Virus record (IMG/VR): IMGVR_UViG_3300025874_000006
Location: 74,352 to 138,351 of that record
Reading direction: 5' to 3' (one strand)
Length of the DNA stretch: 64,000 bases
From: a virus
Part shown: piece after piece, positions 1 to 64,000 of the stretch
Layout: each line of letters starts with the position of its first letter
How positions within the stretch are numbered: position 1 is the stretch's first letter
Program-made: the position numbers and the translations under genes
The notes under the pieces: model-generated
What the model was told of the DNA's origin: nothing
The model's database searches: none
The model's input: only the letters and a program-made list of their open reading frames with translations

Positions 1-1
1 T

Positions 2-26
2 AAAAAAAGGGACTCCGAAGAGTCCC
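2..26 (-). terminator. Rho-independent terminator after gp23
   Basis: Minus strand GGGACTC-TTCG-GAGTCCC followed by T7; UUCG tetraloop typical of T4-like terminators. Confidence 0.9.
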
Positions 27-88
27 TAAAAAGTGGTATGGTTACAAGGTTAGACGCCAAGCCCATACTTCTTATTTTTTTACATATC

Positions 89-1396
89 TTATGCAGAAAC
101 CATTAGGTTGTCTACACGCATGATACGGTAGTACGTGTTAACGCCAGCAGTTGCAGCAATGTTCTGCTCACCAGCTGGAGATACGAATGGGTTTGCAGCC
201 ATTCCGTAACGAGTCTTGAAGCCGATCTTAGGCTGGAAGTCGTTTTCGCCAACTGCTTTAACCATTTGTAATGGAACATATGGGCAGTAGAATACACCAG
301 CGTCATAAGCGTTAGAACCCTTATAACCAACAGTGATGTAATCGATTGAGGCGTATGGATCGATATAAACTTTCATTTTACCGTTCAGAGTACCAGCAAA
401 AGTATTACCAGTGTCGTCTACCTGTAGACCAGCGCCTACTTGATAGTCCAACTGACCAGAAGCAGCAAGTGCAGTAGCAACGTCTGATGAACAGATTACG
501 ATGTTACCCTTACCACGACGAGTTGTCTTAGCAATCTCGTTCGCTTCACGATCCAATTGAATTACTAGACCTTTGAACTTCTCAGCTGACCAACGGCCAT
601 CTGCGTCTGAAGTTAGGTCGAATACGCCTTTAGCAGCGATTGATGCTTGTTGAGCACCTAGAACCGCTTGAGTGTTAACTGTACGAACTACTTCACGGTT
701 GATTTCCGCTAGGATTTCAGTTGAAAGGATGTTCGCTAGTTCAGTTTCTGCGTCAAGACCGTGAATTGCTTTCAAGTCTTGTGCTAGTTCTAGAGAGTAT
801 TCTGCTTTAAGTGCACGTGACTTAGCAACAACAGATTGCTTCTCGATTGAGAAACCCATTTCTGCGAAATCATTACCAGTGTTACCCAGTGCTTCAGCAG
901 CTGCTGTAGACATTGGACGACCAGCAGCATCTAGTTCACGACCAAGACCAGTAGCCTCGTCAAAACCAGACATACCTGATGATTCACCAGTTTGTGAACT
1001 AGTAGCAGAACCAGAGAATGCAGAATTTGCTTCGTTGAATAGTGCTTCAGTACCGTCTTGTGCAGTGTAACGTGATTTCATCGCGAAGATAAGACCAGTT
1101 GGGCCTGACATTGGCTGAACGCCACAAACGTCATATGCCATTAGGTTAGGCATTGCGCGACGTACTAGAGAGATCAAAACTGGATCCCAGTTGTTTACGC
1201 CAGCACCAGTTGCGTTAGTTGGAGTTTCGGTTAGAAAACCTTGAGAAGCAGAACGCTCTTCCATCATTGCTTTTTCTTGGTTTTCTAGGATAGCAGCAGT
1301 AACTGCTTTACGGTGATGATCAGTGATCTTACCAGCTGACTCTTCGTTGAGTACTGGAGACCATTTTTCAATCAATGTATCGTATGAATTGTTCAT
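89..1396 (-). CDS. gp23: Major capsid protein (T4 gp23 family)
   Basis: Motifs DPVLISLVRRAMPNLMAYDVCGVQPMSGPTGLIFAM, KSRALKAEYSLELAQDLKAIHGLDAETEL, FQPKIGFKTRYG. Confidence 0.98.
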   Translation of the reverse strand: MNNSYDTLIEKWSPVLNEESAGKITDHHRKAVTAAILENQEKAMMEERSASQGFLTETPTNATGAGVNNWDPVLISLVRRAMPNLMAYDVCGVQPMSGPTGLIFAMKSRYTAQDGTEALFNEANSAFSGSATSSQTGESSGMSGFDEATGLGRELDAAGRPMSTAAAEALGNTGNDFAEMGFSIEKQSVVAKSRALKAEYSLELAQDLKAIHGLDAETELANILSTEILAEINREVVRTVNTQAVLGAQQASIAAKGVFDLTSDADGRWSAEKFKGLVIQLDREANEIAKTTRRGKGNIVICSSDVATALAASGQLDYQVGAGLQVDDTGNTFAGTLNGKMKVYIDPYASIDYITVGYKGSNAYDAGVFYCPYVPLQMVKAVGENDFQPKIGFKTRYGMAANPFVSPAGEQNIAATAGVNTYYRIMRVDNLMVSA

Positions 1397-1408
1397 TTTT
1401 TAGATTCC

Positions 1409-2458
1409 TTATTTCTTAGAGGTTTTTCTTAGAGCAGAGATGTAACCTTCCATCATGGAGGATACTTCAACTTCTTCTTCAGCGTCTTCAGCGACTACTG
1501 ATTCATCGATTTGCTCAGGGATTTCTTTTGAGAAGTATGACTCTTTAACAGTAGTTACTTTTGCAGTGAATGACTCTTCACTTTCAAAATCAACTGTTTC
1601 AAGAAGGCCTTTTAACTTCTCCGCTTGGGTGTCTGCTAGGTCACGAGAAGCTTCAGCGATGATTGACTCACGCTTGTAAGTTTCTAGTTCTTCAGCAAGT
1701 GAAATTGCGTCACCTGTAGTAGTGTTTAGTTTTTCTTCTAACTCGTCTACCTGTGATGCTAGTTCGTCAACTAGGTCTACCTTAGACTCTGGAACGTCAA
1801 TGTAAGACTCTACGAATAGGTCTTTCATCTTGTCCATGAACCCTTCAGCGATTTCGGTACGAAGACCGGAGTGGATCGCTAACTTGTTCTCTTCCATCCA
1901 AGATTCAACTACATAGTTTAGGTAAGAATCGACTTTACCGACTAGGTCAGTTTTAATCGAATCGACTTCTTCAGCAAGTTCTTCGGTGTATTGCTCTTCG
2001 AGACGTGTAACTTCTTCGGACAACTTAGTCTTAACAGCTGCTTCGAAAATTACTGATGTCTTTTCCTTGAACTCTTCCGATAGAGTTGCTTCGCCTTCAA
2101 CGATAGCTGCAAGTTCAGACTGAGTGTCAGTCTCTTCCGCAATTACGTCTTCTAGGTCAGTACCTTCCATCATTTTAGAATAGGCTGCCGTTAGGTCGCC
2201 TTTTTTCATTTTATTTAAGGACTGGTACATCGCATTGATCATACCTGCCTTAGTTTTCGGTAATGAAGCTTTAGAAGTTGCTTTAGCTGCTTTGTCTACG
2301 GACGCGATTGACTCTGGTTCAGATACTTCCTGACCATCTGTCTTCATGCCTTTAGCTGCAGGAGCTTGTGCTTCTTCGAGAGTTTCCTCCACGATTTCGT
2401 TAGTTTCAACATCTGTATCGCGGATTTCAGCTTCGACTTTTTTATTAAGATCAGTCAT
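1409..2458 (-). CDS. gp22: Prohead core scaffold protein
   Basis: Acidic helical protein with LSEEFKEKTSVIFEAAV and VDSYLNYVVESWMEENKLA; sits between gp21 and gp23. Confidence 0.92.
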   Translation of the reverse strand: MTDLNKKVEAEIRDTDVETNEIVEETLEEAQAPAAKGMKTDGQEVSEPESIASVDKAAKATSKASLPKTKAGMINAMYQSLNKMKKGDLTAAYSKMMEGTDLEDVIAEETDTQSELAAIVEGEATLSEEFKEKTSVIFEAAVKTKLSEEVTRLEEQYTEELAEEVDSIKTDLVGKVDSYLNYVVESWMEENKLAIHSGLRTEIAEGFMDKMKDLFVESYIDVPESKVDLVDELASQVDELEEKLNTTTGDAISLAEELETYKRESIIAEASRDLADTQAEKLKGLLETVDFESEESFTAKVTTVKESYFSKEIPEQIDESVVAEDAEEEVEVSSMMEGYISALRKTSKK

Positions 2459-2468
2459 AGATGACTCC

Positions 2469-3128
2469 TTATAGTTTAGATTTGATTAACGAGAGGAAAT
2501 TCTTGAATTCCCGAATTTGCACTTCTGGACGAATTGCTATCGGTGCTTGCTTGATTTCAGTCTCTATCTCTTCAATGACTTGAGGTTGCAGAATTCCATT
2601 ATTCCATACCCAGTCGACACCTTCCATAATCCCATTAACGAAAGCTTCAGGTGCACTTGGATCCTGTACAATATCTACAGTACTAAGAATAAAGTCTTCT
2701 TTGACGTACATGACGCCATTTTTGCTCTCAAGACTTCCCATACCACGAGTTGACACGCCTAATTGGACACCACCTTCTAAGAGACCTTTTACGATCTTGC
2801 CCATAGGAGTGTCTAATATTTGTGCTTTTCCTACCACATCAGTGCCTTCTAATTTGAGGTCAGTGATGAGGTGAGAAACTTTATCCAAGTTAACTGTAGG
2901 GCCTTCAGGGTGATTCAACTCACCTACAGCACGCTTCTTGCTAACTTGGTCTTCAACGTACTTATTTACCGCAGACTCCATAATGGCCTTTGGGTAGATT
3001 CGTCCGTTTCTATTCTTTTTGTCTGCTTGCGCAAATACACCTTCAATAATGTAACTCTTCTCACCATTATCTTTAGCTTCTACAATGCATTGTACATCGT
3101 TTTCTACGTATTCGCTAATCAGTTTCAT
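2469..3128 (-). CDS. gp21: Prohead protease
   Basis: IEGVFAQADKKNRNGRIYP, GELNHP, LGVSTRGMGS, DIVQDPSAPEAFV. Confidence 0.97.
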   Translation of the reverse strand: MKLISEYVENDVQCIVEAKDNGEKSYIIEGVFAQADKKNRNGRIYPKAIMESAVNKYVEDQVSKKRAVGELNHPEGPTVNLDKVSHLITDLKLEGTDVVGKAQILDTPMGKIVKGLLEGGVQLGVSTRGMGSLESKNGVMYVKEDFILSTVDIVQDPSAPEAFVNGIMEGVDWVWNNGILQPQVIEEIETEIKQAPIAIRPEVQIREFKNFLSLIKSKL

Positions 3129-3129
3129 T

Positions 3130-3327
3130 TTATTTACCTAAGTCTTTGAGGACTTGTTTCGCGGTTGATTCCGCTTCTTTCTGTGACTTAAACGTATCAA
3201 CAGAATCACCATCAATAGATAGGTGAAAACCTTTGTCCGTTTTTGTGATAACTACAGGGTATTTAGACATCTTCTTATTGAAGACAATCTTGTCCTTGGA
3301 TTCCCGCAAATGTTTAAATGTTTTCAC
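3130..3327 (-). CDS. Small prohead core protein (gp68 position)
   Basis: 65-aa ORF with good RBS (GAGG) and its own late promoters, in the T4 gene 68 position; assignment is by synteny only. Confidence 0.6.
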   Translation of the reverse strand: MKTFKHLRESKDKIVFNKKMSKYPVVITKTDKGFHLSIDGDSVDTFKSQKEAESTAKQVLKDLGK

Positions 3328-3347
3328 AATTAGTCCTCGTTTAGGAG

Positions 3348-3371
3348 TATTTATACAAAAAAGTATTTATA
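3348..3371 (-). promoter_or_regulatory. Two tandem T4-type late promoters (TATAAATA at 3364-3371 and 3348-3355)
   Basis: Two exact gp55-type consensus copies 16 bp apart upstream of 3327. Confidence 0.85.
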
Positions 3372-3379
3372 GTGAATAT

Positions 3380-3643
3380 TTATTCAACTTCGGCCGTAAA
3401 TTCTTCTTCTTCGACCTCATTGTCCAATATAGCATCTACTTCGTCGTCTTCCATTTCCATCTCAACGGGGTCTATACCGTTGAATATCTGGTCTGCGACA
3501 GCTACTTTTTCTGCGTCCAGAGACTGTTGTACTTTGTCCCCTAGGATGTCATTAAATAACTCCTCTGCACTGTTGAAGTTGCCGACCTGTAGAGCATTAA
3601 CTAGGTCTAGTGTAGGGTTTGTTTCCAATTCTAAATCACTCAT
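3380..3643 (-). CDS. Acidic prohead core protein (gp67 position)
   Basis: 87-aa very acidic ORF immediately after the portal gene; synteny with T4 gene 67. Confidence 0.65.
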   Translation of the reverse strand: MSDLELETNPTLDLVNALQVGNFNSAEELFNDILGDKVQQSLDAEKVAVADQIFNGIDPVEMEMEDDEVDAILDNEVEEEEFTAEVE

Positions 3644-3645
3644 TA

Positions 3646-5148
3646 TTAAACTTCCTCTTCTTCGTCTCCGCCATTAGCATTTTCGGCTTCAACTTGTTTA
3701 GACATGTCTTCGATGTCTTCATCATCAAACATCATTACGTTTTTCATTACCCACTCACGTGAGAAATATTCACCAACATAAGCAGAGATTTGATCCATAG
3801 TCTGCAAACGTTCACGCAGAAGTTCTGCGTCTTTCATTTCAGTGAAGTGATTGTCTCTACTGAAATCTACTTGGATGTCCGACTTCCAAGTTTCCCAATC
3901 TTGTTCTGTACAAACACCTTTAAGAAGAAGTTGTTTCTTCAAGATACCGATGAACAAGTGGGCGAACTTTTTACGTAGACGGTCAATGAACTTTTGGAAC
4001 TTGACTTCGTCACGGTTAATCTCAGTGGTTCTTCCTAGAGAGAACTGAGACTCTTGTTCCAAACGGTTTAATGGAACATTCAATGAACGATACAACTTCT
4101 TTTGGAAATAAATGATATCGTCTATCTGTCCCAAGTTCTCACCGCCAGGTAGAGTACTTATCTCTGTGCCACGACCGCCTTCTCGACGAGGTAACCAGAA
4201 GTCTTCGAGCATGGCCATGTGTTTGCGGTCATCTTTGATTTCACCGCTGTTGGCATCATAAACGATTTTGTTACGATACCGAGACATAATGTCTTTTAGA
4301 TGTTGTTCCGCCTTACCCTTCGGTAAGTTACCCACGTCAATATAGAAGATACGACGTTCAGGTGCACGTGCCATACGATAGATGACCAGTGAGTCTTCCA
4401 TCATACGTAATTGGTTTACGGGTTTCATTGCCTTCTGTAGATACGACAGCACACGTTTCTTACTGGAATCTAGAAGGCCTGAAGTGACATACGAAACAGA
4501 ATCTGGTGACAACTTGATACCGTTATTCGCACCAGCGCGTTCCTGATAGACATAAAAGTCGTTAGTCTTGTCAACAACCTTTGCACCTGTCTTAGGATCT
4601 TTTTTGTATTGCACTTCCTTTACTTTACGAATCTTGGTCGCGTCAACAGGTCGGCATTCTAAGATGCCTGCTTTGAGGTTGGATTCGTTAACTACTAGGT
4701 GATGATATATTCTTCCGTCAACATACCATGAACGGAACATGTCATGACCATACTCTTCGAAGTTCAACATGGCGACAACGCCATCGAACTCTTCGGTAAT
4801 AGTCTTTTTGATTTTGTCTGGAGCCTCAACCTTATCTAGGTTGATGCTGATAGAACTTTCTAGTTCTGAGGAAACGATTGACTCGTTGATGATATCTTCG
4901 ATTGCAGCATCACACTCTGGGTGTTCCGCCATGTTTCGATATTTTTTGATTAACTCTTGGTTATCCTTCGCGCCAGTGCCTTCCATATCGACATACTGAC
5001 CAAAGTAAGAACCTGATGCAGTAACATACCCAGCACCATCTTCATCCACTTTAGGGACAATAGAAGTTGCTTTCTCGTTTTCTTGATTTGCCTTCTGAAC
5101 TCGTTTTAGTTCGAATCCAAACGCCTTAAACAAATTGTTATCTGCCAT
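3646..5148 (-). CDS. gp20: Portal vertex protein
   Basis: NQLRMMEDSLVIYRMARAPERRIFYIDVGNLPK, EDFWLPRREGGRGTEISTLPGG. Confidence 0.98.
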   Translation of the reverse strand: MADNNLFKAFGFELKRVQKANQENEKATSIVPKVDEDGAGYVTASGSYFGQYVDMEGTGAKDNQELIKKYRNMAEHPECDAAIEDIINESIVSSELESSISINLDKVEAPDKIKKTITEEFDGVVAMLNFEEYGHDMFRSWYVDGRIYHHLVVNESNLKAGILECRPVDATKIRKVKEVQYKKDPKTGAKVVDKTNDFYVYQERAGANNGIKLSPDSVSYVTSGLLDSSKKRVLSYLQKAMKPVNQLRMMEDSLVIYRMARAPERRIFYIDVGNLPKGKAEQHLKDIMSRYRNKIVYDANSGEIKDDRKHMAMLEDFWLPRREGGRGTEISTLPGGENLGQIDDIIYFQKKLYRSLNVPLNRLEQESQFSLGRTTEINRDEVKFQKFIDRLRKKFAHLFIGILKKQLLLKGVCTEQDWETWKSDIQVDFSRDNHFTEMKDAELLRERLQTMDQISAYVGEYFSREWVMKNVMMFDDEDIEDMSKQVEAENANGGDEEEEV

Positions 5149-5166
5149 AATATCCTCTTACCTAAT

Positions 5167-5190
5167 AAAAGGGGGTGGAGAACCACCCCC
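5167..5190 (-). terminator. GC-rich hairpin after gp19 (terminator or 5' stabilising stem)
   Basis: Minus strand GGGGGTGG-TTCT-CCACCCCC-TTTT; a near-consensus late promoter TATAAGTA (5198-5205) lies just upstream. Confidence 0.65.
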
Positions 5191-5211
5191 ATTCATATAC
5201 TTATAATACCA

Positions 5212-5736
5212 TTAACTAGTGGTATCTGACTCCCAATATTGAACTTGGAATTCCACTGTATACTCTTCGATAGCGTCCACACTATCGTAACTTACATCGA
5301 TTGCCGCAACGTTTGTTGGGAAACAACCACGGAAGTTATAAGTCTTCAATATCGAACCGTCTTTATCTAATTGTTCAACGATGAGGTCTGCTTGGTAAGC
5401 AACAGGGTTAGTGATACCCGTGTTAGCGCTGTGACCATTCATACCGTTCATCCACTTTTCCATGGCGTTACGTGTATTGAAGTCGGTATCGTTCAAGATA
5501 GTAACTGTCCAAGGTTCGAATGTACGATCCCCGGCTAGTTTCAATTGTCGACCACGAAAAGGAACTTCAATAACATTCATGATTGATGCTGGCAATTGCG
5601 CAGTCTTACACAAAAAAGATGTTAGTTCCACATCTCCACCGGCATACGCAGGGAAGTTAACAGTTGCACGAAATAGATTTGGACGTGCACCGCCACCTTT
5701 TAGTTTTGCTTTAAAATCGTCTACTCTTAATGACAT
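5212..5736 (-). CDS. gp19: Tail tube protein
   Basis: GGARPNLF, LPASIMNVIEVPFRGRQLKLAGDRTFEPWTVTILNDTDF, YNFRGCFPTNV. Confidence 0.97.
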   Translation of the reverse strand: MSLRVDDFKAKLKGGGARPNLFRATVNFPAYAGGDVELTSFLCKTAQLPASIMNVIEVPFRGRQLKLAGDRTFEPWTVTILNDTDFNTRNAMEKWMNGMNGHSANTGITNPVAYQADLIVEQLDKDGSILKTYNFRGCFPTNVAAIDVSYDSVDAIEEYTVEFQVQYWESDTTS

Positions 5737-5747
5737 GATTATTCCCC

Positions 5748-7316
5748 TTATACTGTGCCGACTACTTCTTCAAACTCAACACCTGATCTTACAGCTACGA
5801 AGTTTAGAGTTACGTAGTTGATTGAACGCGCTGGCTTGATGAAGCAAGTTGCGATGAATTCGTTGCGGTCGACAACTTCTGCGGTGTTGTTTGTTTCGTC
5901 ACAAACAACGCGGAAGTCGGTGATGCCGCGCCGACCCTGAATTTCCCGTAGGAATGGTTCTACAATATTTACGAACTCTGCACGAGTAAACTCGTCGTTG
6001 AATTCGAACATTACGTTTTCGCCTGCTTCACTAATTGCTCTTTCGATAACTAGGAATAGTCTGCGTACGTTGATACGGTCGAATGCAGATGGACGCGATT
6101 GGTGAGTCTTGTCACCATATAGCATTACACCTTGGCCTGGGATACTTACAATTGGATTGATTCCATTCTTGTAAAGTTTATCACGCTCTGTCTTACTAGG
6201 ATTAATCAATAGTTCAGTAACACCTACGTATTGACCACGTCTAGAACCCGCTGGTGAGAACCAAGGAGCAGAGACTGCATCGGCAGCGGCCATAACGCCT
6301 GCTGTTGAAGATGCTGCTGGGATAAACTCGTACTTATCTTCGTATTTGTTATAGACCTTAAACCAGTTTCCATCAACAATTAAGTAAGATGAATCTTGAT
6401 TAAGAGTAGTCTTGATGTATGTTACCATACTATCAACATTACCTGATGTTGGGGAAATTACCGCAACGCAGTCTTTTCGAGATGTAGCGATTTCAACAAG
6501 CTTCTGGTGAATAGTTTGTGCTGAATCCTGACCACCAGCTGGTTGGATAAGGAAATCAATCTGGATAGCTTCTTTGTTTAAGAAAGCATCGTATGCATTC
6601 ACGTAATCTACTACGGTTTCATTTAGAGTTCCGTCAGAACCGCCTATCAATGTTACTGTTCCTGCCGCTGGTACACCAGTAGAGGTGACCCAAGAGGAAG
6701 ATTTATTGATAACTTCTGTAACGAAATTATTAGAACCGTTTGGATTTTTAGCATTAGGGTCAGTGGAAACGAATTCGTATGTTTCGACAACTTCTCCTAG
6801 TGCGGACGATGAAACATATCCGAGAGAAACTACAATGTGAAGTTCATCACCTACTGGAGGAGATGTGAAGAAACCTTCAAATTCCCAAGCAGCGAAAGTT
6901 GATGAATCTGCTACGGATACAGAAATTGTATTACCGAGAGCACCAAAATACTTTGCTTCGAAAGCACCGATTGTTGATTTTCTGTAGCCTGGGTACGCTG
7001 GAGTTACTTCAGTTCCATCAGAATCTAGGACTGCTGGAATGTCTGGTCGGTCTGCGCGAACTATAAATGCGCTTGAAGAATATTTTAGGAAGTACGAGGC
7101 AGAGAGAAAATCTCCTGCATACGCATCTCCTGCTAGTGGGGATCCAAAAGTAGACGCCAACTCGGTTTCATTACCGATTAAGATTGGTGTGTTCAGTGGG
7201 CCCCAATTAAAGTCGCCTGCGAGTGCGCCAGTAGTGGAAGTGACAGCAGGTACGATACCTGTCAAATCAATTTCTCTTACTGTTACTGCCGGAGACTCTG
7301 AAGATAAGAGAGTCAT
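5748..7316 (-). CDS. gp18: Tail sheath protein
   Basis: SPAVTVREIDLT, PWFSPAGSRRG, LYGDKT, SAFDRINVRRLFL, IKPARSINYVTLNFVA. Confidence 0.97.
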   Translation of the reverse strand: MTLLSSESPAVTVREIDLTGIVPAVTSTTGALAGDFNWGPLNTPILIGNETELASTFGSPLAGDAYAGDFLSASYFLKYSSSAFIVRADRPDIPAVLDSDGTEVTPAYPGYRKSTIGAFEAKYFGALGNTISVSVADSSTFAAWEFEGFFTSPPVGDELHIVVSLGYVSSSALGEVVETYEFVSTDPNAKNPNGSNNFVTEVINKSSSWVTSTGVPAAGTVTLIGGSDGTLNETVVDYVNAYDAFLNKEAIQIDFLIQPAGGQDSAQTIHQKLVEIATSRKDCVAVISPTSGNVDSMVTYIKTTLNQDSSYLIVDGNWFKVYNKYEDKYEFIPAASSTAGVMAAADAVSAPWFSPAGSRRGQYVGVTELLINPSKTERDKLYKNGINPIVSIPGQGVMLYGDKTHQSRPSAFDRINVRRLFLVIERAISEAGENVMFEFNDEFTRAEFVNIVEPFLREIQGRRGITDFRVVCDETNNTAEVVDRNEFIATCFIKPARSINYVTLNFVAVRSGVEFEEVVGTV

Positions 7317-7381
7317 GATAGTGTCCTTTTAGTTAAGGTATAATAAGTTAGTCATAATACGGAGTTTTCTTTCAATGTATC

Positions 7382-7389
7382 TATTTATA
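7382..7389 (-). promoter_or_regulatory. T4-type late promoter for gp18/gp19
   Basis: Exact TATAAATA in the intergenic gap upstream of gp18. Confidence 0.85.
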
Positions 7390-7401
7390 CTTTTAGTAAA
7401 T

Positions 7402-9009
7402 TTACCAATTATCGGGGTCATATGTCGCCCAATTCATACTGTAAGGGTCGTATAACTCCTCTTTGGGAACATAGTCCGAACCATCATCAATGATTCCGAA
7501 AGGGGGTAAATCGTCCTCTATCTCCTTCATACGTTGGTCAAACAACATCTGCTTGATATTGACATTGGTCATGTCACCAAAAGATTGTGTCCCCACAAAG
7601 TAACCGAACATGACTAAATTCATCATTAAGTCGTCATGGTTACCGTCAGAGGCTTCGTATGATGTTCCTTTGGAAACAAAGGTGGACACTTCCATAATAG
7701 TGTTTTCATCAACAATATCGAGTTTATGGTTCTCGATGATATCCTTGATTGAGGAACATCCCATCCGTTTTACTTTTCTGTCCATGCGGATACCGATAGC
7801 ATCTGCTTTGATTGCAGACTCTAGGTGAATGTTCTCATATTCCAAATCTTGATATAGGCCCACGCACACGACCATACCTTGGTCATTGTTCTCAATAACA
7901 ACATACGCTTCGTTATATACGTTAGCATATTTGTAAATCATGTTTGGATATAATATTGGGGATATCCTGTTGTTCCTGTACACACATACCTGTTTAAACG
8001 GTTGCACCGAAACATCGATTATGTTAAATGTTGAATAATCCTGTCCTCGCCCTTGACAGACATCGACAGTCATGATATACTGATGCTCTAGTATCGGTTC
8101 TTCATAAACTAATAAGTCCCCACCTTCTAGTCTACGTTTTGGTTCTCTAGCACGTAAGTCAAGAAGCACTTGACCCTCAATAAGAGTATTACCAGTACCA
8201 AAGAAAGTATTACCAAACTCTTGGTCAAACTGCAGCTGTGACGTATTTGCAATCGTCTGAGCTTTCCACTTCTCATCTCTGCCAGGCACATCCCACCAGT
8301 CTACACGGAAGGGTTTATACTCATTAACCTTCTGTACCGCACCTTCCCATATCTTCTGATATGTGTTACCAATACCGTTCGCAGTACTTGTTATGATAAC
8401 TTTTGTATCTTTACCAGATGAGATTACTGGGTATGTTGATGTGTAGAACTCTGCCGCATTCTCTACGAAAGCAAACTCATCTAGGAACAGTAGGTTAACC
8501 GACATACCACGAATAGACGAACCGGAGGTCGCTGCAGCGATGATACGCGAGTTATTGGAGAACTCTATAGACCCTTTGTTGAGTGCCTTACATCCCGGCT
8601 GGAGAAAGAATGGAAGGTTCTCTAACATCAAGGTTACACGTGAAAGCATCTCACGCGCAGTTGCACCTTTGTTAGCAAGGATTGCAATTGTCTTCTCTGG
8701 ATGAAACAGGGAATACCATAAAAGGTATCCCACAGAGGAAATAGACTTACCTGACTGTCGACATGCGAGAACGATAGAGAATCTATTATCATTGAAATGT
8801 TCGAACATCTCTTCCTGATAATCATACAACTTGAATGGTACTAGACCTTTATCTAGGTGCACAACCTTAACATACTTCCTACAGAAATATGCGGGATCTT
8901 TCATACACTTCTGATATTCCCTGAGTTTCGTTTTGTCCCAATCCTCGGAAACGCCGTCACGTTTGACCTGTGGGTTTCCGAGATAACTGTTCTTGGTATA
9001 TGAAGTCAT
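7402..9009 (-). CDS. gp17: Terminase large subunit
   Basis: Walker A region ACRQSGKS, Walker B LLFLDEFAF, ITSTANG, nuclease motifs TVDVCQGRGQDYS and GNHDDLMM. Confidence 0.98.
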   Translation of the reverse strand: MTSYTKNSYLGNPQVKRDGVSEDWDKTKLREYQKCMKDPAYFCRKYVKVVHLDKGLVPFKLYDYQEEMFEHFNDNRFSIVLACRQSGKSISSVGYLLWYSLFHPEKTIAILANKGATAREMLSRVTLMLENLPFFLQPGCKALNKGSIEFSNNSRIIAAATSGSSIRGMSVNLLFLDEFAFVENAAEFYTSTYPVISSGKDTKVIITSTANGIGNTYQKIWEGAVQKVNEYKPFRVDWWDVPGRDEKWKAQTIANTSQLQFDQEFGNTFFGTGNTLIEGQVLLDLRAREPKRRLEGGDLLVYEEPILEHQYIMTVDVCQGRGQDYSTFNIIDVSVQPFKQVCVYRNNRISPILYPNMIYKYANVYNEAYVVIENNDQGMVVCVGLYQDLEYENIHLESAIKADAIGIRMDRKVKRMGCSSIKDIIENHKLDIVDENTIMEVSTFVSKGTSYEASDGNHDDLMMNLVMFGYFVGTQSFGDMTNVNIKQMLFDQRMKEIEDDLPPFGIIDDGSDYVPKEELYDPYSMNWATYDPDNW

Positions 9010-9557
9010 CTTATGAAGACCTGTAGAGACTTTCTTTTAGGAGCATCATGTCTTGTTGCTGTAACGGCATGAATTATCTTACCTTTTTGAAATACCGCCA
9101 TACCTAAATCTGGTCTAATAGCCGTGGTCAGTTTGTCACCGTCCATTCGGAAAACAAAATATCCACCGTAGTTATCGTTCCAGTTATCGTTTAAGTAGAA
9201 TGATGCAGATGATGAATATGCACGGTCAGTGTGCCAGTTCAGAGCAAACTCCCCTTCACCCTCATAATACATTACAAGATAGTCTTCATAATTGTTGCTA
9301 GACCCAATCGTAGAAATGCACTTGTCCGCTAACAGTTTGACCAAGGAGGGGTCTGATACTGGGTGTGTATTAGTATAACCACCCACACCATCTATCAACT
9401 CTTTTGGCCAAGAGTCGTTCCTTAGTGGTGTTGGGGACAATTCGACATTTTTATTCATGTGCGATATAATTCTCTTATATTCCGCATCGGTGAATGTATC
9501 GTCTGTTATCTTTACCAACTGGGTTTTATTTTTCCTACGTGATATTATCTTCATCAT
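9006..9557 (-). CDS. 2OG-Fe(II) oxygenase (prolyl-hydroxylase-like)
   Basis: HxD motif LNWHTD, FYLNDNW..GG, distal His IIHAVT, RKSLQVF; probable start at ATG 9557 or 9554 overlapping the gp16 end rather than 9620. Confidence 0.8.
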   Translation of the reverse strand: MMKIISRRKNKTQLVKITDDTFTDAEYKRIISHMNKNVELSPTPLRNDSWPKELIDGVGGYTNTHPVSDPSLVKLLADKCISTIGSSNNYEDYLVMYYEGEGEFALNWHTDRAYSSSASFYLNDNWNDNYGGYFVFRMDGDKLTTAIRPDLGMAVFQKGKIIHAVTATRHDAPKRKSLQVFIR

Positions 9558-9927
9558 CGCTTTGATCAATAGTTTTTTCATCTCCCAACAGCATACGCTG
9601 AAGGTCTGTAGTGGAACCAACGAATAGATTATTAGTAGTTGAAGATTCTGGAGGTTTGTCTTCTTTGGTAAGCTCTTTCTGCTTTTTGTTGAGATCCATC
9701 AGTTTATCGTTGACATCTGCGATGCCTTTAATCATACCAGATAGAACCTCAAACGCACGAGGATGTTCACTCTCACGTGCGACTTCAATCATGAGTTCTA
9801 GGGACTCACGACCTTTCTCAATTAGGTCATAGTATGTATCACGAGAATATTCATAGTCTTGTTCATGCACAAAATTCCGTTTCTGTACATCATCGAGGAT
9901 GGCAGGCGGGTTGCTCGAATCATTCAT
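9535..9927 (-). CDS. gp16: Terminase small subunit
   Basis: DYEYSRDTYYDLIEKG, ESEHPRAFEV, TNNLFVGSTTDLQRML; position upstream of gp17. Confidence 0.92.
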   Translation of the reverse strand: MNDSSNPPAILDDVQKRNFVHEQDYEYSRDTYYDLIEKGRESLELMIEVARESEHPRAFEVLSGMIKGIADVNDKLMDLNKKQKELTKEDKPPESSTTNNLFVGSTTDLQRMLLGDEKTIDQSDDEDNIT

Positions 9928-9941
9928 AATGTATTTCCTAA

Positions 9942-10718
9942 TTATTCTGGGAAAATTATCTCGGTGTTGAAACCGTAATCACCGTCTGGACTTACGTCTA
10001 TAGGGTCTGGAGTGGTATTTATGGTTTCTATAAGAAACTCTTCTCCCTCGGCCTCTGTCAAAAAGTTTAGGTTTGTATTGACTTCACGAATCACCGGCCC
10101 TTTGAGTTCTGGCCCATAGAAGTTAACTTTCATCTCGAAAGTGAGAGTATATATGATGGTGCGTCTTTGTTCTACAGGGCCTTCGAAGTCATCTTGAAAA
10201 TCTAATCCCGTCAATACTATTGGCACATCTTCTTTAATGCTTGGTTCATCCGCAAAAGGTTTGACAGTCAAGGTATATTGAGGAGCAAAATATGGTAAGA
10301 TTTGTTCTACTACTTGTAGAGCATCATCCTGAGACTTTGCATAAACTGACAAAGAGAACCCGACATTATACGGAACACCAACGTAAGTTTTTCGTTGAAC
10401 CGTATTGTCTGTGGTGACAACATTACTGAAGCTGTTTACTTTAGGTAATTGACGTGTTGCGTCATATGCAATAGAGTTTATCTCGAACGACATACGTGGA
10501 AGTTTAATAGCAACTCTGCGTTCTGCTTCCTCTCCGTTAGACATTTCTTCTAGTCGTTCTATGAAAGACCTTTTAGGTGCATATGATAGAGGCACCTTGA
10601 CCTGTGATAACACCTTACCCGCTGAGTCTGTTCTCAAAACATGTAAGTTATTAAACATTGAACCGAACACTGCAACGCAAGTGCGGACACGTTTATGATA
10701 AAAGTGACTTCCCATCAT
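9942..10718 (-). CDS. gp15: Tail sheath stabiliser / tail completion protein
   Basis: HFYHKRVRTCVAVFGSMFNN, VPLSYAPK, IKLPRMSFEI, QVVEQILPYFAP. Confidence 0.95.
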   Translation of the reverse strand: MMGSHFYHKRVRTCVAVFGSMFNNLHVLRTDSAGKVLSQVKVPLSYAPKRSFIERLEEMSNGEEAERRVAIKLPRMSFEINSIAYDATRQLPKVNSFSNVVTTDNTVQRKTYVGVPYNVGFSLSVYAKSQDDALQVVEQILPYFAPQYTLTVKPFADEPSIKEDVPIVLTGLDFQDDFEGPVEQRRTIIYTLTFEMKVNFYGPELKGPVIREVNTNLNFLTEAEGEEFLIETINTTPDPIDVSPDGDYGFNTEIIFPE

Positions 10719-11596
10719 TATGATATGTCTCCGAATGGATTGGACTCAGAGAAGTCCACAAAATCATTAGCGAAATCATCAAACACTTTATTCTGTGAAA
10801 GTGGTTGGATTTCATTTACACCTTCGTCCAAAGATGCTGGAGTGAGGGATGCGTTATTTCCCACGACTGGCTGGTCTGATGACCACACATGATAGTTACC
10901 GTCATCGGCTCCGGTGTGTGCAATCTTGAGTAATCTGGTTTCGTGATTCCAGTATGTCACCTCACCTTCAATCTGGTAATCAGTGAAGTCTTGAGAAACA
11001 GTTTCACCCACGATATAATACTCCGACTCTCCGGTACCATCCATAGTGAGCTCATACTGGAATGCGTGTTCCGTTTCAACTCTATCGATGCTGTCGATAC
11101 CAGTGTCGAAGTCTTCATCAGAGAATTCGAATAGTTCACATTGCATACGGAACTGAGGTAGTTGGGACAATTGATAGAAAGGAGACTCGGTCTCAACCTT
11201 CTTGACCTCAAATAGAGATTCGGACAACGGAAGATAGATCACATCACCTTCTCTTGGACGGAATTGATTGTCCGCAAGACGGTCGCCAACAAGCTGTCGC
11301 CAGCGCCGGCGAGCAATAACGAAGGTTGCTTGGTCTCGGAGTTCGATACCAAACTTAGTGAACAGATCTCCTTCCCCATCAAATGCTTCAGTGTTTTCAA
11401 TATACACTTCTACTTTATAGGCATCAGAGAACTGAGACTGGATGCTGTCTAGGAAGATTTCTTCTCTTTCAACAATCTCTCTCGGTAGGTAATACACATC
11501 CTGTCCGTAGAACTGGATTGCTTCAATCAGAATGTCTTCGTAAAGATTCTGTTCCGGTCTGTGTTTTTGACTTATATATGGATTAGTTGCCATCAA
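10718..11596 (-). CDS. gp14: Neck protein
   Basis: GQDVYYLPRE, LFTKFGIELRDQATFVIARRRW, RPREGDVIYLP, SESNPFG. Confidence 0.95.
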   Translation of the reverse strand: MMATNPYISQKHRPEQNLYEDILIEAIQFYGQDVYYLPREIVEREEIFLDSIQSQFSDAYKVEVYIENTEAFDGEGDLFTKFGIELRDQATFVIARRRWRQLVGDRLADNQFRPREGDVIYLPLSESLFEVKKVETESPFYQLSQLPQFRMQCELFEFSDEDFDTGIDSIDRVETEHAFQYELTMDGTGESEYYIVGETVSQDFTDYQIEGEVTYWNHETRLLKIAHTGADDGNYHVWSSDQPVVGNNASLTPASLDEGVNEIQPLSQNKVFDDFANDFVDFSESNPFGDIS

Positions 11597-12367
11597 TTAC
11601 CCCATGAAGAACATAGGCCCTTCATCTTCTTCGTTACGGAATTTTTCCATGAGTCTCTCAATGTCCGCAAGGGCATCTTCATAGATTAAACGTGCGTTGA
11701 CCGTAACACCGCCAGGCAATGTCATACCGTCAAATTTAATTAGGTTGGTACCCCACTGACGTTTAATCAGTGCGGTTGCATATTCTTTTAAAAACTTGTG
11801 ATTCCAGAGAGAGTTGTATTCGGTTATACTACTATCTGGGTCACGTATGGCATAAACTTCAAATATTATAAAGTCATCTACATTTAGATTATTTTTAGAA
11901 ATATGTAGGTTTATACGATTATATTGACGATCAAATGTAATTTGTGGATAACCACCCAGTTTCATGTCGAGTAGAGATAGCTGTTGCTGCATTTGTTCGT
12001 AATGTGCAAGATCTCCTAGTAGACCACCACCATTAGCAAAGTCACTAATAGTATGGGACATAAACTGCCATGCATCACTGAACCACCCCGAATGTGCATT
12101 ACTAAAACTCATCGGTATCATGCGAACTACTGCGGTAAGATCCAAGTCATCACTGAGGTCAACAGTCTGATTGTCAACATCGGCCTGAGTCAACTGATGT
12201 TTCAGATAGTATCTCTTAGACCCGTCCGGATGATTTTCACGAAACCACTGTAACGCCTCGTCTATACGATCGTCTAGTTGTTCTTCGTCTATATTGACTT
12301 CAACTACCGGATGCCCCAAGGCACGTAGGCAGTAATCTATTAGTTCTTCTCTACTTGTTGAATACAT
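11597..12367 (-). CDS. gp13: Neck protein
   Basis: SREELIDYCLRALGHPVVEVNIDEEQ, ALIKRQWGTNLIKFDGMTLPGGVTVN. Confidence 0.96.
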   Translation of the reverse strand: MYSTSREELIDYCLRALGHPVVEVNIDEEQLDDRIDEALQWFRENHPDGSKRYYLKHQLTQADVDNQTVDLSDDLDLTAVVRMIPMSFSNAHSGWFSDAWQFMSHTISDFANGGGLLGDLAHYEQMQQQLSLLDMKLGGYPQITFDRQYNRINLHISKNNLNVDDFIIFEVYAIRDPDSSITEYNSLWNHKFLKEYATALIKRQWGTNLIKFDGMTLPGGVTVNARLIYEDALADIERLMEKFRNEEDEGPMFFMG

Positions 12368-12394
12368 GACTATAGTCCAATATTGGTTACGTAC

Positions 12395-12414
12395 TATTTA
12401 TACGTTTATTTATA
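12395..12414 (-). promoter_or_regulatory. Two tandem late promoters (12407-12414 and 12395-12402) for gp13-gp17
   Basis: Two exact TATAAATA copies 12 bp apart. Confidence 0.85.
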
Positions 12415-12428
12415 TTAAAATTAAATAT

Positions 12429-12455
12429 AAAAAAAGGGGGAACCGAAGTCCCCCC
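12429..12455 (-). terminator. Rho-independent terminator after the giant fibre gene
   Basis: GGGGGGAC-TTCG-GTTCCCCC-T7. Confidence 0.9.
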
Positions 12456-12479
12456 TTATATCTTAGTGTGTAATTAAGA

Positions 12480-15400
12480 TTAATCGTTAATGATAACACC
12501 GTTCACATCATAGATGTCAATACGGTAGTGTGAACCACCTTGACCTTCTAGTTTAGAGGTATCATCCGACACAACAGCTTCAGCAACACGTAGTGACTGT
12601 TCTGCTTCCACTTCATCAACCGCAATCTCGCCAGTTGCTTGTAGTTTAGTATCATTGATACACAAACCACCAGACAACGCAGTCTTGACGCGATCATCAG
12701 AGTAGTACTTATTGGTAATACCTTCTGGGATATTATCAGTAGTACGTCCTTCCAAATCTGTCAATCGAGTACCGTGACCACCAACTACACCACCTAGGGT
12801 GCTGTCAGCATTCTGGAACTCAGTAACGATTTCTGCAAGAGAGTTCAGTGCAGTCGCATCCGTGTTAGACAAGACATTAGAGATCTGAGACTGTAGACCA
12901 GATTCTGCACTTGTTGCACGAGATATTTCAGCATCAATTGCAGACTGTAGATCACTATCACCAGCAATACGATCAGCAGTTTCATTAGCTACCGCAGTTG
13001 TTCTTGCTGTAGTCTCTGAAGAGATCGCATCGTTGGACGAACCAGTCAGTGCATCAATTGCAGACTGTAGACTTGCGTCACCAGCAATACGATCAGTTTC
13101 TTCTGCACTAATAGACGCAGATAGATCCGAATCACCGGCAATACGACCACTTGTTTCAGTAGCAAGAGCAGTATCGAGTTCAGACTTATCTGAATCAAGT
13201 CTTAGACCAAGTGCAGTATCACCAGCGCCACGTGCATTCTCTTCAGCGCTTAAGTCCGCTTCAAGTGCAGTGAGGTTGTTCTCAGCAGTAGTCAATCGAC
13301 CTTCGTTACCATCAACACCAGAGTCAACATAGTCTTTGGTAGCGAATACTGAAGTATCAACACCATAAGAAACAACACTTGTTGTTGGAGCTGTAGCAAG
13401 AATAGGAGGGTGAGCTCCAGTCGTCCCTTCATCCATATCAATGATAGTTGAACCGGAAACCGTGAAATAGTTATAGGTGTCTATTTCGAACCTTGAACCA
13501 TTGTAGGTTTCTAGTGTATTTACAGTTTCACCAGTCAGAATGTTGTAGATAATTAGACCTACATAACGGGTTTGTCCGTCACTAGACATGTGACCAGTAG
13601 GAACAAATAACATATCTCCAGACAACGCAAGACCAGCTTTACCAAGACCTTTTGAATTGTTCAAGACTTGCCAAGGAGTACTGCTTTCCTCTACAAATGA
13701 ACGTATGAAACTACCATCATCAGGATTATGGACGTGTGCACGGTTTGTACCATCTGTATCTTGAGTCCGGAATACTACATACTTGTCACTTACAGCGATA
13801 CCATTAGCATACATGTTGGTGTTGTTACTAGGGCCATGAATGGTAGTACTGAATACAGTCCCTGCAAGACCATAAGCACCGGAAGTTTTCAGTATAGTAA
13901 CACCCTGATTCGTCTGGCCAGTCGTGCCACCAGTTACAAAGTAACCGCCACCGAAGTCTGCTTCATCCGGAGTTCCCATAGGATCATAAGAGTATAACTC
14001 AGCCCAATCGGAGATGTTGTGAACTTTAACAGTGTCAATTGCGCTCCAAATTGACCCATAAACCGCGATTGCTCTAGTATCATCTACAACAAAAACTCTG
14101 CGTATAGTAGGGTCAGTGATAGTCGTAACTAAACCGTGGTCTGCTTGGGCAATATTTCTTATATCATAGATTTTACTATACTGTAGATTATCATTACTGC
14201 CTCTAGTAAACGCAATGTGGTTGCCATTGATAGAGAGATAAGATAACCAAGGATGGTTTAGTTCTGGGTAATCATCAAATGACCAAGACTTGACCAGTGT
14301 ACCATCTAATAGATGCAAGGCGATAATAATTTCACGGCCGCCAGATTTTTCCAGCAGAAGAGTCACGAAATGGGTGTCCGAAGCATCCACAGCCTTGATC
14401 TCGTTGTCGCCAGAATATAACTCATCTACACCAGTTATCGCAACAAAGTCTGATGGAGTTAATGAAGACCAGTCCACTACAGAAGAAGATACTTCCGCAA
14501 TACCAGTACCCAAATCAGACGGCTGTATAGCACTTTCAGCAGTTTGCTTGATTGGTTCCATTCGAATATCAACTTCAGCTATACCAACTTTAGATGCGAT
14601 AGATGCAGCAGTTGCATCAGCGTCTGCTTTAGTTGCGATAGATGCAGTAACAGTAGATGCAAAGTTCGCGTCATCACCCAGAGCAGCAGCTAGTTCGTTA
14701 AGAGTATCCAACGAAGCAGGAGCAGCGTCTACAGTAGCAGCGATTGCTTGTGTTGCGGCAGTTCCAGCAGCAGCGATTGCGGCAGCTTGTGCAGCGTCTG
14801 CTTTGGCAGTTGCATCAGCAGCTGCGGTTGCTTCAGCGGCAGCCTGTGCAGCATTTGCTTTGGCAGTTGCATCAGCAGCTGCGGTTGCTTCAGCGGCAGC
14901 CTGTGCAGCATTTGCTTTGGCAGTTGCATCATCACTTGCAGTAGAGATTGCAGATGTTACCGCAGTTTCTCTAGCACCAGTCTCAACAGCAATTGCAGAA
15001 TCCATCTGTGCAGTAGTTGAGTAAGGAGTCAAGTCAGTCGCAGGAATTGCAGCAATAGCTGAATCCATCTCAGCAGTAGTTGAGTAGTCAGAAAGGTCTA
15101 CACCAGCAACACCAGAGTCAACATAGTCTTTAGTAGCAAATAGTGAAGTGTCTACACTGTAATTGGTTGTTGTAGAAGGTACACCTTCCCAAACCTGTAC
15201 GGTTCCCGAAGAACCAGCACGCCCACCACTAGCGATAGTGGTAACGATGGTTCCATTAGATGAGGGGTTAAACGAACTATACTCCCCTTTACTCCATAGA
15301 GCAACCGGAGAAAATACACCTGAATCGGAAATTTCGTGTATGTACCAAGTGTAATTATTACCCAAATCCCAAGGCTGCCCAACAATGGCAAACGCTACAA

Positions 15401-18400
15401 GATTATCTGTTATCTTAGAAACTAGATTGTAACCATAAGAATAGTCGTGTGTACCAGAAATTGCGTCTCGTTCACTACTTACCAAATAACCAGTGGTATG
15501 ATCAAACGTGTACACATTTTTTCCATACCACGACTGAGCAACTAGAAGATAATTTCCAAACACTTCGAAAGTATCACTGAAATGTGACCTATAAAAGTCT
15601 GATTGAATAGAATCAGATGACAAATCTTCTGGATAAGGGTCTTGGTAACTTCTAATTAGAGAACCCGTTGACAGAGAGAATTGGTGAATAGACCCCTCCG
15701 AGAATCTTCCACCAGCACCGATGAACACAGTGTCTCCAGAAACCTTAACGGTCTTGCCGAATCGTCCAATATATCGTCCACCATCACTATAACTAGGGTT
15801 TGTGAACTCTTTTACAATAGAACCGTCCTCAACATCAATGAGTAATACTCTACCACCTTCATTCTCACCATTAATATCTCTTGCTTTACTATCAGAAATT
15901 ATCGCAGTACTGGTACCATCTATTAAAACAACATTATCACCAAAAGAACTAGCGTCCCAGTTGTTTTTGTAATCACCCGTATAGTCATTTCCCTGAAGTA
16001 GTGCATGAAGTGTAACTGTCCATTGATCATGGGTCTTGTATACGTACACAGCACCTTCTGAAATATTGTCTAATGAGTTACCAGAACCATCTTTCGCATC
16101 TACATTTTCAAAATTATGGGCAGAGACGACCATATAACCATCATTAAAGGCAACTTTTTCACCAAAGCCAGACCCTTGCGTACCTTGGGGACTCTCGATC
16201 AAAGTGCCCGTCTCTAAATCTGTTAAGTAGACTGTAGGTTGTACACCATTATAGGTAGTACCGGGCCCGTTAGTTCGTCCACTTGAGAAAATATCTATAC
16301 TTCTGCCGGTCAAAACATGTTCCCAACTGCCCATATGAACTCCACCGTTCAAATCGTTAGTAGTTATGTTAGGCCAATTGGTTATAGAAGTTCCTAATAT
16401 TTCTGAGGAAGGAGATGGTGGTTCAACACTAAAATCGATGACCGCAGTTGTCGTCTGAGCAATACCAGTTCCAAAATCTTCTGGTTGGATCGCAGATTCT
16501 GCTAGTTGCTTGATTGGTTCCATTCGAACATCAACTTCAGCTATACCAACTTTACTAGCAAGTGCGGCAGTAGTTGCAGCGTCATCAGCTTTAGTAGCAA
16601 TTGAATCAGTAACAGTAGATGCAAAGTTTGCGTCATCACCTAGAGCAGCAGCCAACTCGTTAAGAGTGTCTAGTGCGGCAGGAGCAGCGTCAACTGTTGC
16701 AGCAACAACTTGATCAGCATAAGACTGAGCTTCTGACTTAGCAGTTGCGATCGCAGAACCCATTTCAACAGTAGTTGAGTACGGAGTTAAGTCAGTTGCA
16801 GGAATTGCAGCGATAGCAGCAGTTCTAGCAGCAGTCTCAACAGCAATAGCTGAATCCATCTCAACGGTAGTTGAGTAAGGAGTCAAATCTGTAGAAGGAA
16901 TTGCAGCGATAGCTGAATCCATCTGTGCAGTAGTTGAGTAGTCAGAAAGGTCTACGCTTGGAATATTAGCAATTGCAGTTTCTATTGCATTAAAGGCGGA
17001 ACCGAGTTCACTTACGTCATATTGTCTGACGTATGTAGGATTTTTCCAAGAATCTAAATCTGCAAAGTAATCTGTTACATATAGTTGGTTAGTAATCGAA
17101 TCATACGAAAGATAAGTCCACTGGACGTGATAATTGTCCCAAACATTGGTAAATGCTACGGTGGATGTGTCAGACTTGTCGTACCAATGCAAACCACCTT
17201 CCAGACGAGGAATTGCGTAGTAATTACCAACACTAGTAATCGATGTATATCTCCTACCAGAACCAGAGTCTGGTGTGGTAATAGAGAATGCTATATCAGA
17301 AGTCCCTTTGTTATAAAAGGTGAATGTGTCAGAGTTATTGTAGACCGCAAAATAATCATCTATTACCACTCCGTATTCGGTGTAATTCGTTGCGAGGGTG
17401 CCCACAAGTGAGTTATCGGAGGTATCTATTATGGTATAGTCACGATTAAACAAATCATTAACATAAACATAACCACCACCAGCTGACATGTTACGACCCC
17501 AATACAGATCTCTACTGTAATTTTGAGGCCCGTTGCTGATAAGACCTAGGTCACTTGGGTTAATTTCGACTGGGGTAGCGGTGATGTTAGTTGCATCATA
17601 AACAAATAGTTGACCAACCTTAGTTTCTGGCGAATTACCAGTATCACCGTATCTAGTTGCATAAAATTTATTCGCAACTTCATCGTATCCACTTCCAGCA
17701 CCCAACATGTAATTCGCACCCTGGCCTGTAGGAAATGCATGTTGATAGACTTTAGTTATGTTGGATAGGTCGGTAAGGTCATAGAACTGAAGTGAACCGT
17801 GATTATCACTACCAGCATCGTGGTTTGCAACCATTAGAATCTTAGATGTTTCTGAGTAATAAAAAGTGTTACCCCATGACCTATTCCATGTGAACTCTCT
17901 GTCGTAGAGTTCTACTGGGTTTTCCATATCATTTCTATCATATATGAATATAGAACCAGACTGATTTAAACCCGATGTTTCATCATTGTGGGACACTAAG
18001 ATATAATCGGTGTACGTCTTGATAGTTTCTCCGAAACCACTGTAGTTGCCATTAGCAGCATTGTTCAAAGCATACTGTGGTTGTGGGTCATCTAAGAGAG
18101 AAAATTTACTTGGTGCTTGAGGGAGTACTTCAACACCATTCAGATAATCAACAATACCTGAAACCACAGATCCGTCTGCTTTGCTGTCTAGTGCAGCAGT
18201 AGTCGCAGCATCGTCTGCCTTAGTAGCAAGTGCGGCAGTAGTTGCAGCGTCATCAGCTTTAGTAGCAAGAGCAGCAGTAGTTGCAGCGTCATCAGCTTTA
18301 GTAGCGATAGAAGCAGTAACAGTAGATGCAAAGTTTGCATCATCTCCAAGAGCAGCAGCCAGTTCATTCAACGTGTCCAATGCCGCAGGAGCAGCGTCAA

Positions 18401-20183
18401 CTGTTGCAGCAACAACTTGATCAGCATATGTCTGTGCTTCTGACTTAGCAGTAGCAATTGCAGAAGTCATCTCGCTAGAAGTTGAGTATGGAGTCAAGTC
18501 AGTTGCGGGAATTGCAGCAATTGCAGAATCCATTTCAGCAGTGGTTGAGTATGCAGAGAGGTCTACACCAGCAACACCAGAGTCAACATAGTCTTTAGTA
18601 GCAATTACTGAAGTGTCAACGGAATATTCGTTACTAGTTGAACCTGACGGAGACACTGTTGTATAAACTCTATTAGAACTGTCTCCACCAACTGCATAAA
18701 AACTAGTTCCATCATTCGTGAATCTTCCATTTTTGTCAGTTCCGAAAGATTCAGTAATTTCATAACGTAAGTCTGTACTCAAATCTAATAGGTATCTTGT
18801 CGCAACATCACCGTTCATTTCAGATACTAATAAAGCGGTTCCCATCACACTGAAATCAGCACCAAAATTATCGGCCGCAGTTTCAGAAGAGTAAGAAGTT
18901 ATTAAACTACCATCAGTGACATCGTAAACATGTATATATCCAATGTTATTTGCCATCGACTCTATCGAATACACATAGAGCTTACTATCAGAGATTTCAA
19001 CTCTCAATGCAAAGTTTATGGTAGGAAGAGGTTTCTGAATTTTATAAATTAAATTCGTAGAACCACTTGTTTCCCATCCATCCGGAATATTGCTAACCGT
19101 GAGTTCCGCAGCACCAGTATTCGAAACTGCAAGAAAATTTCCTTCGATTGCAAGGGAGACGCCCCACAGTCCACTAGGAGATTCCTTTGTCACTGTATTA
19201 GTTTGACTTCCAGTAGTAATATCAAAAGTTAAAACTACACTTTGTCGATTATGATTACTGTCTTTCGGCCCTCTGGCAGATAAGTAAAGATAATTTCCTC
19301 TCAATGCCATGTCCATCGGCCGATCACCCAAATCGGCTGATATGGTCGAACTTTGATATGTACCATCACTAAGATTTATTCTGTGTAATTTTGCATTATT
19401 AGCTCCACCACTTGTCATGTAGGTTACAACAAAAAGTGTGGTAGAATTAATTGCCAAAGCTCCGCTTATATAAGATCCGCTGTGTCCGAGAGAACTAGAC
19501 CCTTGGAAAAAGTGCAACTGGTCTCCAGTAGTGGTATCAAAGATAGTAACACCAGCACCAGAGGATATGGCCGAAACCGTACCATTTGTTACAAATGTAT
19601 CTTCTCTATTAGTGCCTGGACTTCCAAAAAATTCTGTATTACCTGAGACCACAACGGAAGATACTGAAGGTTGGACACTTAAATCTGAAGCCGTTGTGGA
19701 AACAGTTAAGATACCAGCGCCAAAGTCTTCTGGTTGAACAGCAGTATCAGCAAGAGCACCCTGTGCAGCAGTTGCAACACCGTCTGTGATTTGAGCAATA
19801 ACCGCATCTAAATCTGCTTGTTGTGCAGCAGTATCAGCAAGAGCACCCTGTGCAGCAGTTGCAACACCACTTGCAAGTGTCTGTTGAATCTGCGTAATTG
19901 CAGTAGAGTTGTTCGTGATTAAAGTTGAAATGTCACCGTCTTCACTTTGGAATAAAGCGACAATCTCTTGGAGTGTATCCAAGTGTTCCGGAGAAGTGCC
20001 AAGGATTGCATCTACCTGTGCCTGAAGTGCTGCGATGTCAGTCGCGACTGCTTCGTTCACAGCCTCAGTTATTGCTGGTAGTACAAGTTTGCCTTCTGCG
20101 GTAATTACAAGTTGGTTACCGACAACTACTTCACCAGTAATGTCGACACCATTTTGTATTCTAAATTTCTTATTAGTACTCAT
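12480..20183 (-). CDS. Giant modular tail fibre / adhesin (2567 aa) with four beta-propeller-like domains on a helical repeat stalk
   Basis: Three copies of the fibre repeat VDAAPA(A/S)LDTLNELAAALGDDANFAST; four inserted beta-rich domains of about 350-420 aa, three of them with FG-GAP-like motifs (GFGEKVA, FGKTVKV, GFGETI, FGADFSV). Confidence 0.75.
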   Translation of the reverse strand: MSTNKKFRIQNGVDITGEVVVGNQLVITAEGKLVLPAITEAVNEAVATDIAALQAQVDAILGTSPEHLDTLQEIVALFQSEDGDISTLITNNSTAITQIQQTLASGVATAAQGALADTAAQQADLDAVIAQITDGVATAAQGALADTAVQPEDFGAGILTVSTTASDLSVQPSVSSVVVSGNTEFFGSPGTNREDTFVTNGTVSAISSGAGVTIFDTTTGDQLHFFQGSSSLGHSGSYISGALAINSTTLFVVTYMTSGGANNAKLHRINLSDGTYQSSTISADLGDRPMDMALRGNYLYLSARGPKDSNHNRQSVVLTFDITTGSQTNTVTKESPSGLWGVSLAIEGNFLAVSNTGAAELTVSNIPDGWETSGSTNLIYKIQKPLPTINFALRVEISDSKLYVYSIESMANNIGYIHVYDVTDGSLITSYSSETAADNFGADFSVMGTALLVSEMNGDVATRYLLDLSTDLRYEITESFGTDKNGRFTNDGTSFYAVGGDSSNRVYTTVSPSGSTSNEYSVDTSVIATKDYVDSGVAGVDLSAYSTTAEMDSAIAAIPATDLTPYSTSSEMTSAIATAKSEAQTYADQVVAATVDAAPAALDTLNELAAALGDDANFASTVTASIATKADDAATTAALATKADDAATTAALATKADDAATTAALDSKADGSVVSGIVDYLNGVEVLPQAPSKFSLLDDPQPQYALNNAANGNYSGFGETIKTYTDYILVSHNDETSGLNQSGSIFIYDRNDMENPVELYDREFTWNRSWGNTFYYSETSKILMVANHDAGSDNHGSLQFYDLTDLSNITKVYQHAFPTGQGANYMLGAGSGYDEVANKFYATRYGDTGNSPETKVGQLFVYDATNITATPVEINPSDLGLISNGPQNYSRDLYWGRNMSAGGGYVYVNDLFNRDYTIIDTSDNSLVGTLATNYTEYGVVIDDYFAVYNNSDTFTFYNKGTSDIAFSITTPDSGSGRRYTSITSVGNYYAIPRLEGGLHWYDKSDTSTVAFTNVWDNYHVQWTYLSYDSITNQLYVTDYFADLDSWKNPTYVRQYDVSELGSAFNAIETAIANIPSVDLSDYSTTAQMDSAIAAIPSTDLTPYSTTVEMDSAIAVETAARTAAIAAIPATDLTPYSTTVEMGSAIATAKSEAQSYADQVVAATVDAAPAALDTLNELAAALGDDANFASTVTDSIATKADDAATTAALASKVGIAEVDVRMEPIKQLAESAIQPEDFGTGIAQTTTAVIDFSVEPPSPSSEILGTSITNWPNITTNDLNGGVHMGSWEHVLTGRSIDIFSSGRTNGPGTTYNGVQPTVYLTDLETGTLIESPQGTQGSGFGEKVAFNDGYMVVSAHNFENVDAKDGSGNSLDNISEGAVYVYKTHDQWTVTLHALLQGNDYTGDYKNNWDASSFGDNVVLIDGTSTAIISDSKARDINGENEGGRVLLIDVEDGSIVKEFTNPSYSDGGRYIGRFGKTVKVSGDTVFIGAGGRFSEGSIHQFSLSTGSLIRSYQDPYPEDLSSDSIQSDFYRSHFSDTFEVFGNYLLVAQSWYGKNVYTFDHTTGYLVSSERDAISGTHDYSYGYNLVSKITDNLVAFAIVGQPWDLGNNYTWYIHEISDSGVFSPVALWSKGEYSSFNPSSNGTIVTTIASGGRAGSSGTVQVWEGVPSTTTNYSVDTSLFATKDYVDSGVAGVDLSDYSTTAEMDSAIAAIPATDLTPYSTTAQMDSAIAVETGARETAVTSAISTASDDATAKANAAQAAAEATAAADATAKANAAQAAAEATAAADATAKADAAQAAAIAAAGTAATQAIAATVDAAPASLDTLNELAAALGDDANFASTVTASIATKADADATAASIASKVGIAEVDIRMEPIKQTAESAIQPSDLGTGIAEVSSSVVDWSSLTPSDFVAITGVDELYSGDNEIKAVDASDTHFVTLLLEKSGGREIIIALHLLDGTLVKSWSFDDYPELNHPWLSYLSINGNHIAFTRGSNDNLQYSKIYDIRNIAQADHGLVTTITDPTIRRVFVVDDTRAIAVYGSIWSAIDTVKVHNISDWAELYSYDPMGTPDEADFGGGYFVTGGTTGQTNQGVTILKTSGAYGLAGTVFSTTIHGPSNNTNMYANGIAVSDKYVVFRTQDTDGTNRAHVHNPDDGSFIRSFVEESSTPWQVLNNSKGLGKAGLALSGDMLFVPTGHMSSDGQTRYVGLIIYNILTGETVNTLETYNGSRFEIDTYNYFTVSGSTIIDMDEGTTGAHPPILATAPTTSVVSYGVDTSVFATKDYVDSGVDGNEGRLTTAENNLTALEADLSAEENARGAGDTALGLRLDSDKSELDTALATETSGRIAGDSDLSASISAEETDRIAGDASLQSAIDALTGSSNDAISSETTARTTAVANETADRIAGDSDLQSAIDAEISRATSAESGLQSQISNVLSNTDATALNSLAEIVTEFQNADSTLGGVVGGHGTRLTDLEGRTTDNIPEGITNKYYSDDRVKTALSGGLCINDTKLQATGEIAVDEVEAEQSLRVAEAVVSDDTSKLEGQGGSHYRIDIYDVNGVIIND
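14500..15165 (-). repeat. Stalk repeat copy C of the giant fibre
   Basis: Near-identical DNA blocks with 16440-16960 and 18180-18630 (ATKDYVDSGVAGVDLS.YSTT.EMDSAIAAIP.TDLTPYST; LDTLNELAAALGDDANF). Confidence 0.85.
14803..14931. repeat. Perfect 57-bp tandem duplication (about 2.3 copies)
   Basis: ttggcagttgcatcagcagctgcggttgcttcagcggcagcctgtgcagcatttgct occurs twice plus a partial copy; encodes ADATAKANAAQAAAEATAA. Confidence 0.9.
16440..16960 (-). repeat. Stalk repeat copy B of the giant fibre
   Basis: Same motifs as copies A and C; shares KVGIAEVD.RMEPIKQ.AESAIQP with copy C. Confidence 0.85.
18180..18630 (-). repeat. Stalk repeat copy A of the giant fibre, including three TKADDAATTAAL(A) units
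   Basis: 39-bp tandem units at about 18180-18300 plus the shared stalk block. Confidence 0.85.
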
Positions 20184-20220
20184 TTTTAAGTATACCTTTT
20201 AGAATTGTTAATTGGGAGCT

Positions 20221-20333
20221 GGACTGATTCCAGTCCCGATGAATGAAAGTAGAAGAATTCTACTTTCGATTTGGAATATATTCTGAATCCAGAACATATT
20301 TATAATGTTACCCGACTCTGGTGAGCCGGGTAA
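20221..20333 (-). promoter_or_regulatory. Late promoter (20297-20304) within a cluster of four hairpins upstream of the giant fibre gene
   Basis: Inverted repeats at 20221-20236, 20245-20267, 20276-20299 and 20308-20333; exact TATAAATA at 20297-20304. Confidence 0.75.
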
Positions 20334-20363
20334 TACTGTTATACGAAGGGGTTGATTAGGGGG

Positions 20364-20567
20364 TTATTCTTCAGCTAAACTGTCAGTTAATATTTTTACA
20401 AATGCATCTTTACCAACAGAGAGTTGATCAAGATTAAATTGAGTTGAACTGATTTTACGTTCCAAGTCAGCAATGTGGTTTACTACCATTTGCTGTTGTT
20501 CGGTCATATCTTCGTATTGGTGTTCCACACCGTCTATAATTACTGGGGTTGTTTTTTTCTCGCCCAT
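20364..20567 (-). CDS. Small hypothetical protein (coiled-coil, fibre-associated)
   Basis: 67 aa with strong RBS (GAGG) and its own late promoter at 20604-20611. Confidence 0.8.
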   Translation of the reverse strand: MGEKKTTPVIIDGVEHQYEDMTEQQQMVVNHIADLERKISSTQFNLDQLSVGKDAFVKILTDSLAEE

Positions 20568-20603
20568 GTCATATTTCCTCTTAGGTTAGTTAGTGACAGA
20601 ACT

Positions 20604-20641
20604 TATTTATAACACCCCCAGCCCACTATGGGCCGAGGGTG
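20604..20641 (-). promoter_or_regulatory. 13-bp hairpin (20613-20641) followed directly by a late promoter (20604-20611)
   Basis: CACCCTCGGCCCA-TAG-TGGGCTGGGGGTG with two G-U pairs, then TATAAATA. Confidence 0.75.
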
Positions 20642-20653
20642 AGTTTGCAATCA

Positions 20654-20689
20654 TTACCAAGGAGTTCCTACAGATACAGTTACTGCCAT
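20654..20689 (-). pseudogene. 11-codon mini-ORF MAVTVSVGTPW, probable internally deleted fibre-accessory gene
   Basis: ATG 5 nt after the fibre stop, GAGGA upstream, ends in G-x-P-W then TAA TGA. Confidence 0.55.
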
Positions 20690-20693
20690 GATT

Positions 20694-23600
20694 TTATTCC
20701 TCTAGTTGTGCAACACGGTTGCGCAATGATTGTATTTCTTTGATTAACATTGGGACTAGCTTGCTGTAGTCCACACCCATCATCTCTTCTGAGTCTTCTG
20801 GTACTGATACAGATTCCGGTGCTACCTCAAGTAGCTCCTGTGCCACCATTCCGTACTTCTGGTGTGACCCGTCAGCTTTCCAGTCAAATGAACGTACTTG
20901 GATAGCGTCAATGTCGTCAGAAGCAGAAGGGGCATCTACGATGTTTTCTTTGGCTCGCTCGTCAGAAGTCGTGTTAAACAAAATCTGAGAAGTTCCATGC
21001 TGAGTAATAGACCCAAGTTGAGAGGTGTTATAAGTGAAAGCCATAAAGAGGCTGCCCGACCCAGTGCCATTAGCATGACGAACATAAATATTAGAGTCAG
21101 CCGCTTGTCCAGAAAGTGATATTCCAGATTGCGCACCCGGCCCTTCTACAGTACCGCCCACCAACAAAGCGCCTGAGTTATTAATAGTCACAGCAGTATT
21201 CCAGCTTATAGCTGAGTTTGCTGAACCTGAGGCGGCTACTTTAAACTCTTGCTTACCATCAGCAGTATGTGCAATCTGAGCGGAAGTATTGGTGTTTATA
21301 CGTTTCCAAGAGCCATCATAATATGCGTTCGTATTAAACCAAGTTGAAGTTCCGCCCGATTCACCCGCAATAGAAGAACCTGTTCCTACCCGTAGAACTT
21401 TAAATACAGAAGACCACGCCTCTGGAGTTACACCAAGACCCAAGCGACCTGCGCTATCCAGCCTAGCGCGTTCTGCGCCACCAGTACTGAAGCCAAGAAT
21501 GTCAGCGCCGCCGAAGAACAGACCAGTGTCGGTGTCTACATGGCTTGTAATAGATGGGTTGCTATTTTCTCCAGCGCCTGCTATTACTTCGCCTGATAGG
21601 AAGATGTCTTTGAAGCGATACGCTGCCGCGCCTAACGATTCTGTTCCATCACTGAGAGCAGCAGTTTCATTCGTTGGGTAGATTGCATTAGTAGTAAAAT
21701 GCAGACCTGCGCCACTTGCGTCTGCCCTGTAAATGTAACTGGCTTGCACTGCGCCTGATAGGTAGAGGTTTTTGAACCTATGACTAGAAGCTCCTAAATC
21801 AATAGCGGCATCTCTCTGTGCGCCATTGGCGGTTGCAGGATAAATACCGTCACCACCACCTGCAAAGTTTAACCCTACATCATTACTCACAATATAAAGG
21901 TTTCCTGCGGCAGCACCAATACTACCTACGGCTGCACCGTCTTTCATCCACTCAGAAATTGTGCCGGCAGAACCTGTCCTGTTAAATGTAGTTACAACAT
22001 TACCGACACGAGTTGCCTCAATCTTACCCTTGGTTCCTTCAAGTCGTATGCCTTGCGTTCCGATATCTGTTGTAAGTTTACCCACCAACAGGTTGCCTTC
22101 GCCATCAATTCGGGCGCGTTCTGTTGCAGCACCACCAGTAGCAAACTTAATATGGTCAACGTTTTCAGCAGACTTTGTAGAAATTAACAGGCTTCGCTCT
22201 GTGGTGTTGTAAGTAAAGCCAGCGTTGTAACTGCTATTTAAATACCATCCCCACGTTTGATCAGCAAATCCACCATCAAGGTTATAGGTGGGGTTTGTCT
22301 GCCCTGCAATACCCACGCGGCCTGCGCTGTCTATGCGCATTGCTTCTACTGGAGAAGTAGTCCCAGCAAGCCCTTGAATTAAGTTGAAAGTCATAGCCGC
22401 GTTATTAGAACCACCATTCCAAGTACCAATGCCTTCAACATCAATAGACCCAACAATACCCGATGAGTTTGTTGAATTGTCATCAGAGTAAAACTCAACA
22501 GAGCCTATCGTTGGGATGGTATCAATGCCTGTGGCGCTTCGTAAGCGTAGTCTAGCTCCGTCTGCATTGGACGAGTCTTTTAAATCAACTAGCCTTGCAG
22601 GCGAACTAGTACCAATACCCACGTTTTGAGATGAGTCTATCGTGATAGCTGGAGAAGCACCCGTTGCTAACTTCATAGTGTCTGTATTGTGGTCGTAGCT
22701 TACATAGCCTCTGTATCTTTCATTGCCACTTGTTCCGTCTGCAAATAAAAGATAATTGGTATCTGTTGTAGCATTTGACCTGATGGTGATACCGCCTAAG
22801 TTAACAGAAGAATGCACTACTAGCTGTGGAGAAAAGTAACTTGAAGGACTGCTAGTGCCGATACCCACGTTGCCTGCGCTGCTCAAGGTCATCACTGTCT
22901 TATCTAAAGAGCTTGCGTTAGACAACCTAAAGTTAATGCTCTGACCAACAACACTGTGGTCAATATAGGATGCGCCTGTTGGTTTAAAACGGATATAGTT
23001 ATTGGCGTATTCAGTGTCATTAGTACCAACCTTGAGCAAGCCTGAAGTGTTTACGTCACCTGTTACGTCTAGAGATTTGTTGAGATCCCAAGTTTGGTTA
23101 GACTGGTTCCAAAGCATAGAGGCACCAGAACCGTCAACTACGATACCTGAACCACCTGATAGTGATTCTAGTTGACCATGTCCTACAGTGATGGTCTTGT
23201 CTGCAACATCTAGGTCAGTAACATTGTACTGGTTAATACCACCACTAAGATTCAAAGAACCTGTAAGTGAAAGGTCACCTGTTATGATAGTGTCTGCGTC
23301 AACGTTGACCGCGTCAGAACTTTCTGATACACTAGGAAGACCAATGTCACTTGGAGTAGATGCAGTAGCATCTTGACCATCTTGACCAGCAGGGCCAGTT
23401 GCACCAGTTTCGCCCTGTGGGCCTTGTGGGCCAGTAGAACCTTGTACACCAGCAACACCGGCAGCACCAGTTTGTCCCTGAAGACCTGTTAGACCTTGTG
23501 GGCCTTGTGGGCCTTGTGGGCCAGTAGCACCAGTCGGGCCTGCTGGGATATTTGCGATAGAAGCGTTCAGTTCATTAACCGCTCCAATGATAGTAGTTGC

Positions 23601-23924
23601 GTTGGTATCAAGAGAACCCGAACCTATAGCTGTCTGTAAAGCAGTCACCGCAGCAGATGTGTTTGAAATTAAAGTTTGTAGGTCACCGTCTGCCGATGAA
23701 AACGCAGCAACAATTTCTTGGAGAGTATCCAGTTGTTCTGGCGAACTTCCCAATATTGCATCAATTTGTGACTGAAGACCATCAATTTCCGAAGAAGAGA
23801 CCGCTTCACCAGTGACAGCAGCTACAAGAGTACCATCAGCATTAATTACTAATTGTCCTCCTACTACGACTTCACCAGTAATGTCGACACCATTCTGTAT
23901 TCTAAATTTTTTGTTAAAAGCCAT
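20694..23924 (-). CDS. Tail fibre with short collagen-like segment and C-terminal intramolecular chaperone (peptidase S74-like)
   Basis: [13 protein letters not shown] collagen tract; repeated [10 protein letters not shown] modules; C-terminal [39 protein letters not shown]. Confidence 0.88.
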
Positions 23925-23947
23925 TTCACTTTACCTTTTAGAATGAA

Positions 23948-23973
23948 TTAAAGGGGGGTGGAAACCCACCCCC
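23948..23973 (-). terminator. GC-rich hairpin between the two fibre genes
   Basis: GGGGGTGG-GTTT-CCACCCCC followed by CTTTAATT; weak U tract. Confidence 0.6.
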
Positions 23974-23989
23974 GATTTTATGGTTTATG

Positions 23990-26900
23990 TTATACGTCAA
24001 CGTAAGAAGCAGATACCGATACTACTGCACCAGCAATTACCGATGTATAAGTCAATTCAACACTTGAACCATTGATTTGAACATCAGTATCACCCAACAT
24101 GTTAACACCTGTGAATAGGATACCATATTCAGTGATGTATGGGTTTGTCCCGTCATGAATAACTAGACATTCGCGAGTTTCGAATTCGCCATTGCTTTCT
24201 ACAGTAACAATGTACTTGGCAGAACGATATAGGGCTTTATTGAATGAAGAAACTACTGTAGCAGAAGTTCCAGCAATAATGTCATTACCCTGTTCGAATA
24301 CCTTGATGTTGTCCGCAAGAGTCTCTAGACCAACAGACTTAGGATCTAGTACACCAACCGAGTTAGTAGACTGAGCGATTACAACCGCCTGTGTACCGAC
24401 TGGAAGTGCAGCATTGAAGGTGATTTGTTGTGCAACAGCATCAATCGAGTAGTGAACCGATGGATCCTGAATAACACCACCAACGAATACCATTGCGTTA
24501 GCTTCTTGAGTGTGGAAGTCCAAAGCAAACATAGACTGTGCACCGTCACCAGAGATGACCTGACGTTTTGCGTCATTGAATGCCAACTCTTTAGGGTCAA
24601 CAAGTTCCATAGCAGAACCGTCAGTCTTAACACGAGCAACAAAACCGTTCTTATCTACTAGGTCTGTATCGACAACGTCTTCTAACTCAACGAACTTCTT
24701 ACCAGTTGATACTGATAGAACACCAGATGCACTGTTGTAAGATACGTTACCTTCACCGTCTACGTCTGTGACCGCGATTGAAGCACGTGCACGAGCAGGA
24801 GTGAAGTATTCGTTATCACCTTCGGAAAGGTCAGTAGTTGAGAATACAGAGATATGTTGAGCAGCAAGACCGCCATCCAATTGACCTTTGTTAACTGCAT
24901 CAGAAGAGAACGTACCGTTTGCAAGACCACCGACCTTGTTACCGGACATGTCTAGTACACCAAACATCGCATCGCCAGACTTAGAAACCTTACCGTCAAT
25001 CTGAGTCTGTAGACCCGCATCGGCAGCAGCGAACTCACCACGGATCAAACCGTCTTGGGTTGCACGAGTAGTTGCTTCTGTTACGAGGTCATCAGCGTTA
25101 GTAGCGATATCTGTTTGGTTCTGAGTGATCAGACCAGTTAGAGTACCATCTGCACTTTGGAATGCAGAAACGATTTCAGTCAATGAATCGAGAGCAGCAC
25201 TGTCAGTGTTTGAAGTGATGAAGTCAATTTGATTCTGAAGTGAACCTTCAACACCTTGCGCACGTGATGACTCATCAGAAATCGCAACAGCGTTTGCAGT
25301 GATTAGTACACCGTTTGCAGCTTCAGCAGCAGTCGCACGACCAACTTCTGTTGCTAGGTTAGTTGTTAGTACACCTTCAGCAGCAGTAGCACGAGCAACT
25401 TCAGCATCCATTTGTGATTGCAAGTTTGCATCACCAGCGATACGAGAATTGTCACCAGACTTGATTGCAGCGTCTAACTTCCTGTCTGCATCTGTTAGAG
25501 ATGTAGCTAGGTCAATATAGTTAGTAGTTCCACTATCTGGAGAAGCGTAAGTACCGTCAGCATTTAGACCAGCAGCAGTTTGTGTTGCAGTCATTTCTGT
25601 TTCAAGTACAGTAGCACGAGAATCAAGAGCGTTATCAGCAACTTGACGTGTGTTTGCTTCTGTAGAAATCTTACCGTCTAGTACGTTATCTGCATTGTCA
25701 CGTAGAGTTGCTTCGTTAGCAACGATACCGTCTGCATAAATCTTAGCAGTAGCCTCAGCATCATCTGCTTCTGATTCCGCATAAGACTTAGCAGATGCAA
25801 GAACAGCAGCGTCACGAGCAATGTAGTCCGCTTGGTCAGTTACACGATGTGCAGCTAGGTCAGAACGGATTAGTGAATCAGCGGCAGTTCGGTCAAGAAT
25901 TTCTGTAGCAAGTGCGTCACTGTCAGCATCAGCACGAGCAACAGCAGATGCAAGTCCGGAAGTGTTAGTAGAAGTTTCAGAGTGAAGTTCATCGATTGCA
26001 CCAGTGATAGACTGAGCAGTAGTATCAAATACACCGTCACCTAACTTAGTTTCTAGAGCGTCAATGTCTGCTTCGTTAACAGTTAGACGACCACCTTGTA
26101 GTGTCTGTTCTGTTTCAAGAGCAGTAGCACGAGTTTCTAGACCAGTAGCACGACCTTCAACATTGTCCATCTCAACTTGTAGAGTAGCAACTTTACCAGT
26201 TTCTGCATCTAGTTGAGTGTGGAGTTCGTTTACAGCTGTAGTAACATCAGTAGCAACAGTTGCAAGAGTTGAAGAACCCATCTGAGTTTGTAGAGTATCA
26301 ACATGACCTTCTTCTGTAGAAACACGTGATTCTAGTGAAGTTGCACGACCTTCTACTGCGTCCATTTCAGACTGTAGAGTGTCTACATTTGCTTCTTCTG
26401 TAGTAACACGAGCAGCAAGAGCGGCAAGAGCAAGAACATCTGCGTCAATCTCACCATGCAATTCATTGATTGCAGCTGATAGATCAGATGCTACAGTTAC
26501 TAGGGTTGCAGTACCTTGCTTAGTTTCTAGTGCATCGATGTCTGTTTCATTAACAGTTAGACGACCTGATTGTGCAAGTTGTTCTGTTTCAAGAGCAGTA
26601 GCACGACCTTCGACTAGAGTTGCACGAGATTCTACGTCAGTTGCACGTACTTCTAGTGCATCAATGTCTGTTTCGTTAACAGTTAGACGACCAGAGTTTG
26701 CAGTAATGATGTTTTGAATGTCTGAGTCAGCATCTTCGAACGCAGCAACGATTTCTTGAAGTGTATCAAGAGTCTCTGGAGAAGTACCGATGATTGCATC
26801 AACACGACCAGTTACACTGTCAACGTCTGTACGTAGACCAGCTTCAACACCAGTTGCACGAATTACTTCAGCAGTAATCTGTGATTGGTTGTCTGCATGG

Positions 26901-29464
26901 TCAGCAGCTTGTAGAGTTTGTAGAGCAAGAATCTCACCGTCATTTGCGGTGATTTGTGCTTGGTTTGAATCAACGTCTACACGTAGACCCGCTTCAACAC
27001 CAGTTGCACGAATTACTTCAGCACCGATTGCTAGTTCGTTAACTACTTCAGCAGCTTTAGCACGTGTAACTTCAGCAGTGATTTGTGCTTGGTTATCATC
27101 ATGGTCAGATGACTGAAGAGTTGCAAGAGCAAGAATATCAGAATCGTTTGAAGTGATTTGTGCTTGGTTTGAATCAACGTCTGTACGTAGACCAGCTTCG
27201 ATACCAGTTGCACGAGTGATTTCTGAAGTGATTTGAACCTGTAGGTCTGAGTCAGCATCTTGGAAATCTGTGATAGCACCATCTACACGTAGGTCTAATG
27301 CAGCTTCTGCCGCTAGAGCACGTGCTCGTTCAGTGTTAATCGCACCTTGGTTAGCTGAGATGTTTACAGTATTAGTGTTAACGTCTGTACGTAGACCAGC
27401 TTCAATCGCTTCTGCACGTTGACGTTCTGTAACAACAGCAGTAGCATTAATAGCTTCCGCAGCAGTAGCACGAGCAACTTCAGTAGTGATTTGTGACTGT
27501 AGACCAGAATCACCAGCAATACGACTAGCAATTTCAGAAGTGATTTGACCTTGTAGGTCTGAATCGCCACCAGCGCGAGCAACTTCTTCTGCACGTAGGT
27601 CGATTTCATTCTGTGCAGCAAGAGCTTCAACAGAATCCATATCGCCTTCTAGTACTGTAGTACGTAGAGATAGTGCATTGTCAGCAGCCAAACGAGTTGC
27701 TGCTTCAGCAGAAACCTGTGCGTCTGTGTATGCAGTTGCCTGTGTTTTAGCAGTTGCGATACGAGCAGTAACAGTGTTACCAACAGTGCCGTCTACAGAT
27801 GCGTCACCGATAAGTGCAGCGTCTTGTGCGTCAGCATGTGCCTGTGCAGCTGCCTGATGTGAATCTGCCTCTGCGTCAGTGTACGACTTAGCAGATGCAA
27901 GTGTTGCAGCGTCAGCAACAATTCGAGCAGCTTCTTCAGCAGTAATCTGTGATTGTAGACCAGTGTCCGCAATTGCACGAGTTGATGCTTCAGTGTCGAT
28001 GTTAGTTTGTAGAATACCTTCAGCAGCTTCTGCACGTGCTTTCTCAGTAGAGATTGCAGTAGTGTTAGAAGAAACAAGAGCAGACATATCGCTATCAGCA
28101 TTTTGGAATGCAGAAACGATTTCTGTCAGTGAGTCTAGTGCAGCTGAGTCAGTGTTTGAAGTGATGAAGTTGATTTGAGTCTGCAAATCAGCATCTTGTG
28201 CAATACGAGCACTTTGTTCAGCAACGATTGCGGCAGTGTTAGCGTCTTCAGCAGCAGTAGCACGAGCTTCTTCCGCATCAAGTTCAGTCTGTAACGCAAG
28301 GTCACCAGCGACTCGTTCGAGTTCTTCAACAGTTAGTTCTGCTTCTGCTTTAGCAATTGCTTCTGCTTTTGCAGTTGCAATGCGGTCAGTAACAGTATTG
28401 TTTGCAGTACCATCAACAGTATCGTCACCGATGAGTAGGTCATCATGCGCCTTTGCAGATACTAGAGTTGCAGCATCTCCAGAAATGATGTCAGCGCCTA
28501 AATCAATACGAACCTGAGTATCGGCAATAGCACGTGCGTTAATTTCGTCTTGTAGGTTTTGTGCGTTTGCAGCTTCTGCACCAGTAGCACGAGCAACTTC
28601 GTCTGCAAGATCCTGAGTAAGGACACCTTCAGCAGCAGTAGCACGAGCAACTTCAGAAGTAATCTGAGACTGGAGTGATATAGATGTTGCTTCTTCAGTT
28701 GTTAGACGTGCAGATAGTGCATCGTCAGCTGAAATACGTGCAGTCTGTTCAGCAGTAACCAATGAAGTGATTGCAACTTCAGCAGCAGTAGCACGAGCAG
28801 TCTCAACAGAAATCGCAGTTGCGTTTTCAGTTTCTTTGTTGATTGCACGAGAAACTTCCGAAGTAATTGCAGCAGAGTTAGCAATGATTGAAGCAGATAG
28901 TACGTCATCCGCGTCTTCGAACGCTTTGATTACTTCTACGAACGAATCGATTGCAGCTGAATCAGTGTTGCTTAGGATGTCATCGATACGACCAGAAAGG
29001 GCTGTATCAGCAGACTGAGATGAAGCTTCAATTGAATCTTCCCGAGCTTTCGCACGAGTTTCTTCAGCAGTGATGTTTGATTGTAGTGTAATATCTGCTT
29101 GTGCACGTGTTGATGCTTCAGCAGCAATATTAGACTGTAGTAGTTGTTCTGCAACTGTCGCACGACTTGTTTCTACCGCTACCGCGTCTGCGATATCTTG
29201 AGCAACAGCAGCCTGAGCGCGAGCAGGTGTAAAGTATTGATTGTCACCTTCTTGCAAATCATCTGTTGAGAATGAAGAGAAGAACGCGTCTGCTGTAATT
29301 TTCTTTAATGAGTCAGAACCGACATCATAAAGAAGAGTAAAACAGTCCGCTGGGTTGATCATACCTGTAAGGGTTGATTGTCCCTGTACTGCACTTTCGT
29401 CAAGTTTGGTATTGATTACCGCCTTATCAGCTAGTGCTGGGGATTTAATCTGCCTAAATGCCAT
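23990..29464 (-). CDS. Very long alpha-helical (coiled-coil) virion fibre protein, 1824 aa
   Basis: About 1400 aa of Ala/Glu/Thr/Arg helical repeats (EVARATAAE, RATGVEAGLR) punctuated by LD(S/T)LxEIVxAF nodes; globular C-terminal domains (VFVGGVIQDPSVHY, YRSAKYIV..EFETRECLVIHDG). Confidence 0.75.
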   Translation of the reverse strand: MAFRQIKSPALADKAVINTKLDESAVQGQSTLTGMINPADCFTLLYDVGSDSLKKITADAFFSSFSTDDLQEGDNQYFTPARAQAAVAQDIADAVAVETSRATVAEQLLQSNIAAEASTRAQADITLQSNITAEETRAKAREDSIEASSQSADTALSGRIDDILSNTDSAAIDSFVEVIKAFEDADDVLSASIIANSAAITSEVSRAINKETENATAISVETARATAAEVAITSLVTAEQTARISADDALSARLTTEEATSISLQSQITSEVARATAAEGVLTQDLADEVARATGAEAANAQNLQDEINARAIADTQVRIDLGADIISGDAATLVSAKAHDDLLIGDDTVDGTANNTVTDRIATAKAEAIAKAEAELTVEELERVAGDLALQTELDAEEARATAAEDANTAAIVAEQSARIAQDADLQTQINFITSNTDSAALDSLTEIVSAFQNADSDMSALVSSNTTAISTEKARAEAAEGILQTNIDTEASTRAIADTGLQSQITAEEAARIVADAATLASAKSYTDAEADSHQAAAQAHADAQDAALIGDASVDGTVGNTVTARIATAKTQATAYTDAQVSAEAATRLAADNALSLRTTVLEGDMDSVEALAAQNEIDLRAEEVARAGGDSDLQGQITSEIASRIAGDSGLQSQITTEVARATAAEAINATAVVTERQRAEAIEAGLRTDVNTNTVNISANQGAINTERARALAAEAALDLRVDGAITDFQDADSDLQVQITSEITRATGIEAGLRTDVDSNQAQITSNDSDILALATLQSSDHDDNQAQITAEVTRAKAAEVVNELAIGAEVIRATGVEAGLRVDVDSNQAQITANDGEILALQTLQAADHADNQSQITAEVIRATGVEAGLRTDVDSVTGRVDAIIGTSPETLDTLQEIVAAFEDADSDIQNIITANSGRLTVNETDIDALEVRATDVESRATLVEGRATALETEQLAQSGRLTVNETDIDALETKQGTATLVTVASDLSAAINELHGEIDADVLALAALAARVTTEEANVDTLQSEMDAVEGRATSLESRVSTEEGHVDTLQTQMGSSTLATVATDVTTAVNELHTQLDAETGKVATLQVEMDNVEGRATGLETRATALETEQTLQGGRLTVNEADIDALETKLGDGVFDTTAQSITGAIDELHSETSTNTSGLASAVARADADSDALATEILDRTAADSLIRSDLAAHRVTDQADYIARDAAVLASAKSYAESEADDAEATAKIYADGIVANEATLRDNADNVLDGKISTEANTRQVADNALDSRATVLETEMTATQTAAGLNADGTYASPDSGTTNYIDLATSLTDADRKLDAAIKSGDNSRIAGDANLQSQMDAEVARATAAEGVLTTNLATEVGRATAAEAANGVLITANAVAISDESSRAQGVEGSLQNQIDFITSNTDSAALDSLTEIVSAFQSADGTLTGLITQNQTDIATNADDLVTEATTRATQDGLIRGEFAAADAGLQTQIDGKVSKSGDAMFGVLDMSGNKVGGLANGTFSSDAVNKGQLDGGLAAQHISVFSTTDLSEGDNEYFTPARARASIAVTDVDGEGNVSYNSASGVLSVSTGKKFVELEDVVDTDLVDKNGFVARVKTDGSAMELVDPKELAFNDAKRQVISGDGAQSMFALDFHTQEANAMVFVGGVIQDPSVHYSIDAVAQQITFNAALPVGTQAVVIAQSTNSVGVLDPKSVGLETLADNIKVFEQGNDIIAGTSATVVSSFNKALYRSAKYIVTVESNGEFETRECLVIHDGTNPYITEYGILFTGVNMLGDTDVQINGSSVELTYTSVIAGAVVSVSASYVDV

Positions 29465-29530
29465 TAGGTTATCTCCTAGGATTGAGTTTTATTGGTTTTT
29501 TTGTTATATAATTAAACGTTTAATAATATA

Positions 29531-29890
29531 CTAACGAAATTTGATATAGATGTCCGTTCCGAATGGAGGGATTTCAAAGAACTGTATAGTGTTGTCGATG
29601 GTTTCATAGATTTCTTCGGGATGTTGAAGAACATCGTTCACCCATACGTCAATCAAATCATCACGGGAGGGTGTCCCGTTCAACGTGAATAGTGCAGTAT
29701 CGCCCTGAGCAGTGATCGATTGTGCTTCTGGGATCACTGTACGTCCAGAGGTCGATGATGATGTACCTTCAATAAGGTCAAACAAAATTGTTTCTTGGCC
29801 AGGAGTTGCAGTAACCTCTTGTTCCTTAGACTTCGCTAAGTTAAACAAACTTTCTGCAAGTACCCGATTAAAAGATTTATTATTGATCAT
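29531..29890 (-). CDS. Hypothetical virion-associated protein
   Basis: 119 aa with own late promoter; contains VWVNDVLQHP..Y, similar to the VFVGGVIQDP..Y motif of the downstream gene. Confidence 0.7.
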   Translation of the reverse strand: MINNKSFNRVLAESLFNLAKSKEQEVTATPGQETILFDLIEGTSSSTSGRTVIPEAQSITAQGDTALFTLNGTPSRDDLIDVWVNDVLQHPEEIYETIDNTIQFFEIPPFGTDIYIKFR

Positions 29891-29927
29891 ATTGATGGAG
29901 TTCTATAGGGTGGTTAATATACCTTTC

Positions 29928-29939
29928 TATTTATAAATA
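29928..29939. promoter_or_regulatory. Palindromic double late promoter TATTTATAAATA
   Basis: TATAAATA on the minus strand (29928-29935) and on the plus strand (29932-29939). Confidence 0.7.
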
Positions 29940-29971
29940 AAAAGAACCTGACTCGAAAATTAATTTTATAT

Positions 29972-30844
29972 CTATTGTAACAAAGCTTTGATTTCTTGAA
30001 CATCACTGTCCAAAGAATCAATTCTTGCATTAATTAAATCAATATCAGATTGAGTAACTATAGTTTCATCGTTTAAAGTGTAGTGTCCAAGAAGTTGAAC
30101 ACCGGATTCCTCAAGCACAAATCTATCATCATTGAGGTATTGTATCTTAAATCGACTATCATTGAAACCCATATGTTTAATGATAGTGTCGACACTGTTA
30201 TGATAGAATCGAGTTTCTTCGTTTGTCCCTACCGAGAATGAAAAGTGGTCATCCAAGATAAGGTCATTACCGAGCGAAACTCCGGTTGAGTTGTAGGCGG
30301 CAACCTGAATAACCTGTTCTTCGCTTACAATGTGGGTTAGGGATATACTATCCCCAGTATCCGCAACGTAGTCTATTCCTGGCTGGAGTAAGACACCGTT
30401 AAGGTATATTTGAATTCTTGAGGCGGTAGTTGAGTCTGGGTCGTACTGTAGTACATTACCTACGTCATCTGCCCCTGTTACTATTTCTAGTGTACCGTCC
30501 GAAGTATAGATGTAAGAGTTGAATGTGGTGGTAGCAGAGAGGTTGTCTGTTCCAGTACCAATCTCAACGATTGTTTGGATTCCCCCGTCATACTCTCTTT
30601 TTATATAGAGTTTACCATCTTGAGTGTTGATACCAATCTCACCAAGTTTCAACTCATCAATCGCTGGGATGTCACCGAGACCATCAAAAGTCTTGATGTT
30701 GCCTCGACCTCCGGATATTACACTACTAATAGGTCTCCCAAGAGTGACCCGTCTTACTTTAGTCGTACCGCTACCAACCCCACTAATTCTTTTAACTAGG
30801 GTTTCGCTTTCTGGGCCTGAGGTGGACACCTTCCTTATAGGCAT
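29972..30844 (-). CDS. Virion structural protein with fibre N-terminal-type motif
   Basis: ELKLGEIGINTQDGKLY motif typical of phage fibre head-of-stalk domains; IYLNGVLLQPGIDY domain. Confidence 0.65.
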   Translation of the reverse strand: MPIRKVSTSGPESETLVKRISGVGSGTTKVRRVTLGRPISSVISGGRGNIKTFDGLGDIPAIDELKLGEIGINTQDGKLYIKREYDGGIQTIVEIGTGTDNLSATTTFNSYIYTSDGTLEIVTGADDVGNVLQYDPDSTTASRIQIYLNGVLLQPGIDYVADTGDSISLTHIVSEEQVIQVAAYNSTGVSLGNDLILDDHFSFSVGTNEETRFYHNSVDTIIKHMGFNDSRFKIQYLNDDRFVLEESGVQLLGHYTLNDETIVTQSDIDLINARIDSLDSDVQEIKALLQ

Positions 30845-30851
30845 GGTATTA

Positions 30852-31208
30852 TTACCTTGTTACCGAAGGATTAACTTTTATTTTACCTTCCAACACTCTT
30901 TCTATAATAGTGTTGCCTTCTCCATCGACATAACTTATCTCGACATCATAGACATATCTACCACGAGCAGATAGTAAATCGGTTTGGAGGTTAGATAGGG
31001 ATATAGTAACGACACCACTTGTTGAGGGTTCTGCTACGATAGCAGTGAAATCAACAGTATTGTCGGCAGTGCTTTTGAAGGTTTTCTTCATTTTAGCAGC
31101 AACCGAATACCCAGTGAGGTCTTTTGTTGATTCGTCAGGGTCTACTAGTTCTATTTGCAAAGCAAAATCAGAACCCTGATCGATTGTGAAATCTTCGTAA
31201 GTCGCCAT
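30852..31208 (-). CDS. Small Ig-like baseplate/virion protein
   Basis: TIDQGSDF..DLTGYSVAAKMKK..GRYVYDVEI..RVLEGKIKVNPSVTR, a pattern common in marine T4-like phages; late promoter at 31249-31256. Confidence 0.7.
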   Translation of the reverse strand: MATYEDFTIDQGSDFALQIELVDPDESTKDLTGYSVAAKMKKTFKSTADNTVDFTAIVAEPSTSGVVTISLSNLQTDLLSARGRYVYDVEISYVDGEGNTIIERVLEGKIKVNPSVTR

Positions 31209-31248
31209 ATTCTTCAGAACCTTAAACCGTTTATAAATTGTCTTCCTA

Positions 31249-31256
31249 TATTTATA
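31249..31256 (-). promoter_or_regulatory. Late promoter
   Basis: Exact TATAAATA. Confidence 0.8.
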
Positions 31257-31285
31257 ACAGTTTAAGGCTTGAAGATAATGATATT

Positions 31286-31993
31286 TTATTCCGCAGAAGA
31301 GATATCTGCTAGAACCATCTCACGGAAATCTGCTGATTCGTCTGACCAGTCGAATACGTAAGATACTGTGCAACGCCAATCGTCTGTAGATGCAGCGTGA
31401 TACATTACTTTGTCTGACTCATCGTAATGTCCAAAGTATGCTGCTTTACAAGTCCACTTACCAGCTTCATCTTGACAACGTACCACTTCCTTTGTTTCAG
31501 GATGGATGTAGTCGAAGTAACCAGAACCATCTTCTGAGTAAGAGAAGATTAAGTTGAAGCCTGGAGCGTTAGCATTGTTGTGCCAAGAGATGAATCCACC
31601 TGGCGGATATACTGCTGCAAGAGCATTATGTTTAACGGATAAGAAGTTCATCATCTTATCGTTTAAGTCACGTAGGTGATGAGTCATGTCACGTTTGAAG
31701 ACAGGGTCAGCGTCCTTCTCAAACATTTGATGAGCACGGTCAGAAAGTTTGAAGTTGTAACCGACCAACTGGTCTGGGAAACCTTCGTGTTCTTTTCCTT
31801 GCCCAACAATCTCTTCCATGTGCACAGGGCCTACGTAAAAATTACGTTGACGTTTATGTTGTGCAGAAGTAAGGTGACAGTTTTCTTCAAAACCGTTTAT
31901 GGTATGCAACTTGGAGTATTCGTTTAGAATTTCAAGCAGTTCAGGGTTATTAACCTCAACATGCTTGAGATATTGGTCGTTTACCTGTGTCAT
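31286..31993 (-). CDS. 2OG-Fe(II) oxygenase-like protein
   Basis: YPPGGFISWHNNAN, distal His YHAAS, RCTVSY; HxN in place of the canonical HxD. Confidence 0.65.
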   Translation of the reverse strand: MTQVNDQYLKHVEVNNPELLEILNEYSKLHTINGFEENCHLTSAQHKRQRNFYVGPVHMEEIVGQGKEHEGFPDQLVGYNFKLSDRAHQMFEKDADPVFKRDMTHHLRDLNDKMMNFLSVKHNALAAVYPPGGFISWHNNANAPGFNLIFSYSEDGSGYFDYIHPETKEVVRCQDEAGKWTCKAAYFGHYDESDKVMYHAASTDDWRCTVSYVFDWSDESADFREMVLADISSAE

Positions 31994-32742
31994 ACGATTG
32001 GAGTATCCTTATTTAAACCTGCTGAGAAGTGACGTATAATCACTGGGCCCGTTTCAGGTTTTGTGATCGCCCAGTTAAGAGCGTTATAATAGTTCCACCT
32101 CAAGTCGTCATCGAAGATACCAACCTTGAGATCCTTATATTTTTCTTCTTTGTTGGTCAACCACCAGAGAGAGAACTGATCCCAAGACTTGAGACTGTCC
32201 GCATATCCTTTTGGCCACCAAGTATCGTTCATTTGTCTGAACGTTAAGTCCCACCAGTCATCCATGAATTCACGGACAATCGGTTTAGACATATCATATA
32301 AACAGACAGCACCACATAATGTGAATTTAGAAACTCCCTCTGGAGTATCAAAATCTCTTTCCGCGTAAATATAGTCACGGTCATCTGTAAGGGCGGTGAA
32401 TACCACATCGTGGTCTTTCATCTCATCCCATACCTTGGTGATGTCTTCATGCTCAACTTCCATGTCAGCATCAATATACATCGTTATATCGTATGGTGTT
32501 TTTGCCATACCATACAACTTAGCGCGATAGTGGTCGTCACATAATATAATATCATCCGCAACGTCGCGACCACGGTCATCTAGGAACCTTTCTTCAGTTA
32601 CTAGACATATTTTACAATCGTCTTCTGGTTCATAGTAATCTCTTAGAGACTCTGCCAGATTGATTGCATACAAGTAAAAGTTGCGTTTCTTAGACGCAAC
32701 GATTATAAATCCTTTACTCTTTTCCATCTGTCTCGGCCTCAA
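31990..32742 (-). CDS. Glycosyltransferase-like protein (GT-A fold, DxD)
   Basis: TPYDITMYIDADM, WDQFSLW, WNY..IIRHF; resembles GT8-type nucleotide-sugar transferases. Confidence 0.7.
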   Translation of the reverse strand: MRPRQMEKSKGFIIVASKKRNFYLYAINLAESLRDYYEPEDDCKICLVTEERFLDDRGRDVADDIILCDDHYRAKLYGMAKTPYDITMYIDADMEVEHEDITKVWDEMKDHDVVFTALTDDRDYIYAERDFDTPEGVSKFTLCGAVCLYDMSKPIVREFMDDWWDLTFRQMNDTWWPKGYADSLKSWDQFSLWWLTNKEEKYKDLKVGIFDDDLRWNYYNALNWAITKPETGPVIIRHFSAGLNKDTPIV

Positions 32743-33181
32743 GCTGAAGTTGGTCTTGTAAAATCATAATTGACCACATGTCCACTTCAATCCTTGATTT
32801 TGCCCGGCGCAACTTTGCCTTCAACTTACGGTTCTTAGAGTTTTTAATCTCTTCAACTTCAAATGCTTCCAACTTATAGTTGAATAACTTCTCAAGCTTT
32901 CGTGCCTTTTGATGTTCATCTTCACGAATTTTTTCTTCTTCAACTTGTGCCTTCTTACGGACAACCCTATCTGTAGTTTCCCTATCGACAGCGTCTTCAC
33001 CCAAGGCATCAATTACTTCATTGAATAATTCGTTCTCACTACCGTCCTTATCGTGACGATGTAAAAACATCTGTTGGCGTGTAACTCGACCAACGTCATC
33101 TTCAAGTTCTAGGATACAGTTCAGTTCTTTCTTTTCTTCTGTTTCCCAGAATGCATTATCCATCCACTGCTTACGACTCAT
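32714..33181 (-). CDS. Hypothetical protein
   Basis: 155-aa charged helical ORF overlapping the start of the GT-like gene. Confidence 0.75.
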   Translation of the reverse strand: MSRKQWMDNAFWETEEKKELNCILELEDDVGRVTRQQMFLHRHDKDGSENELFNEVIDALGEDAVDRETTDRVVRKKAQVEEEKIREDEHQKARKLEKLFNYKLEAFEVEEIKNSKNRKLKAKLRRAKSRIEVDMWSIMILQDQLQLEAETDGKE

Positions 33182-33228
33182 TAAATATCTCCAGAGAGTT
33201 CAATTCAAATTATAATGTATATAGTGTT

Positions 33229-33268
33229 GAGATAAGTGGGTCAAATGAATGACCCACCGTTCTATCTC
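33229..33268 (-). other. Intergenic hairpin between the repeat-fibre gene and the downstream enzyme genes
   Basis: GTGGGTCA-TTCATT-TGACCCAC core, extended by GAGATA/TATCTC; no U tract. Confidence 0.55.
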
Positions 33269-33291
33269 ATATTATACCACAGTACAGTCGA

Positions 33292-36200
33292 TTAAGCAAC
33301 CCGTACGTATAAGGTATATGTTTCTGGGGTGTCGAATGACGTTCCACTAATCGTCTCACCGGCATAATTACCAGTGAATGAACGAGAGTAATTACCAGCG
33401 AAGTCATTGTTATAGTTTCCACCGAATGTACGAGAGTAGTTACCCACGAAGTCACCAGCATATGCAGATGCACGATTGCGAGAGTAAACACCAGTATATG
33501 ATGAATTACGTATTCTTGCGTAAGCTGATACGCGAACTCTAGCGTAATCACCAACGTAATCAGTGGAGAATGTGCCAGCATACTCACCAACAAATCCACG
33601 TGAATAGTTTCCTACAAAGTCACCTGTGTAATCGCGAGTGTAATTACCAATGTAATCACCAGTGAAGGTGGTTGCATAATTACCAGTGAAGTTACCTACA
33701 TATTCGCGAGAATACGTTCCTACGTAGTCACGTGAGTAGTTACCAGTGAATGTATTGGAATATGTTCCACTATATTGACCAGAGAAGTCACGTGAGTAGT
33801 TACCAATGTAGTTACCACCAAATGCACGAGTGTAAGTACCAGCATAAGCTCCAGCATACTCACCAACAAACGTTCGGTTATAGGTACCAGTGTACTCACC
33901 AGTAAAGCCGCGGGAGTAGTTGCCTACGTACTGACCAGAGAATTCACGTGAGTAGTTACCAATGTAGTTACCACCAAAGTCACCAACGTAATTACCGACA
34001 AAGTTGCCAGCGAAGTCACGAGCATAATCCCCCGCGAAAGTACGGGAGTAATTACCGGCAAAGTCACCTGCGAAATCAGTTATACGGTCACGAGAGTATG
34101 TTGATGCTCGGTTATTCACATATGAAGACACACGAGTGGTAATATATGCGGAGTAACGAGTACGAGCAGAGGCACGGGTATACTCACCAATGAAGTCTCC
34201 GGCATACTCACCCGCAAATCCACGTGCGTAGTCACCAACAAAATCACCAGCAAAACCACGAGCATAATTACCTACGAAGTTCCCACCGAAGTTAGTTACT
34301 CGGTCTCTAGTGAATGCACCAGAATAGTCTGTAATGCGAGTACGTGCGTAAGATGAAGAACGATTGAGAATAGAGTCACGAGTACTTGTGCGAGCATAGT
34401 TACCTACGAAGTCGCCAGCATAGTAACCGACACGAGTATAGTTACCAGTGTTGGTAAATGTCTGAACACGGTTACGGGTATATGCAGCTGCATAGTTGCC
34501 AGTGTAGTATAATGTGCGAGTATAGTAACCAGTATTTGTAGAAGTACGAGTACTTGTACGAGCATAAGCTCCATTATAAGTGCCAGTGCGGGTACGAGCA
34601 TAGTCACCGACATAGTACAATGTCGCTGCACGGTTGCGAGAATAGTCACCAGCGTATGAGAACGCACGGTTACGAGTGTAGTTACCAGTATAGGTGGCAC
34701 CACGAGTACGAGCATAGTCACCAGCGAAGTTACCAGTAAAGTTAGTTACACGGTCACGTGAGTAGTTACCAGTATATGACGCGGCACGAGTACGACTATA
34801 GTCACCAACAAAGTTGCCAGTATATACGGTTGCACGATTACGTGAGTAATTACCTACATATGAGAATGCGCGGTTACGACCATAGTTACCAGTATAGGTG
34901 GCACCACGAGTACGGCCATAATTACCAGCATAGTATAAAGTGCGAGTGTAGTTACCAGTATATGACGCGGCACGAGTACGACCATAGTTACCAGTATAGG
35001 TGGCACCACGAGTACGAGAATAGTCACCAACGTAGTACGCTGTTACGGTGTTACTAACATAGTTACCAATGTAGTTACCAGCAAAGTTGCCAGTAAAGTT
35101 GCCAGCATAACTACCACCGCCGGGAGGAGTCGTTCCGAATCCAGTACCCCAATAATAAGAATATGCGGCCGCATAATTAGTATCCCTATAGTAAGTATTT
35201 GAACCATATGGGTTAGCAACTACAACGGATGTTACTAAAAGGGCATCAGAATAATGACTGAAGTACTGACTATATCTCAGGTATCCACCAATGTGTATCT
35301 TAAGCGTACCTGAGTTATTTGTTGAAGCGAAAACTTCCCAAGATGTGCCTGGGTTGGTCGATGAGTTACCAGTATATGCATATTGACCATTAGTACCACC
35401 AGTCGTAGACGTGCGAGTAGAAGTACGAGTACTTGTACGAGAATAGGTAGTAGATCTAGTGTAATATGAAGTTGCGCCTACACGAGTTCGACCATAGTTA
35501 CCAACGTAAGAAGCAGCCCGGTTACGAGAATAGTCACCAACGTAAGAAGCAGCACGTGCACGAGTATATGTTCCAGTACCTGTCCCAGTTCTTGCGTAAT
35601 CACCAACGTAAGACGCAGTACGGTTACGAGAATAGTTACCGGCATAAGAACCAGTACGAGTGCGACCATAGTTACCTACGAAGTCACCAGTGTAGTTTGT
35701 TACACGAGTTCGACCATAGTTACCAACGTAAGAAGCAGCCCGGTTACGAGAATAGTTACCTACGAAGTTACCGGCATAGTCTGTTACACGAGTTCGACCA
35801 TAGTTACCAACATAAGATGCACCACGTGCACGAGTATATGTTCCACCATAAGTGCCAGTACGAGTTCGACCATAGTTACCAGTGTAAGTGACACCAGTGG
35901 TACTTGTGCGAGCGTAGTTACCCACGTATGAGAATGCACGTTGACGAGCATAGTTACCTACGAAGTCGCCTGCATAGTACAATGTACGAGAGTATGCTGG
36001 AGTAGCAGAGTAGTCCGCTGAATAGTTACGAGCATAGTTGCCGGTAAAGTCACCAACATAATATAGTGTACGAGTGTAGTTTAGTGTACGAGTAGAAGTT
36101 CTAGTAGAAGTTCTTGCGTATTCGCCTACGAAGTCACCGATATAGTTACCAACAAAGTTTCTTGCGTAGTCACCTACGAAGTCGCCAGTAAAGTTACGAG

Positions 36201-37956
36201 CGTAATTACCTACGAAGTTACCAGCAAAGTCAGTTACACGGTCACGTGCATATGCAGAGTAACGTGTGCGTGTTGATGTGCGAGCATAAGCTGAGTAACG
36301 AGTTCTAGCAGAAGCGCGAGTAGAAACACGAGCGTAGTCACCGATAAAGTCTCCGGCAAAAGCACGAGAATAGTTGCCTTCGAAATTTCGTGAATAATCA
36401 CCCACGAAAGTCCTTGCATAGTTACCTACAAAGTTGCCAGCAAAGTTAGTAACACGATTGCGGGTGTATGCAGATACTCTAGCGCGAGAGAAGACCCCTG
36501 CGAAGTTAGTTACACGATCACGAGAATATTCGGTGATGCGTGTACGAGTATAGTCTAGTGAATAAGAAGAAGTTCTTGTACGACTATAAGTGCCTGCATA
36601 AGCAGACCCACGAGTGCGAGAATAAGTCCCCGCATAAGCAGATACTCGGTTACGTGTATAAGTGCCACTATATGTTCCGGCATATGAAGAAACTCGTATG
36701 CGAGTGTAATCAGCGGAATAGGTTGAAGCACGAGTGCGTGAATATTCACCTGTGTATGTTGATACTCGGCCTCGTGTATAAGAAGATGGACGATTACGAG
36801 AATAAATTCCACTAAAGTAACTTACACGGTCGCGGGTATATGTTGATACACGTGCACGACTATAAGTTCCAGTAAAAGTTGCAGCGAAAGCAGTCAATCG
36901 ATTACGTGAGTAAGTTGAATTACGGGTGCGTGAGTAAGTTCCAGCGAAAGTTGAGTTACGTGTTCTTGTATACTCTCCGGTAAAGTCACGGGAGTAATTA
37001 CCTCCAAAGTCACGCGAATATACACCAGTGTACTCGCCTACAAATTCACGAGAGAAGTCTGCAATACGATTAGTGGTGTAAGAAGAAACTCGGTCACGGG
37101 TATAGGCTGATACTCTAGTACGCACATACGCAGATGCACGAGTACGTGAGTAATCGGCAGTAACGATTGAACGTTGAGTATTCTCAGCAGAACCACGTGG
37201 GGCCCATGTACCGGATGAAGTTGGAACACCTTGTGCAGATGAACGCAACTGGTATGAACCAATTTCACCTGCTGTCGCTCGAAGGGATTTAGCACGTTGA
37301 CCAAGAGTGTACTTGATCTCTGCGTCTGACATTTCTTTTAGACCATTAAACGATGAGGTACCGTCATAATCGGTCGCAACTGGACGAACTGTTGTAACAC
37401 CAGCTGGTGGCGTCGCAAGAGTAACTCTTTTCCAGATATGATAATTTACTGACGTACCGTCTCCCAGAGTATTGGAAAACACAGTATCAATGTGTTTAGC
37501 CCAGTCACCGCCTGGGGATGTGACAGAAAGTTCGAATGCACCTTGAAGACCTAAAGTCTCTAGATTTTTTAGTGCACGGTTGGTTAAGTTATCCAAATCT
37601 GCGTCTACCATTTCGTAGAAGCCTGGGTTTGGTTCAACTTCGTAATAACCGACAGGACGGACAAAATCAGTACCAGTTTCACTTGCAGAACCACCTACCT
37701 GTTTAAGGGTAGTAGTTACTGTAGTACCTGTGATGTTTGACAACGGGTGAGTACCCTCTGGTTCATTGTAGTACGTATCTACATATGAACCGATGCTAAC
37801 ACCATCAGTTAAACTGATATCACCGACATCACCAGCAGAGGCCTCTGCTAGTGCTTCGCCCACCTTTACAGCGAGATACATCTCTTCTGTAGGTGTTAAT
37901 TCCTGTAGGTCACCATTAGCATTTTTAATTTTTAGTGGTATACTAGATGCTGACAC
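33292..37956 (-). CDS. 1554-aa Tyr/Arg/Gly tetrad-repeat protein; predicted self-pairing long beta-hairpin fibre
   Basis: 268-aa N-domain, 585-aa repeat arm, 96-aa core, 585-aa repeat arm, 20-aa tail; own late promoter at 38007-38014. Confidence 0.85.
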   Translation of the reverse strand: MSASSIPLKIKNANGDLQELTPTEEMYLAVKVGEALAEASAGDVGDISLTDGVSIGSYVDTYYNEPEGTHPLSNITGTTVTTTLKQVGGSASETGTDFVRPVGYYEVEPNPGFYEMVDADLDNLTNRALKNLETLGLQGAFELSVTSPGGDWAKHIDTVFSNTLGDGTSVNYHIWKRVTLATPPAGVTTVRPVATDYDGTSSFNGLKEMSDAEIKYTLGQRAKSLRATAGEIGSYQLRSSAQGVPTSSGTWAPRGSAENTQRSIVTADYSRTRASAYVRTRVSAYTRDRVSSYTTNRIADFSREFVGEYTGVYSRDFGGNYSRDFTGEYTRTRNSTFAGTYSRTRNSTYSRNRLTAFAATFTGTYSRARVSTYTRDRVSYFSGIYSRNRPSSYTRGRVSTYTGEYSRTRASTYSADYTRIRVSSYAGTYSGTYTRNRVSAYAGTYSRTRGSAYAGTYSRTRTSSYSLDYTRTRITEYSRDRVTNFAGVFSRARVSAYTRNRVTNFAGNFVGNYARTFVGDYSRNFEGNYSRAFAGDFIGDYARVSTRASARTRYSAYARTSTRTRYSAYARDRVTDFAGNFVGNYARNFTGDFVGDYARNFVGNYIGDFVGEYARTSTRTSTRTLNYTRTLYYVGDFTGNYARNYSADYSATPAYSRTLYYAGDFVGNYARQRAFSYVGNYARTSTTGVTYTGNYGRTRTGTYGGTYTRARGASYVGNYGRTRVTDYAGNFVGNYSRNRAASYVGNYGRTRVTNYTGDFVGNYGRTRTGSYAGNYSRNRTASYVGDYARTGTGTGTYTRARAASYVGDYSRNRAASYVGNYGRTRVGATSYYTRSTTYSRTSTRTSTRTSTTGGTNGQYAYTGNSSTNPGTSWEVFASTNNSGTLKIHIGGYLRYSQYFSHYSDALLVTSVVVANPYGSNTYYRDTNYAAAYSYYWGTGFGTTPPGGGSYAGNFTGNFAGNYIGNYVSNTVTAYYVGDYSRTRGATYTGNYGRTRAASYTGNYTRTLYYAGNYGRTRGATYTGNYGRNRAFSYVGNYSRNRATVYTGNFVGDYSRTRAASYTGNYSRDRVTNFTGNFAGDYARTRGATYTGNYTRNRAFSYAGDYSRNRAATLYYVGDYARTRTGTYNGAYARTSTRTSTNTGYYTRTLYYTGNYAAAYTRNRVQTFTNTGNYTRVGYYAGDFVGNYARTSTRDSILNRSSSYARTRITDYSGAFTRDRVTNFGGNFVGNYARGFAGDFVGDYARGFAGEYAGDFIGEYTRASARTRYSAYITTRVSSYVNNRASTYSRDRITDFAGDFAGNYSRTFAGDYARDFAGNFVGNYVGDFGGNYIGNYSREFSGQYVGNYSRGFTGEYTGTYNRTFVGEYAGAYAGTYTRAFGGNYIGNYSRDFSGQYSGTYSNTFTGNYSRDYVGTYSREYVGNFTGNYATTFTGDYIGNYTRDYTGDFVGNYSRGFVGEYAGTFSTDYVGDYARVRVSAYARIRNSSYTGVYSRNRASAYAGDFVGNYSRTFGGNYNNDFAGNYSRSFTGNYAGETISGTSFDTPETYTLYVRVA
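33355..35109 (-). repeat. C-terminal repeat arm (585 aa of 4-residue units)
   Basis: Units such as YAGN FTGN YSRT RGAT; degenerate 12/24/36-bp DNA repeats. Confidence 0.9.
35398..37152 (-). repeat. N-terminal repeat arm (585 aa of 4-residue units)
   Basis: Units such as YSRT RASA YVRT RVSA FVGE. Confidence 0.9.
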
Positions 37957-38006
37957 AATATCGTCTCTCTTTAGCTAAAGTTAAATTTAAGGTTAATGAC
38001 GTAGTT

Positions 38007-38014
38007 TATTTATA
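38007..38014 (-). promoter_or_regulatory. Late promoter for the repeat-fibre gene
   Basis: Exact TATAAATA. Confidence 0.85.
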
Positions 38015-38015
38015 A

Positions 38016-38056
38016 TAAAAAAAATGTGCATAAACCAAGTCTATACACATTTTGTC
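38016..38056 (-). terminator. AT-rich terminator after the chaperone gene
   Basis: AAAATGTGTAT...ATGCACATTTT stem running into a T tract. Confidence 0.55.
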
Positions 38057-38082
38057 AAATATCTTTAATTAATATATTTTGT

Positions 38083-38562
38083 TTAAATATCTAATGTTGG
38101 CCATACAACATCATCTAAAGAACCTACTATTGACATATCCAAAGTCTCTGTGATATCACGCAATTCTTGTCTATACGACATGATGGTTTGTCGTTCTTCT
38201 TCTGTAAAGGGAGAATCGACAACAAGCATCCAATCAGTCTCTATGATTTTTTGGTTGCGGACAAATCGTATTTCGTTAACAATATGTTCTATGTCCCATA
38301 CCCATTCACCGTTTTCCCACGTAGCGTATACATTTGGTTTTGGTGGAACCTCAATAAACATCTGGTCATCTTCGTCCCAGACGCGAGTATTCATGAACTC
38401 CATCTCGCTAAGGCCTTCCAAATCCCAAATCCTATGAACTAGTCTATCATCGTCTACGGAATGACCGTCTTCCGGATACATTCCATTATCCATGTCGGTT
38501 CTTACGATTACGCCTGCTTCTGTATGTATGGCGACTTTAGGGTGCATCTTATATCTCTCCAA
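38083..38562 (-). CDS. Tail fibre assembly chaperone-like protein
   Basis: C-terminal IRFVRNQKIIETDWM..DSP..YRQELRDIT..VVWPT motif of phage tail assembly chaperones. Confidence 0.85.
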   Translation of the reverse strand: MERYKMHPKVAIHTEAGVIVRTDMDNGMYPEDGHSVDDDRLVHRIWDLEGLSEMEFMNTRVWDEDDQMFIEVPPKPNVYATWENGEWVWDIEHIVNEIRFVRNQKIIETDWMLVVDSPFTEEERQTIMSYRQELRDITETLDMSIVGSLDDVVWPTLDI

Positions 38563-38572
38563 TTAATAAATT

Positions 38573-39385
38573 TTATTGTGGGTCGTATGTGCCCAATGTT
38601 TTTCTTCCGGCAAATGTCGGTGACAGTGCTTGAGGGTATGTCCAATTTGGCGAACTGTAAGGATTATTCATTTCTGAAAAATGGTAAACCCCACCATTAG
38701 ATGATGGTGACGCGGTTATTATTCCAGAAACTCCAGTACTGCCATATGAACCATAAATTGTTTGACTAGTATTAGCAGTTGTCCACAGAAACCCATATTT
38801 ACGTGTTCCACCAGTCCACGAACTCCATTCTAGAGGGTATGCAAAATAGAAATCGTCTCCGGTGGAACCACTTCTATCAGCACCATTCCAACCTTGTGCT
38901 AATCTACTACCATGGCCGTATAGTCCCGAATATGCTTGAGTAGGGTCTATCTGGACTTCACCTTCACTCGAACGGAACATTCTACTATCAAAGGTTATTC
39001 CTCCAGCATAAGCACTGCACTGTAGACCATAGGTGTCATAACTAATTCCATCGTCACTGGTCTTTAACACAACATAATTGACTCCAGTAACCTGGCCACT
39101 ACCCGTATTAAGACTAGAACCGCCCACATGTTCTTTCTGGAATTCCCACGTAATATTATCACCCGAACGGGTCTTCACCGCAGTAACTAGGATATTAGCA
39201 GAACCACTTGTTGGTCTGGTTAAATTAATCATCAACAGGTCACTAACTTTAGTGGTTATAGTGGAACCGAAAGAAAGAGTGCCCTTACTTGATTGGTAAG
39301 TGCCTGTTCCAACATTTCGACTATCAAAGAGAACTGCTTCGTTACCGTTTCGCGTTCCTGTAACCTGTAATCCGTAATCTGCCAT
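38573..39385 (-). CDS. Putative tail tip accessory protein
   Basis: Beta-rich; two YGL...FDSR modules (MADYGLQV..LFDSR and TYGLQCS..TFDSR). Confidence 0.6.
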   Translation of the reverse strand: MADYGLQVTGTRNGNEAVLFDSRNVGTGTYQSSKGTLSFGSTITTKVSDLLMINLTRPTSGSANILVTAVKTRSGDNITWEFQKEHVGGSSLNTGSGQVTGVNYVVLKTSDDGISYDTYGLQCSAYAGGITFDSRMFRSSEGEVQIDPTQAYSGLYGHGSRLAQGWNGADRSGSTGDDFYFAYPLEWSSWTGGTRKYGFLWTTANTSQTIYGSYGSTGVSGIITASPSSNGGVYHFSEMNNPYSSPNWTYPQALSPTFAGRKTLGTYDPQ

Positions 39386-39386
39386 T

Positions 39387-39671
39387 TTAATTTAACCTAA
39401 TCGCAACGTAACCAAAAAAGTTGGTAGATCCAGAAACGTTTTTTATAGTGAATGAAGTGCTGGTCTTAGTGATCGTAAATGCTCTTTCAATATTAACGGT
39501 TGGGCCAATAGCATAAACGTAGTCAAACCCTGTAGGGACGCTAATCGTCTCAGAGGCCTGATTGCCTAGGAACACAGTTCCGGAAGAACATACCTTGACA
39601 TAAGAATCCATATTCTCTGAGTCGAAAGCAATATATCCAGCTGCTGTCCAAATTTTTAAACCGTAAGCCAT
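39387..39671 (-). CDS. Small putative tail tip accessory protein
   Basis: MAYGLKIW..G.IAFDS start, typical of small genes that follow central-tip proteins. Confidence 0.65.
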   Translation of the reverse strand: MAYGLKIWTAAGYIAFDSENMDSYVKVCSSGTVFLGNQASETISVPTGFDYVYAIGPTVNIERAFTITKTSTSFTIKNVSGSTNFFGYVAIRLN

Positions 39672-40568
39672 TTATAACTCCGTTAAAGGGACTCTTGTAT
39701 TATGCAGTCTATTCTGCCCCTGTAAATTTTCTATTTCTTTTAGAAGAGATTTCATCCAAGAGATGAATCCCTTTCCTCTGTCACGACCACTTTCCTTTAC
39801 AGCAATACCCGATATTCGCAAATCGTAGATATATGTAGGATGTGTTTCGTCATGGGCAACCATCTTCAGTTCGCCTCTGTCGTGAGCATCTTTTAACTCT
39901 AAGTATTGAAAAGTGTCCTCTCCAACTACTAAATTTTTAAATCTGTATGGTAATACCTTTCTGGACATAAACACTAGTCTAGTGCTCAATTCGTCTATAC
40001 CCATTCCATATTTAAGAAGAGTTACATATCGTTTAAAATCCTCGACCTCATCTTCAGATACTTCGGGCATGTTGTCTGTCAACAAATCCCCTTGAGCTAG
40101 TAAGTCCCAGTCAACCACAACAGCCCCCTGAGTATATTTAGACGTTAATTTGGACATGTCCTCATTCGGTCTACTGGGGTCTTGACTTTTTGCGGTATTA
40201 TCCTGTTCTACGGAAGTTATGCTTATTTGATTAAACAATACAACCGCATCTGGAATATCTTTCTTTTCCATGAGTCTCTGGTAACACTTAACTCCCCTCG
40301 GCGTTAAGAAGTCATCACCGTCAATCAATACTGCATGTGATACACCGTCTTCATCAAACTGGTCTAGAAAACTGTTCTTACCAGTGGTTGCGGTACCATC
40401 ACTCTGTGTCACATAATAACGAATATCATTTTCGGTACAATACGATTGCGCTTGTTCTCGAAACGAGTCATCTAGAGTATTTATTATTACTGTGGTTTTA
40501 TTCTTTGGTAATGTCTTAAACTGTCGCTGTAGTGCATAAATGTTGTGACTAGACAAAACATAAAACAT
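39672..40568 (-). CDS. Glycosyltransferase-like protein (GT-A fold, DxDD)
   Basis: GTATTGKNS and HAVLIDGDDFL, GEDT; GT2-like spacing. Confidence 0.55.
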   Translation of the reverse strand: MFYVLSSHNIYALQRQFKTLPKNKTTVIINTLDDSFREQAQSYCTENDIRYYVTQSDGTATTGKNSFLDQFDEDGVSHAVLIDGDDFLTPRGVKCYQRLMEKKDIPDAVVLFNQISITSVEQDNTAKSQDPSRPNEDMSKLTSKYTQGAVVVDWDLLAQGDLLTDNMPEVSEDEVEDFKRYVTLLKYGMGIDELSTRLVFMSRKVLPYRFKNLVVGEDTFQYLELKDAHDRGELKMVAHDETHPTYIYDLRISGIAVKESGRDRGKGFISWMKSLLKEIENLQGQNRLHNTRVPLTEL

Positions 40569-40571
40569 ATA

Positions 40572-41825
40572 TTAACTCAATCTACCTAATTTAACCCGTA
40601 TATTATTACTCTCAAATATTGAAATAACATCATTTGTTATCTCCATATGAGAACCCGTTTCATTCGTACCTATATCTAGTTGTCCAGTAACTGTTGCATT
40701 TGACAACCGGACTTCGTTACCAGAAACAGTAAACGGTTGAATCTCATTATTAGAGGCATTAATTATTTTGAATGTGTCTGCGGTTATCGCAAAGTTTGCA
40801 GTGCTCCCGTTATTGTCTAAACGAATTCCTGCGATGTGATTGTTGACATTTAGGTCAAGTGCATAAACTGCACTAGCGCCAGAACTATTTGCAAGAGTGG
40901 TCAAAGATTGATTGACACTAGCAAAGTTGCTATCGACACTGGACGTTAATGCTGTTATGTCGTTCGCCTGAGAGGTCACTCGGCCGTCTATTAATGCGAC
41001 AGTCGCTGACAGTGCACTACGTGCGTTTGCTTCTGCCTGAATCTCCGCACCTGTGGTACTATCAAGAGCAGTAAGTGCAGCATCCAATGAAGTAATCTTA
41101 GCCGCTTCCAGTGTCATCTTATCACTATCAGCATCAAGTCTGAGGGTCAACTCATCCAGTGCACCACCGATTGCCTCAGTAACCTGTTCTGGGGTAAGGT
41201 CGATTCCATCTGTGATTAGTTGGTTGAGGTCTATGTTTAACTGCGTCACGTCCCCTACGACAGCGGACAACCCATTAGAGTTTGCAGTCACAGTAGAGGT
41301 CAATGCACTTACGGCATTAGTCTGGATATCGATTCGGTCATTGGTCGCAGAATCTAAAAGAAGTAAACTTGCATTTACACTGTCTATGTTGCCTGCAAAT
41401 ACACTAACACTACTATCTGTTGCATCGATACGTGAAACTAGACTGGTGTTTGCATTCGCAATAGCATTTGCAAGTAAGTCAGAATCGATACCACCTAGAA
41501 CAACGCCTTCAAGTTGCGCTCGAGTTTCAGCCTGTTGAGTTGCGAGAACAGTGATTCCACTATCGGTCTGAGTGATACTTGCATGTAATGTCAATAGTGA
41601 GGCTGCGTTCGCTGCAATACCTGCTTCAACATCAGTTAGGTCAACGTTAGTAGTTAGAGTGAATTGACTCAAATATTCTTGGTTAACTACATTGGTGATA
41701 TTTGCAGAATCGAGACCACCACCAAAAGCTCCTGTTGCTACCAACTCGAAGTTTTCATTAATCTTATCGAATGCCGCATTGACATTATCCGCAAGATTGA
41801 CTAATTGTATGTTACCTGTGCTCAT
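40572..41825 (-). CDS. Coiled-coil fibre/tip protein with DUF1983-like domain
   Basis: N-terminal NAAFDKINENF, heptad stalk, YALDLNVNNHIAGIRL..ANFAITADTFKI, C-terminal RVKLGRL as in lambda gpJ-like tips. Confidence 0.75.
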   Translation of the reverse strand: MSTGNIQLVNLADNVNAAFDKINENFELVATGAFGGGLDSANITNVVNQEYLSQFTLTTNVDLTDVEAGIAANAASLLTLHASITQTDSGITVLATQQAETRAQLEGVVLGGIDSDLLANAIANANTSLVSRIDATDSSVSVFAGNIDSVNASLLLLDSATNDRIDIQTNAVSALTSTVTANSNGLSAVVGDVTQLNIDLNQLITDGIDLTPEQVTEAIGGALDELTLRLDADSDKMTLEAAKITSLDAALTALDSTTGAEIQAEANARSALSATVALIDGRVTSQANDITALTSSVDSNFASVNQSLTTLANSSGASAVYALDLNVNNHIAGIRLDNNGSTANFAITADTFKIINASNNEIQPFTVSGNEVRLSNATVTGQLDIGTNETGSHMEITNDVISIFESNNIRVKLGRLS

Positions 41826-42051
41826 CTTTATCCTCTACTAAACGAAAAAGCAATTCTTTTATTTGATTCATATCAGTTCTTAGAGCGTCAACTTCGCTAG
41901 TTAGATTGATGATATGGGCTTCTTTTTGTTGCGTTACTATTTTTAGTTTTCTTGCTCTTTCTATTTCGTTTCTATTGGTATTTAGGATAGCACCAGTTCG
42001 TCTATCCCTCACTAAATTACTATGTCCACTGACTCGTTGATGTCTGTCCAT
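41812..42051 (-). CDS. Small conserved hypothetical protein
   Basis: GHSNLVRDRRTGAILNTN plus C-terminal coiled coil; coupled to the upstream baseplate gene. Confidence 0.75.
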   Translation of the reverse strand: MDRHQRVSGHSNLVRDRRTGAILNTNRNEIERARKLKIVTQQKEAHIINLTSEVDALRTDMNQIKELLFRLVEDKDEHR

Positions 42052-45000
42052 TATACCACCAGAGCAATCACTCGAAGGTCTCTAATGATAGGAGACTTAC
42101 TTGAGTTGGTAGACTTCATCTCAATCTTCACTTGGAATACCGAGAACAAGTCAGCGTCAACTGTATACTCGTAATCGCGGAACACTTCAGGGTCTTCGTC
42201 AGAAGGGATTATTTTATCCGTAGGTACTAATACCCAATCAATTACAGAGTCACCTTCAGAATCAACCTGATTCAAACTATCTTCATCAGCTGCAGTTCTA
42301 ATATAAACGTCAAACTCTGATGTTGAAGGTCGGTTCGCTGCAAATATAATCTTCAGACCCACCGAGGATTCGTCAACCACTGTAGGTGTAGTTATATGTT
42401 GTGCAGAATCATCGAGTCCGATAACATTCTCAAGAGTAAGAACCGAAGTCCTTTGTAGGTCAACAATCGGAGAGACCTTAGAGTCTTGGGTAGCCAAAGT
42501 GATAGAAAGTGACAAGTTAGGAGATGTCCCCGCATTGTCTTCTGTCGATACAACCTTCGGGGTGGTGTTGATATTAATATCATTCAAGAAAACTAATTGG
42601 TTTCCTGTACTGTTGTACAGGTTACTTGGAGTTCCAGAAGAACGACCACTTCCGTATGATGAACCTTCTGTAGTACTTCCTTGGGCAACAACGGTTGTTG
42701 TGTTCGGGGTAAGCGTCTGTATTAATGGAACGAACTGGTCAAACATAACTTGTTGAGATGCAGTCACGTCATTACCACCACCTACAGAACTACCGGACGC
42801 TAATGTTGTTACGTCTATAGTATACCCTTCCCAAGTTGGATTTATAACTTGGAATAGACCTTCTAGGTCAGATGTGAGTAACCCGCCTGTACCATTGGTC
42901 ACGTCCGATATAGACACGGTATCACCAGAAGTGAACCCGTGACCTTCATGGCTAACAGTAACCAGAGAAGAACCAGAAGTAGTTTCGAAAGGGTCTGTCC
43001 CTAGAGTGACCTTCGGTAAAGGTGCGTTATCAAGAAGAAGTGTTCCGGAAGCACTGAAGTCTGCACGGTCTAATTCGAACATGAGGTCTTTAGTTTGATC
43101 GGGTGTCCAAGTAAATCCGTTCTGTGATAGGAATAGTGAACCTAGAGTAGGTTGTTTAGATACCCTATCCTCTCTTGAACCAAATACATTCTTATAAGTC
43201 TCGGCAATATAAACGTTATACTCTACCGACTCTGCAAGTAGGATTATCGCATATTCTTCACCACTTGTCAAGTAAATTGGTTCATCAAACTCAACTATTG
43301 TTGCAGCTGCTTGGACATCTTCGATTGTTTCTGGGTTTGTCGCAACGGTAATATCAGCAGGGTCGATAAACTTAACTGCGCCAGGCAGAATAATGTTTGT
43401 AGGAATACCATTCTCTACTGAACGAATCTGTACCTGTAGTGGAATGTTTTGGTCGACAGTCTCAACGAAGATACGTGCCTTGGTCAAAAACATACCATTT
43501 GGATTTTCTATCTGGTCTACAAAGAAAGTCTGTGCAAGTGGGTCTCTTCGACCAGCACGTCTACCTACCAAACGAGTACTACGTACAGTTCTCTGTACGT
43601 TTTCAATTGTACCTGTAGAGGTGTAAGATGCACGAGTAGAACAAAGTGCTTCAGTTTCATCATCAACACTTACGTCTAATAGTTTAAATTCCTGTGTACC
43701 CGTACGGAAGTTTATGGCAGAAGTGTTCGGTAGGAAGAACGTACCGATTATCTCACCCTTAGAATCTGTTTCTAAAGTAGTTGATCCACCAAGAACAGCA
43801 GGGTATCCAGTTGCATTTGCATATTGGCTACCAAACTCTTGAGTATCATCAGAGAAGTTAGTTGCGGTTACTTCTTGTCGTACCCATGCACTGACATCAA
43901 CCCCACCAAAGAATGCGAACATTTTAGTATTAGGTCGTAGTCCTTTAACAGTAAAGTTGATTCTACGAGAACGCATGAACGGAACAATTTCTACGTTTGC
44001 TACTTGTTCACCGATGAAGTCTTGAATGCTTCGTGATGCTGTTCGGAAAGACACGTCTCTAGGTATTGTGGTAAACAAACCACTGTTACTGGCATTGTTA
44101 CTCAATCTACCCGAGCGCAAAGCTGGTCTAGTATCGAAATCTTCCGTGCGAGTTTCGTCAAATCTACGAATAGTAGTTTGCATGATAGGTGGTAGGTTAC
44201 GAGTCTCTACCCATTCATCTGATGATGGAGACAGGTTCATATGTCCTGTCTGAGTGATTACCGCAAATGGGTTGACGTTCATTGTACTAGTTGCTAACAA
44301 CTGTGACACCAACGAAACATCGATATATGGTAGAGTTACTAGATCACCCTTCTTAGTAACAGAAGTTGTATTGTCTGTACTATACACCATTCGTACGGAG
44401 TTCTCACGGAAAGACGGTTTCAACCGACCATTAGGGTCGATGGAAGCTCGGTAGTCCTGATTATCGATATCCGAGAAATCAAAGTTAGTAAAGTTGTCTG
44501 CGATGAATCCCGCCTTAGTTCTGGAAAGACCATTATCATCTAATACATTTAATGTATTGGTATTAGTTTCCAAAAGACTTAGTGTGGTCAATTCGTATAG
44601 ATCTTCTACTCTCTCCGATAGTTTGGAGATGTCTTTCATCGTAAATCGTTTGTTTGGAATATATGTGCTTGAAAGATCGGTGACTCCAAAAGTGTATGGA
44701 TTCAACTTGAACTTATACAACGCAAGAGAACCTGTAGGCACTTCTGGTTCACGTGGACTTTCAGCTGGTTCGCCTTGGACAACTTGTAACTCACCAAACC
44801 CAATGTCCCCTCGACTGTCTATAGCATTAGCAACAAGTATGTCGATACGAGGCAAGTAGTACGACATATTGTTGATAGTAATTGCCGAAGAATTCTGGGG
44901 TAATGGGAAAATGTCGAATTCGTTAGTGTAACTAGAAGTGGGTTTCCTGACTGGTCGGAAGTCTAGTACGTCACGTAGAGAAATCACTTCACCTGTAACT

Positions 45001-47003
45001 GTAGTATGACTAGGAATTTCATCATAGTCATCTAAGTCATATGAGTTTGCAGCAAAGTATTGTCCGATGTTCTCATGTACGTAGTAAGTAAACTCAACTT
45101 TGACCTGAGATTCTGCGCCAGAAGGTATATTATACCCAGGCTTGATAAGTACTTGCGCATTATCATAGAAGTTGTCTCGTTGACCACCATCTAATGTAAA
45201 CTGGTAAGTGATATCTTCCCAATCGTCTGTAGCTAAAAGTTTATGTTGAACGGATTGAATTTCTATTGCGTCCGCAACATCTAGAGTAATAGGTCGTCTC
45301 TCCCAGTCTACTGACGGTATATCTTGAGTCACTGTCGCAGCAGTTATGGTTTTCTTACGTGGTGCAGAGGTCACTTCTTCGAATGATAAGATTTTATAAT
45401 TTCCACCAGCAGTTAATCCGGTGTAAGTGCCGTTAGTCGTAGTTATAGGAAGAATAGGCCCAGCGTCTTCAGCGATTACCCAACTAGAATATTCAGTACC
45501 TGCTATAGTGATTTCACCACTAGAGTTTGCAGTTACTTCATGATATACCTGTATGGTATAGTTAGCAGTGATTGCATCCTTAGTCGGACTTTTACTAGGT
45601 AGAGGGAAGAGTAGGTTGTTGTCCGCAGTAGCATAAAGATTACTGTTGATAAGTGGCAACACGTCTCCTGACAAAGGGTCGTCCAGTTCAACTGCATCCG
45701 AGAAGTTTTCGGTACCTATTCGGCCGGTTTGATCGAATATACCGTTCATTAATATGTTGAATAGGTAGGCACGATATCCTGTAGCATCCTGTTCAATTGC
45801 TCGGATATTTGCATAACCAATGACATCGTTCGTTACATTTTTTATACGTACATAACCGAACACATCTAGACGACCGATACCTTGACAGTTATCTGCATCG
45901 ATGTACACATAGTTACCAAATCTAGCTTCAACATTCTCATTAGTTTTATCAATAGTGTCTCTTGCTTTTGGTACCGTTATATCCGTGGTGCCGATTTCTA
46001 GTCGATAACCGTCTACGTAAGCAATACCTTCGGTCACGTCTAGATTTAAGTTGGTGTCATCGAGTTCTTCAAAGATTGCTTTGAACTGTTCTACTACGTA
46101 GTCACCAGACTCTTCTTTAGTTCTTTGTGCGAGTAGATCGTTGATTCTATTGTAGGCATCGAACGTAGACACTTCGCGAGTGATAACTCCATCGACAACA
46201 CGTGCAATGAATACGAAGTTCTCTTCTTCTTCAACTTGTTCACGCGTGGTTGGAGTTAATTTAATTTGGTATCTGTGAGCGCCAGGAGCTGTTGCATTAG
46301 GAACCTCACCTTGGTTGTCATATAGACTATCGTCTTCACCTTCAGTGATGATTGTCTGTACAATTCGGAAACCTACATCAACTGTTGGTAGGGCACTATA
46401 CTTGTCGATGAAAGAACTACCACCTTCCATATAGACGAAGTGTCCCTGAACAAAGAAGTCACCAGCAGCAAAGTATGCTTTAGTTCCACGGCCAGTTGCC
46501 GGAATTGCACCGTCTGCGGCAACAGTGATACTAGATGACACCGTTCCGTCTAGTGCGACTAGAGTGTCTAGAGCAGAAATACGAGGAGCAACTGTATTGT
46601 CAGTTACTACCGAGGTGTCCATGTATTGGACATAAAGAGTTGCTGGGTCGGTTGCTGTCGCCTCTACTACCTCTACTACCTTTACCTCAATACCCTTATC
46701 AACAAGAGTGCCGTTAGTTAGGGTTTTACCTAGTAGGTCTGGGGAGAGGATGCTAACAGCATCTAGACGAATGTATTCTAATCTGTTATCTACAGTAGCG
46801 CCGCCTGGGTTTACCAGAGCACCTTCTTTGAAGATGTTACGGCCGAATCGTGCAATCTCTTCTTGGATGATTGTCTGAGACTCAATTAGTTCACGTGCCT
46901 GTAGTGCTCGTCCAGAGTTAAACAATACTCGATGATAACCATCTTCTTCTTTCCAGAAATCTCTGTATGTTTCTTCGAACGTTTTGTTTGTAAAATCTGC
47001 CAT
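42051..47003 (-). CDS. Large baseplate/virion structural protein (DUF4815 / VrlC-like)
   Basis: YHRVLFNSGRALQARELIESQ, LAQRTKEESGDYVV, EGIAYVDGY, LDFRP, DPLAQTFFV, SLFLSQNGFTWTPDQTKDLMF, PIIRDLRVIAL. Confidence 0.9.
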   Translation of the reverse strand: MADFTNKTFEETYRDFWKEEDGYHRVLFNSGRALQARELIESQTIIQEEIARFGRNIFKEGALVNPGGATVDNRLEYIRLDAVSILSPDLLGKTLTNGTLVDKGIEVKVVEVVEATATDPATLYVQYMDTSVVTDNTVAPRISALDTLVALDGTVSSSITVAADGAIPATGRGTKAYFAAGDFFVQGHFVYMEGGSSFIDKYSALPTVDVGFRIVQTIITEGEDDSLYDNQGEVPNATAPGAHRYQIKLTPTTREQVEEEENFVFIARVVDGVITREVSTFDAYNRINDLLAQRTKEESGDYVVEQFKAIFEELDDTNLNLDVTEGIAYVDGYRLEIGTTDITVPKARDTIDKTNENVEARFGNYVYIDADNCQGIGRLDVFGYVRIKNVTNDVIGYANIRAIEQDATGYRAYLFNILMNGIFDQTGRIGTENFSDAVELDDPLSGDVLPLINSNLYATADNNLLFPLPSKSPTKDAITANYTIQVYHEVTANSSGEITIAGTEYSSWVIAEDAGPILPITTTNGTYTGLTAGGNYKILSFEEVTSAPRKKTITAATVTQDIPSVDWERRPITLDVADAIEIQSVQHKLLATDDWEDITYQFTLDGGQRDNFYDNAQVLIKPGYNIPSGAESQVKVEFTYYVHENIGQYFAANSYDLDDYDEIPSHTTVTGEVISLRDVLDFRPVRKPTSSYTNEFDIFPLPQNSSAITINNMSYYLPRIDILVANAIDSRGDIGFGELQVVQGEPAESPREPEVPTGSLALYKFKLNPYTFGVTDLSSTYIPNKRFTMKDISKLSERVEDLYELTTLSLLETNTNTLNVLDDNGLSRTKAGFIADNFTNFDFSDIDNQDYRASIDPNGRLKPSFRENSVRMVYSTDNTTSVTKKGDLVTLPYIDVSLVSQLLATSTMNVNPFAVITQTGHMNLSPSSDEWVETRNLPPIMQTTIRRFDETRTEDFDTRPALRSGRLSNNASNSGLFTTIPRDVSFRTASRSIQDFIGEQVANVEIVPFMRSRRINFTVKGLRPNTKMFAFFGGVDVSAWVRQEVTATNFSDDTQEFGSQYANATGYPAVLGGSTTLETDSKGEIIGTFFLPNTSAINFRTGTQEFKLLDVSVDDETEALCSTRASYTSTGTIENVQRTVRSTRLVGRRAGRRDPLAQTFFVDQIENPNGMFLTKARIFVETVDQNIPLQVQIRSVENGIPTNIILPGAVKFIDPADITVATNPETIEDVQAAATIVEFDEPIYLTSGEEYAIILLAESVEYNVYIAETYKNVFGSREDRVSKQPTLGSLFLSQNGFTWTPDQTKDLMFELDRADFSASGTLLLDNAPLPKVTLGTDPFETTSGSSLVTVSHEGHGFTSGDTVSISDVTNGTGGLLTSDLEGLFQVINPTWEGYTIDVTTLASGSSVGGGNDVTASQQVMFDQFVPLIQTLTPNTTTVVAQGSTTEGSSYGSGRSSGTPSNLYNSTGNQLVFLNDININTTPKVVSTEDNAGTSPNLSLSITLATQDSKVSPIVDLQRTSVLTLENVIGLDDSAQHITTPTVVDESSVGLKIIFAANRPSTSEFDVYIRTAADEDSLNQVDSEGDSVIDWVLVPTDKIIPSDEDPEVFRDYEYTVDADLFSVFQVKIEMKSTNSSKSPIIRDLRVIALVV

Positions 47004-47011
47004 GATTAATC

Positions 47012-48346
47012 CTAAACGGTGATTACTATCTTGATGTCTTCTTGTTGTTCTGCGTCACGTCGTATTCTTGCTCGGTTCTCAATATATAGTACATCTCCTG
47101 AGAATCGATTTATACCATTTACTGATGACATAGATTCAATTTCTCCAGATACCGCAACACCTGCTTGGGATACAGATTCACCCACTTGAAATGCTTGGAA
47201 TCCAGTAGATTCATTTTGGTGGTAATGTACTACAGAACCAGCAGACTCATCCACGTGTGCAACTGCACCAGAGATTGCGCCTGTTATCGTCTTACCCGAC
47301 TCGAAAGGAGAAGAGTTGACAAGGGTAATTGTCGGTAGTACTTTAGCAGAGGTTGCTACGAAAGGTGAAGTGTCCGGAGCTAGTGGGTTCTTTACTACAC
47401 CCATCTGACGGAAAGTGTTCTCCACAACAAACGTGTCATCTACAACACCATCTGGTTTGATGTTCATAAGAACTGAATTTGTTTTCAAATCTTCTATAGG
47501 GTCGAAACCAATACCAGTTGCGCTGGTAACGATAGCACGAAGTTCGCAGTCGTATCCACCACCACCACCAACTTCAAATGATGCGGAGGAATACCCTGAA
47601 CCATAGTTGGTCATTTCAATTCTAGTTACCACACCTTCGGATACATGAGCAACAGCTGTTGCACCCACACCATTTCCGATTACGGTCAACGTAGGAGCTA
47701 CGGTATAACCCGAACCACCGTTCTCTACAGATGCACTGATAACCTGTCCACCAACTGCACCAAGTTTAACAGTAGTCTGTAGGTCTTCGATAGGGTCTCC
47801 CGTAGGAAGACTTGGTTCTGCTTCTTGGACAGGAATGTGATTAGACGATAGGAACTGGAAGATGGTCTCTGGTCGTAGAGAATATAGGAATTTCCATGTA
47901 TACCCGTCTACTGTAGTAAAGTGTTGTTCGTAAGGCACATTAAGCAGACCATAGTTAGGTTCTACCATAGATGGTTTAGGTGACCCGTCTAGGTTCTTAG
48001 CGTGGTCTAAGCAGATGTACACTTCCTTTGCATCGTTCAATACGTACCAAGGTGTGGTGTTCTCTGGGTCGACTGAATCGTCCCATCCGGCGTAAGTAGT
48101 ACCGGAAGACCAGTTTACTCTTTTCGCTACGAATGTAGACCCTTCTACTTTCTTGATTGATTGTAGGTTGTGACGAAACTCTCTTTCTTCAAATGGAGAG
48201 TCGATAGGGGATATAACCGTATCTTCTTGATTGAAGAGGTCAGACTTACCAATACCGATATAATATTCATTGGAAGATGTCTGGATATCAGTAAGGAGAC
48301 TTCTCGCTAAACTCCTACCCATTGTTTGTCTTACTATAGCTGGCAT
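47012..48346 (-). CDS. gp8: Baseplate wedge subunit
   Basis: YYIGIGKS, RVNWSSGTTY..WDD, YVLNDAKEVYICL, DGYTWKFLY, GDVLYIENR..R..EQQEDIKIVI. Confidence 0.88.
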   Translation of the reverse strand: MPAIVRQTMGRSLARSLLTDIQTSSNEYYIGIGKSDLFNQEDTVISPIDSPFEEREFRHNLQSIKKVEGSTFVAKRVNWSSGTTYAGWDDSVDPENTTPWYVLNDAKEVYICLDHAKNLDGSPKPSMVEPNYGLLNVPYEQHFTTVDGYTWKFLYSLRPETIFQFLSSNHIPVQEAEPSLPTGDPIEDLQTTVKLGAVGGQVISASVENGGSGYTVAPTLTVIGNGVGATAVAHVSEGVVTRIEMTNYGSGYSSASFEVGGGGGYDCELRAIVTSATGIGFDPIEDLKTNSVLMNIKPDGVVDDTFVVENTFRQMGVVKNPLAPDTSPFVATSAKVLPTITLVNSSPFESGKTITGAISGAVAHVDESAGSVVHYHQNESTGFQAFQVGESVSQAGVAVSGEIESMSSVNGINRFSGDVLYIENRARIRRDAEQQEDIKIVITV

Positions 48347-48382
48347 CTTTCTATCCTGTGCAGTGTTGAAAACATTTGTAGT

Positions 48383-48390
48383 TATTTATA
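48383..48390 (-). promoter_or_regulatory. Late promoter for gp8
   Basis: Exact TATAAATA. Confidence 0.85.
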
Positions 48391-48418
48391 CTAATTATAA
48401 GGCATTATTTTTATTTTT

Positions 48419-48970
48419 CTATTTTGCGTCAAAGAAAAATGTCTGAAACAGTCTTCCGTCTTCCTTACCCAACCCAAAGCCAGGAATTGTGGAACAATGA
48501 TAGTACATTGAATCATAAATGACAGCACGGTTATAGATGTTCTTTATCTCCGTAACTATCTCCCAATCTTCCATCAAGGTAGGGGTTTCATTAAAGTCCG
48601 GCAGACCTTCTTCGTGTCTCATTATACCTGTTGTTTTATGTCGATACATTGATGTACCGGAATCTAACATAGGGTTGGGGTGGAGATATACCACAGCGGC
48701 ATACGACATCGCATCGTGATGTACCCAAGTAGTATCCTTCCAAGTGGTATATTGAAATGAGGTATTGTATTCATCCAAAGGAAAGTTCGTTATCTTCTTA
48801 TTAAGGATGTTTTCAAAAGAGGTCTTCATCTCTTCAATGTAGTTACCATCATTACTGCACGGTTCTGTGCGAAGGCCAGGATAGTTTCCCGAAACATTGA
48901 AGTCTAAACTTAGTGCGAATTCACGAACGGAATCCGGATTCTTGTAGAAATTTTCTACCACGTGTATCAT
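48419..48970 (-). CDS. 2OG-Fe(II) oxygenase (DUF6445-like)
   Basis: VVENFYKNPDSVREFAL, GNYPGLRT, WVHHD..AAVVYL, YNRAVIY..YHCS, GRLFQTFFF. Confidence 0.85.
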   Translation of the reverse strand: MIHVVENFYKNPDSVREFALSLDFNVSGNYPGLRTEPCSNDGNYIEEMKTSFENILNKKITNFPLDEYNTSFQYTTWKDTTWVHHDAMSYAAVVYLHPNPMLDSGTSMYRHKTTGIMRHEEGLPDFNETPTLMEDWEIVTEIKNIYNRAVIYDSMYYHCSTIPGFGLGKEDGRLFQTFFFDAK

Positions 48971-48985
48971 ATAAGCATTCTCTAG

Positions 48986-49008
48986 AAAAAGGGGAACCGA
49001 AGTTCCCC
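48986..49008 (-). terminator. Rho-independent terminator after the collagen fibre gene
   Basis: GGGGAAC-TTCG-GTTCCCC-T5. Confidence 0.9.
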
Positions 49009-49033
49009 CTGCAAATTAATATGTCGTTAGTAC

Positions 49034-51508
49034 TTATAACCTGCCTAACTTGACTCTTAGTTTGTTGTTCTCTAGAATTTGTATGTTGTCTTCTTCGAAC
49101 CGTATGGAAGAACCACCAGTGAATGCGTCTTTAATACCCTGTAGACTCAATACACCAGTAGAAGTAATTTCGGTAAACGCAACATCAGCGCCACTATAGT
49201 TACTAGCACCCTGATATTGGAAAACGCGTCCTGTACCTAAGTTCCAATAGACATCGTTATTAAGAACTTCATTGCTTCCACGGAACTGTCGAACCAAATC
49301 CGACTTAGAACTTGTACCAGAATCTGAGTTTATAGACGAGTCGGTATCAAATACGATTGCATTACCAGCGGAACCTGCTGCGCCAGTTGGGCCTTGTGGG
49401 CCTTGAGCGCCCTGAGAACCTTGTGGCCCTTGTGCACCAACATTACCTTGAGCACCAGTGTTACCCTGTGGGCCTTGTGCACCAGTGTCACCTTTAGCAC
49501 CAGTGTTACCCTGTGGGCCTTGAGCACCAGTATCTCCTTTAGGGCCAACGTTACCCTGCGGGCCTTGTGCACCAGTGTCACCTTTAGCACCAACGTCTCC
49601 TTTAGCACCAACGTTACCCTGTGGGCCTTGAGCACCAGTGTCGCCTTTAGGGCCTGCATCACCTTGAGGCCCGGCAATACCTTGAGCACCTTGTAGACCT
49701 TGTGCACCTTGGTCTCCGACATCTCCTTTAGCACCAACAGAACCTTGCGGGCCCTGTGCACCTTGTGGCCCGGTGTCTCCGGTTAAACCTCTTGGGCCAA
49801 CCAAACCTTGTGGGCCTGCAACGCCTTGTGGGCCTATGTCACCCTGTGCACCGATATCACCTTGGTCACCTTTCGGGCCAGTATCACCTTGCGGGCCCTG
49901 TGCACCCTGAAGTCCTATTTCCCCTTGAAGTCCTATTGCCCCCTGTGCACCAACAGCACCTTGTTGACCCTGAGCGCCTTGGAGACCTATATCCCCCTGA
50001 AGACCTACATCTCCTTGAGGGCCTTGGATACCTTGTTCACCTTGAACACCAATAGGGCCTTGAGCACCCTGCTCTCCTTGTAGTCCAGTTGGGCCAATAG
50101 CACCTTGAAGTCCTTGTGGGCCTTGAGCACCTTGATCACCAATCGGGCCTTGAGCACCAACTGTTAGAAACGCATCTAAGAAACTACTTGACGTAATATT
50201 TGAAGCAACAGCAGCAATCGCATATATCTGCCAGTTGATGTTAGTAACACCGCCTGGCACTGCGGTCGGGTTTGGATTCCACAAGTAAGTACCACCATTA
50301 GTTTGGTAGATACCACCAGTCAAAGATGACCCTGTAGGTTTTAGGTTATTCGGGTCATAGTCCCTAGGAGCATTAGTATAGTATGGGAAGTTAGTCTCAC
50401 CCGTAGCACCAGCAGCACCTTGTTGTCCAGAACTACCTTGTAGTCCAGTTGGGCCAGGCAAACCTTGTGCACCTTGAGGGCCTTGAGCACCAGTGTCACC
50501 TTGAAGACCTTGGGCACCTTGCAAACCTACCGCACCGTCTTCTCCTTTAGGGCCTTGTTCTCCTTGAAGACCTCTTAGTCCCTGTGCACCTTGTTGTCCT
50601 CTAGGGCCTTCTTCTCCTTGAAGACCAGTTGGGCCTTGAGCACCCTGTTCACCAATATCACCTTTAGGGCCTACCGAACCAGTCGGCCCAGTAGGGCCTT
50701 GGATACCTTGTTCACCTTGAATACCAATATCACCCTGAAGTCCAGTTTCACCTTGACTACCTTGAACACCTATATCACCTTGAGGGCCCGGAAGTCCTTG
50801 TTCACCAGTTTCACCCTGATTACCTTGAAGACCCTGTAGTCCAATTGGGCCTGCGGGGCCAGTTTCACCTTGTTCTCCTTGGTTACCTTGAATACCCTGT
50901 AATCCGATTGGGCCAGTTAGTCCTTGCGGGCCTGTCTCACCTTGGTTACCTTGGACACCTTGTTCTCCTTTCTCACCAACATCGCCTTGCGGGCCAGTCT
51001 CTCCCTGATTACCCTGAAGACCCTGTTCTCCTTGAGGGCCTGGGTCACCTTGAGGGCCTTGAAGACCTATGTCTCCAGCAGCACCTTGAGGGCCCTGTGG
51101 GCCATCTGGGCCTTGGATGCCCTGTTCTCCCTGAAGACCTACATCTCCTTGTGGGCCAGGCAAACCTTGTGCACCTTGTGCACCCATGATAGCAATTCGT
51201 GTCGGTACTTCCCATTGTGCCGGTACTGAGTCTCCGGTAGAAGGATTTCCGTTTACGTATCGTCTACATTGCCAGAGGACTGGAAAGGATTGACTTAGGT
51301 CACCTTGAGAGGTGCTCCAAGATATTCCGTCTGTTCCTCCGTCTGGAGAAGGTAAACCATAAGTCCAACTATCACTAGGAAGTTGAGACGATAGGAAATC
51401 CCCAGCATCATCGATACTGGAGATTGTTTTAGTATAAATGTACTCAAAGCCAGACGCATCATATAGATCTGTAAATGTTATAGATTGTGAGGCTCTTATG
51501 GTTGCCAT
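49034..51508 (-). CDS. Collagen-like fibre protein with two uninterrupted Gly-X-Y rods
   Basis: 88 triplets (50393-51184) and 89 triplets (49358-50158) around a 78-aa domain; C-terminal RVKLGRL. Confidence 0.9.
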
Positions 51509-51533
51509 TTTACTTCCTACTAATTAGATTAGT

Positions 51534-52751
51534 TTATGGTGTAGTTACTGTAACGTTACAACGAATACTGATTGGTGCGCCAGTATCTGGGATATCAGAC
51601 GGGCCAACGATTACTTGGTTAGAGTTAACTTCGGTTGCACTTGTGCTACCATTAGCAGCACGTCTTGCTGGACTACCACCAGAACCTAGTGGGGTACCGG
51701 AAGCGTCTGTCTGTACTTCTAAACTTGTGTTAGCAACGTAAACCTGATCGCCCGAAATCCATTCCCAATCGTATGATACTGCAATACCACCAACACCATC
51801 GCTGATTTCTGAACCGTCATTTGCGTCATAGACTTTTGCGGTCAGTGTGACTGGGTCACCTTCGTTATTACGGAATACAACTGGGTTGTTAGCTACTAGT
51901 TCAACATATACTGCTGCACGTCCGGCACGAACCTTACTGAATGTAACTGCATCTTTACCCTGTTCACCACTTACACGAATTGCAAGAGTTGCGTTTGAGT
52001 CACCGATGTTTTCTGGTTTAATCTCTAGACGAGCACCAGAAGTTGCAGCAGTTGGTAGAGAACCAGTTGAGAATGCACCAGAGGCATCATTATCAAAACC
52101 AGCAATACCACCAGCGTTATCTGAAGTAGCAGTCTGTTCAATGAACGGAGAACCATCCAAAGAAGTTTCGTAAGTCAATGCGCCCGGAGAACCAGCAATA
52201 TCAAATAGGACAGTACTGTTGTTCTGACTACCTAGAATCTTACCATCTGCATCCGCAGAGAAGATTTGACTAGATGGGATTAGGTTGATGATTGTACCAC
52301 CAGCACCATCTTGAATACGGTTAACAGAAAGTTCTAGTGTGAAAGTTCCGACTGTACCACCATTGTTATATGTAACAGGTACAAGAACAATAGCTGAAGC
52401 AGGTACGCCGATTGCGTCAGCGTATACAACACCAGCACCTTTAAGTACACCACCACCAACATCTGTACCGGCAGATTGTGATACTAGGAATTCCCAACCA
52501 CTTACTGCTGAGATAGAACCTAGTGTGAACTGTCCCTGTTGTGGGGTAGAACCAGTTGCGAATGCCTGTTCAGTACCACCTACGAATACTTTAACAGAAC
52601 ATGAAAAGTCGCGTCTTGTAGAGTCAGATACCACGCCTGCATCATTTGCAGCGAATGTGTGGTTTTCATTAGTTAGGAACGCGGTTACCGAACTTTGACC
52701 ATCGGCCAAATCGGTTAGGGTTATGGCGGCGGTTGCCGTTCTAAGTGCCAT
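51534..52751 (-). CDS. Beta-rich virion/fibre adaptor protein
   Basis: TAFLTNENHTFAA, VFRNNEGDPVTLTAKVYD domain; no catalytic motifs seen. Confidence 0.6.
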   Translation of the reverse strand: MALRTATAAITLTDLADGQSSVTAFLTNENHTFAANDAGVVSDSTRRDFSCSVKVFVGGTEQAFATGSTPQQGQFTLGSISAVSGWEFLVSQSAGTDVGGGVLKGAGVVYADAIGVPASAIVLVPVTYNNGGTVGTFTLELSVNRIQDGAGGTIINLIPSSQIFSADADGKILGSQNNSTVLFDIAGSPGALTYETSLDGSPFIEQTATSDNAGGIAGFDNDASGAFSTGSLPTAATSGARLEIKPENIGDSNATLAIRVSGEQGKDAVTFSKVRAGRAAVYVELVANNPVVFRNNEGDPVTLTAKVYDANDGSEISDGVGGIAVSYDWEWISGDQVYVANTSLEVQTDASGTPLGSGGSPARRAANGSTSATEVNSNQVIVGPSDIPDTGAPISIRCNVTVTTP

Positions 52752-52753
52752 TG

Positions 52754-53632
52754 TTAATCCTCTTGTTTATCGTTAATTGTTAATTGCAAAGGTAAGGTAC
52801 CCGAATTAGGAACCGCCTGCGCTTCTATGTTTAAAGTTTTTAACTCCCCGTTAGGGAAGTTGTCTACGTCTCCAGAGTTAGTGGCGGGAACGCCAAACCC
52901 TATAGGACATGTACCATCAGCCCCCACAGTTACAATGTTTCCATTGATATGTGAGACGTACCGCGTTGTTTCATGGACACAGACAGGTACACCGCCACTA
53001 GTCCACTCATAATTAAATTTATTATAGTCAGCCGAAGAAATCTCGGTTCCATCAGATGTTATAAATGCTTTTACTTCTGTCTCCCCTATATCATTACGGA
53101 AGATGTTTCCATTAGGAGCTATGATGTCAACCATTAGGTTAGGCAACCCACGGTCATAAATTAATACTGGGTTAGACCAGTTATCAGCAGGAACCTCTTG
53201 AGTGTCCTCTGTACCAATAACAGTAGTCTGTATCATGAACACATAACGACCAGTTGTAGGTAGGTCATCGCTCCAACCATTGAAGTTAGATGTGGAACCC
53301 ACTGTAGTAACTAGGTCACCAGTCTCGAATGTATATGTTGTGGAAACGTTTATATCTTCTTCGGGGGTGAGTGTCTCTACTTCGGAACTCTTGTATATGA
53401 GAAGATTCGCTGTACCTGATCCACCATCTGGGTCTATACCATCCAGTTGTACAGTTATCTCATCCTCTACAATCTGTTTGAGGTCTTCGGCAGATATACC
53501 ACCACCTCCACCTAGAGAAACTAAAGTGTACAGTTCAGCAAAGTTGTCGTTAATCTTTTGGCTCGCATTGCGAAGAGTGTCACCTTGACCATCGTTCGCA
53601 GCACCACCTGTATTGAGTATTTGTCTAGACAT
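52754..53632 (-). CDS. Baseplate fibre-connector-like protein (gp9/gp10-type N-terminus)
   Basis: MSRQILNTGGAANDGQGDTLRNASQKINDNFAELY N-terminal motif. Confidence 0.75.
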   Translation of the reverse strand: MSRQILNTGGAANDGQGDTLRNASQKINDNFAELYTLVSLGGGGGISAEDLKQIVEDEITVQLDGIDPDGGSGTANLLIYKSSEVETLTPEEDINVSTTYTFETGDLVTTVGSTSNFNGWSDDLPTTGRYVFMIQTTVIGTEDTQEVPADNWSNPVLIYDRGLPNLMVDIIAPNGNIFRNDIGETEVKAFITSDGTEISSADYNKFNYEWTSGGVPVCVHETTRYVSHINGNIVTVGADGTCPIGFGVPATNSGDVDNFPNGELKTLNIEAQAVPNSGTLPLQLTINDKQED

Positions 53633-53655
53633 CTGAGTTCCCTATTTCGTCTGAC

Positions 53656-53663
53656 TATTTATA
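53656..53663 (-). promoter_or_regulatory. Late promoter
   Basis: Exact TATAAATA. Confidence 0.85.
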
Positions 53664-53666
53664 AAA

Positions 53667-54596
53667 TTAGAGATAGTCATCACCATCTAATGTTTCGTAT
53701 CCTGAAGACATGTCTAGGTTACCATCATCGAGTGACGCAGCTTTAACACTGACCCAATCCGCAACAGTACCATAGTCGTTCATAAGGTCTTCTAGGGAGA
53801 CATTGGTGAACCTGTTTAGAGTCTCTAGTGAACTAATAATGATTCCAGTATCCACTCCATCTTCTTCCATAGTCAATAGATTGTATCTGGAAGTCATTGC
53901 GGTTGGTAGAGCAGTACCCTGAATCGCAATTGGATAGTTAGGTATTTCTAGTGGGTCAGTCGTAACACCAGCACGTAAATTGATATCCGCAGTACTGAGG
54001 AGTTCAACTTCGGCAGCCAGATAGAATCCAGCAGGGTGTACCAACTTCTTATAGAGTGCTTCATAGTCATTAAAGGACAGACCTGTTTTCAAAAGAACCG
54101 AGAATATTTGGTATCTCTTGTTGTCTTGAATATACTTCAATGATTCAGGCCCAATGAGAGAACCACCTGGCTTATCATTCAATATGAAGATGTTACGCTT
54201 CGGGTATGACACCTCGACAGTTTCATTGTAGAATGCTTTGAAGAACTGTTCAGCAGATAACTGTGTACCCTTGTTACGGTAGAACTGAGAAAGAAGTCTT
54301 GCCATCAATCGTGGGTTCTGATAGAATGAGGACGACTCTAAACCGTCACTGATCTCTCCTATCAAAAGGTCTAGATGTCTGATATCAGTAGAAGAAATGT
54401 TTCTTATATTAAACAAATCCTGAATTTGTTCATTAAATGAAACAGATCCGTCTTCTCCAGTATACTTGTAGTACGCCTCGATGAATCTAATAAGATCAGG
54501 ATATTGTTCCTGATAGAATTCAGGAAGTATCTGAGTTACATGACTCTGATGAAACTTAGTATTCGTTCTGTACTGATTAGCAAGAAATTGTGACAT
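53667..54596 (-). CDS. Baseplate wedge protein (short gp7-like)
   Basis: LPEFYQEQYPDLIRFIEAYY, FYRNKGT..FFKAFY, YKKLVHPAGF; follows gp6. Confidence 0.75.
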   Translation of the reverse strand: MSQFLANQYRTNTKFHQSHVTQILPEFYQEQYPDLIRFIEAYYKYTGEDGSVSFNEQIQDLFNIRNISSTDIRHLDLLIGEISDGLESSSFYQNPRLMARLLSQFYRNKGTQLSAEQFFKAFYNETVEVSYPKRNIFILNDKPGGSLIGPESLKYIQDNKRYQIFSVLLKTGLSFNDYEALYKKLVHPAGFYLAAEVELLSTADINLRAGVTTDPLEIPNYPIAIQGTALPTAMTSRYNLLTMEEDGVDTGIIISSLETLNRFTNVSLEDLMNDYGTVADWVSVKAASLDDGNLDMSSGYETLDGDDYL

Positions 54597-56443
54597 TACA
54601 ATAGAACCTTAGTTACTCCGGAATCAATACTACCCTTGGTGGTTGATGCTTCTGCATCCAGACTAAAGATGTAGTTTCTCAACGGGCTGATTGTACTCTG
54701 GTTTGCAGGGGTTGCACTCACTTTAATACCCTCGCCTACGTACCCAGCCTTGTCCACACGCAGTGAGCTTAGGAATACCTTACCTTTGGCAGGGTCATAA
54801 AAACCTACGTTAGTTATCTTCACGACACCATTGAGGTCTACTAGTTGTAGTCTGGTTGAACCCAATTCATTCTTAACCAATACGTTCTGACCATTTGACT
54901 TAAATACAGTAGTTGTTACTATGTGTTCGTCTTTGTCCGGTGCAGATAGAATAACAGGGAAGTTGAGTGTGTAGTCCTGTTCAATGTATGTGTCGAAGGG
55001 AATACCTGCAGCTGCTTGAGCTGCTTCGAGATCCGCGACCAACTGAGTGATATCAATTAGTTGTTGTACCTTGACATCTATTCTAGAGTTCAGAATAGCA
55101 GTAGAGAGACCGTCTATATCAGACAATAGGTTCGAACGTCTGAACACGGAATTGAATTGGTTCAAATTAACTGACATGTAACTCTGAATCAGTTCGTCTA
55201 CCTGAGTCTGTAAAGCTTCTGGAGTTGTAGTATTCTTAACAGGGTCGATGTTGAAGAACGTCTGTAGTTCTAGGTACGTATACTCCGGTTCAACGAACTC
55301 TGTATCAATAGACATGATAGAAAGATTAGAAGTCAATTGACTCTCAATCATATCTTCGACCATTGTCTTAGAAGACTCGTCTACTCCTTCAGGGAAATTC
55401 AAACTGACAAATACCTTACCATACTGCGGAGGTACGTTATCGTTACCACCCCATGTGGTTACGTCATCGACATATGCACCGTAGCTGCTTAGAATCAATC
55501 CTGTGTAATCATCTGCGGTGACCAATCGGTTCTGCGCAGAGTATGCAAGAGGAGCATTCAACTTGATGCTCTGTATAGATTCGATGTCTGAACCACCAGC
55601 TGAATTAGCGACTGTGGTCACATCTACAACATAATCGGTATCTGCGAACTCGTTCAACACGAAGACTTTTGCACCGTTTGCCGCAGGGCCATTGGATGCA
55701 ATGTACTCTACCTTAATAATGTTACCTGTCTCTGGTCGAATACCGAGTACGTTACCGTCTCCAAATATAATCTCGTAGTCGCCATTGTGGGACTCACGTA
55801 CCATGTACACGCGTGAATCATCGGTGATGGTAGAAACCTGTTTGATATCTAGATAGACATTAGACTGGTCGGTGGTACCGTTAGGGAACACGTTGACCAA
55901 CATAGTAGAAGTGTCGATTGTGCTATCTGGTATCACATAAGGTACATCGATATTACTATCGGCAAGGAACGTTTTAATTTTACTCTTACCTTCTACTAGA
56001 GTAACTCCAGTGAAGGTGAAGGTATCTCCATCGTTGACCGCACTGTAGTTCTCTGTAGTAAAGAACTCGTAGTTGGTCTCATCGATAGATGTGAAGAAAC
56101 TTGTACCCCTAGCTAGCGTAAAAGTAGTCGGGGCAGGGGACGGTATTGTAATAGATACATCAACCACCCCACGAGCAGCAGTGACTGACTTAGGGAAGTA
56201 CCCTAGACTCTCTGCATGGGATACAACCGATGAACGTAACTGAGATGTACTCAGAAACGACTCGTTGATAGACATGTTAGCGATAAGACCATTGATATGG
56301 GTATTGTATGCTAGTACATCTAGAATGTTAGACAGACCACTCGCATCAAAGTCATAGTCCTCAAACTCCCCACTATTTCGGAAGTGTGTCTTTAGTTTGG
56401 ACTTGATATCATAAAAATCTAAGTCAGAGGTATTAATAGTCAT
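54596..56443 (-). CDS. gp6: Baseplate wedge subunit
   Basis: DLDFYDIKSKL, DYDFDASGLSNILDVLAYNTH, ESFLSTSQLRSSVVSHA, FGDGNVLG, QNRLVTADDY, PPQYGKVFVS. Confidence 0.96.
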   Translation of the reverse strand: MTINTSDLDFYDIKSKLKTHFRNSGEFEDYDFDASGLSNILDVLAYNTHINGLIANMSINESFLSTSQLRSSVVSHAESLGYFPKSVTAARGVVDVSITIPSPAPTTFTLARGTSFFTSIDETNYEFFTTENYSAVNDGDTFTFTGVTLVEGKSKIKTFLADSNIDVPYVIPDSTIDTSTMLVNVFPNGTTDQSNVYLDIKQVSTITDDSRVYMVRESHNGDYEIIFGDGNVLGIRPETGNIIKVEYIASNGPAANGAKVFVLNEFADTDYVVDVTTVANSAGGSDIESIQSIKLNAPLAYSAQNRLVTADDYTGLILSSYGAYVDDVTTWGGNDNVPPQYGKVFVSLNFPEGVDESSKTMVEDMIESQLTSNLSIMSIDTEFVEPEYTYLELQTFFNIDPVKNTTTPEALQTQVDELIQSYMSVNLNQFNSVFRRSNLLSDIDGLSTAILNSRIDVKVQQLIDITQLVADLEAAQAAAGIPFDTYIEQDYTLNFPVILSAPDKDEHIVTTTVFKSNGQNVLVKNELGSTRLQLVDLNGVVKITNVGFYDPAKGKVFLSSLRVDKAGYVGEGIKVSATPANQSTISPLRNYIFSLDAEASTTKGSIDSGVTKVLL

Positions 56444-56887
56444 TTATCTTGCCCTTGCAATAGTTAGACCTAGGGTAACAACCTTGGTGGTATTGACCAC
56501 ACCAAAGACTATCGTTAGGTCTGCCGAATTATAATCTGGTCTAATGTTAACCTTCACTTCTCTTAATTCCGCTCTAGGCTCATAGTTATCTATGGTAGAA
56601 CGTACCCGTAATTCTATGTCTTCCTCGTCCAAGTCAGTAGATAGGGAGAAAAGTATACCTTCCAAGCCCGCACCATAATACGGACGAAATGGCATAGACC
56701 CCTTCTCTGTCATTAGGAGGTTCTTTACAGATTGACGGACTGCGTTAGCGTCAGTCTTCTTGTAGATGTCACCTGTAGTAGGATTCGGTGTAAAAGAACA
56801 GTCGATATCTTTATTGATACGATCGATCGTGGTTGTGATCGGTTTGTTCTGTAAGTTACCGTCTTCTATTGAGAATGCTTTTGCCAT
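56444..56887 (-). CDS. gp25: Baseplate wedge subunit / sheath initiator
   Basis: DANAVRQSVKNLLMTEKGSMPFRPYYG, IDNYEPRA. Confidence 0.93.
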   Translation of the reverse strand: MAKAFSIEDGNLQNKPITTTIDRINKDIDCSFTPNPTTGDIYKKTDANAVRQSVKNLLMTEKGSMPFRPYYGAGLEGILFSLSTDLDEEDIELRVRSTIDNYEPRAELREVKVNIRPDYNSADLTIVFGVVNTTKVVTLGLTIARAR

Positions 56888-56909
56888 AATGGTTAAACTC
56901 TTTTTGTAC

Positions 56910-56917
56910 TATTTATA
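56910..56917 (-). promoter_or_regulatory. Late promoter overlapping the upstream stop codon
   Basis: Exact TATAAATA. Confidence 0.75.
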
Positions 56918-58217
56918 CAGAAACCGCAACGTCTATCTGAGGTAATTCAGGTAAAGTCAAATCTATTGACATCGGAACCCCAATCAACTTCAAAAAGTCA
57001 CAGAATGTGATCGTTAGTAGGTCTAATATGGCACCTAGTCCTATAGCATCTAGGAATGATTTGATCTTATTGATCCACATAAGAATCAACTCCTTCTGCC
57101 ATTGCGCAAACCAGTCACGTGCCGCACGTACCATTTCGTTTATCTGGTCTTCCGGACATTCTACATTGGTATCGATCTCACCCCCAATGATATCCAGAAG
57201 AGACATACCGAACAAGGATACGTCTTTGAGTTGATCGACAATGAACCCATTGATAGTAAAGTTTACGATATCATCTTCCAACTTAGCAATCTTTTCTTCA
57301 GCATCTTTTTTAGCATCTTCCGCTAATGTCTCAACATCTACCTTGAGCTGCTCTAACTGTGCTTCAAGAGATGCTAGTTCTCCTAGTGCTTGTTCTTTGA
57401 ATGCGTCTATCTGTGCACGTATAAAGGTTTCTACATCGAACTCTAATAAAGCAGGTAGACTAGGTAGACCCAAGGTATCCCAGATCTCTTTGAATGCATC
57501 AATCAATGCACCGAATGCTGCTTGTAATAGATTGGTACACCACTTAACCAACTCGTTTTTAAAATATGCCCAAGTAAGTTTACCCTTCCACTCGTCACAT
57601 TCGATACCGAACTCACCTTTGTAGTACTGATATCCTTCGGGTACCAGAGCATAGTACTTGTCCACCTCATTGGTGATTTGTTTCTTGAGTCGTTCCTGTT
57701 CTTCCTTCTCTAGTACCCTGAGTAGGTCAACCTCTATACCCATCACGGTTACTGTGAACTCTATCGGTATCACTGTGGATATCAGTTCAAGTATCTTGGT
57801 TGGGATGTACATGTGGAACTCATCAATCAGTTCCGACCATGCATCGTTAGCTTCTTTCTGCCAGTTACGTATCTGACCGTTCTGCCACCACGGTGATAGA
57901 AGGTTTTCTTGCAATGCCATGAAGTCTTCGACCTGTTTGATGATATCTTCGATGACAGCGAATTGTTCGAGGTACTTGTCGAGCTCTTTCTGTATCTCCG
58001 CATCGATGTCTATATCAGGACGGGTTTTCAACTCTTCTTCTAATTGCTTTCTTTTATCCTCTTTAATCTTTTCTAAATTGATGGTCGACATTGACGCCTT
58101 CAACTTACTAGGTATCATTGCGATATCATTATAGAACTGTACGTACTCAGCTTTGGTAGGGAGCAACGAACCGGAACAAGGTAGTTCCAGACTAATTTCT
58201 GGGAGTTGGTATGTCAT
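56913..58217 (-). CDS. Conserved hypothetical helical protein in the baseplate cluster
   Basis: 434 aa, translationally coupled to gp5; WDTLGLPSLP motif; no function recognised. Confidence 0.7.
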   Translation of the reverse strand: MTYQLPEISLELPCSGSLLPTKAEYVQFYNDIAMIPSKLKASMSTINLEKIKEDKRKQLEEELKTRPDIDIDAEIQKELDKYLEQFAVIEDIIKQVEDFMALQENLLSPWWQNGQIRNWQKEANDAWSELIDEFHMYIPTKILELISTVIPIEFTVTVMGIEVDLLRVLEKEEQERLKKQITNEVDKYYALVPEGYQYYKGEFGIECDEWKGKLTWAYFKNELVKWCTNLLQAAFGALIDAFKEIWDTLGLPSLPALLEFDVETFIRAQIDAFKEQALGELASLEAQLEQLKVDVETLAEDAKKDAEEKIAKLEDDIVNFTINGFIVDQLKDVSLFGMSLLDIIGGEIDTNVECPEDQINEMVRAARDWFAQWQKELILMWINKIKSFLDAIGLGAILDLLTITFCDFLKLIGVPMSIDLTLPELPQIDVAVSV

Positions 58218-58825
58218 TATGAGTTCAGTTTTACCACACCACCGTTCACGCTCACTACTGGTGCAGTGACATTGACTTCAGCAGTACCGTGGATGGTAAC
58301 CTTCGTGTCACCCCATATCTCTATGCCGTCATCGGTCATCTCGTAGTACGTACCCTTCTTGTGGTATTCTTTGATACGTCCGGTACCTGAATCATCATAC
58401 TCTTTGAAGTGTCCGGTCTCTGTCTGATACACTTTGTTGTGTGGGTAGTTGGCCTCCGCCTTAGGGTTCGCATCACTTTTTAAAATAGGTTTTTTATTAG
58501 AGTCCACTTCTCCGGTGTCTATCACTTTAGGTACAGTACCAATCACCATAGGTAACTGAGAACTCTTGCCATCCAAGAACATACCGAACACCTGTGTACC
58601 CACTAGGATACCTAGGTACTGTCCCTTACCTTCATGGACACCCGTAGTGACAGGTACAACGATCTGGGCCCAAGGTAGGTCAGCCTCATCGATATCATCA
58701 TATACACCGAAAACCCTAACCTTGACTCTACCCAACTTCTCTGGATCGTCCTTTACATTGACAACCTCACCAAGGAACCAACGTGATTGGTCACCATAGA
58801 ATTCAGTAAAACTGCTCGGCATCAT
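58217..58825 (-). CDS. gp5: Short baseplate central spike (gp5 OB-fold plus brief beta-helix, no lysozyme)
   Basis: WFLGEVVNVKDDPEKLGRVKVRVFG, LPWAQ, VFGMFLDG..QLPMVIGT, YPHNKVYQTETGHFKEYDD. Confidence 0.88.
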   Translation of the reverse strand: MMPSSFTEFYGDQSRWFLGEVVNVKDDPEKLGRVKVRVFGVYDDIDEADLPWAQIVVPVTTGVHEGKGQYLGILVGTQVFGMFLDGKSSQLPMVIGTVPKVIDTGEVDSNKKPILKSDANPKAEANYPHNKVYQTETGHFKEYDDSGTGRIKEYHKKGTYYEMTDDGIEIWGDTKVTIHGTAEVNVTAPVVSVNGGVVKLNS

Positions 58826-60120
58826 TGTACTTCTCCATTAGATAGTTTCAGACCAGACATAGTCACATAGTATGAACTGCGTGATATTGAATGCTTACAT
58901 GCAAAGATGAGAAAGTCTCCGGACTTCTTGGGGTCATATACGTTCGAATCACTCTCGTCCATTCGGTTACGTAGGAATGTGAGAGAGATCTTTCTACCCA
59001 ACGTGCTGTTCTCATCACCATCCAAGAACTCTACTCCTTCAAGCACAAAGTCTATCTTGCTCTTAGTTAGCATATGGGTCATGGCTCGGTTGATGATGTT
59101 CAACCTATACTGCGCTACCTCTTCACTCTCTGAGTAAGACTTGTTGTTCGGGTGTGCAGAAGACCCACCTATCTGACTTATACGTCTACTTTTTATATCA
59201 GCAGTGATCTCTTTGTACCTACCATTGTCAAACAACGGTGTACCCTTGTCGATGATCTTATCTTTCTTTAGTGGTTTGATGACCTCTTCATCTACGTTGA
59301 ATGTGAAGCGGTCTACCTTGTTCTTGGTTACATTAATGTAACGATAGTCCGAACCAATGAGTCCGTCCTGTATCAGTTTAAATAGGTTCTCTGTACCCTT
59401 TGATTGATATCTAATAATAACCCTCTCCTTCTTTTCAGGAGGGTTCACAGATTCACTGAACTCGCCCTCAGAGAATGTGAAGGGTTGACCCTTATTCATT
59501 ATAGTCGAAGTCATGAGAGACTTCAAGTCCTTCATCTGAAGATCTTTGTCGATCAGTGTGGAGTACAAGTAGAATGGATACCCGTCTGCTGTAGATGCTC
59601 GATTCTTTATCCAGCACATAGCATCAATCGGAGTTAGGTTGGGTACAATGACCTTCATCGATTGAAAGTCGCTAGAGACTTGATTGATCTTCTTTTTGAG
59701 AAACTCTTCGGAGATATTGCTAATGATCTTACTAGGTTTGCCACTATAAGATCTGTTCACATTGTGTAGGTTAGATATGTACCCGATGTCTTCTATCAGA
59801 TGAAACACATAGAGCTCCGATATGTCCGTACTCTTATCGGATAGGATTACCTTATCAATAAAGAATGTTTTGGAAACACTTAGAGTATCAGCGCGGTTGC
59901 TCTTTAGCGTGATATGCATCTTCTCACCACCAGAGATGTCCATGTTGGCGACAACACTATCCCTATCGGTGTAACCCAATATGGCGGTTAGGTAAGGTTT
60001 ATCTAGATGCTCGAAGATATCGATGTCCGAGACACCGTTCGCTATCTGCGCATCCTTCGTAGACTCACTCACTTCAATGATTACAGATTCAATAGTGATC
60101 GAATCAGCTGTATTGTCCAT
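58822..60120 (-). CDS. Putative baseplate hub protein (gp27-like position)
   Basis: IDIFEHLDKPYLT, VIVPNLTPIDAMCWI, SGDFLIFACKHSI; sits between gp53 and gp5. Confidence 0.6.
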   Translation of the reverse strand: MDNTADSITIESVIIEVSESTKDAQIANGVSDIDIFEHLDKPYLTAILGYTDRDSVVANMDISGGEKMHITLKSNRADTLSVSKTFFIDKVILSDKSTDISELYVFHLIEDIGYISNLHNVNRSYSGKPSKIISNISEEFLKKKINQVSSDFQSMKVIVPNLTPIDAMCWIKNRASTADGYPFYLYSTLIDKDLQMKDLKSLMTSTIMNKGQPFTFSEGEFSESVNPPEKKERVIIRYQSKGTENLFKLIQDGLIGSDYRYINVTKNKVDRFTFNVDEEVIKPLKKDKIIDKGTPLFDNGRYKEITADIKSRRISQIGGSSAHPNNKSYSESEEVAQYRLNIINRAMTHMLTKSKIDFVLEGVEFLDGDENSTLGRKISLTFLRNRMDESDSNVYDPKKSGDFLIFACKHSISRSSYYVTMSGLKLSNGEVQ

Positions 60121-60845
60121 TACGACCTCAAGGCTTCTTTAAATAATTTCTGTACGGTATTGATCTCTCTTGGTTTGACAATACGTATCTGTTTCAGTTT
60201 ATCATTCTCTTCTAGGTAGAAGTCTAGGTTGGTTACAGGTACCGCATTCACGGGTACACTCATATCCGTTAGATCCAAGTCAACATGTTCACCGTTCACT
60301 TCATAGTGATGTGCCGCAAGATGTGCTTGAACCGCAGCGATGATCACGACATTTTCATTAATGTCTGTATCAGAGACTACCATCTCACCTTGTTGAAAAG
60401 TTTCAATACCTTGAAGTTCAACGTAGATCTGTCCTAGGTCTAGGTTCTTGTACTTAATGATACCTACTGCATTACTTATGGCACCCGTTATACTATCCCC
60501 TACTGCGAGGATACTGTGTATGGAGTCCTGTGTACTGAGCACATAACCAGAGTAGTCCGACTTCACTCGTTCGACAACTTGATTGTATGCTAGAGGCCAA
60601 CCCTGTTCACGTATCTTATCGTTCATCAAGTAGAACGTCCAATGCAAGTGTGGGTTCTTGTACAACATGAATGCAGTCTGGTCTGGTCTCTCTCCACCTT
60701 GAATGTAATGATCTTGGTAGAAAGACGAGTTAAGTTTAATATCATCCAGAATATCTACATAAGTTGCAATGTTTTGTACCAGTGCTGATTCTTCTCCGTC
60801 ACCGAAGGAATAGAACTGTAATGGGAAATCTTTAAAGTATGACAT
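60120..60845 (-). CDS. gp53: Baseplate wedge subunit
   Basis: MSYFKDFP, YIQGGERPDQTAFMLY..LHWTFYLMND..WPL, NDKLKQIRIVKP. Confidence 0.9.
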   Translation of the reverse strand: MSYFKDFPLQFYSFGDGEESALVQNIATYVDILDDIKLNSSFYQDHYIQGGERPDQTAFMLYKNPHLHWTFYLMNDKIREQGWPLAYNQVVERVKSDYSGYVLSTQDSIHSILAVGDSITGAISNAVGIIKYKNLDLGQIYVELQGIETFQQGEMVVSDTDINENVVIIAAVQAHLAAHHYEVNGEHVDLDLTDMSVPVNAVPVTNLDFYLEENDKLKQIRIVKPREINTVQKLFKEALRS

Positions 60846-61972
60846 TAGAAACCATCCTCATCCATAATATCTGATCGGTTTAGTGTTCTCTCTTCCACGA
60901 AGGATAGAGATAGGTCAATCTCGACAGGGTAACCATCAGGATGGAATGCCATGCTACTTGAGTTGTAGTTAGTAGAGATTGCTTTCAGATGACATTTCTT
61001 CATCTTGGTACCGACACGTTTCTTAACCCCAGACTCGTTCTCGTAGAATAGATCCAACTCGAACATGTGTGGGTACTTGTACCCTGCATTGACTCCAGCG
61101 ATGTTAATCGTATCTGGGTACGCATAACTACGGAATCTTTTAATAATCTTTTCAACTTCTTTTGCTTCCAACGAAGACTTAGGAATGAACTTGAACTGGA
61201 ATGCGAACTCTCGGATGTTAACACCCTTGAATACGGTTCTGGCATTAGGGTTCACGGTCACACCGAACGCAAGAGAAGCAGCATTACCGGCGGTACCGTT
61301 CATCGCGGCAGCAGTTCGTTGTAATGCAAGTCCTGCGGCAGCACCCTGTAGGTTACCAGCGACCATGTCGGCCATATTAGAGAAACCTTTCTCGGCAGCT
61401 TCTCCTAGAGTTTCGAGGATACCTTTACCTTGACCCATCGCAGCTGTGGCGCCGGCACCAAAGGGCCCGAGCTCCGGTTGTGCATAGCTCAATCCATCCG
61501 CTTGGGTCAATGCGATAGGTAGGTACAGTTTAACCATGTTTCCGGTATCTTCTATATTCCTATCGGAGTACTCCATAGGACTATCTTTGCCATGTTTCTC
61601 AATGTACCTAGCATCCATAGAGTTCTTGACCCTAGTCTTCTTATCTTTGTATTCGCGATAATCTATCTGTTTGTTAGCGTACTGTTTATCGATGGCCTTA
61701 CTTTCATCGTTCAACTCTTTATATTTGCTATCACCCCCGTCACCCAACATACTACTGACAGTAGCAGAGTCACCCTTCAGAGTAGGAGGTATCAACTCGA
61801 ACACCTTAAAGGTTATACTTGCACCGTATCGCTCTTGGTTATTGAGTGGATAGATCAACTTGTTAGGGGTGGAAACCACTGTGTTGAGAGGAGTTGCCTG
61901 CCCTTTCTCCGCTTCAGACCCTTCTCCTTGGAGAGAATCTACTATGCTGGAAAGAAATTCTTTGATTGCCAT
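60845..61972 (-). CDS. gp48: Baseplate tail tube cap
   Basis: KLYLP, VNPNARTVFKGVNIREFAFQFKFIPKS..EA, YKYPHMF, YPVEIDLSLSFVEERTL. Confidence 0.85.
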   Translation of the reverse strand: MAIKEFLSSIVDSLQGEGSEAEKGQATPLNTVVSTPNKLIYPLNNQERYGASITFKVFELIPPTLKGDSATVSSMLGDGGDSKYKELNDESKAIDKQYANKQIDYREYKDKKTRVKNSMDARYIEKHGKDSPMEYSDRNIEDTGNMVKLYLPIALTQADGLSYAQPELGPFGAGATAAMGQGKGILETLGEAAEKGFSNMADMVAGNLQGAAAGLALQRTAAAMNGTAGNAASLAFGVTVNPNARTVFKGVNIREFAFQFKFIPKSSLEAKEVEKIIKRFRSYAYPDTINIAGVNAGYKYPHMFELDLFYENESGVKKRVGTKMKKCHLKAISTNYNSSSMAFHPDGYPVEIDLSLSFVEERTLNRSDIMDEDGF

Positions 61973-61988
61973 CGGTAAATCTCGTGTT

Positions 61989-62013
61989 TATAAATAGGTT
62001 TACAGTATTTATA
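61989..62013. promoter_or_regulatory. Face-to-face late promoters at the divergence point
   Basis: TATAAATA on plus at 61989-61996 and on minus at 62006-62013. Confidence 0.85.
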
Positions 62014-62014
62014 C

Positions 62015-62539
62015 ATGAAGTTAAGAATGAAAACATATAAAGGTCGATACAAACCAAAGAACCCAGCCAAGTATGCCGGAGACGTGGACAACGTGGTCTA
62101 CCGTTCTGGGTGGGAACGACATGTTATGAAATGGTGTGACGACAGTTTAGACATAGAACAGTGGATGTCCGAAGAGTTGGTCATCCCGTACATCTGCGAG
62201 ACCGATAAGAAACCTCACCGATACTTCATGGACTTCGTTATCAAGTACAAGTCTGGTCGTGTTGTACTGGTAGAAGTCAAACCCTTCAAGGAGACCAAGT
62301 TACCTGAACGTAAACAGGGGAAGTCTCGTAGAACCATTCTAAACGAAGGTATGACTTACATCAAGAACCAGTCCAAGTGGAAGGCCGCATCCGAATACGC
62401 GAAGGATAGAGGGTACCACTTTGAGATATGGACAGAGAAAGAACTCACCGCTATGGGTATCATGCCCAAGTCCACGCAACGTATGCGTACCAAAAAACCG
62501 TTAAAGAAACTGCCTCCGTTCAGAAAGAAGAAAAAATAA
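62015..62539 (+). CDS. gp4: Head completion protein (TnsA-like nuclease fold)
   Basis: YKGRYKPKNPAKYAGD..VYRSGWE, HRYFMDF, EVKP, NQSKWKAA..F.IWTE; start may be ATG 62027. Confidence 0.93.
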   Translation: MKLRMKTYKGRYKPKNPAKYAGDVDNVVYRSGWERHVMKWCDDSLDIEQWMSEELVIPYICETDKKPHRYFMDFVIKYKSGRVVLVEVKPFKETKLPERKQGKSRRTILNEGMTYIKNQSKWKAASEYAKDRGYHFEIWTEKELTAMGIMPKSTQRMRTKKPLKKLPPFRKKKK

Positions 62540-62541
62540 CG

Positions 62542-62549
62542 TATAAATA
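62542..62549 (+). promoter_or_regulatory. Late promoter for gp2
   Basis: Exact TATAAATA. Confidence 0.85.
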
Positions 62550-62576
62550 GAAGTACGAATTTTAACGGAATCTACA

Positions 62577-63164
62577 ATGTCCAACATATTTCAACGATTA
62601 GAACTACAAGCGTTTCGTGCTGGTATCACACCACGTACAAAAGAATCCCGTGAGTGGTTCCGTAAGAAGATCAAGAATCTCCGCAGTATCAATAGAGAAG
62701 CGTTGATGAAAGAAGATCCGTTGAAACAAACGGGTCAAGAGATCGTGGGCGGTATGTACATGTTCTTCTATGACCCTAAGCATAAGGATACACTACCGTA
62801 CTACGATACGTTTCCGTTAGTTATTGTTGTAGGGCCTGCCGAGGGTGGGTTCTACGGGTTGAACCTACACTATCTACCACCTATCCTACGTGCGAAGATG
62901 TTGGATGCGTTGATGGATATAACAAGTAACACTAAGTTCAATGACTCTACCCGATTTAAAATGTCGTATGAGTTGTTGGTTAAGAGTAGTAAGTTGAAGT
63001 ATTTCCAACCCTGTTTCAAACACTACTTGAACGATCAAGTAAAGAGCAAGTTCGCAATGGTGCCTGCACCTGAGTGGGAAATCGCAACCTTCCTACCAAC
63101 AGCACAGTTCAAGAAGGCGAACTCTAAGAAAGTATACTTCGACTCTCAAAAAATGATAGGATAG
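62577..63164 (+). CDS. gp2: DNA end protector protein
   Basis: GMYMFFYDPKHKDTLPYYDTFPLV, GLNLHYLPP..RA, PCFKHYL, EWEIATFLP. Confidence 0.95.
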   Translation: MSNIFQRLELQAFRAGITPRTKESREWFRKKIKNLRSINREALMKEDPLKQTGQEIVGGMYMFFYDPKHKDTLPYYDTFPLVIVVGPAEGGFYGLNLHYLPPILRAKMLDALMDITSNTKFNDSTRFKMSYELLVKSSKLKYFQPCFKHYLNDQVKSKFAMVPAPEWEIATFLPTAQFKKANSKKVYFDSQKMIG

Positions 63165-63175
63165 GCGGTTAATAG

Positions 63176-63886
63176 ATGGCGGGCATAGAACAACTAAAAG
63201 GTAAGCTAACCTCTAAGAATGGTATCGCGATGGCAAATCAGTTTGCGGTCACTCTTCCATCTATAGGGAATTTAGACTCTCGTGAACTGAATGTCATATG
63301 TAAGGACGTTACCTTGCCTGGCAGACAGGTGATGAGTCTGGATAGAAATGTCGGTATATTCAATGAGAAGATCGCGAATGGATTTGGAGTAGAAGACGTT
63401 TCAATAACATTCTATGTGTTGAATGACTACGGTGTTAAGAAGTACTTTGATACGTGGGCAAACACTATAGTGGGAATGTACTACAAAGTAAAACCAGAAG
63501 CTGCGGCAGAGGATGCTGACCCTGAAGATAAGGCAGCTGTCAAACAGGCGCAAGAAGAATTTGCGAATAGTCTCAAGATGGGTGAGGTAGGATACAAGAA
63601 CAGTTATTCGAAATCTATTACTATACGACAATTACGCAAACCTATCGCACGGTTCGGTTTCGACCTCGGGCCCTTTGATTTTAATTTCGATGTTGGGGGT
63701 GCTTCTATATACAGTGTAGAACTATTAGAAGCGTTCCCTACATCTCTCAGTTCAATCCAACTGAGCAATGACGGACAACTCGTTGAGTGTACAATGCAGT
63801 TCTCTTACACCAACTGGAAAGTGATAGACGATAAACGAAGTTTACTTGATGGAAAACTCAATCTAAACTTAGGTGGATTAATTTAA
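63176..63886 (+). CDS. Baseplate tail tube initiator (gp54-like, gp19 fold)
   Basis: ANQFAV, CKDVTLPGRQV, LEAFPTSLSSIQLS..TMQFSYTNW; precedes gp26. Confidence 0.75.
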   Translation: MAGIEQLKGKLTSKNGIAMANQFAVTLPSIGNLDSRELNVICKDVTLPGRQVMSLDRNVGIFNEKIANGFGVEDVSITFYVLNDYGVKKYFDTWANTIVGMYYKVKPEAAAEDADPEDKAAVKQAQEEFANSLKMGEVGYKNSYSKSITIRQLRKPIARFGFDLGPFDFNFDVGGASIYSVELLEAFPTSLSSIQLSNDGQLVECTMQFSYTNWKVIDDKRSLLDGKLNLNLGGLI

Positions 63887-63907
63887 TTATATAATATAGG
63901 ATACATC

Positions 63908-64000
63908 ATGGCTTTACCAAAACTGAATTCAGCACCAACATATGAAATGAAAATCCCCTCGACGGGTCAGAGTGTGGTCTACCGACCATTCCTTGTAAAG
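63908..64000 (+). CDS. gp26: Baseplate hub assembly protein, 5' part only (runs off the window)
   Basis: MALPKLNSAPTYEMKIPSTGQSVVYRPFLVK; absent from the ORF track. Confidence 0.88.
   Translation, partial: MALPKLNSAPTYEMKIPSTGQSVVYRPFLVK

Follow-up and report, generated by a model that had tools for sequence, protein, structure and literature searches.

A predicted tail fibre of an uncultured marine myophage with mirror-complementary arms, probably a fold-back beta-ribbon

How does a single polypeptide come to carry two repetitive arms of 585 residues, each the mirror complement of the other, and what would such a chain look like on a virion? The question is raised by one gene in a 64,000-nucleotide stretch of viral DNA (positions 74,352 to 138,351 of the IMG/VR record IMGVR_UViG_3300025874_000006, called here the window), whose product is predicted to form a fibre on the virion of an uncultured, T4-like marine myophage. 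The whole open reading frame (33292..37956, minus strand, as are all its segments) has a GTG start and encodes a fibre-like repeat protein of 1554 aa, P0001. An N-terminal globular domain that defines the family (residues 1-245; 37222..37956) leads into an outgoing base strand with a conserved G-T-W motif, placed opposite the C-terminal tail (residues 246-268; 37153..37221). Arm 1 (residues 269-853; 35398..37152) is made of the tetrad units Y-x-R-x, R-x-S-x and F-x-G-x, and is separated from arm 2 (residues 950-1534; 33355..35109), its mirror complement at i+j=1800, by a non-repetitive apex segment of 96 aa, rich in Tyr, Trp and Gly and presumed to be the distal tip (residues 854-949; 35110..35397). 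The C-terminal tail (residues 1535-1554; 33295..33354) ends in the conserved return strand ETYTLYVRVA. The coordinates and parse of a preliminary description, which took residues 1-268 as the N-domain and 854-949 as a core between the two arms, were exact on recheck, and homologues start and stop at the same motifs as P0001.

The arms have a net charge near +86, 158 Arg, no Lys, and neither His nor Cys; counter-ions or partners may be required. Their repeat period is 4/8, with Gly at every fourth or eighth position only. Around the gene lies a tail-fibre and baseplate module (baseplate wedge, tail-tip, chaperone, LtfC-like and collagen/S74 fibre genes), found in the same order in Phage C48C1, on which a literature search returned nothing. 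Downstream, a cassette of three genes encoding 155, 250 and 235 aa (31286..33181, minus strand) also adjoins the C48C1 orthologue; its sole match is a sub-threshold one of the 250-aa protein to GT2, and neither the 235-aa nor the 250-aa protein has sequence relatives in the PDB. The DNA turns up repeatedly in seawater metagenomes, from more than 10 studies, and also in RNA libraries.

How strict is the complementarity of the two arms? The preliminary description had reported that every unit with a non-aromatic start faces an aromatic-x-Gly unit, with no exception. Where the tetrad frame is constant (units 1-104 and 133-140) this is so for 51 of 59 such units, which lie opposite [F/Y/W]-x-Gly, while the eight exceptions, forming four unit pairs, fall in two short stretches where the frame slips, and these slips are mirrored too; the same unit-level pairing averages 40% and peaks at 66% in 20,000 shuffles of unit order. 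Nor is the code one-to-one, as F-x-G units also face Y-x-R, F-x-G and other units. The tetrad frame slips at units ~105-132, with a mirrored slip in the other arm, and is later restored with the register intact, so that arms 1 and 2 match in length down to the single residue.

A residue-level test along the antidiagonal, independent of the tetrad parse, gives a stronger result than the one originally stated. Residue i stands opposite residue 1800-i over ~600 positions without net indel, and the pairing extends beyond the arms as first delimited, to about residue 251/1549. Along i+j=1800 there are 129 Arg-[Gly/Phe/Ser] pairs and not a single Arg-Arg pair, whereas 20,000 tetrad or octad shuffles yield 58±6 of the former (maximum 80-82) and 19.5±3.2 of the latter (minimum 7); the observed pairing lies ~12 SD from these shuffles, which preserve period and composition. 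Other in-phase registers contain 9-39 Arg-Arg pairs, although i+j=1802 has none as well. Both the shuffled-order and the shifted-register controls proposed at the outset lose the pairing. The opposing outcome named there, a parallel solenoid, is not seen: the register scan of P0001 reveals no distinguished parallel register of the kind that solenoid or triple beta-helix stacking would give, the best one having 68 Arg-G/F/S pairs with 9 Arg-Arg.

The partners of the 154 arm Arg are Gly (74), Phe (36), Tyr (21), Ser (19) and Ala, Leu or Pro (4), and none of these Arg faces R, D, E, T, N or V. There are 57 Y-Y pairs across the arms. Two hard rules describe the code: Arg is never opposite Arg, and an aromatic ladder is opposite an aromatic ladder. 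The residues of the second face also covary across the arms beyond what unit type accounts for (p about 0.0002 and 0.03), which is what neighbours lying edge to edge should show. Two octad types, Y-x-R-x-R-x-S-x and Y-x-R/G-x-F-x-G-x, follow each other in an order that is aperiodic, as had been noticed from the start. Since that order is aperiodic, any slipped register makes many Arg-Arg clashes, and the code thereby acts like an address, permitting a single register and a single length.

The mirror code is unique in register in P0001, conserved among its relatives and accompanied by compensatory change. The 331 cluster representatives of the N-domain family come without exception from viruses or marine metagenomes, and a ~250-aa N-domain and the C-terminal motif TYTLYVRxA are the family's hallmarks; P0001 has the N-domain with G-T-W, the C-terminal Y-x-L-Y-V-R motif, and arms complementary in reverse order that are anchored at these two conserved ends. 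GTW is conserved in 54/121 and 71/126 relatives that also bear the C-terminal motif. Homologues at 30-45% identity each have a mirror of their own, in which the C-terminus is opposite the residue just past the N-domain: the difference S minus L (with S from the pairing i, S-i) is 246-261 in P0001, P0004, P0005, P0007-P0010 and others. Scored with a simple rule matrix, the gapped fold-back exceeds twice the shuffled control in 114/121 homologues; a log-odds matrix derived from the P0001 pairing proved too specific for other vocabularies and was dropped. The predicted covariation between arms is seen in P0005, whose unit types are flipped relative to P0001 (arm 1 starts with Y-x-R-x-F-x-G-x and arm 2 ends with Y-x-R-x-R-x-S-x). 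Arms of the same protein score 35-47 with 0 Arg-Arg, as against ~15-30 with up to 10 Arg-Arg when arms are swapped between proteins, even at the best of 25 registers tried.

Not all relatives are so explicit. Many members have more periodic or Arg-poor repeats, and their register is not unique by the scoring used; an ungapped listing of "stems" in periodic homologues was set aside as ambiguous, because periodic arrays self-pair in many registers. Differences in linker length leave only a weak signal in column-wise mutual information anchored at the two ends. In metagenomes, the contigs break up within the repeats too often to connect variants of arm 1 and arm 2.

The orthologue in Phage C48C1 has 3347 aa and a contiguous arm 1 (residues 267-1305). 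Its arms form 1035 pairs in mirrored order with 0 Arg-Arg, scoring 756 versus 281 with arm 1 shuffled. Inserts of 115, 170, 158, 169 and 315 aa mark the sites of five globular domains, which are looped out from arm 2 only; once such domains are set aside, the equality of arm length foreseen for homologues holds. The apex of C48C1 has no significant similarity to that of P0001, and the apex is therefore variable.

What structure would obey such a code? We consider it probable that P0001 is a single-chain, fold-back antiparallel beta-ribbon fibre whose register is locked by its aperiodic code. The chain would exit the ~250-aa globular N-domain, run outward as one beta strand (arm 1), pass through a small variable apex at the far end, and return antiparallel and in register as arm 2, its conserved strand ETYTLYVRVA docking next to the G-T-W strand of the N-domain. 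The product would be a two-stranded ribbon of ~600 residue pairs, for which ~190-200 nm is an upper bound that supposes no coiling. One face would hold only Y, F, R, G and S, with aromatic opposite aromatic at each fourth position and, between the aromatics, Arg opposite Gly, Ser or an aromatic ring, never Arg; the other face would carry small and polar residues (T, A, V, N, D, S). We infer that the beta-ladder continues along the entire arm, that the pairing is intra-chain, that the apex is the distal tip, and that the fibre has a role in host adsorption.

Structure prediction agrees with the fold-back at the base. AlphaFold2 was run on the homologue P0007 with a 43-sequence MAFFT alignment of 2157 columns, which is of poor quality across the repeats. 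The N-domain (pLDDT about 90) folds as a monomeric globule, and two 45-residue strands (263-307 and 829-875) pair with residue numbers that sum to the predicted register, 1136-1138. The hairpin, closed in cis, is modelled confidently for roughly its first 25 pairs, and the C-terminal strand lies beside the strand leaving the N-domain (pLDDT 76-96); this supports the antiparallel hairpin that was originally proposed. Further out the arms have a pLDDT below 35, and prediction on P0001 itself gives values too low to speak for or against the pairing: pLDDT 30 for residues 720-1080 (inner arms and apex; AlphaFold2, single sequence), and pLDDT 26-34 with a score of 0.00 for fragments 246-420 and 1380-1554 modelled as a complex (ESMFold2).

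The mirror rule suggests a very long fold-back ribbon of a hitherto undescribed kind. No Pfam-A or PHROGs family was hit by profile search with the 1554-aa protein, Foldseek found nothing at E ≤ 0.001 in PDB or BFVD, and no description of such a fibre emerged from a literature search. A "structural protein" of Synechococcus phage S-RIM2 was discarded as a relative, the match being a spurious one to a low-complexity G-N-V-T repeat. VIA-align of the P0007 model gave only weak matches (Z <= 7.2), among them a weak likeness of the N-domain to MABP/beta-prism domains (Z 6-7) and alignments of the strands to long hairpins of pore-forming proteins (Z 3.0-3.7). The alignments to solved domains span residues 44-876, and thus include the C-terminal return strand. 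Lysenin, iota toxin Ib and the phi29 tail knob, with antiparallel hairpins of 30-50 residues, are the sole solved match to the modelled hairpin base; the pore-forming hairpins, however, are alternately hydrophobic and stable only in multi-chain barrels, whereas the P0001-type hairpin is polar, cationic and 10-30 times longer.

Among phage fibres, a close comparison is the needle domain at the tip of the T4 long tail fibre protein gp37, reportedly described by Bartual et al. in 2010 (PDB 2XGF). This needle is ~15 nm long, an intertwined trimer around seven iron ions bound by His-x-His (PMC6957217). It too belongs to a phage fibre whose chain reaches the distal tip and then doubles back, with the receptor-binding end at the turn and a chaperone gene nearby; judging from the mirror at i+j=1800 and the modelled base of P0007, P0001 would share its arrangement of outgoing and return segments as neighbours. 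It differs from the present arms in their length (585 to more than 1000 residues), their tetrad repeats and their Arg/Gly/aromatic pairing rule, as well as in its iron motifs, which are absent from the His-free arms of P0001, and there is no sequence or profile similarity between P0001 and the needle in PHROGs or Pfam.

Other known systems share parts of the design. In designed tryptophan-zipper hairpins and in the "aromatic rescue of glycine", two-stranded sheets are stabilised by cross-strand aromatic pairs on one face, diagonal cation-pi contacts and a big side chain over a cross-strand Gly. The P0001 code would draw on similar contacts, but these cases are 12-16-residue peptides or single sites, and we know of no natural protein that repeats the aromatic/Gly rescue principle over hundreds of rungs. 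The triple beta-helix and triple beta-spiral (T4 gp5 and gp12, the adenovirus shaft) are parallel, intertwined three-chain folds; they resemble P0001 as beta-rich, Gly-containing viral fibres with short repeats (the gp5 octapeptide is V-x-G-x-x-x-x-x), but they predict parallel periodic correlations instead of a mirror, and the parallel control is negative in P0001. Collagen-like phage fibres differ in that P0001 has no Gly-X-Y triplets; true collagen fibres occur elsewhere in the window.

To our knowledge, no solved structure shows a two-stranded ribbon that extends over hundreds of residues in isolation, and one of this length may be unstable alone. Could the same fold-back be trimeric? Three hairpins would build a six-stranded antiparallel tube or bundle, an elongated analogue of the gp37 needle in which the code is an intra-chain seam. 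We regard this as possible, though less likely than the single-chain ribbon. Nearly all known phage fibres are trimers. Tail fibres are trimeric and depend on chaperones, and the gp37 needle is itself a trimer, held by its seven iron sites (PMC3004832; PMC6957217). A gene for a tail-fibre assembly chaperone lies immediately upstream of P0001 (38083..38562, minus strand; PF16778, E 8e-14; PHROG 4912) and occupies the same position beside the C48C1 orthologue. Since chaperone genes in known operons come after the fibre genes they serve, the one here may go with the genes upstream and act on the preceding fibres instead of P0001. The register i+j=1802, equally free of Arg-Arg, could provide a second seam, but its signal derives from the unit grammar and the 1800 code and is thus not independent evidence. 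A trimer is also disfavoured by the confident modelling of the P0007 N-domain as a monomer, by the lack of an unbroken hydrophobic stripe on either face (one has D/E/N in alternation with V/A/T, the other is filled by Arg), and by arms that offer no His or Cys for metal sites.

Alternatively, arm 1 might pair with arm 2 of another chain, giving head-to-tail antiparallel dimers or polymers. Such pairing would follow the same mirror rule, sequence complementarity alone being blind to cis versus trans, yet we find this improbable. The P0007 monomer closes its hairpin in cis; a central apex, or domains at the exact midpoint, fit a turn; and the minimal family members consist of the N-domain and an 80-pair hairpin, almost without a loop. 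It would, moreover, be odd for a virion fibre to be designed as a symmetric rod that carries an attachment domain at either end.

That the mirror arises without any physical pairing, as a by-product of composition, periodicity or DNA-level symmetry, is strongly disfavoured and in our judgement scarcely credible: purely periodic Y-x-R-x-F-x-G-x arrays are indeed self-complementary in reverse at every 8-residue shift, but P0001 is aperiodic, one register alone works among all, shuffles of equal period and composition miss by the margin given above, and the P0001 gene has no long inverted repeat (along the mirror, DNA complementarity does not exceed 33%) and no antisense relation, the antisense translation of arm 1 being unlike arm 2. 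A DNA-level cause was rejected on these last grounds, and the pattern is therefore selected at the protein level. Compensatory flips, clashes between arms of different proteins and the looped-out domains of C48C1 together call for selection on contact.

Viral fibres are known in only a handful of architectures, namely coiled coil, collagen, triple beta-spiral, triple beta-helix and the short gp37 needle. If the single-chain ribbon is correct, this list would grow by a fold-back ribbon that spans hundreds of residues and is kept in one register by a readable pairing rule, a case from nature of beta-sheet register being written almost in the manner of base pairing. More tentatively, and at just short of even confidence, we propose a new fibrous class, a self-addressed "beta duplex": a ribbon of 50 to ~340 nm made by a single chain, possibly monomeric, with a digital cross-strand code, a length set by sequence, and globular domains carried as one-strand bulges, much as in an RNA stem. 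For the fold-back ribbon in general, fibre length should equal the number of pairs times ~0.33 nm; the prediction for C48C1 is a fibre of ~340 nm with knobs ~23, 50, 78, 101 and 193 nm from the base. The ribbon would provide design rules for long, thin, cationic protein filaments, and it bears on host recognition in an abundant but uncultured group of marine myophages that occurs in many seawater metagenomes and whose fibre family has several hundred sequence clusters. The beta duplex, if real, would be a natural blueprint for programmable protein nanofibres and would also suggest a new modular mode of fibre evolution, in which inner nested cassettes are exchanged without loss of complementarity.

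P0001, the fibre-like protein of 1554 aa encoded at 33292-37956 (minus strand), is a two-armed repeat protein. Its parse is exactly that of the preliminary description: a non-repetitive N-domain, arm 1 (residues 269-853), a non-repeat segment of 96 aa (the apex), arm 2 (950-1534), and a 20-aa tail. The arm repeats are tetrads that combine into octads, with Y-x-R-x first and then R-x-S-x or F-x-G-x; Y-x-G-x variants also occur, and this motif is found in no other ORF of the window. The arms contain 158 Arg and no Lys, His, Cys, or Met, giving a net charge of about +86.

When arm 1 is read forward against arm 2 backward, unit starts obey a+b=1800 across the two arms, and the facing units first cited as examples are reproduced one by one. 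It had also been claimed that units starting with a non-aromatic residue always face [F/Y]-x-Gly. In the frame-constant parts, 51 of 59 do face [F/Y/W]-x-G (mean 40%, maximum 66% with shuffled unit order), while the eight exceptions correspond to two local frame slips, themselves mirrored. A residue-level test on the antidiagonal is sharper, and requires no tetrad parse. At i+j=1800 there are 129 Arg-Gly/Phe/Ser pairs and not one Arg-Arg pair, vs. 9-39 Arg-Arg pairs in the other in-phase registers. Shuffling arm 2 by tetrads or octads 20,000 times gives 19.5±3.2 Arg-Arg pairs (minimum 7) and 58±6 Arg-Gly/Phe/Ser pairs (maximum 82). The Arg partners in the arms are Gly (74), Phe (36), Tyr (21), Ser (19), and Ala/Leu/Pro (4), and 57 facing pairs are Tyr-Tyr. 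The x positions, on the second face, covary beyond the unit-type effect (p ~0.0002 and 0.03). Since the tetrad frame slip at about residues 685-795 is mirrored in arm 2, with the register unchanged afterwards, the proposed equality of the arms holds at single-residue resolution over about 600 pairs.

A whole-protein search recovers at least 166 relatives (854-2654 aa), each of them from a virus or a marine metagenome, and a search with the N-domain only yields 331 representatives of 50% identity clusters. A G-T-W motif following the N-domain and a TYTLYVRxA at the C-terminus are common to most full-length members. In homologues at 30-45% identity the mirror is again unique and particular to each protein, and the C-terminus faces the residue immediately past the N-domain: the register sum is 1136 in P0007 (876 aa), 1174 in P0010 (922 aa), and 1539 in P0005 (1290 aa), and P0004, P0008, and P0009 also have mirrors of their own. 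In P0005, F-x-G-type octads open arm 1 and R-x-S-type octads close arm 2, the opposite of P0001, and the reversal is therefore a compensatory flip. Pairing a protein's arm 1 with its own arm 2 gives scores of 35-47 and no Arg-Arg, vs. about 15-30 and up to 10 clashes with another protein's arm 2 (25 registers tried). With long gaps allowed, the fold-back score is more than twice the shuffled control in 114 of 121 relatives; in 45 of those 114 the fold-back is global, from N-domain to C-terminus, with 112-604 pairs. A further 24 of the 114 belong to a second class (P0030, P0031, P0033, P0048, P0050, P0098, P0101, P0103, P0106, and others; ~1300-1500 aa), in which the N-terminal part is longer, pairing begins at about residue 345-405, and the return arm is followed by an additional C-terminal domain of 150-300 aa. 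Minimal members of ~397-500 aa consist of the N-domain and a bare hairpin of ~80 pairs. One of these, P0190 (420 aa), has an F-F ladder (F-x-G-T-F-x-x-x) and hardly any Arg, which makes the aromatic ladder the central feature, with the Arg code superimposed on it. Such minimal proteins are good structure targets.

The strongest test of mirror pairing is the orthologue in Phage C48C1, the sole GenBank phage to carry one, whose baseplate wedge is 62% identical and whose gene order is the same. This protein of 3347 aa (OQ984149.1 141011-151054; 612-10655 of the C48C1 locus) is annotated only as hypothetical. Its arm 1 (267-1305) is contiguous, and its partners in arm 2 follow in strict mirror order, over 1035 pairs with no Arg-Arg; the fold-back score is 756 and drops to 281 if the tetrads of arm 1 are shuffled. 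At one point, a skip of 4 residues in arm 2 is offset by one of 4 residues in arm 1. Arm 2 carries five inserts (115, 170, 158, 169, and 315 aa), coinciding with non-repeat globular segments visible in the sequence, and arm 1 carries none. Domains bulging from one strand, with the opposite strand uninterrupted, fit the prediction of a physical duplex and are difficult to account for in other ways. A tandem duplication of ~84 aa (…RKTRHRSYLYYSTDTS…SRNFSGQY twice) is also present at about residues 2010-2160.

Most likely, the chain doubles back on itself as an antiparallel ribbon of two strands, whose base would be closed by the conserved C-terminal strand. One face would be an aromatic/Arg zipper, with Y-Y rungs every four residues and Arg lying over Gly/Ser or stacked on Phe/Tyr; the opposite face would be small and polar. 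Because the order of octad types is aperiodic, 9-39 Arg-Arg clashes arise once the register shifts by 4 or 8 residues, and the code would therefore be a negative design fixing register, and hence length. With an alignment of 43 relatives, AlphaFold2 models the P0007 N-domain at a pLDDT of ~90 and the C-terminal strand at 76-96. The model contains two 45-residue strands, 263-307 and 829-875, whose numbering sums to 1136-1138, the sequence-derived register; confidence is <50 past ~25 pairs. With VIA-align, the N-domain and C-terminal strand weakly resemble MABP/beta-prism domains (Z 6-7), and for the 281-855 pair the matches (Z 3.0-3.7) are long hairpins, those of lysenin, iota toxin, and phi29. 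Foldseek found no match in PDB or BFVD, and the apex fragment, folded without alignment, gave no usable model.

As variants of this fold, a trimer of hairpins would be the main one and pairing in trans, from chain to chain, a lesser one. The mirror rules out parallel fibre folds; the best parallel register reaches 68 Arg-Gly/Phe/Ser pairs with 9 clashes. A nucleic-acid cause is rejected: the P0001 gene has no long inverted repeat, no more than 33% of bases are complementary along the mirror, and arm 1 translated in antisense is unlike arm 2, while the sense arms are alike as repeat families. As we know of no genetic mechanism that yields reversed protein sequences, the mirror must owe its persistence to selection at the protein level.

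The closest precedent is the T4 gp37 needle (PDB 2XGF), whose chain folds back. A trimer about 15 nm in length, that needle binds iron through His (PMC6957217). In contrast, the P0001 arms lack His, show no profile similarity to it, and have a predicted length 10-20 times greater. No description of such a fibre was found in the literature, nor any curated family match, and P0001 is rated a putative new fibrous architecture of ordinary functional class, a phage fibre. The 1912-aa “structural protein” of Synechococcus phage S-RIM2 (HQ317291.1 89978-95716), which has a long G-N-V-T/G-D-L-T tetrad array, is unrelated and its tblastn matches are spurious.

The window belongs to the tail module of a T4-like myophage and includes a baseplate wedge gene (47012-48346, PHROG 438), an adjoining giant DUF4815 protein (1650 aa, 42051-47003, minus strand, E 3e-55), tail-tip-like genes, and two collagen-like fibres on the minus strand: one of 1076 aa with collagen repeats and a C-terminal Peptidase_S74 intramolecular chaperone (20694-23924), the other of 824 aa with 25% Gly (49034-51508). 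The gene directly upstream of that for P0001 (38083-38562, minus strand) encodes a tail-fibre assembly chaperone (PF16778). The chaperone gene comes after its own fibre gene in lambda, P2, Mu, and T4, so this one may serve the preceding tail-tip-like genes (270-417 aa) rather than P0001. Directly after the fibre gene in both phages are three small genes (155, 250, and 235 aa; 31286-33181, minus strand; 10750-12630 of the C48C1 locus), whose products could assist or modify the fibre. The 250-aa product has a sub-threshold GT2 match and nothing else, and the 235-aa product matches no Pfam family or PDB sequence. A 118-aa protein (30852-31208, minus strand) has a near-threshold match to the LtfC-like beta-sandwich of T5 L-shaped tail-fibre assembly, and its C48C1 counterpart is likewise annotated LtfC-like.

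Besides C48C1, the closest cultured relatives are cyanophages and Pelagibacter myophages, at ~27% identity. Seawater metagenomes of more than 10 studies (2014-2025) contain the gene and its neighbours (33200-38000) at 80-100% word identity, and identical pieces occur in marine metatranscriptome libraries, which is not proof of transcription. We infer that binding surfaces would be displayed far from the baseplate by the apex or, in C48C1, by the inserted domains, and that the cationic Tyr/Arg-rich shaft may itself be adhesive.

What the first reader, a model, noticed from the sequence alone, without database searches (positions are those of the whole stretch)
34400..36090. Register breaks are duplicated at mirror positions in both arms
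Seen in sequence: the 4-residue periodicity is broken by 2-residue inserts six times in each arm, and the breaks line up exactly when the arms are mirrored: LN/GY, LY/GN, PA/LY, LY/GY, VT/LY, GT/LY. Next to the core an irregular 9-residue stretch in arm 1 (TSYYTRSTT) faces a 9-residue stretch in arm 2 (YVSNTVTAY). Inference: indels are tolerated only when compensated on the opposite strand, like paired indels in an RNA stem. This is independent support for the hairpin model and raises the question of how two distant repeat arrays change length in concert. The inserts could be kinks or twist-relief points.
Basis: partly seen in the sequence, partly recalled or inferred. Interest (0 to 1): 0.85.

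Follow-up and report, generated by a model that had tools for sequence, protein, structure and literature searches.

The report
Mirror-paired register breaks, fold-back fibre
A 1554-residue tail-fibre-like protein of a marine cyanophage-type myovirus has two 560-residue repeat arms that match each other in mirror order unit by unit, and every small length change in one arm is matched at the mirror position in the other, here and in all ten close relatives, much like compensated changes in an RNA stem.

Summary

**In the window.** In ORF 33292-37956 (minus strand), the six 2-residue inserts of arm 1 and the six of arm 2 all satisfy i+j=1803. So do the two 9-residue irregular stretches. Each arm parses into 143 elements. 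All 68 units that lack a leading aromatic face a [YF]xGx unit, and none faces another such unit. No case among 100,000 shuffles reaches this.

**In relatives.** A scoring matrix learned from one protein gives a single ungapped mirror alignment in every close relative. These include seven IMG/VR proteins with arms of 475-890 residues and Phage C48C1 with arms of about 1030. Their breaks differ in number and place but stay mirrored. Each native protein gives one arm-long block, while all 30 chimeras of one protein's arm 1 with another's arm 2 need gaps. Deleting residues from one arm in silico forces a gap; deleting the mirror pair does not. Blocks of relatedness between relatives are also mirror-symmetric, which suggests that mirror segments are inherited together.

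**Reading.** The best reading is a fold-back antiparallel fibre shaft with its tip domain in mid-sequence. The 3D structure is not shown: AF2 and ESMFold gave no usable model. I found no match in Pfam, PHROGs or the PDB, and no description in the literature searched.

The parts
33292..37956 (-). Whole gene: 1554-aa fibre-like protein (GTG start; stop at 33292-33294)
   Evidence: Homologs in Phage C48C1 and IMG/VR contigs start and end in the same way.
37153..37956 (-). N-terminal globular domain, residues 1-268. Likely the virion-anchor end; conserved across the family.
   Evidence: AF2 with a 42-sequence alignment gave pLDDT 88 and pTM 0.82. 63 of 107 homologs match it. No clear fold match.
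35473..37152 (-). Arm 1, residues 269-828: 137 four-residue units plus 6 two-residue inserts
36079..36084 (-). Break LN625-626; mirror partner GY1177-1178
36061..36066 (-). Break LY631-632; mirror partner GN1171-1172
35995..36000 (-). Break PA653-654; mirror partner LY1149-1150
35977..35982 (-). Break LY659-660; mirror partner GY1143-1144
35887..35892 (-). Break VT689-690; mirror partner LY1113-1114
35569..35574 (-). Break GT795-796; mirror partner LY1007-1008
35446..35472 (-). Irregular 9-residue stretch 829-837 (net +1 phase); mirror of 966-974
35110..35409 (-). Non-repeat core, residues 850-949, flanked by Gly-rich linkers. Proposed distal tip; replaced by unrelated sequence in relatives.
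   Evidence: 28-29% identity to L003 in the core versus 70-96% in the outer arms
35035..35061 (-). Irregular 9-residue stretch 966-974 (net +1 phase); mirror of 829-837
33355..35034 (-). Arm 2, residues 975-1534: 137 units plus 6 inserts, mirror-complementary to arm 1
34933..34938 (-). Break LY1007-1008
34615..34620 (-). Break LY1113-1114
34525..34530 (-). Break GY1143-1144
34507..34512 (-). Break LY1149-1150
34441..34446 (-). Break GN1171-1172
34423..34428 (-). Break GY1177-1178
33295..33354 (-). C-terminal tail 1535-1554 with the conserved motif ETYTLYVRVA. In the fold-back model it returns next to the N-domain.
   Evidence: By the strict pattern, 37 of 45 homologs with an N-terminal N-domain carry the motif. 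Seven of the other eight show a variant of it in the printed C-termini (my reading).
38083..38562 (-). Upstream gene: tail-fibre assembly chaperone (context, not part of the protein)
   Evidence: Pfam PF16778 Phage_tail_APC, E 8e-14, above the curated cut-off. phrog_4912. The same gene order occurs in Phage C48C1.

Best explanation
The gene encodes a fold-back fibre shaft. After a 268-residue N-terminal anchor domain, the chain runs out as arm 1 (about 580 residues), forms a roughly 100-residue tip domain, and returns as arm 2. Residue i lies against residue about 1802-i, most likely as an antiparallel beta-ribbon, and possibly further assembled into an oligomer.

The four-residue unit is [Y/F/R]-small-[G/R/small]-[N/D/T/S]. 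Its positions 1 and 3 would lie on one face and positions 2 and 4 on the other. Across the two arms, a bulky position 1 faces position 3 of the partner unit. This gives a pairing code. A unit without a leading aromatic (RxxS, STRT) must face a [YF]xGx unit. YxRx units mostly face YxRx units (Tyr over Arg). Aliphatic residues face aliphatic ones and Asn/Asp face Asn/Asp on the other face.

A 2-residue insert shifts this big/small alternation by half a period. It is therefore acceptable only if the other arm has the same insert at the mirror position. At such sites an aliphatic residue faces Gly or another aliphatic (L:G, L:G, P:L, L:G, V:L, G:L in this protein).

Selection for register keeps the arms equal in length. 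Changes in length arise together because mirror segments are inherited together, most simply by recombination that swaps the contiguous distal piece (inner arm 1, tip, inner arm 2) between phages.

Shown: mirror complementarity, compensation in relatives, mirror-symmetric mosaic blocks. Inferred: beta-ribbon geometry, pairing within one chain, the recombination route, and any hinge role for the breaks.
For: - Within P0001, 68 of 68 non-aromatic units face [YF]xGx units, with 0 R:R, 31 YxRx:YxRx pairs and 6 of 6 inserts facing inserts. None of 100,000 shuffles reaches these values, and other unit shifts give at most 41.
- A matrix learned from relative L018 alone gives P0001 one ungapped block of 566 pairs, from 265:1537 to 830:972.
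- A matrix learned from P0001 gives single ungapped blocks in the relatives: 577 (L003), 604 (L004), 587 (L007), 475 (L005), 668 (L010), 771 (L008) and 890 (L018).
- In Phage C48C1 (3347 aa), arm 1 (269-1297) aligns continuously to the arm-2 segments. The gaps fall exactly at five globular inserts.
- Out of sample, 684 R-type units face G-type units, with 0 R:R and 1 R:Q. In C48C1 the residue pairs include 0 R-R, 0 G-G and 2 aromatic-aromatic, against 185 aromatic-R and 96 aromatic-G.
- Breaks differ between relatives, up to 13 per arm, but sit at exact mirror positions. Phase concordance is 93-99% in the seven close relatives.
- Controls: single-arm deletions of 2 or 4 aa force a gap at the mirror site, while mirror double deletions do not. 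All 6 native proteins give one arm-long block, while all 30 arm-swap chimeras need 4-9 blocks.
- Distant homologs P0004, P0008 and P0009 (about 30% identity) have a unique best register for their outer arms, scoring about 120 against 65 or less.
- Relatedness blocks are mirror-symmetric. For L005 against P0001 and L003, r=0.87 with the peak at offset 0. Over 60 triples the median r is 0.72, and the peak lies within 5 aa of the independently derived register in 41 of 59.
- Context: the gene sits in a tail and baseplate module, with a tail-fibre assembly chaperone directly upstream. The tip is hypervariable. The N-domain and the C-terminal motif co-occur.
Against: - There is no structural model of the shaft. 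AF2 on the central 324 residues gave pLDDT 28.8, so the beta-ribbon geometry and the oligomeric state are unproven.
- If fully extended, the arms would be about 190 nm long here and about 340 nm in C48C1. That is long for a tail fibre, and no micrograph is available.
- Pairing within one chain and pairing between chains predict the same sequence pattern.
- In more distant homologs the alignments need small gaps. The +1 motifs there are staggered rather than exactly opposite, so the strict mirror rule is shown only for the closer group.
- The mosaic correlation is partly driven by concerted indels, and the triples are not independent. A parallel-shift control also reached r=0.74 in the L005 case.
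Confidence: 0.75

Rival explanations
1. The arms pair between chains. Arm 1 of one chain lies antiparallel to arm 2 of another, as a head-to-tail dimer or a swapped oligomer. The molecule would then be an extended rod with N-domains at both ends, or a swapped bundle, and not a single-chain hairpin.
For: Every sequence result constrains only i+j=constant, and an antiparallel homodimer satisfies that as well. Structure prediction gave no decision.
Against: The central element ranges from a Pro/Gly-rich stretch of about 20 residues in L018 to unrelated 100-residue domains flanked by Gly linkers. That fits a turn or tip better than a self-paired midpoint. The conserved C-terminal motif co-occurs with the N-domain, as expected if the chain returns to its start. 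An anchor domain at both ends of a rod is hard to reconcile with a tail fibre.
Confidence: 0.15
2. The breaks have no structural role of their own. They are neutral half-period phase slips, or scars of module junctions, which merely have to be matched because of the pairing code. They are not hinges or twist-relief points.
For: Their number and spacing vary freely between relatives, up to 13 per arm. The residues are loosely conserved: an aliphatic or Gly first, then Y, N, T, A or S. The in-silico mirror double deletion leaves complementarity intact.
Against: In every relative, the breaks are confined to the distal 17-36% of the arms (my calculation from the break positions and my reading). 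The outermost double break, flanked by STRT STRT, is a conserved landmark in P0001, L003, L004, L005, L007, L008, L018 and C48C1. L008 and L018 have breaks every 10 residues, five times in a row, in both arms. These points suggest a selected property of the distal shaft.
Confidence: 0.3
3. There is no physical pairing. The mirror pattern is a by-product of repeat evolution, for example an inverted duplication at the DNA level or independent drift of two similar arrays.
For: Both arms are built from similar 4-, 8- and 12-residue repeats. A G-Q-R 12-mer repeat is automatically self-complementary in one of three registers.
Against: An inverted DNA repeat would encode unrelated residues on the coding strand. 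Complementarity holds where the two arms use different repeat types, for example 333-508 against 1295-1470, and the repeat YTGNYARTLY against YARDRAYYPS in L018. One register explains 143 of 143 elements. Chimeras fail. Arm lengths co-vary from 226 to about 1030 residues.
Confidence: 0.02

Closest known systems
Receptor-binding needle of the phage T4 long tail fibre (gp37 C-terminal region, domains D10 and D11)
   Same: It is a fibre in which the chain runs to the receptor-binding tip and comes back. Domain D10 is made of residues 811-881 and 1010-1026 (PMC6957217), so the tip lies in mid-sequence and the two ends sit together. It needs dedicated chaperones. It belongs to a T4-like myovirus.
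   Different: The T4 arms are only a few dozen residues long (about 216 residues for the whole needle, 811-1026). The trimer is held by iron ions bound to histidines (PMC6957217). Here the arms have 560 to about 1030 residues, no His and no Cys, a strict 4-residue period with a unit pairing code, and no sequence similarity to any PDB chain.
Compensatory changes in RNA helices
   Same: Two distant segments of one polymer pair in antiparallel order. Changes on one side are accepted only with a matching change on the other. Comparative analysis reveals the pairing.
   Different: This is a protein. The 'alphabet' consists of four-residue unit types (R:G, Q:Q, insert:insert). The compensation concerns register and length as well as identity. 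It is an analogy, not a family.
Heptad discontinuities (stutters, stammers, skips) in coiled coils
   Same: These are local breaks in a strict sequence period. They must occur at the same axial level in all partner strands, and they are conserved in position.
   Different: Those are alpha-helical with a period of 7. The period here is 4, with a Gly/Tyr/Arg/Thr-rich composition that points to beta structure. The partner strand is the same chain running back.
Triple-stranded beta-helix and beta-spiral fibre shafts (T4 gp5 C-terminus with VxGxxxxx octads, T4 gp12, adenovirus fibre)
   Same: These are phage or virus fibre shafts built from short Gly-containing beta repeats with periods of 8 to 15.
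   Different: In those shafts the three chains run parallel, and no mirror relation exists within a chain. No Pfam or PHROG model of these families matches. This comparison is from my own knowledge and was not tested structurally.

Membership tests
Phage tail fibre / receptor-binding protein (generic kind) | Encoded in the tail or baseplate module, next to a fibre assembly chaperone | tested here: met
   Baseplate wedge, tail-fibre and collagen-like fibre genes lie in the window. PF16778 Phage_tail_APC lies directly upstream. Phage C48C1 has the same order.
Phage tail fibre / receptor-binding protein (generic kind) | Conserved attachment end with a variable, exchangeable distal end | tested here: met
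   In 50-residue windows, the N-domain is 76-96% identical to L003 and the core 28-29%. Core types differ between relatives.
Phage tail fibre / receptor-binding protein (generic kind) | Present in the virion as an elongated oligomeric (usually trimeric) fibre | not testable with these tools
   No proteome or micrograph is available. The structure predictions failed.
T4 gp37-type needle | Sequence similarity to gp37 or to a solved needle | tested here: not met
   phmmer against all PDB chains gave 0 hits at E<=1. No PHROG or Pfam hit.
T4 gp37-type needle | Histidine repeats that coordinate iron along the axis | tested here: not met
   There is no His in either arm.
T4 gp37-type needle | Chain reversal with the tip in mid-sequence | tested here: inconclusive
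   Mirror complementarity over the whole arms implies antiparallel pairing. That the pairing is within one chain is inferred, not shown.
Collagen-like or triple beta-helix repeat fibres | Gly-X-Y triplets or VxGxxxxx octads recognised by family models | tested here: not met
   The period is 4. No Pfam or PHROG family matched the protein.

The most novel reading that the evidence does not exclude
This is a previously undescribed protein architecture: a very long single-chain 'protein stem'. Its two strands pair by a simple unit-level code (non-aromatic unit : aromatic-Gly unit, Tyr-Arg unit : Tyr-Arg unit, insert : insert). Its length is tuned in nature from about 230 to about 1030 residues per arm by concerted, mirror-symmetric exchange or gain and loss of segments. 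It carries a swappable receptor-binding domain at the apex, and sometimes extra domains looped out of one strand. The pairing could be read from sequence alone by comparative analysis, as for RNA.
Probability: 0.6. Interest if true: 0.9.

Novelty: categorically new. Interest (0 to 1): 0.86.

Why it matters
- **Method.** If the reading holds, long-range antiparallel pairing in a protein can be inferred from compensated register breaks and complementary unit types. That is the same logic that established RNA secondary structures. Here it works where AF2 and ESMFold return nothing.
- **Biology.** It would define a new shaft principle for the fibres of abundant marine myoviruses. The stretch is held in metagenomes of at least 12 studies. 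It would explain how fibre length and the receptor-binding tip can be changed as one contiguous cassette without breaking the shaft.
- **Design.** A period-4 pairing code with tunable length, tolerated looped-out domains and an apex insertion site is an attractive scaffold for designed nanofibres.
- **Testability.** It makes a concrete evolutionary question testable: how do two distant repeat arrays keep the same length?

Tried and rejected
- **AF2 on the central hairpin.** P0001:740-1063 with a 7-sequence alignment gave mean pLDDT 28.8 and is unusable.
- **Complex prediction.** Arm 1 (691-828) against arm 2 (975-1112) scored 0.00 with pLDDT about 26. This is no verdict and is not evidence either way.
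- **Family and structure look-ups for the whole protein.** Pfam, PHROGs and PDB sequence searches found nothing. Pfam on the N-domain and on the core alone also found nothing. The ESM Atlas gave only unnamed viral clusters at scores of 0.83 or less.
- **Fold searches with the confident N-domain model.** Foldseek against the PDB had a best E of 0.08. VIA wide had a best Z of 4.6 (C-terminal beta domains of MACPF and MABP). BFVD had a best E of 0.08. None gives a usable assignment.
- **First crude phase-track scan of the 107 homologs.** It picked inconsistent registers and was replaced by the pair-matrix alignment.
- **Plain MAFFT alignment of P0001 against L003 to list indels.** Placement in the repeats was ambiguous, so it was replaced by unit-level mirror tables.
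- **Mutual information per register.** It is dominated by the periodicity and only weakly prefers 1802 and 1800.
- **Literature searches.** Searches on cyanophage fibre structure, chain reversal, fold-back and C48C1 found no description of this protein.
- **Metagenome contigs laid on the gene.** Near-identical variants show substitutions and no in-frame indels. Contigs cannot show rare variants. The many 'joints' have short sides at 85% likeness and come from repeats or relatives, so they were not used.
- **DNA-level inverted duplication.** Rejected as an explanation because it cannot give protein-level complementarity.
Full report
**What is there.** The finding lies inside one ORF, window 33292..37956 on the minus strand, which encodes 1554 aa (P0001). 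The window is part of a 151-kb IMG/VR virus record, about 91% complete. It has a T4-like and cyanophage-like tail and baseplate module. The gene directly upstream (38083-38562) is a tail-fibre assembly chaperone (Pfam PF16778, E 8e-14). The nearest isolate genome is Phage C48C1 (Kyanoviridae), which has the same chaperone-then-fibre order. P0001 has no Pfam, PHROG or PDB match.

**Anatomy.** The protein has five parts:
- Residues 1-268 form a globular domain. AF2 with 42 homologs gave pLDDT 88.
- From Y269 to Y1531, an aromatic residue recurs every 4 or 8 residues.
- This run is interrupted only by a non-repeat core at about 850-949.
- Arm 1 (269-828) and arm 2 (975-1534) are each 560 residues long. 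Both are rich in Arg, Thr, Tyr, Gly and Ser, have no His or Cys, and together carry a net charge of +84.
- The last 20 residues carry the motif ETYTLYVRVA.

**Check of the observation.**
For each pair, the first residue plus the partner's last residue is 1803.
- The two 9-residue irregular stretches (829-837 and 966-974) obey the same sum, and both shift the phase by +1.
- Each arm parses into 143 elements: 137 units plus 6 inserts.
- No case among 100,000 shuffles of the arm-2 element order gives six coincident inserts. Other unit shifts give at most three.

- In the mirror pairing, all 41 R units of arm 1 and all 27 R units of arm 2 face a G unit.
- There is no R:R or R:Q pair, and 31 Q units face Q units.
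- Other shifts reach at most 41 R:G pairs. No shuffle reaches 68.
- At the residue level, the best chemical register is i+j=1802 (position 1 opposite position 3). It gives Tyr:Gly, Tyr:Arg and Arg:Gly pairs on one face. On the other face it gives aliphatic:aliphatic and Asn/Asp:Asn/Asp pairs.
- Such like-with-like and big-with-small pairs are what directly opposite residues in an antiparallel beta ladder would show. This last step is inference.
- At the breaks, the first inserted residues face each other as L:G, L:G, P:L, L:G, V:L and G:L.

**Removing circularity.**
- A pair matrix learned only from relative L018 (42% identity) was used in a free local alignment of P0001 against its own reverse. 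It returns one ungapped block of 566 pairs, 265:1537 to 830:972.
- Conversely, the matrix learned from P0001 gives single ungapped blocks in L003 (577 pairs), L004 (604), L007 (587), L005 (475), L010 (668), L008 (771) and L018 (890).
- In the 3347-aa protein of Phage C48C1, arm 1 (269-1297) aligns continuously to arm 2. Arm 2 is interrupted by five globular inserts of 115-317 residues. The innermost block is 438 pairs without a gap.
- Out of sample, 684 R units face G units, none faces R and one faces Q.
- Three distant homologs (about 30% identity) have a unique best register for their outer arms.
- Six of the 107 metagenome homologs show ungapped blocks of at least 200 pairs. All six blocks run from just after the N-domain to within 20 residues of the C-terminus.

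The relatives have different numbers of breaks (up to 13 per arm in the close relatives) at different places.
- Almost all breaks have a partner of the same length at the exact mirror position. Phase concordance is 93-99% in the seven close relatives and lower in some blocks of C48C1, L014 and L015.
- Unmatched cases are parser ambiguities, such as a double break read as two units.
- P0001 and L005 carry a 28-residue module (five units plus a double break) in both arms. L003 lacks it in both arms.
- The stretch after the VT break has 26, about 36 and 16 units in P0001, L003 and L005. The count is the same in both arms each time.
- In L008 and L018, five consecutive 10-residue repeats (two units plus an insert) in arm 1 face four to five 10-residue repeats of a different sequence in arm 2.
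- The method is sensitive. Deleting 2 or 4 residues from one arm forces a gap at the mirror site, and deleting the mirror pair does not.
- Arm-swap chimeras between six relatives need 4-9 blocks in 30 of 30 cases. Each native protein gives one arm-long block.
- Near-identical population variants in marine metagenomes show substitutions but no in-frame indels. This support is weak, because contigs hide rare variants.

**Limits of the rule.**
- Large domains can sit in arm 2 alone (C48C1 and L014).
- In distant homologs a 15-residue +1 motif is compensated by a copy lying next to, not opposite, its mirror site.
- Many distant homologs need small gaps under this scoring.

**How the arms change together.**
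- The core is replaced by unrelated sequence between relatives. L003 and L005 share one core type and L004 and L007 share another. P0001, L008 and L010 each have their own.
- Along L005, blocks closer to P0001 or to L003 alternate in mirror-symmetric order. Residues 361-520 and 1041-1200 are L003-like. Residues 521-680 and 881-1040 are P0001-like. The centre, including the core, is L003-like.
- The correlation of this signal between i and S-i peaks at offset 0 with r=0.87.
- Over 60 triples the median r is 0.72. The peak lies within 5 residues of the register derived from complementarity in 41 of 59.
- The simplest reading is nested exchange of the contiguous distal piece (inner arm 1, tip, inner arm 2), followed by selection for register.
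- Caveats: the triples are not independent, concerted indels feed the signal, and an alternating block pattern also gives a parallel-shift correlation of 0.74.

**What it most likely is.** It is most likely a fold-back fibre shaft, with the anchor domain and the C-terminus at the base and a swappable receptor-binding tip at the apex.
- The short Pro/Gly-rich apex in L018 favours pairing within one chain. So do the Gly-rich linkers around the cores, and the co-occurrence of the N-domain with the C-terminal motif.
- Pairing between chains is not excluded.
- The breaks lie only in the distal 17-36% of the arms in all relatives (my calculation from the break positions and my reading). The outermost double break is a conserved landmark.
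- This hints at a mechanical role such as flexibility or twist. That role is not tested.

**Comparison with known systems.** The closest known system is the T4 gp37 needle, whose D10 domain is formed by residues 811-881 and 1010-1026 (PMC6957217). It shares the out-and-back path. It differs in scale, in using His-iron chemistry (there is no His in the arms here), and in sequence. The literature searches found no description of this family. I reproduced that reading independently and extended it to relatives.

**Verdict.** The three-dimensional structure, the oligomeric state and the role of the breaks remain open.

Noticed in passing
L002:612-10655 (Phage C48C1 CDS0201, 3347 aa): A giant homolog with arms of about 1030 residues. 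Five globular domains (residues 1818-2134, 2410-2578, 2651-2804, 2889-3066 and about 3138-3252) are inserted in arm 2 only, without a Pfam match. A stretch of about 73 residues occurs twice in tandem (about 2008-2080 and 2083-2155).
   Followed up: partly
L019:4349-16000 (IMG/VR contig, 3884-aa ORF): An even longer relative. Its inner block of 392 ungapped mirror pairs is clear. Its outer arms align only in pieces, with many inserted segments.
   Followed up: partly
L018:6001-12177 and L008:6001-11511: The inner arms carry 10-residue repeats (two units plus one 2-residue insert). YTGNYARTLY occurs about five times in arm 1, facing YARDRAYYP[ST] four to five times in arm 2. L018 has almost no core, only a Pro/Gly-rich apex of about 20 residues.
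   Followed up: partly
P0004, P0008, P0009 (metagenome homologs, about 30% identity): A 15-residue motif (GAQGTGASVVSGENV-like) shifts the phase by +1. It occurs in both arms, but side by side rather than exactly opposite. P0004 has three copies in arm 1 and one in the aligned part of arm 2.
   Followed up: partly
window 35110-35409 (core, residues 850-949): The apex domain is replaced by unrelated sequence in relatives. L003 and L005 share one type and L004 and L007 share another. P0001, L008 and L010 each have their own. This is consistent with a swappable receptor-binding tip.
   Followed up: partly
P0002 (1798 aa metagenome homolog): It has the same N-domain, followed by a Laminin_G_3 domain and eight FG-GAP repeats (a propeller) before an 865-residue periodic region. 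This is a different architecture within the family.
   Followed up: no
window 33295-33354 and 37153-37956: The C-terminal motif (E/D)TYTLYVR co-occurs with the N-terminal domain across homologs. By the strict pattern 37 of 45 carry it, and seven of the other eight show a variant in the printed C-termini. The two ends may form one base structure.
   Followed up: partly
window 33355-37152 (both arms): The arms carry a net charge of +84 (Arg 11-15%, few acidic residues) and have no His or Cys. The shaft would be strongly basic.
   Followed up: no
window 34554-35891, + strand: Several His/Tyr/Gln-rich ORFs of 60-141 aa lie on the opposite strand of the repeat arms (for example 35466-35891). They look like by-products of the periodic codon pattern and not like genes.
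   Followed up: no
window 49034-51508 (-): This is a collagen-like fibre gene that matches many collagen-like tail-fibre PHROGs. That raises the question of whether a second fibre of this phage also folds back. I did not check it.
   Followed up: no

What the first reader, a model, noticed from the sequence alone, without database searches (positions are those of the whole stretch)
33292..37956. A protein that is its own mirror complement: two 585-aa arms that pair tetrad by tetrad
Seen in sequence: after a 268-aa N-domain the protein parses into 4-residue units, with arm 1 = residues 269-853 (37152-35398), a core of 96 aa, arm 2 = residues 950-1534 (35109-33355) and a 20-aa tail, which sums to 1554. 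Reading arm 1 forward against arm 2 backward, every unit starting with a non-aromatic residue (mostly Arg or Ser: RASA, RVSS, STRT) faces a [F/Y]-x-Gly unit (FTGN, FVGE, YAGD), in both directions. For example arm 1 units 2,4,6,8 (RASA,RVSA,RVSS,RIAD) face FTGN,FAGN,FGGN,FVGN, and arm 1 units 10,13,15 (FVGE,FGGN,FTGE) face RASA,RNSS,RVSA. About 70 such pairs were checked by hand with no exception, although the order of units is aperiodic. Inference: the chain folds back into one very long antiparallel beta-hairpin with a cross-strand pairing code, in which bulky Arg and aromatic side chains pack over Gly. Fully extended at about 0.33 nm per residue it would be roughly 190 nm long. Established precedent is limited to much shorter fold-back hairpins such as the T4 gp37 needle tip; I do not recognise a described fibre with this code.
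Basis: partly seen in the sequence, partly recalled or inferred. Interest (0 to 1): 0.97.

Follow-up and report, generated by a model that had tools for sequence, protein, structure and literature searches.

The report
Fold-back zipper shaft of phage fibre
A 1,554-residue protein of an uncultured T4-like cyanophage has two 585-residue halves that complement each other in mirror order, and its relatives keep the two halves equal in length, so the chain very probably runs out and back as one extremely long two-stranded rod, a fibre shaft I found described nowhere.

Summary
In the ORF at 33292-37956 (-), 70 of the 71 four-residue units that do not start with an aromatic residue face an aromatic-x-Gly unit in the other arm. 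On the anti-diagonal i+j=1800 there are 74 Arg:Gly pairs and no Arg:Arg pair. The score is 65, against 14.7±3.0 after shuffling unit order, at most 29 in shifted registers and 22 in parallel alignment. The DNA is not palindromic.

The protein founds an unannotated family of 331 clusters. All members share a ~265-aa N-domain and a C-terminal strand, with a middle of about 50 to over 3,000 residues. In about 20 distinct relatives the arms pair without gaps and are equal in length (230 to 880 aa). Indels between relatives come in same-size pairs at mirrored positions. A 3,347-aa relative tiles its 1,044-aa outgoing arm with return blocks separated by globular inserts.

AlphaFold2 on a 368-aa member models the C-terminal strand with high confidence alongside the N-domain. 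The tip is hypervariable, or in some relatives only a Pro/Gly loop placed exactly midway.

The best reading is a fold-back antiparallel β-ribbon shaft of a virion fibre. The fold, the oligomeric state and the ~190 nm length remain inferred, because structure prediction of the arms failed.

The parts
37153..37956 (-). N-terminal globular domain (residues 1-268). It is the family-defining anchor domain. GTG start.
   Evidence: It is conserved at the N-terminus of 331 protein clusters and 80 viral loci. In the AF2 model of the 368-aa homologue, pLDDT is above 90 over residues 1-245. It has no Pfam, PHROG or PDB sequence match. The best fold match is weak: Z 6.8 to MACPF C-terminal / MABP-like beta-prisms.
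35398..37152 (-). Arm 1 (residues 269-853), the outgoing strand. It is a period-4 repeat built of aromatic-x-Arg-x, Arg-x-Ser-x and aromatic-x-Gly-x units.
35110..35397 (-). Tip or core (residues 854-949). It is a non-repeat, hypervariable, beta-rich segment at the turn of the hairpin.
   Evidence: It is 29-42% identical to relatives whose N-domain is 78-89% and whose arms are 65-78% identical. Other relatives replace it with an 8-14-aa Pro/Gly/Asp loop placed exactly midway. No homologue of the tip alone was found.
33355..35109 (-). Arm 2 (residues 950-1534), the return strand. It is the mirror complement of arm 1, residue i pairing with residue 1800-i without a single gap.
33295..33354 (-). 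C-terminal tail (residues 1535-1554) ending in the conserved strand ETYTLYVRVA. The stop codon is at 33292-33294.
   Evidence: The motif T-x-x-T-[YV]-x-L-[YW]-V-R-x-A closes nearly every complete family member from 309 to over 3,200 aa. In the AF2 model of the short homologue the last ~24 residues have pLDDT 95-97, like the N-domain, while the hairpin between them scores 41-51.
38083..38562 (-). Upstream neighbour, a tail-fibre assembly chaperone-like protein (159 aa).
   Evidence: Pfam PF16778 Phage_tail_APC, 51.6 bits against a cut-off of 26.6; phrog_4912. A homologue lies 133-246 bp upstream of the family gene in about 20 loci. It is not known whether it serves this protein or the preceding fibre gene.
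31286..33181 (-). Conserved downstream module of three small genes (155, 250 and 235 aa) that travels with the family. They are candidate partners of the N-domain.
   Evidence: By tblastn over the 81 loci held, they lie directly downstream in 29, 68 and 64 loci, including next to the 315-370-aa short members. None has a family assignment.

Best explanation
The gene encodes a virion fibre protein of an uncultured T4-like cyanophage. The shaft of the fibre is a single chain folded back on itself. The chain leaves a globular N-terminal anchor domain and runs outward for 585 residues as a period-4 beta-strand repeat. It then forms a 96-residue hypervariable tip and returns for exactly 585 residues, antiparallel and in register with the outgoing strand. 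It ends with a conserved 20-residue strand that packs back onto the N-terminal domain. One face of the two-stranded ribbon carries the pairing code. Aromatic residues recur every four positions and line up in both arms. Between them, an Arg in one arm is always met by Gly, Phe/Tyr or Ser in the other and never by Arg. As a result an Arg-x-Ser-x unit can only face an aromatic-x-Gly-x unit. This steric and stacking complementarity (Arg guanidinium groups layered between aromatic rings, with Gly making room) fixes the register along the whole shaft. Length is tuned in evolution by removing or adding matching pieces of both arms, or by swapping the distal part, tip included, as one nested cassette. 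Shown here: the mirror complementarity, the equal arms, the paired indels, the adjacency of the two termini in the sequences of short members, and the tail-module context. Inferred: beta-ribbon geometry, physical contact between the arms, oligomeric state, the ~190 nm length, and the role of the tip in host binding.
For: Complementarity in the window protein: 70 of 71 units, R:G 74 against R:R 0, and z about 17 against shuffled unit order. It is also far above shifted and parallel registers. It is not a nucleic-acid palindrome.

Equal arms: about 20 distinct complete relatives from viral contigs give ungapped pairing. It runs from just after the N-domain (residue ~255-269) to 15-23 residues before the C-terminus. 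Arm lengths are 230, 378, 386, 398, 420, 422, 433, 527, 576, 578, 592, 603, 612, 615, 663, 768 and 880 aa, with R:G 21-98 against R:R 0-6. The gapped-DP score is 371 against 93±12, 381 against 92±11 and 153 against 58±7 after the arms are shuffled.

Paired indels, all in P0001 residue numbers. A 12-aa difference at ~325-342 goes with a 12-aa difference at 1454-1465 in six relatives. The same holds for 702-713 with 1083-1094, 16 aa at 597-612 with 16 aa at 1187-1202, and 28 aa at 629-656 with 28 aa at 1149-1176. Insertions of 58 aa at 626-652 go with 58 aa at 1162-1189.

Phage C48C1 homologue (3,347 aa): arm 1, residues 262-1305, is tiled completely by return blocks separated by globular inserts. 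R:G is 117 and R:R is 1.

Distant members with other unit orders are still complementary. The pooled pair table from relatives with N-domain identity of 67% or less gives G:R 569 (137 expected), F:R 318 (71), Y:Y 499 (95) and R:R 7 (85).

The midpoint is a Pro/Gly/Asp loop flanked by 42|9|41, 31|14|30 and 13|11|10 residues in relatives that lack a tip domain.

Termini: members of 309-370 aa consist of the N-domain, a mini-hairpin and the same C-terminal strand. AF2 with an alignment gives pLDDT above 90 for the N-domain and 95-97 for the C-terminal strand, with long strands in between.

Context: the gene lies in the baseplate and tail-fibre block of a 151-kb myovirus record. The tip is hypervariable.
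Against: No structural model of the arms was obtained. AF2 on residues 700-1100 gave pLDDT 29, and the hairpin of the short homologue scored 41-51. The pair matrix used on relatives was trained on this protein, and close relatives inherit their arms by descent. Part of the agreement is therefore not independent. The independent parts are the paired indels, the far longer C48C1 arms and the distant members. Among aligned homologous columns no R:G to G:R point swap was seen (497 kept, 0 swapped). A matrix-free test over the whole family is positive but noisy: the core is centred in 45 of 134 proteins against 16 expected. The arms carry about +88 net charge (154 Arg against 66 Asp+Glu, no Lys), which is unusual for a free-standing rod. 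Presence in the virion and position on it are not shown.
Confidence: 0.8

Rival explanations
1. The arms do pair antiparallel, but between chains. Two (or 2n) fully extended chains lie head to tail, so arm 1 of one chain pairs with arm 2 of the other and each C-terminal strand docks on the partner's N-domain. The result would be a double-ended rod about twice as long.
For: It predicts the same mirror complementarity, equal arms and paired indels. A monomer AF2 run cannot tell own-chain docking from partner-chain docking.
Against: In several relatives the exact centre is a short Pro/Gly/Asp turn-like loop. Some short members pair with a core of only 1-3 residues. This is what a reversal of the chain needs and an extended chain does not. 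A fibre with anchor domains at both ends and the hypervariable part in the middle fits no known virion appendage. The tip is hypervariable like a distal end.
Confidence: 0.08
2. The arms do not touch. The repeat region is a parallel beta-solenoid, a triple beta-helix or a disordered low-complexity stretch. On this view the mirror pattern reflects compositional gradients (Arg-rich near the N-domain, Gly-rich near the C-terminus).
For: Arm 1 is richer in Arg (90 against 64) and arm 2 richer in Gly (85 against 61). Repeat proteins of phage fibres are usually parallel trimeric beta-structures (general knowledge).
Against: Shuffling unit order keeps composition yet drops the score from 65 to 14.7±3.0. 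A shift of the register by eight residues (i+j = 1792 or 1808) gives -21 or -6, and the best score in any other register is 29. The best parallel alignment scores 22. Complementarity runs in both directions (47 and 27 R:G pairs). Phase shifts coincide in both arms. Gradients cannot explain same-size indels at mirrored positions.
Confidence: 0.03
3. The pattern is an artefact or a nucleic-acid feature: an assembly chimera, an inverted duplication, or an mRNA or DNA hairpin that imposes the pattern on the protein.
For: Mirror symmetry in a gene usually means an inverted repeat in the DNA.
Against: There is no inverted repeat beyond three marginal 20-22-nt pairs. Base complementarity at mirrored positions is at background level. 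The same architecture recurs in more than 100 independent metagenomic proteins and in a GenBank phage genome.
Confidence: 0.01

Closest known systems
Needle domain of the T4 long-tail-fibre tip, gp37 C-terminal region (Bartual et al. 2010, recalled from my own knowledge; needle about 150 x 25 Å per PMC3004832)
   Same: It is a phage fibre in which each chain runs to the distal tip and comes back. The out and return strands are antiparallel, and the receptor-binding tip is encoded in mid-segment rather than at the chain end.
   Different: There is no sequence or profile similarity. There are no His-x-His metal sites: 0 His in 1,170 arm residues. The arms are roughly ten times longer. The repeat is a period-4 Arg/Gly/aromatic complementarity code. 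The N- and C-termini meet in one globular domain. Length varies from about 40 to about 1,040 residues per arm across the family. A trimeric state is not shown here.
Trimeric beta-structured fibre shafts: adenovirus triple beta-spiral, triple beta-helix of T4 gp5/gp12 and tailspikes
   Same: They are short sequence repeats with alternating residues and Gly at fixed positions that build long thin virus fibres.
   Different: In those shafts successive repeats of parallel chains stack on one another. Here the signal is antiparallel between two distant halves of one chain, and parallel alignment shows no signal.
Alpha-helical coiled coils (heptad knobs-into-holes code). An analogy only.
   Same: It is a simple positional code that sets partner, orientation and register over hundreds of residues, with length varied by adding repeat units.
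   Different: The secondary structure differs (period-4 beta pattern). The pairing is heterotypic and aperiodic along the rod. No helix-forming composition is present.
Extended single-layer or few-stranded beta rods such as OspA or SasG (my own knowledge), and the aromatic-Gly cross-strand pair preference in antiparallel sheets (Merkel and Regan 1998, my own knowledge)
   Same: They are thin beta-sheet rods without a conventional hydrophobic core, in which large side chains cover Gly on the neighbouring strand.
   Different: Those proteins are tens of nanometres long at most and are built of domains. None has a two-arm mirror code, and none was tested here.

Membership tests
T4 gp37-type fold-back needle | Sequence or profile similarity to gp37 and related long-tail-fibre proteins | tested here: not met
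   There are no Pfam hits, only two weak PHROG hits to families of unknown function, and no PDB sequence hit at E<=1.
T4 gp37-type fold-back needle | His-x-His repeats that bind metal ions on the fibre axis | tested here: not met
   Neither arm contains a single His.
T4 gp37-type fold-back needle | The chain reverses at the distal tip, so the out and return strands are antiparallel and adjacent | tested here: met
   This is met at the level of sequence complementarity and comparative evidence only. No structure is available.
T4 gp37-type fold-back needle | Homotrimer | not testable with these tools
   No usable oligomer model was obtained, and sequence alone does not fix the number of chains.
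Phage tail fibre or receptor-binding protein (generic) | The gene lies in the tail/baseplate module next to fibre and chaperone genes | tested here: met
   The baseplate wedge genes are at 47012-48346 and 54596-56443. Fibre genes are at 49034-51508, 40572-41825 and 20694-23924. A Phage_tail_APC chaperone is at 38083-38562. The C48C1 annotation shows the same setting.
Phage tail fibre or receptor-binding protein (generic) | Conserved virion-proximal part and hypervariable distal part | tested here: met
   The N-domain is 78-89% identical to close relatives and the tip only 29-42%. Some relatives have no tip domain at all, so tip-mediated binding is not general.
Phage tail fibre or receptor-binding protein (generic) | Present in the virion and binds the host | not testable with these tools
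   No cultured host or proteome is available. The only GenBank phage carrying the family is C48C1, where the gene is annotated as hypothetical.
Parallel beta-solenoid or triple beta-helix shaft | Neighbouring repeats along the chain stack on each other, so any complementarity is between nearby or parallel units | tested here: not met
   The best parallel alignment of the arms scores 22 against 65 for the antiparallel one.
Collagen-like or Gly-X-Y fibre | Period-3 Gly repeat | tested here: not met
   The period is 4, with an aromatic residue every fourth position. A true collagen-like fibre gene lies elsewhere in the window, at 49034-51508.
The unnamed family defined here (N-domain + fold-back repeat + C-terminal strand) | N-terminal ~265-aa domain, C-terminal L-[YW]-V-R motif, and a mirrored repeat between them | tested here: met
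   There are 331 clusters with E<=1e-3 for the N-domain. 110 of the 159 proteins held carry the C-terminal motif. Base-anchored pairing is seen in many of them.

The most novel reading that the evidence does not exclude
This is a new class of fibrous protein architecture. It would be a two-stranded antiparallel beta-ribbon hundreds of residues long, up to about 1,040 per arm. Its register is set by a simple, aperiodic, heterotypic four-residue pairing code (Arg-x-Ser-x against aromatic-x-Gly-x on an aromatic ladder). That would make it a beta-strand counterpart of the coiled-coil heptad code. Phages would use it as a length-programmable shaft that evolves by nested cassette exchange and can carry globular domains as side decorations on the return strand.
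Probability: 0.5. Interest if true: 0.95.

Novelty: new variant of a known kind. Interest (0 to 1): 0.87.

Why it matters
If the arms pair as the sequences say, this is a natural protein rod whose register, length and partner choice are written in a readable four-residue code. It would be a template for designing long beta-ribbon materials. It would also be a test case that current structure predictors fail on. The finding gives a first structural reading for a family of at least 331 unannotated protein clusters from aquatic phages, with lengths from about 310 to over 3,300 residues. It predicts fibres from about 15 nm to over 300 nm on cyanophage relatives that matter for marine carbon cycling. 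The paired-indel pattern is also an unusually clean example of compensatory evolution at the level of whole repeat units.

Tried and rejected
1. Trimer prediction of residues 754-1046 in three copies returned no verdict (score 0.00, own fold uncertain). It counts neither for nor against.
2. AF2 without an alignment on residues 700-1100 gave pLDDT 29 and is unusable.
3. Fold searches with the model of the short homologue found nothing significant. Foldseek against PDB and BFVD gave no hit at E<=0.001. The wide VIA search gave a best Z of 6.8 to MACPF C-terminal / MABP-like beta-prisms, which is within the range of chance matches.
4. The ESM Atlas gave only unnamed viral clusters, all below 0.9.
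5. A 20x20 mutual-information scan and an aromatic-only scan of anti-diagonals did not single out the register in relatives. They are too noisy, because the lattice is periodic.
6. A point-swap covariation count found no R:G to G:R swaps among aligned columns.
7. A search for the tip domain alone found no relatives.
8. Seven literature searches (cyanophage fibre structures, Kyanoviridae, fold-back or needle fibres, two-stranded ribbons, C48C1) found no description of this family or code.
9. A median-position test of non-arm residues was dropped because a uniform scatter would pass it too. It was replaced by the longest non-lattice stretch test.
10. The subfamily with the N-Y-T-x-x-Y type repeat (P0003-P0009) follows the rule near the base. 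It was not resolved further with the matrix trained here.
Full report
WHAT IS THERE. The ORF at window 33292-37956 on the minus strand starts with GTG and encodes 1,554 residues. After a 268-residue non-repetitive N-terminal part the sequence becomes a period-4 repeat built of three kinds of unit: aromatic-x-Arg-x, Arg-x-Ser-x and aromatic-x-Gly-x. A 96-residue non-repeat stretch (854-949) interrupts the repeat, and 20 non-repeat residues follow it.

IS THE MIRROR PATTERN REAL.
- Unit level. Arm 1 read forward was paired with arm 2 read backward. Every unit that begins with a non-aromatic residue (44 in arm 1, 27 in arm 2) faces a unit that begins with an aromatic residue. 70 of those 71 partners have Gly at the third position.
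- Residue level. The anti-diagonal i+j=1800 holds 74 Arg:Gly pairs (47 in one direction, 27 in the other), no Arg:Arg pair and 70 aromatic:aromatic pairs.
- Controls. A simple score (R:G minus R:R minus G:G) is 65 at 1800 and 55 at 1802, and between -27 and +29 in every other register. Shuffling the order of the units of arm 2 keeps composition, unit grammar and length, yet the maximum over all offsets is 14.7 ± 3.0, never above 28 in 2,000 trials. The best parallel alignment gives 22.
- Shared irregularities. The aromatic lattice jumps by two positions about 420 residues from the base and jumps back at about 520, in both arms alike.
- Not a DNA feature. Inverted repeats are absent. Base complementarity at mirrored nucleotide positions is at background level.

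RELATIVES.
- Known libraries. The protein has no Pfam family, only two weak PHROG hits to families of unknown function, and no relative of solved structure.
- Size of the family. The N-domain alone finds 331 clusters at 50% identity in 1.84 billion proteins and 80 viral contigs. Among 50,697 GenBank phage records it finds only Phage C48C1, classed in Kyanoviridae, where the gene is annotated as hypothetical.
- Shared parts. Complete members share the N-domain and a C-terminal strand (T-x-x-T-[YV]-x-L-[YW]-V-R-x-A). They range from 309 to over 3,200 residues.
- Equal arms. A hairpin alignment was run with a pair matrix learned from the window protein. In about 20 distinct relatives it returns ungapped pairing. 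The pairing starts right after the N-domain and ends 15-23 residues before the C-terminus. Arms measure 230 to 880 residues, with R:G 21-98 against R:R 0-6. Scores are three to four times those of the same proteins with shuffled arms.
- The turn. Where the alignment stops short of the turn, the remainder is symmetric. In relatives without a tip domain a Pro/Gly/Asp loop sits with 42|9|41, 31|14|30 or 13|11|10 residues on either side.
- Paired indels. Differences between the window protein and its relatives come as same-size pairs at mirrored positions. Examples are 12 aa with 12 aa in six relatives, 16 with 16, 28 with 28, and 58 with 58.
- C48C1. The 3,347-residue C48C1 protein has a 1,044-residue outgoing arm. 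It is tiled completely by return blocks of 454, 278, 76, 67, 70 and 74 residues, plus one doubtful 25-residue block. Globular inserts separate the blocks. R:G is 117 and R:R is 1.
- Distant members. Members with other unit orders are still complementary. One example is a 954-residue protein whose Gly-type units sit in arm 1 and whose Arg-type units sit in arm 2.
- Pooled pair counts. In relatives with N-domain identity of 67% or less, the counts are G:R 569 (137 expected), F:R 318 (71), Y:Y 499 (95), R:S 241 (108) and R:R 7 (85).
- Matrix-free check. Over 134 proteins the longest non-lattice stretch is centred in 45, against 16 expected. This is positive but noisy.

THE TWO ENDS MEET. The shortest members (309-370 aa) are the N-domain, a short Tyr-x-Gly-x hairpin-like stretch and the same C-terminal strand. 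AlphaFold2 with a 65-sequence alignment of a 368-residue member gives pLDDT above 90 for residues 1-245 and 95-97 for the last ~24 residues. The stretch between them scores 41-51 but is drawn as long strands. A terminal strand modelled this confidently next to a poorly modelled stretch is most simply read as packed on the N-domain. Any longer member must therefore bring its C-terminus back to its N-domain.

CONTEXT.
- The record. The window is part of a 151-kb viral record estimated 91% complete. It carries a T4-like structural module: sheath, large terminase, baseplate wedge and tube cap, several fibre genes and a collagen-like fibre.
- Upstream. A tail-fibre assembly chaperone-like gene (PF16778) lies directly upstream.
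- Downstream. Three small genes of unknown family follow the gene. They accompany family members in 29, 68 and 64 of the 81 loci held, and short members have them too.
- The tip. It is hypervariable: 29-42% identity where the N-domain is 78-89% identical.

MECHANISM.
- Shown: mirror complementarity, equal arms, paired indels, a central turn, termini adjacent in sequence architecture, and the tail-module setting.
- Inferred, the fold. The arms form a two-stranded antiparallel beta-ribbon. One face carries the aromatic ladder, with Arg stacked between rings and Gly or Ser making room. The other face carries small polar residues and Val.
- Inferred, the register. The code excludes Arg:Arg clashes, which fixes the register.
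- Inferred, the length. It is about 0.33 nm per arm residue, or about 190 nm here.
- Inferred, the topology. The N-domain anchors the rod to the particle, and the turn or tip is the far end.
- Arm composition. The arms hold 154 Arg but no Lys, His, Cys, Trp or Met. This points to a role specific to the guanidinium group rather than to charge alone.
- Still open. The physical register (1800 or 1802) and the number of chains cannot be told from sequence.

RIVALS. Inter-chain antiparallel pairing of extended chains predicts the same statistics. It does not explain the turn-like loops at the exact centre or the near-zero cores of some short members. I give it 0.08. A parallel or non-contacting repeat with compositional gradients is contradicted by the shuffle, shift and parallel controls and by the paired indels (0.03). 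Artefact or nucleic-acid palindrome is excluded and by recurrence in independent samples (0.01).

COMPARISON AND NOVELTY. Functionally the nearest thing is the needle of the T4 gp37 tip, where each chain runs to the tip and back. That comparison rests on my own knowledge. The needle size is taken from PMC3004832. Membership fails on sequence similarity and on the His-x-His metal sites. Scale, code and the joined termini also differ. Seven literature searches found no description. I file it as a new variant of a known kind, a fold-back phage fibre. I give an even chance that, once solved, it will count as a new class of fibrous fold.

LIMITS. Structure prediction of the arms failed. The pair matrix was trained on the query, and close relatives share ancestry. 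No point-swap covariation was seen. Virion location and host are unknown.

Noticed in passing
window 33355-37152 (arms of the protein): The 1,170 arm residues contain 154 Arg but no Lys, His, Cys, Trp or Met, and only 2 Pro. Net charge is about +88.
   Followed up: partly
window 31286-33181 (-), three ORFs of 155, 250 and 235 aa: This downstream gene trio of unknown family travels with the fibre family in 29, 68 and 64 of 81 loci. It also sits next to the 315-370-aa short members. It is more conserved than the fibre arms.
   Followed up: partly
window 30852-31208 (-): This 118-aa ORF has a sub-threshold match to the LtfC-like beta-sandwich (PF23926, 25.1 bits against a cut-off of 27). Its C48C1 counterpart is annotated as L-shaped tail fibre assembly protein.
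   Followed up: no
L001:7606-17649 (Phage C48C1, 3,347-aa homologue): Globular domains of roughly 130-330 aa are inserted only in the return arm, at five places. There is also an exact tandem duplication of about 74 aa near residues 2008-2155, which may be real or an assembly artefact.
   Followed up: partly
protein P0002 (1,798 aa, truncated at a contig end): A close relative carries a roughly 600-aa insertion with FG-GAP-like (PF14312) and LamG-like (PF13385) domains inside the N-domain.
   Followed up: no
proteins P0003-P0009 and P0011: Subfamilies use other repeat dialects. One is an N-Y-T-x-x-Y type with few Arg or Gly. Another has a Phe/Gly-rich arm 1 against a Ser/Thr/Asn/Arg-rich arm 2 that has few aromatics. 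The rule that a non-aromatic residue faces an aromatic residue holds near the base, but the full pairing was not resolved.
   Followed up: partly
loci L021, L022, L023, L027 (relatives of 1,157-2,059 aa): These long relatives have no tip domain. The turn is only an 8-14-residue Pro/Gly/Asp loop, so host binding by a tip domain cannot be general for the family.
   Followed up: partly
window 49034-51508 (-): This 824-aa collagen-like tail-fibre protein gives very strong matches to many PHROG tail-fibre families.
   Followed up: no
window 12480-20183, 23990-29464, 42051-47003 (all -): Three further giant ORFs (2,567, 1,824 and 1,650 aa) lie in the same structural block. The last matches phrog_358 of unknown function at E=0.
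   Followed up: no
window 33267-33599, 34404-34721, 35466-35891 and other short ORFs inside the gene: These ORFs overlap the repeat region in other frames or on the other strand. They are by-products of the repetitive sequence and I do not read them as genes.
   Followed up: no
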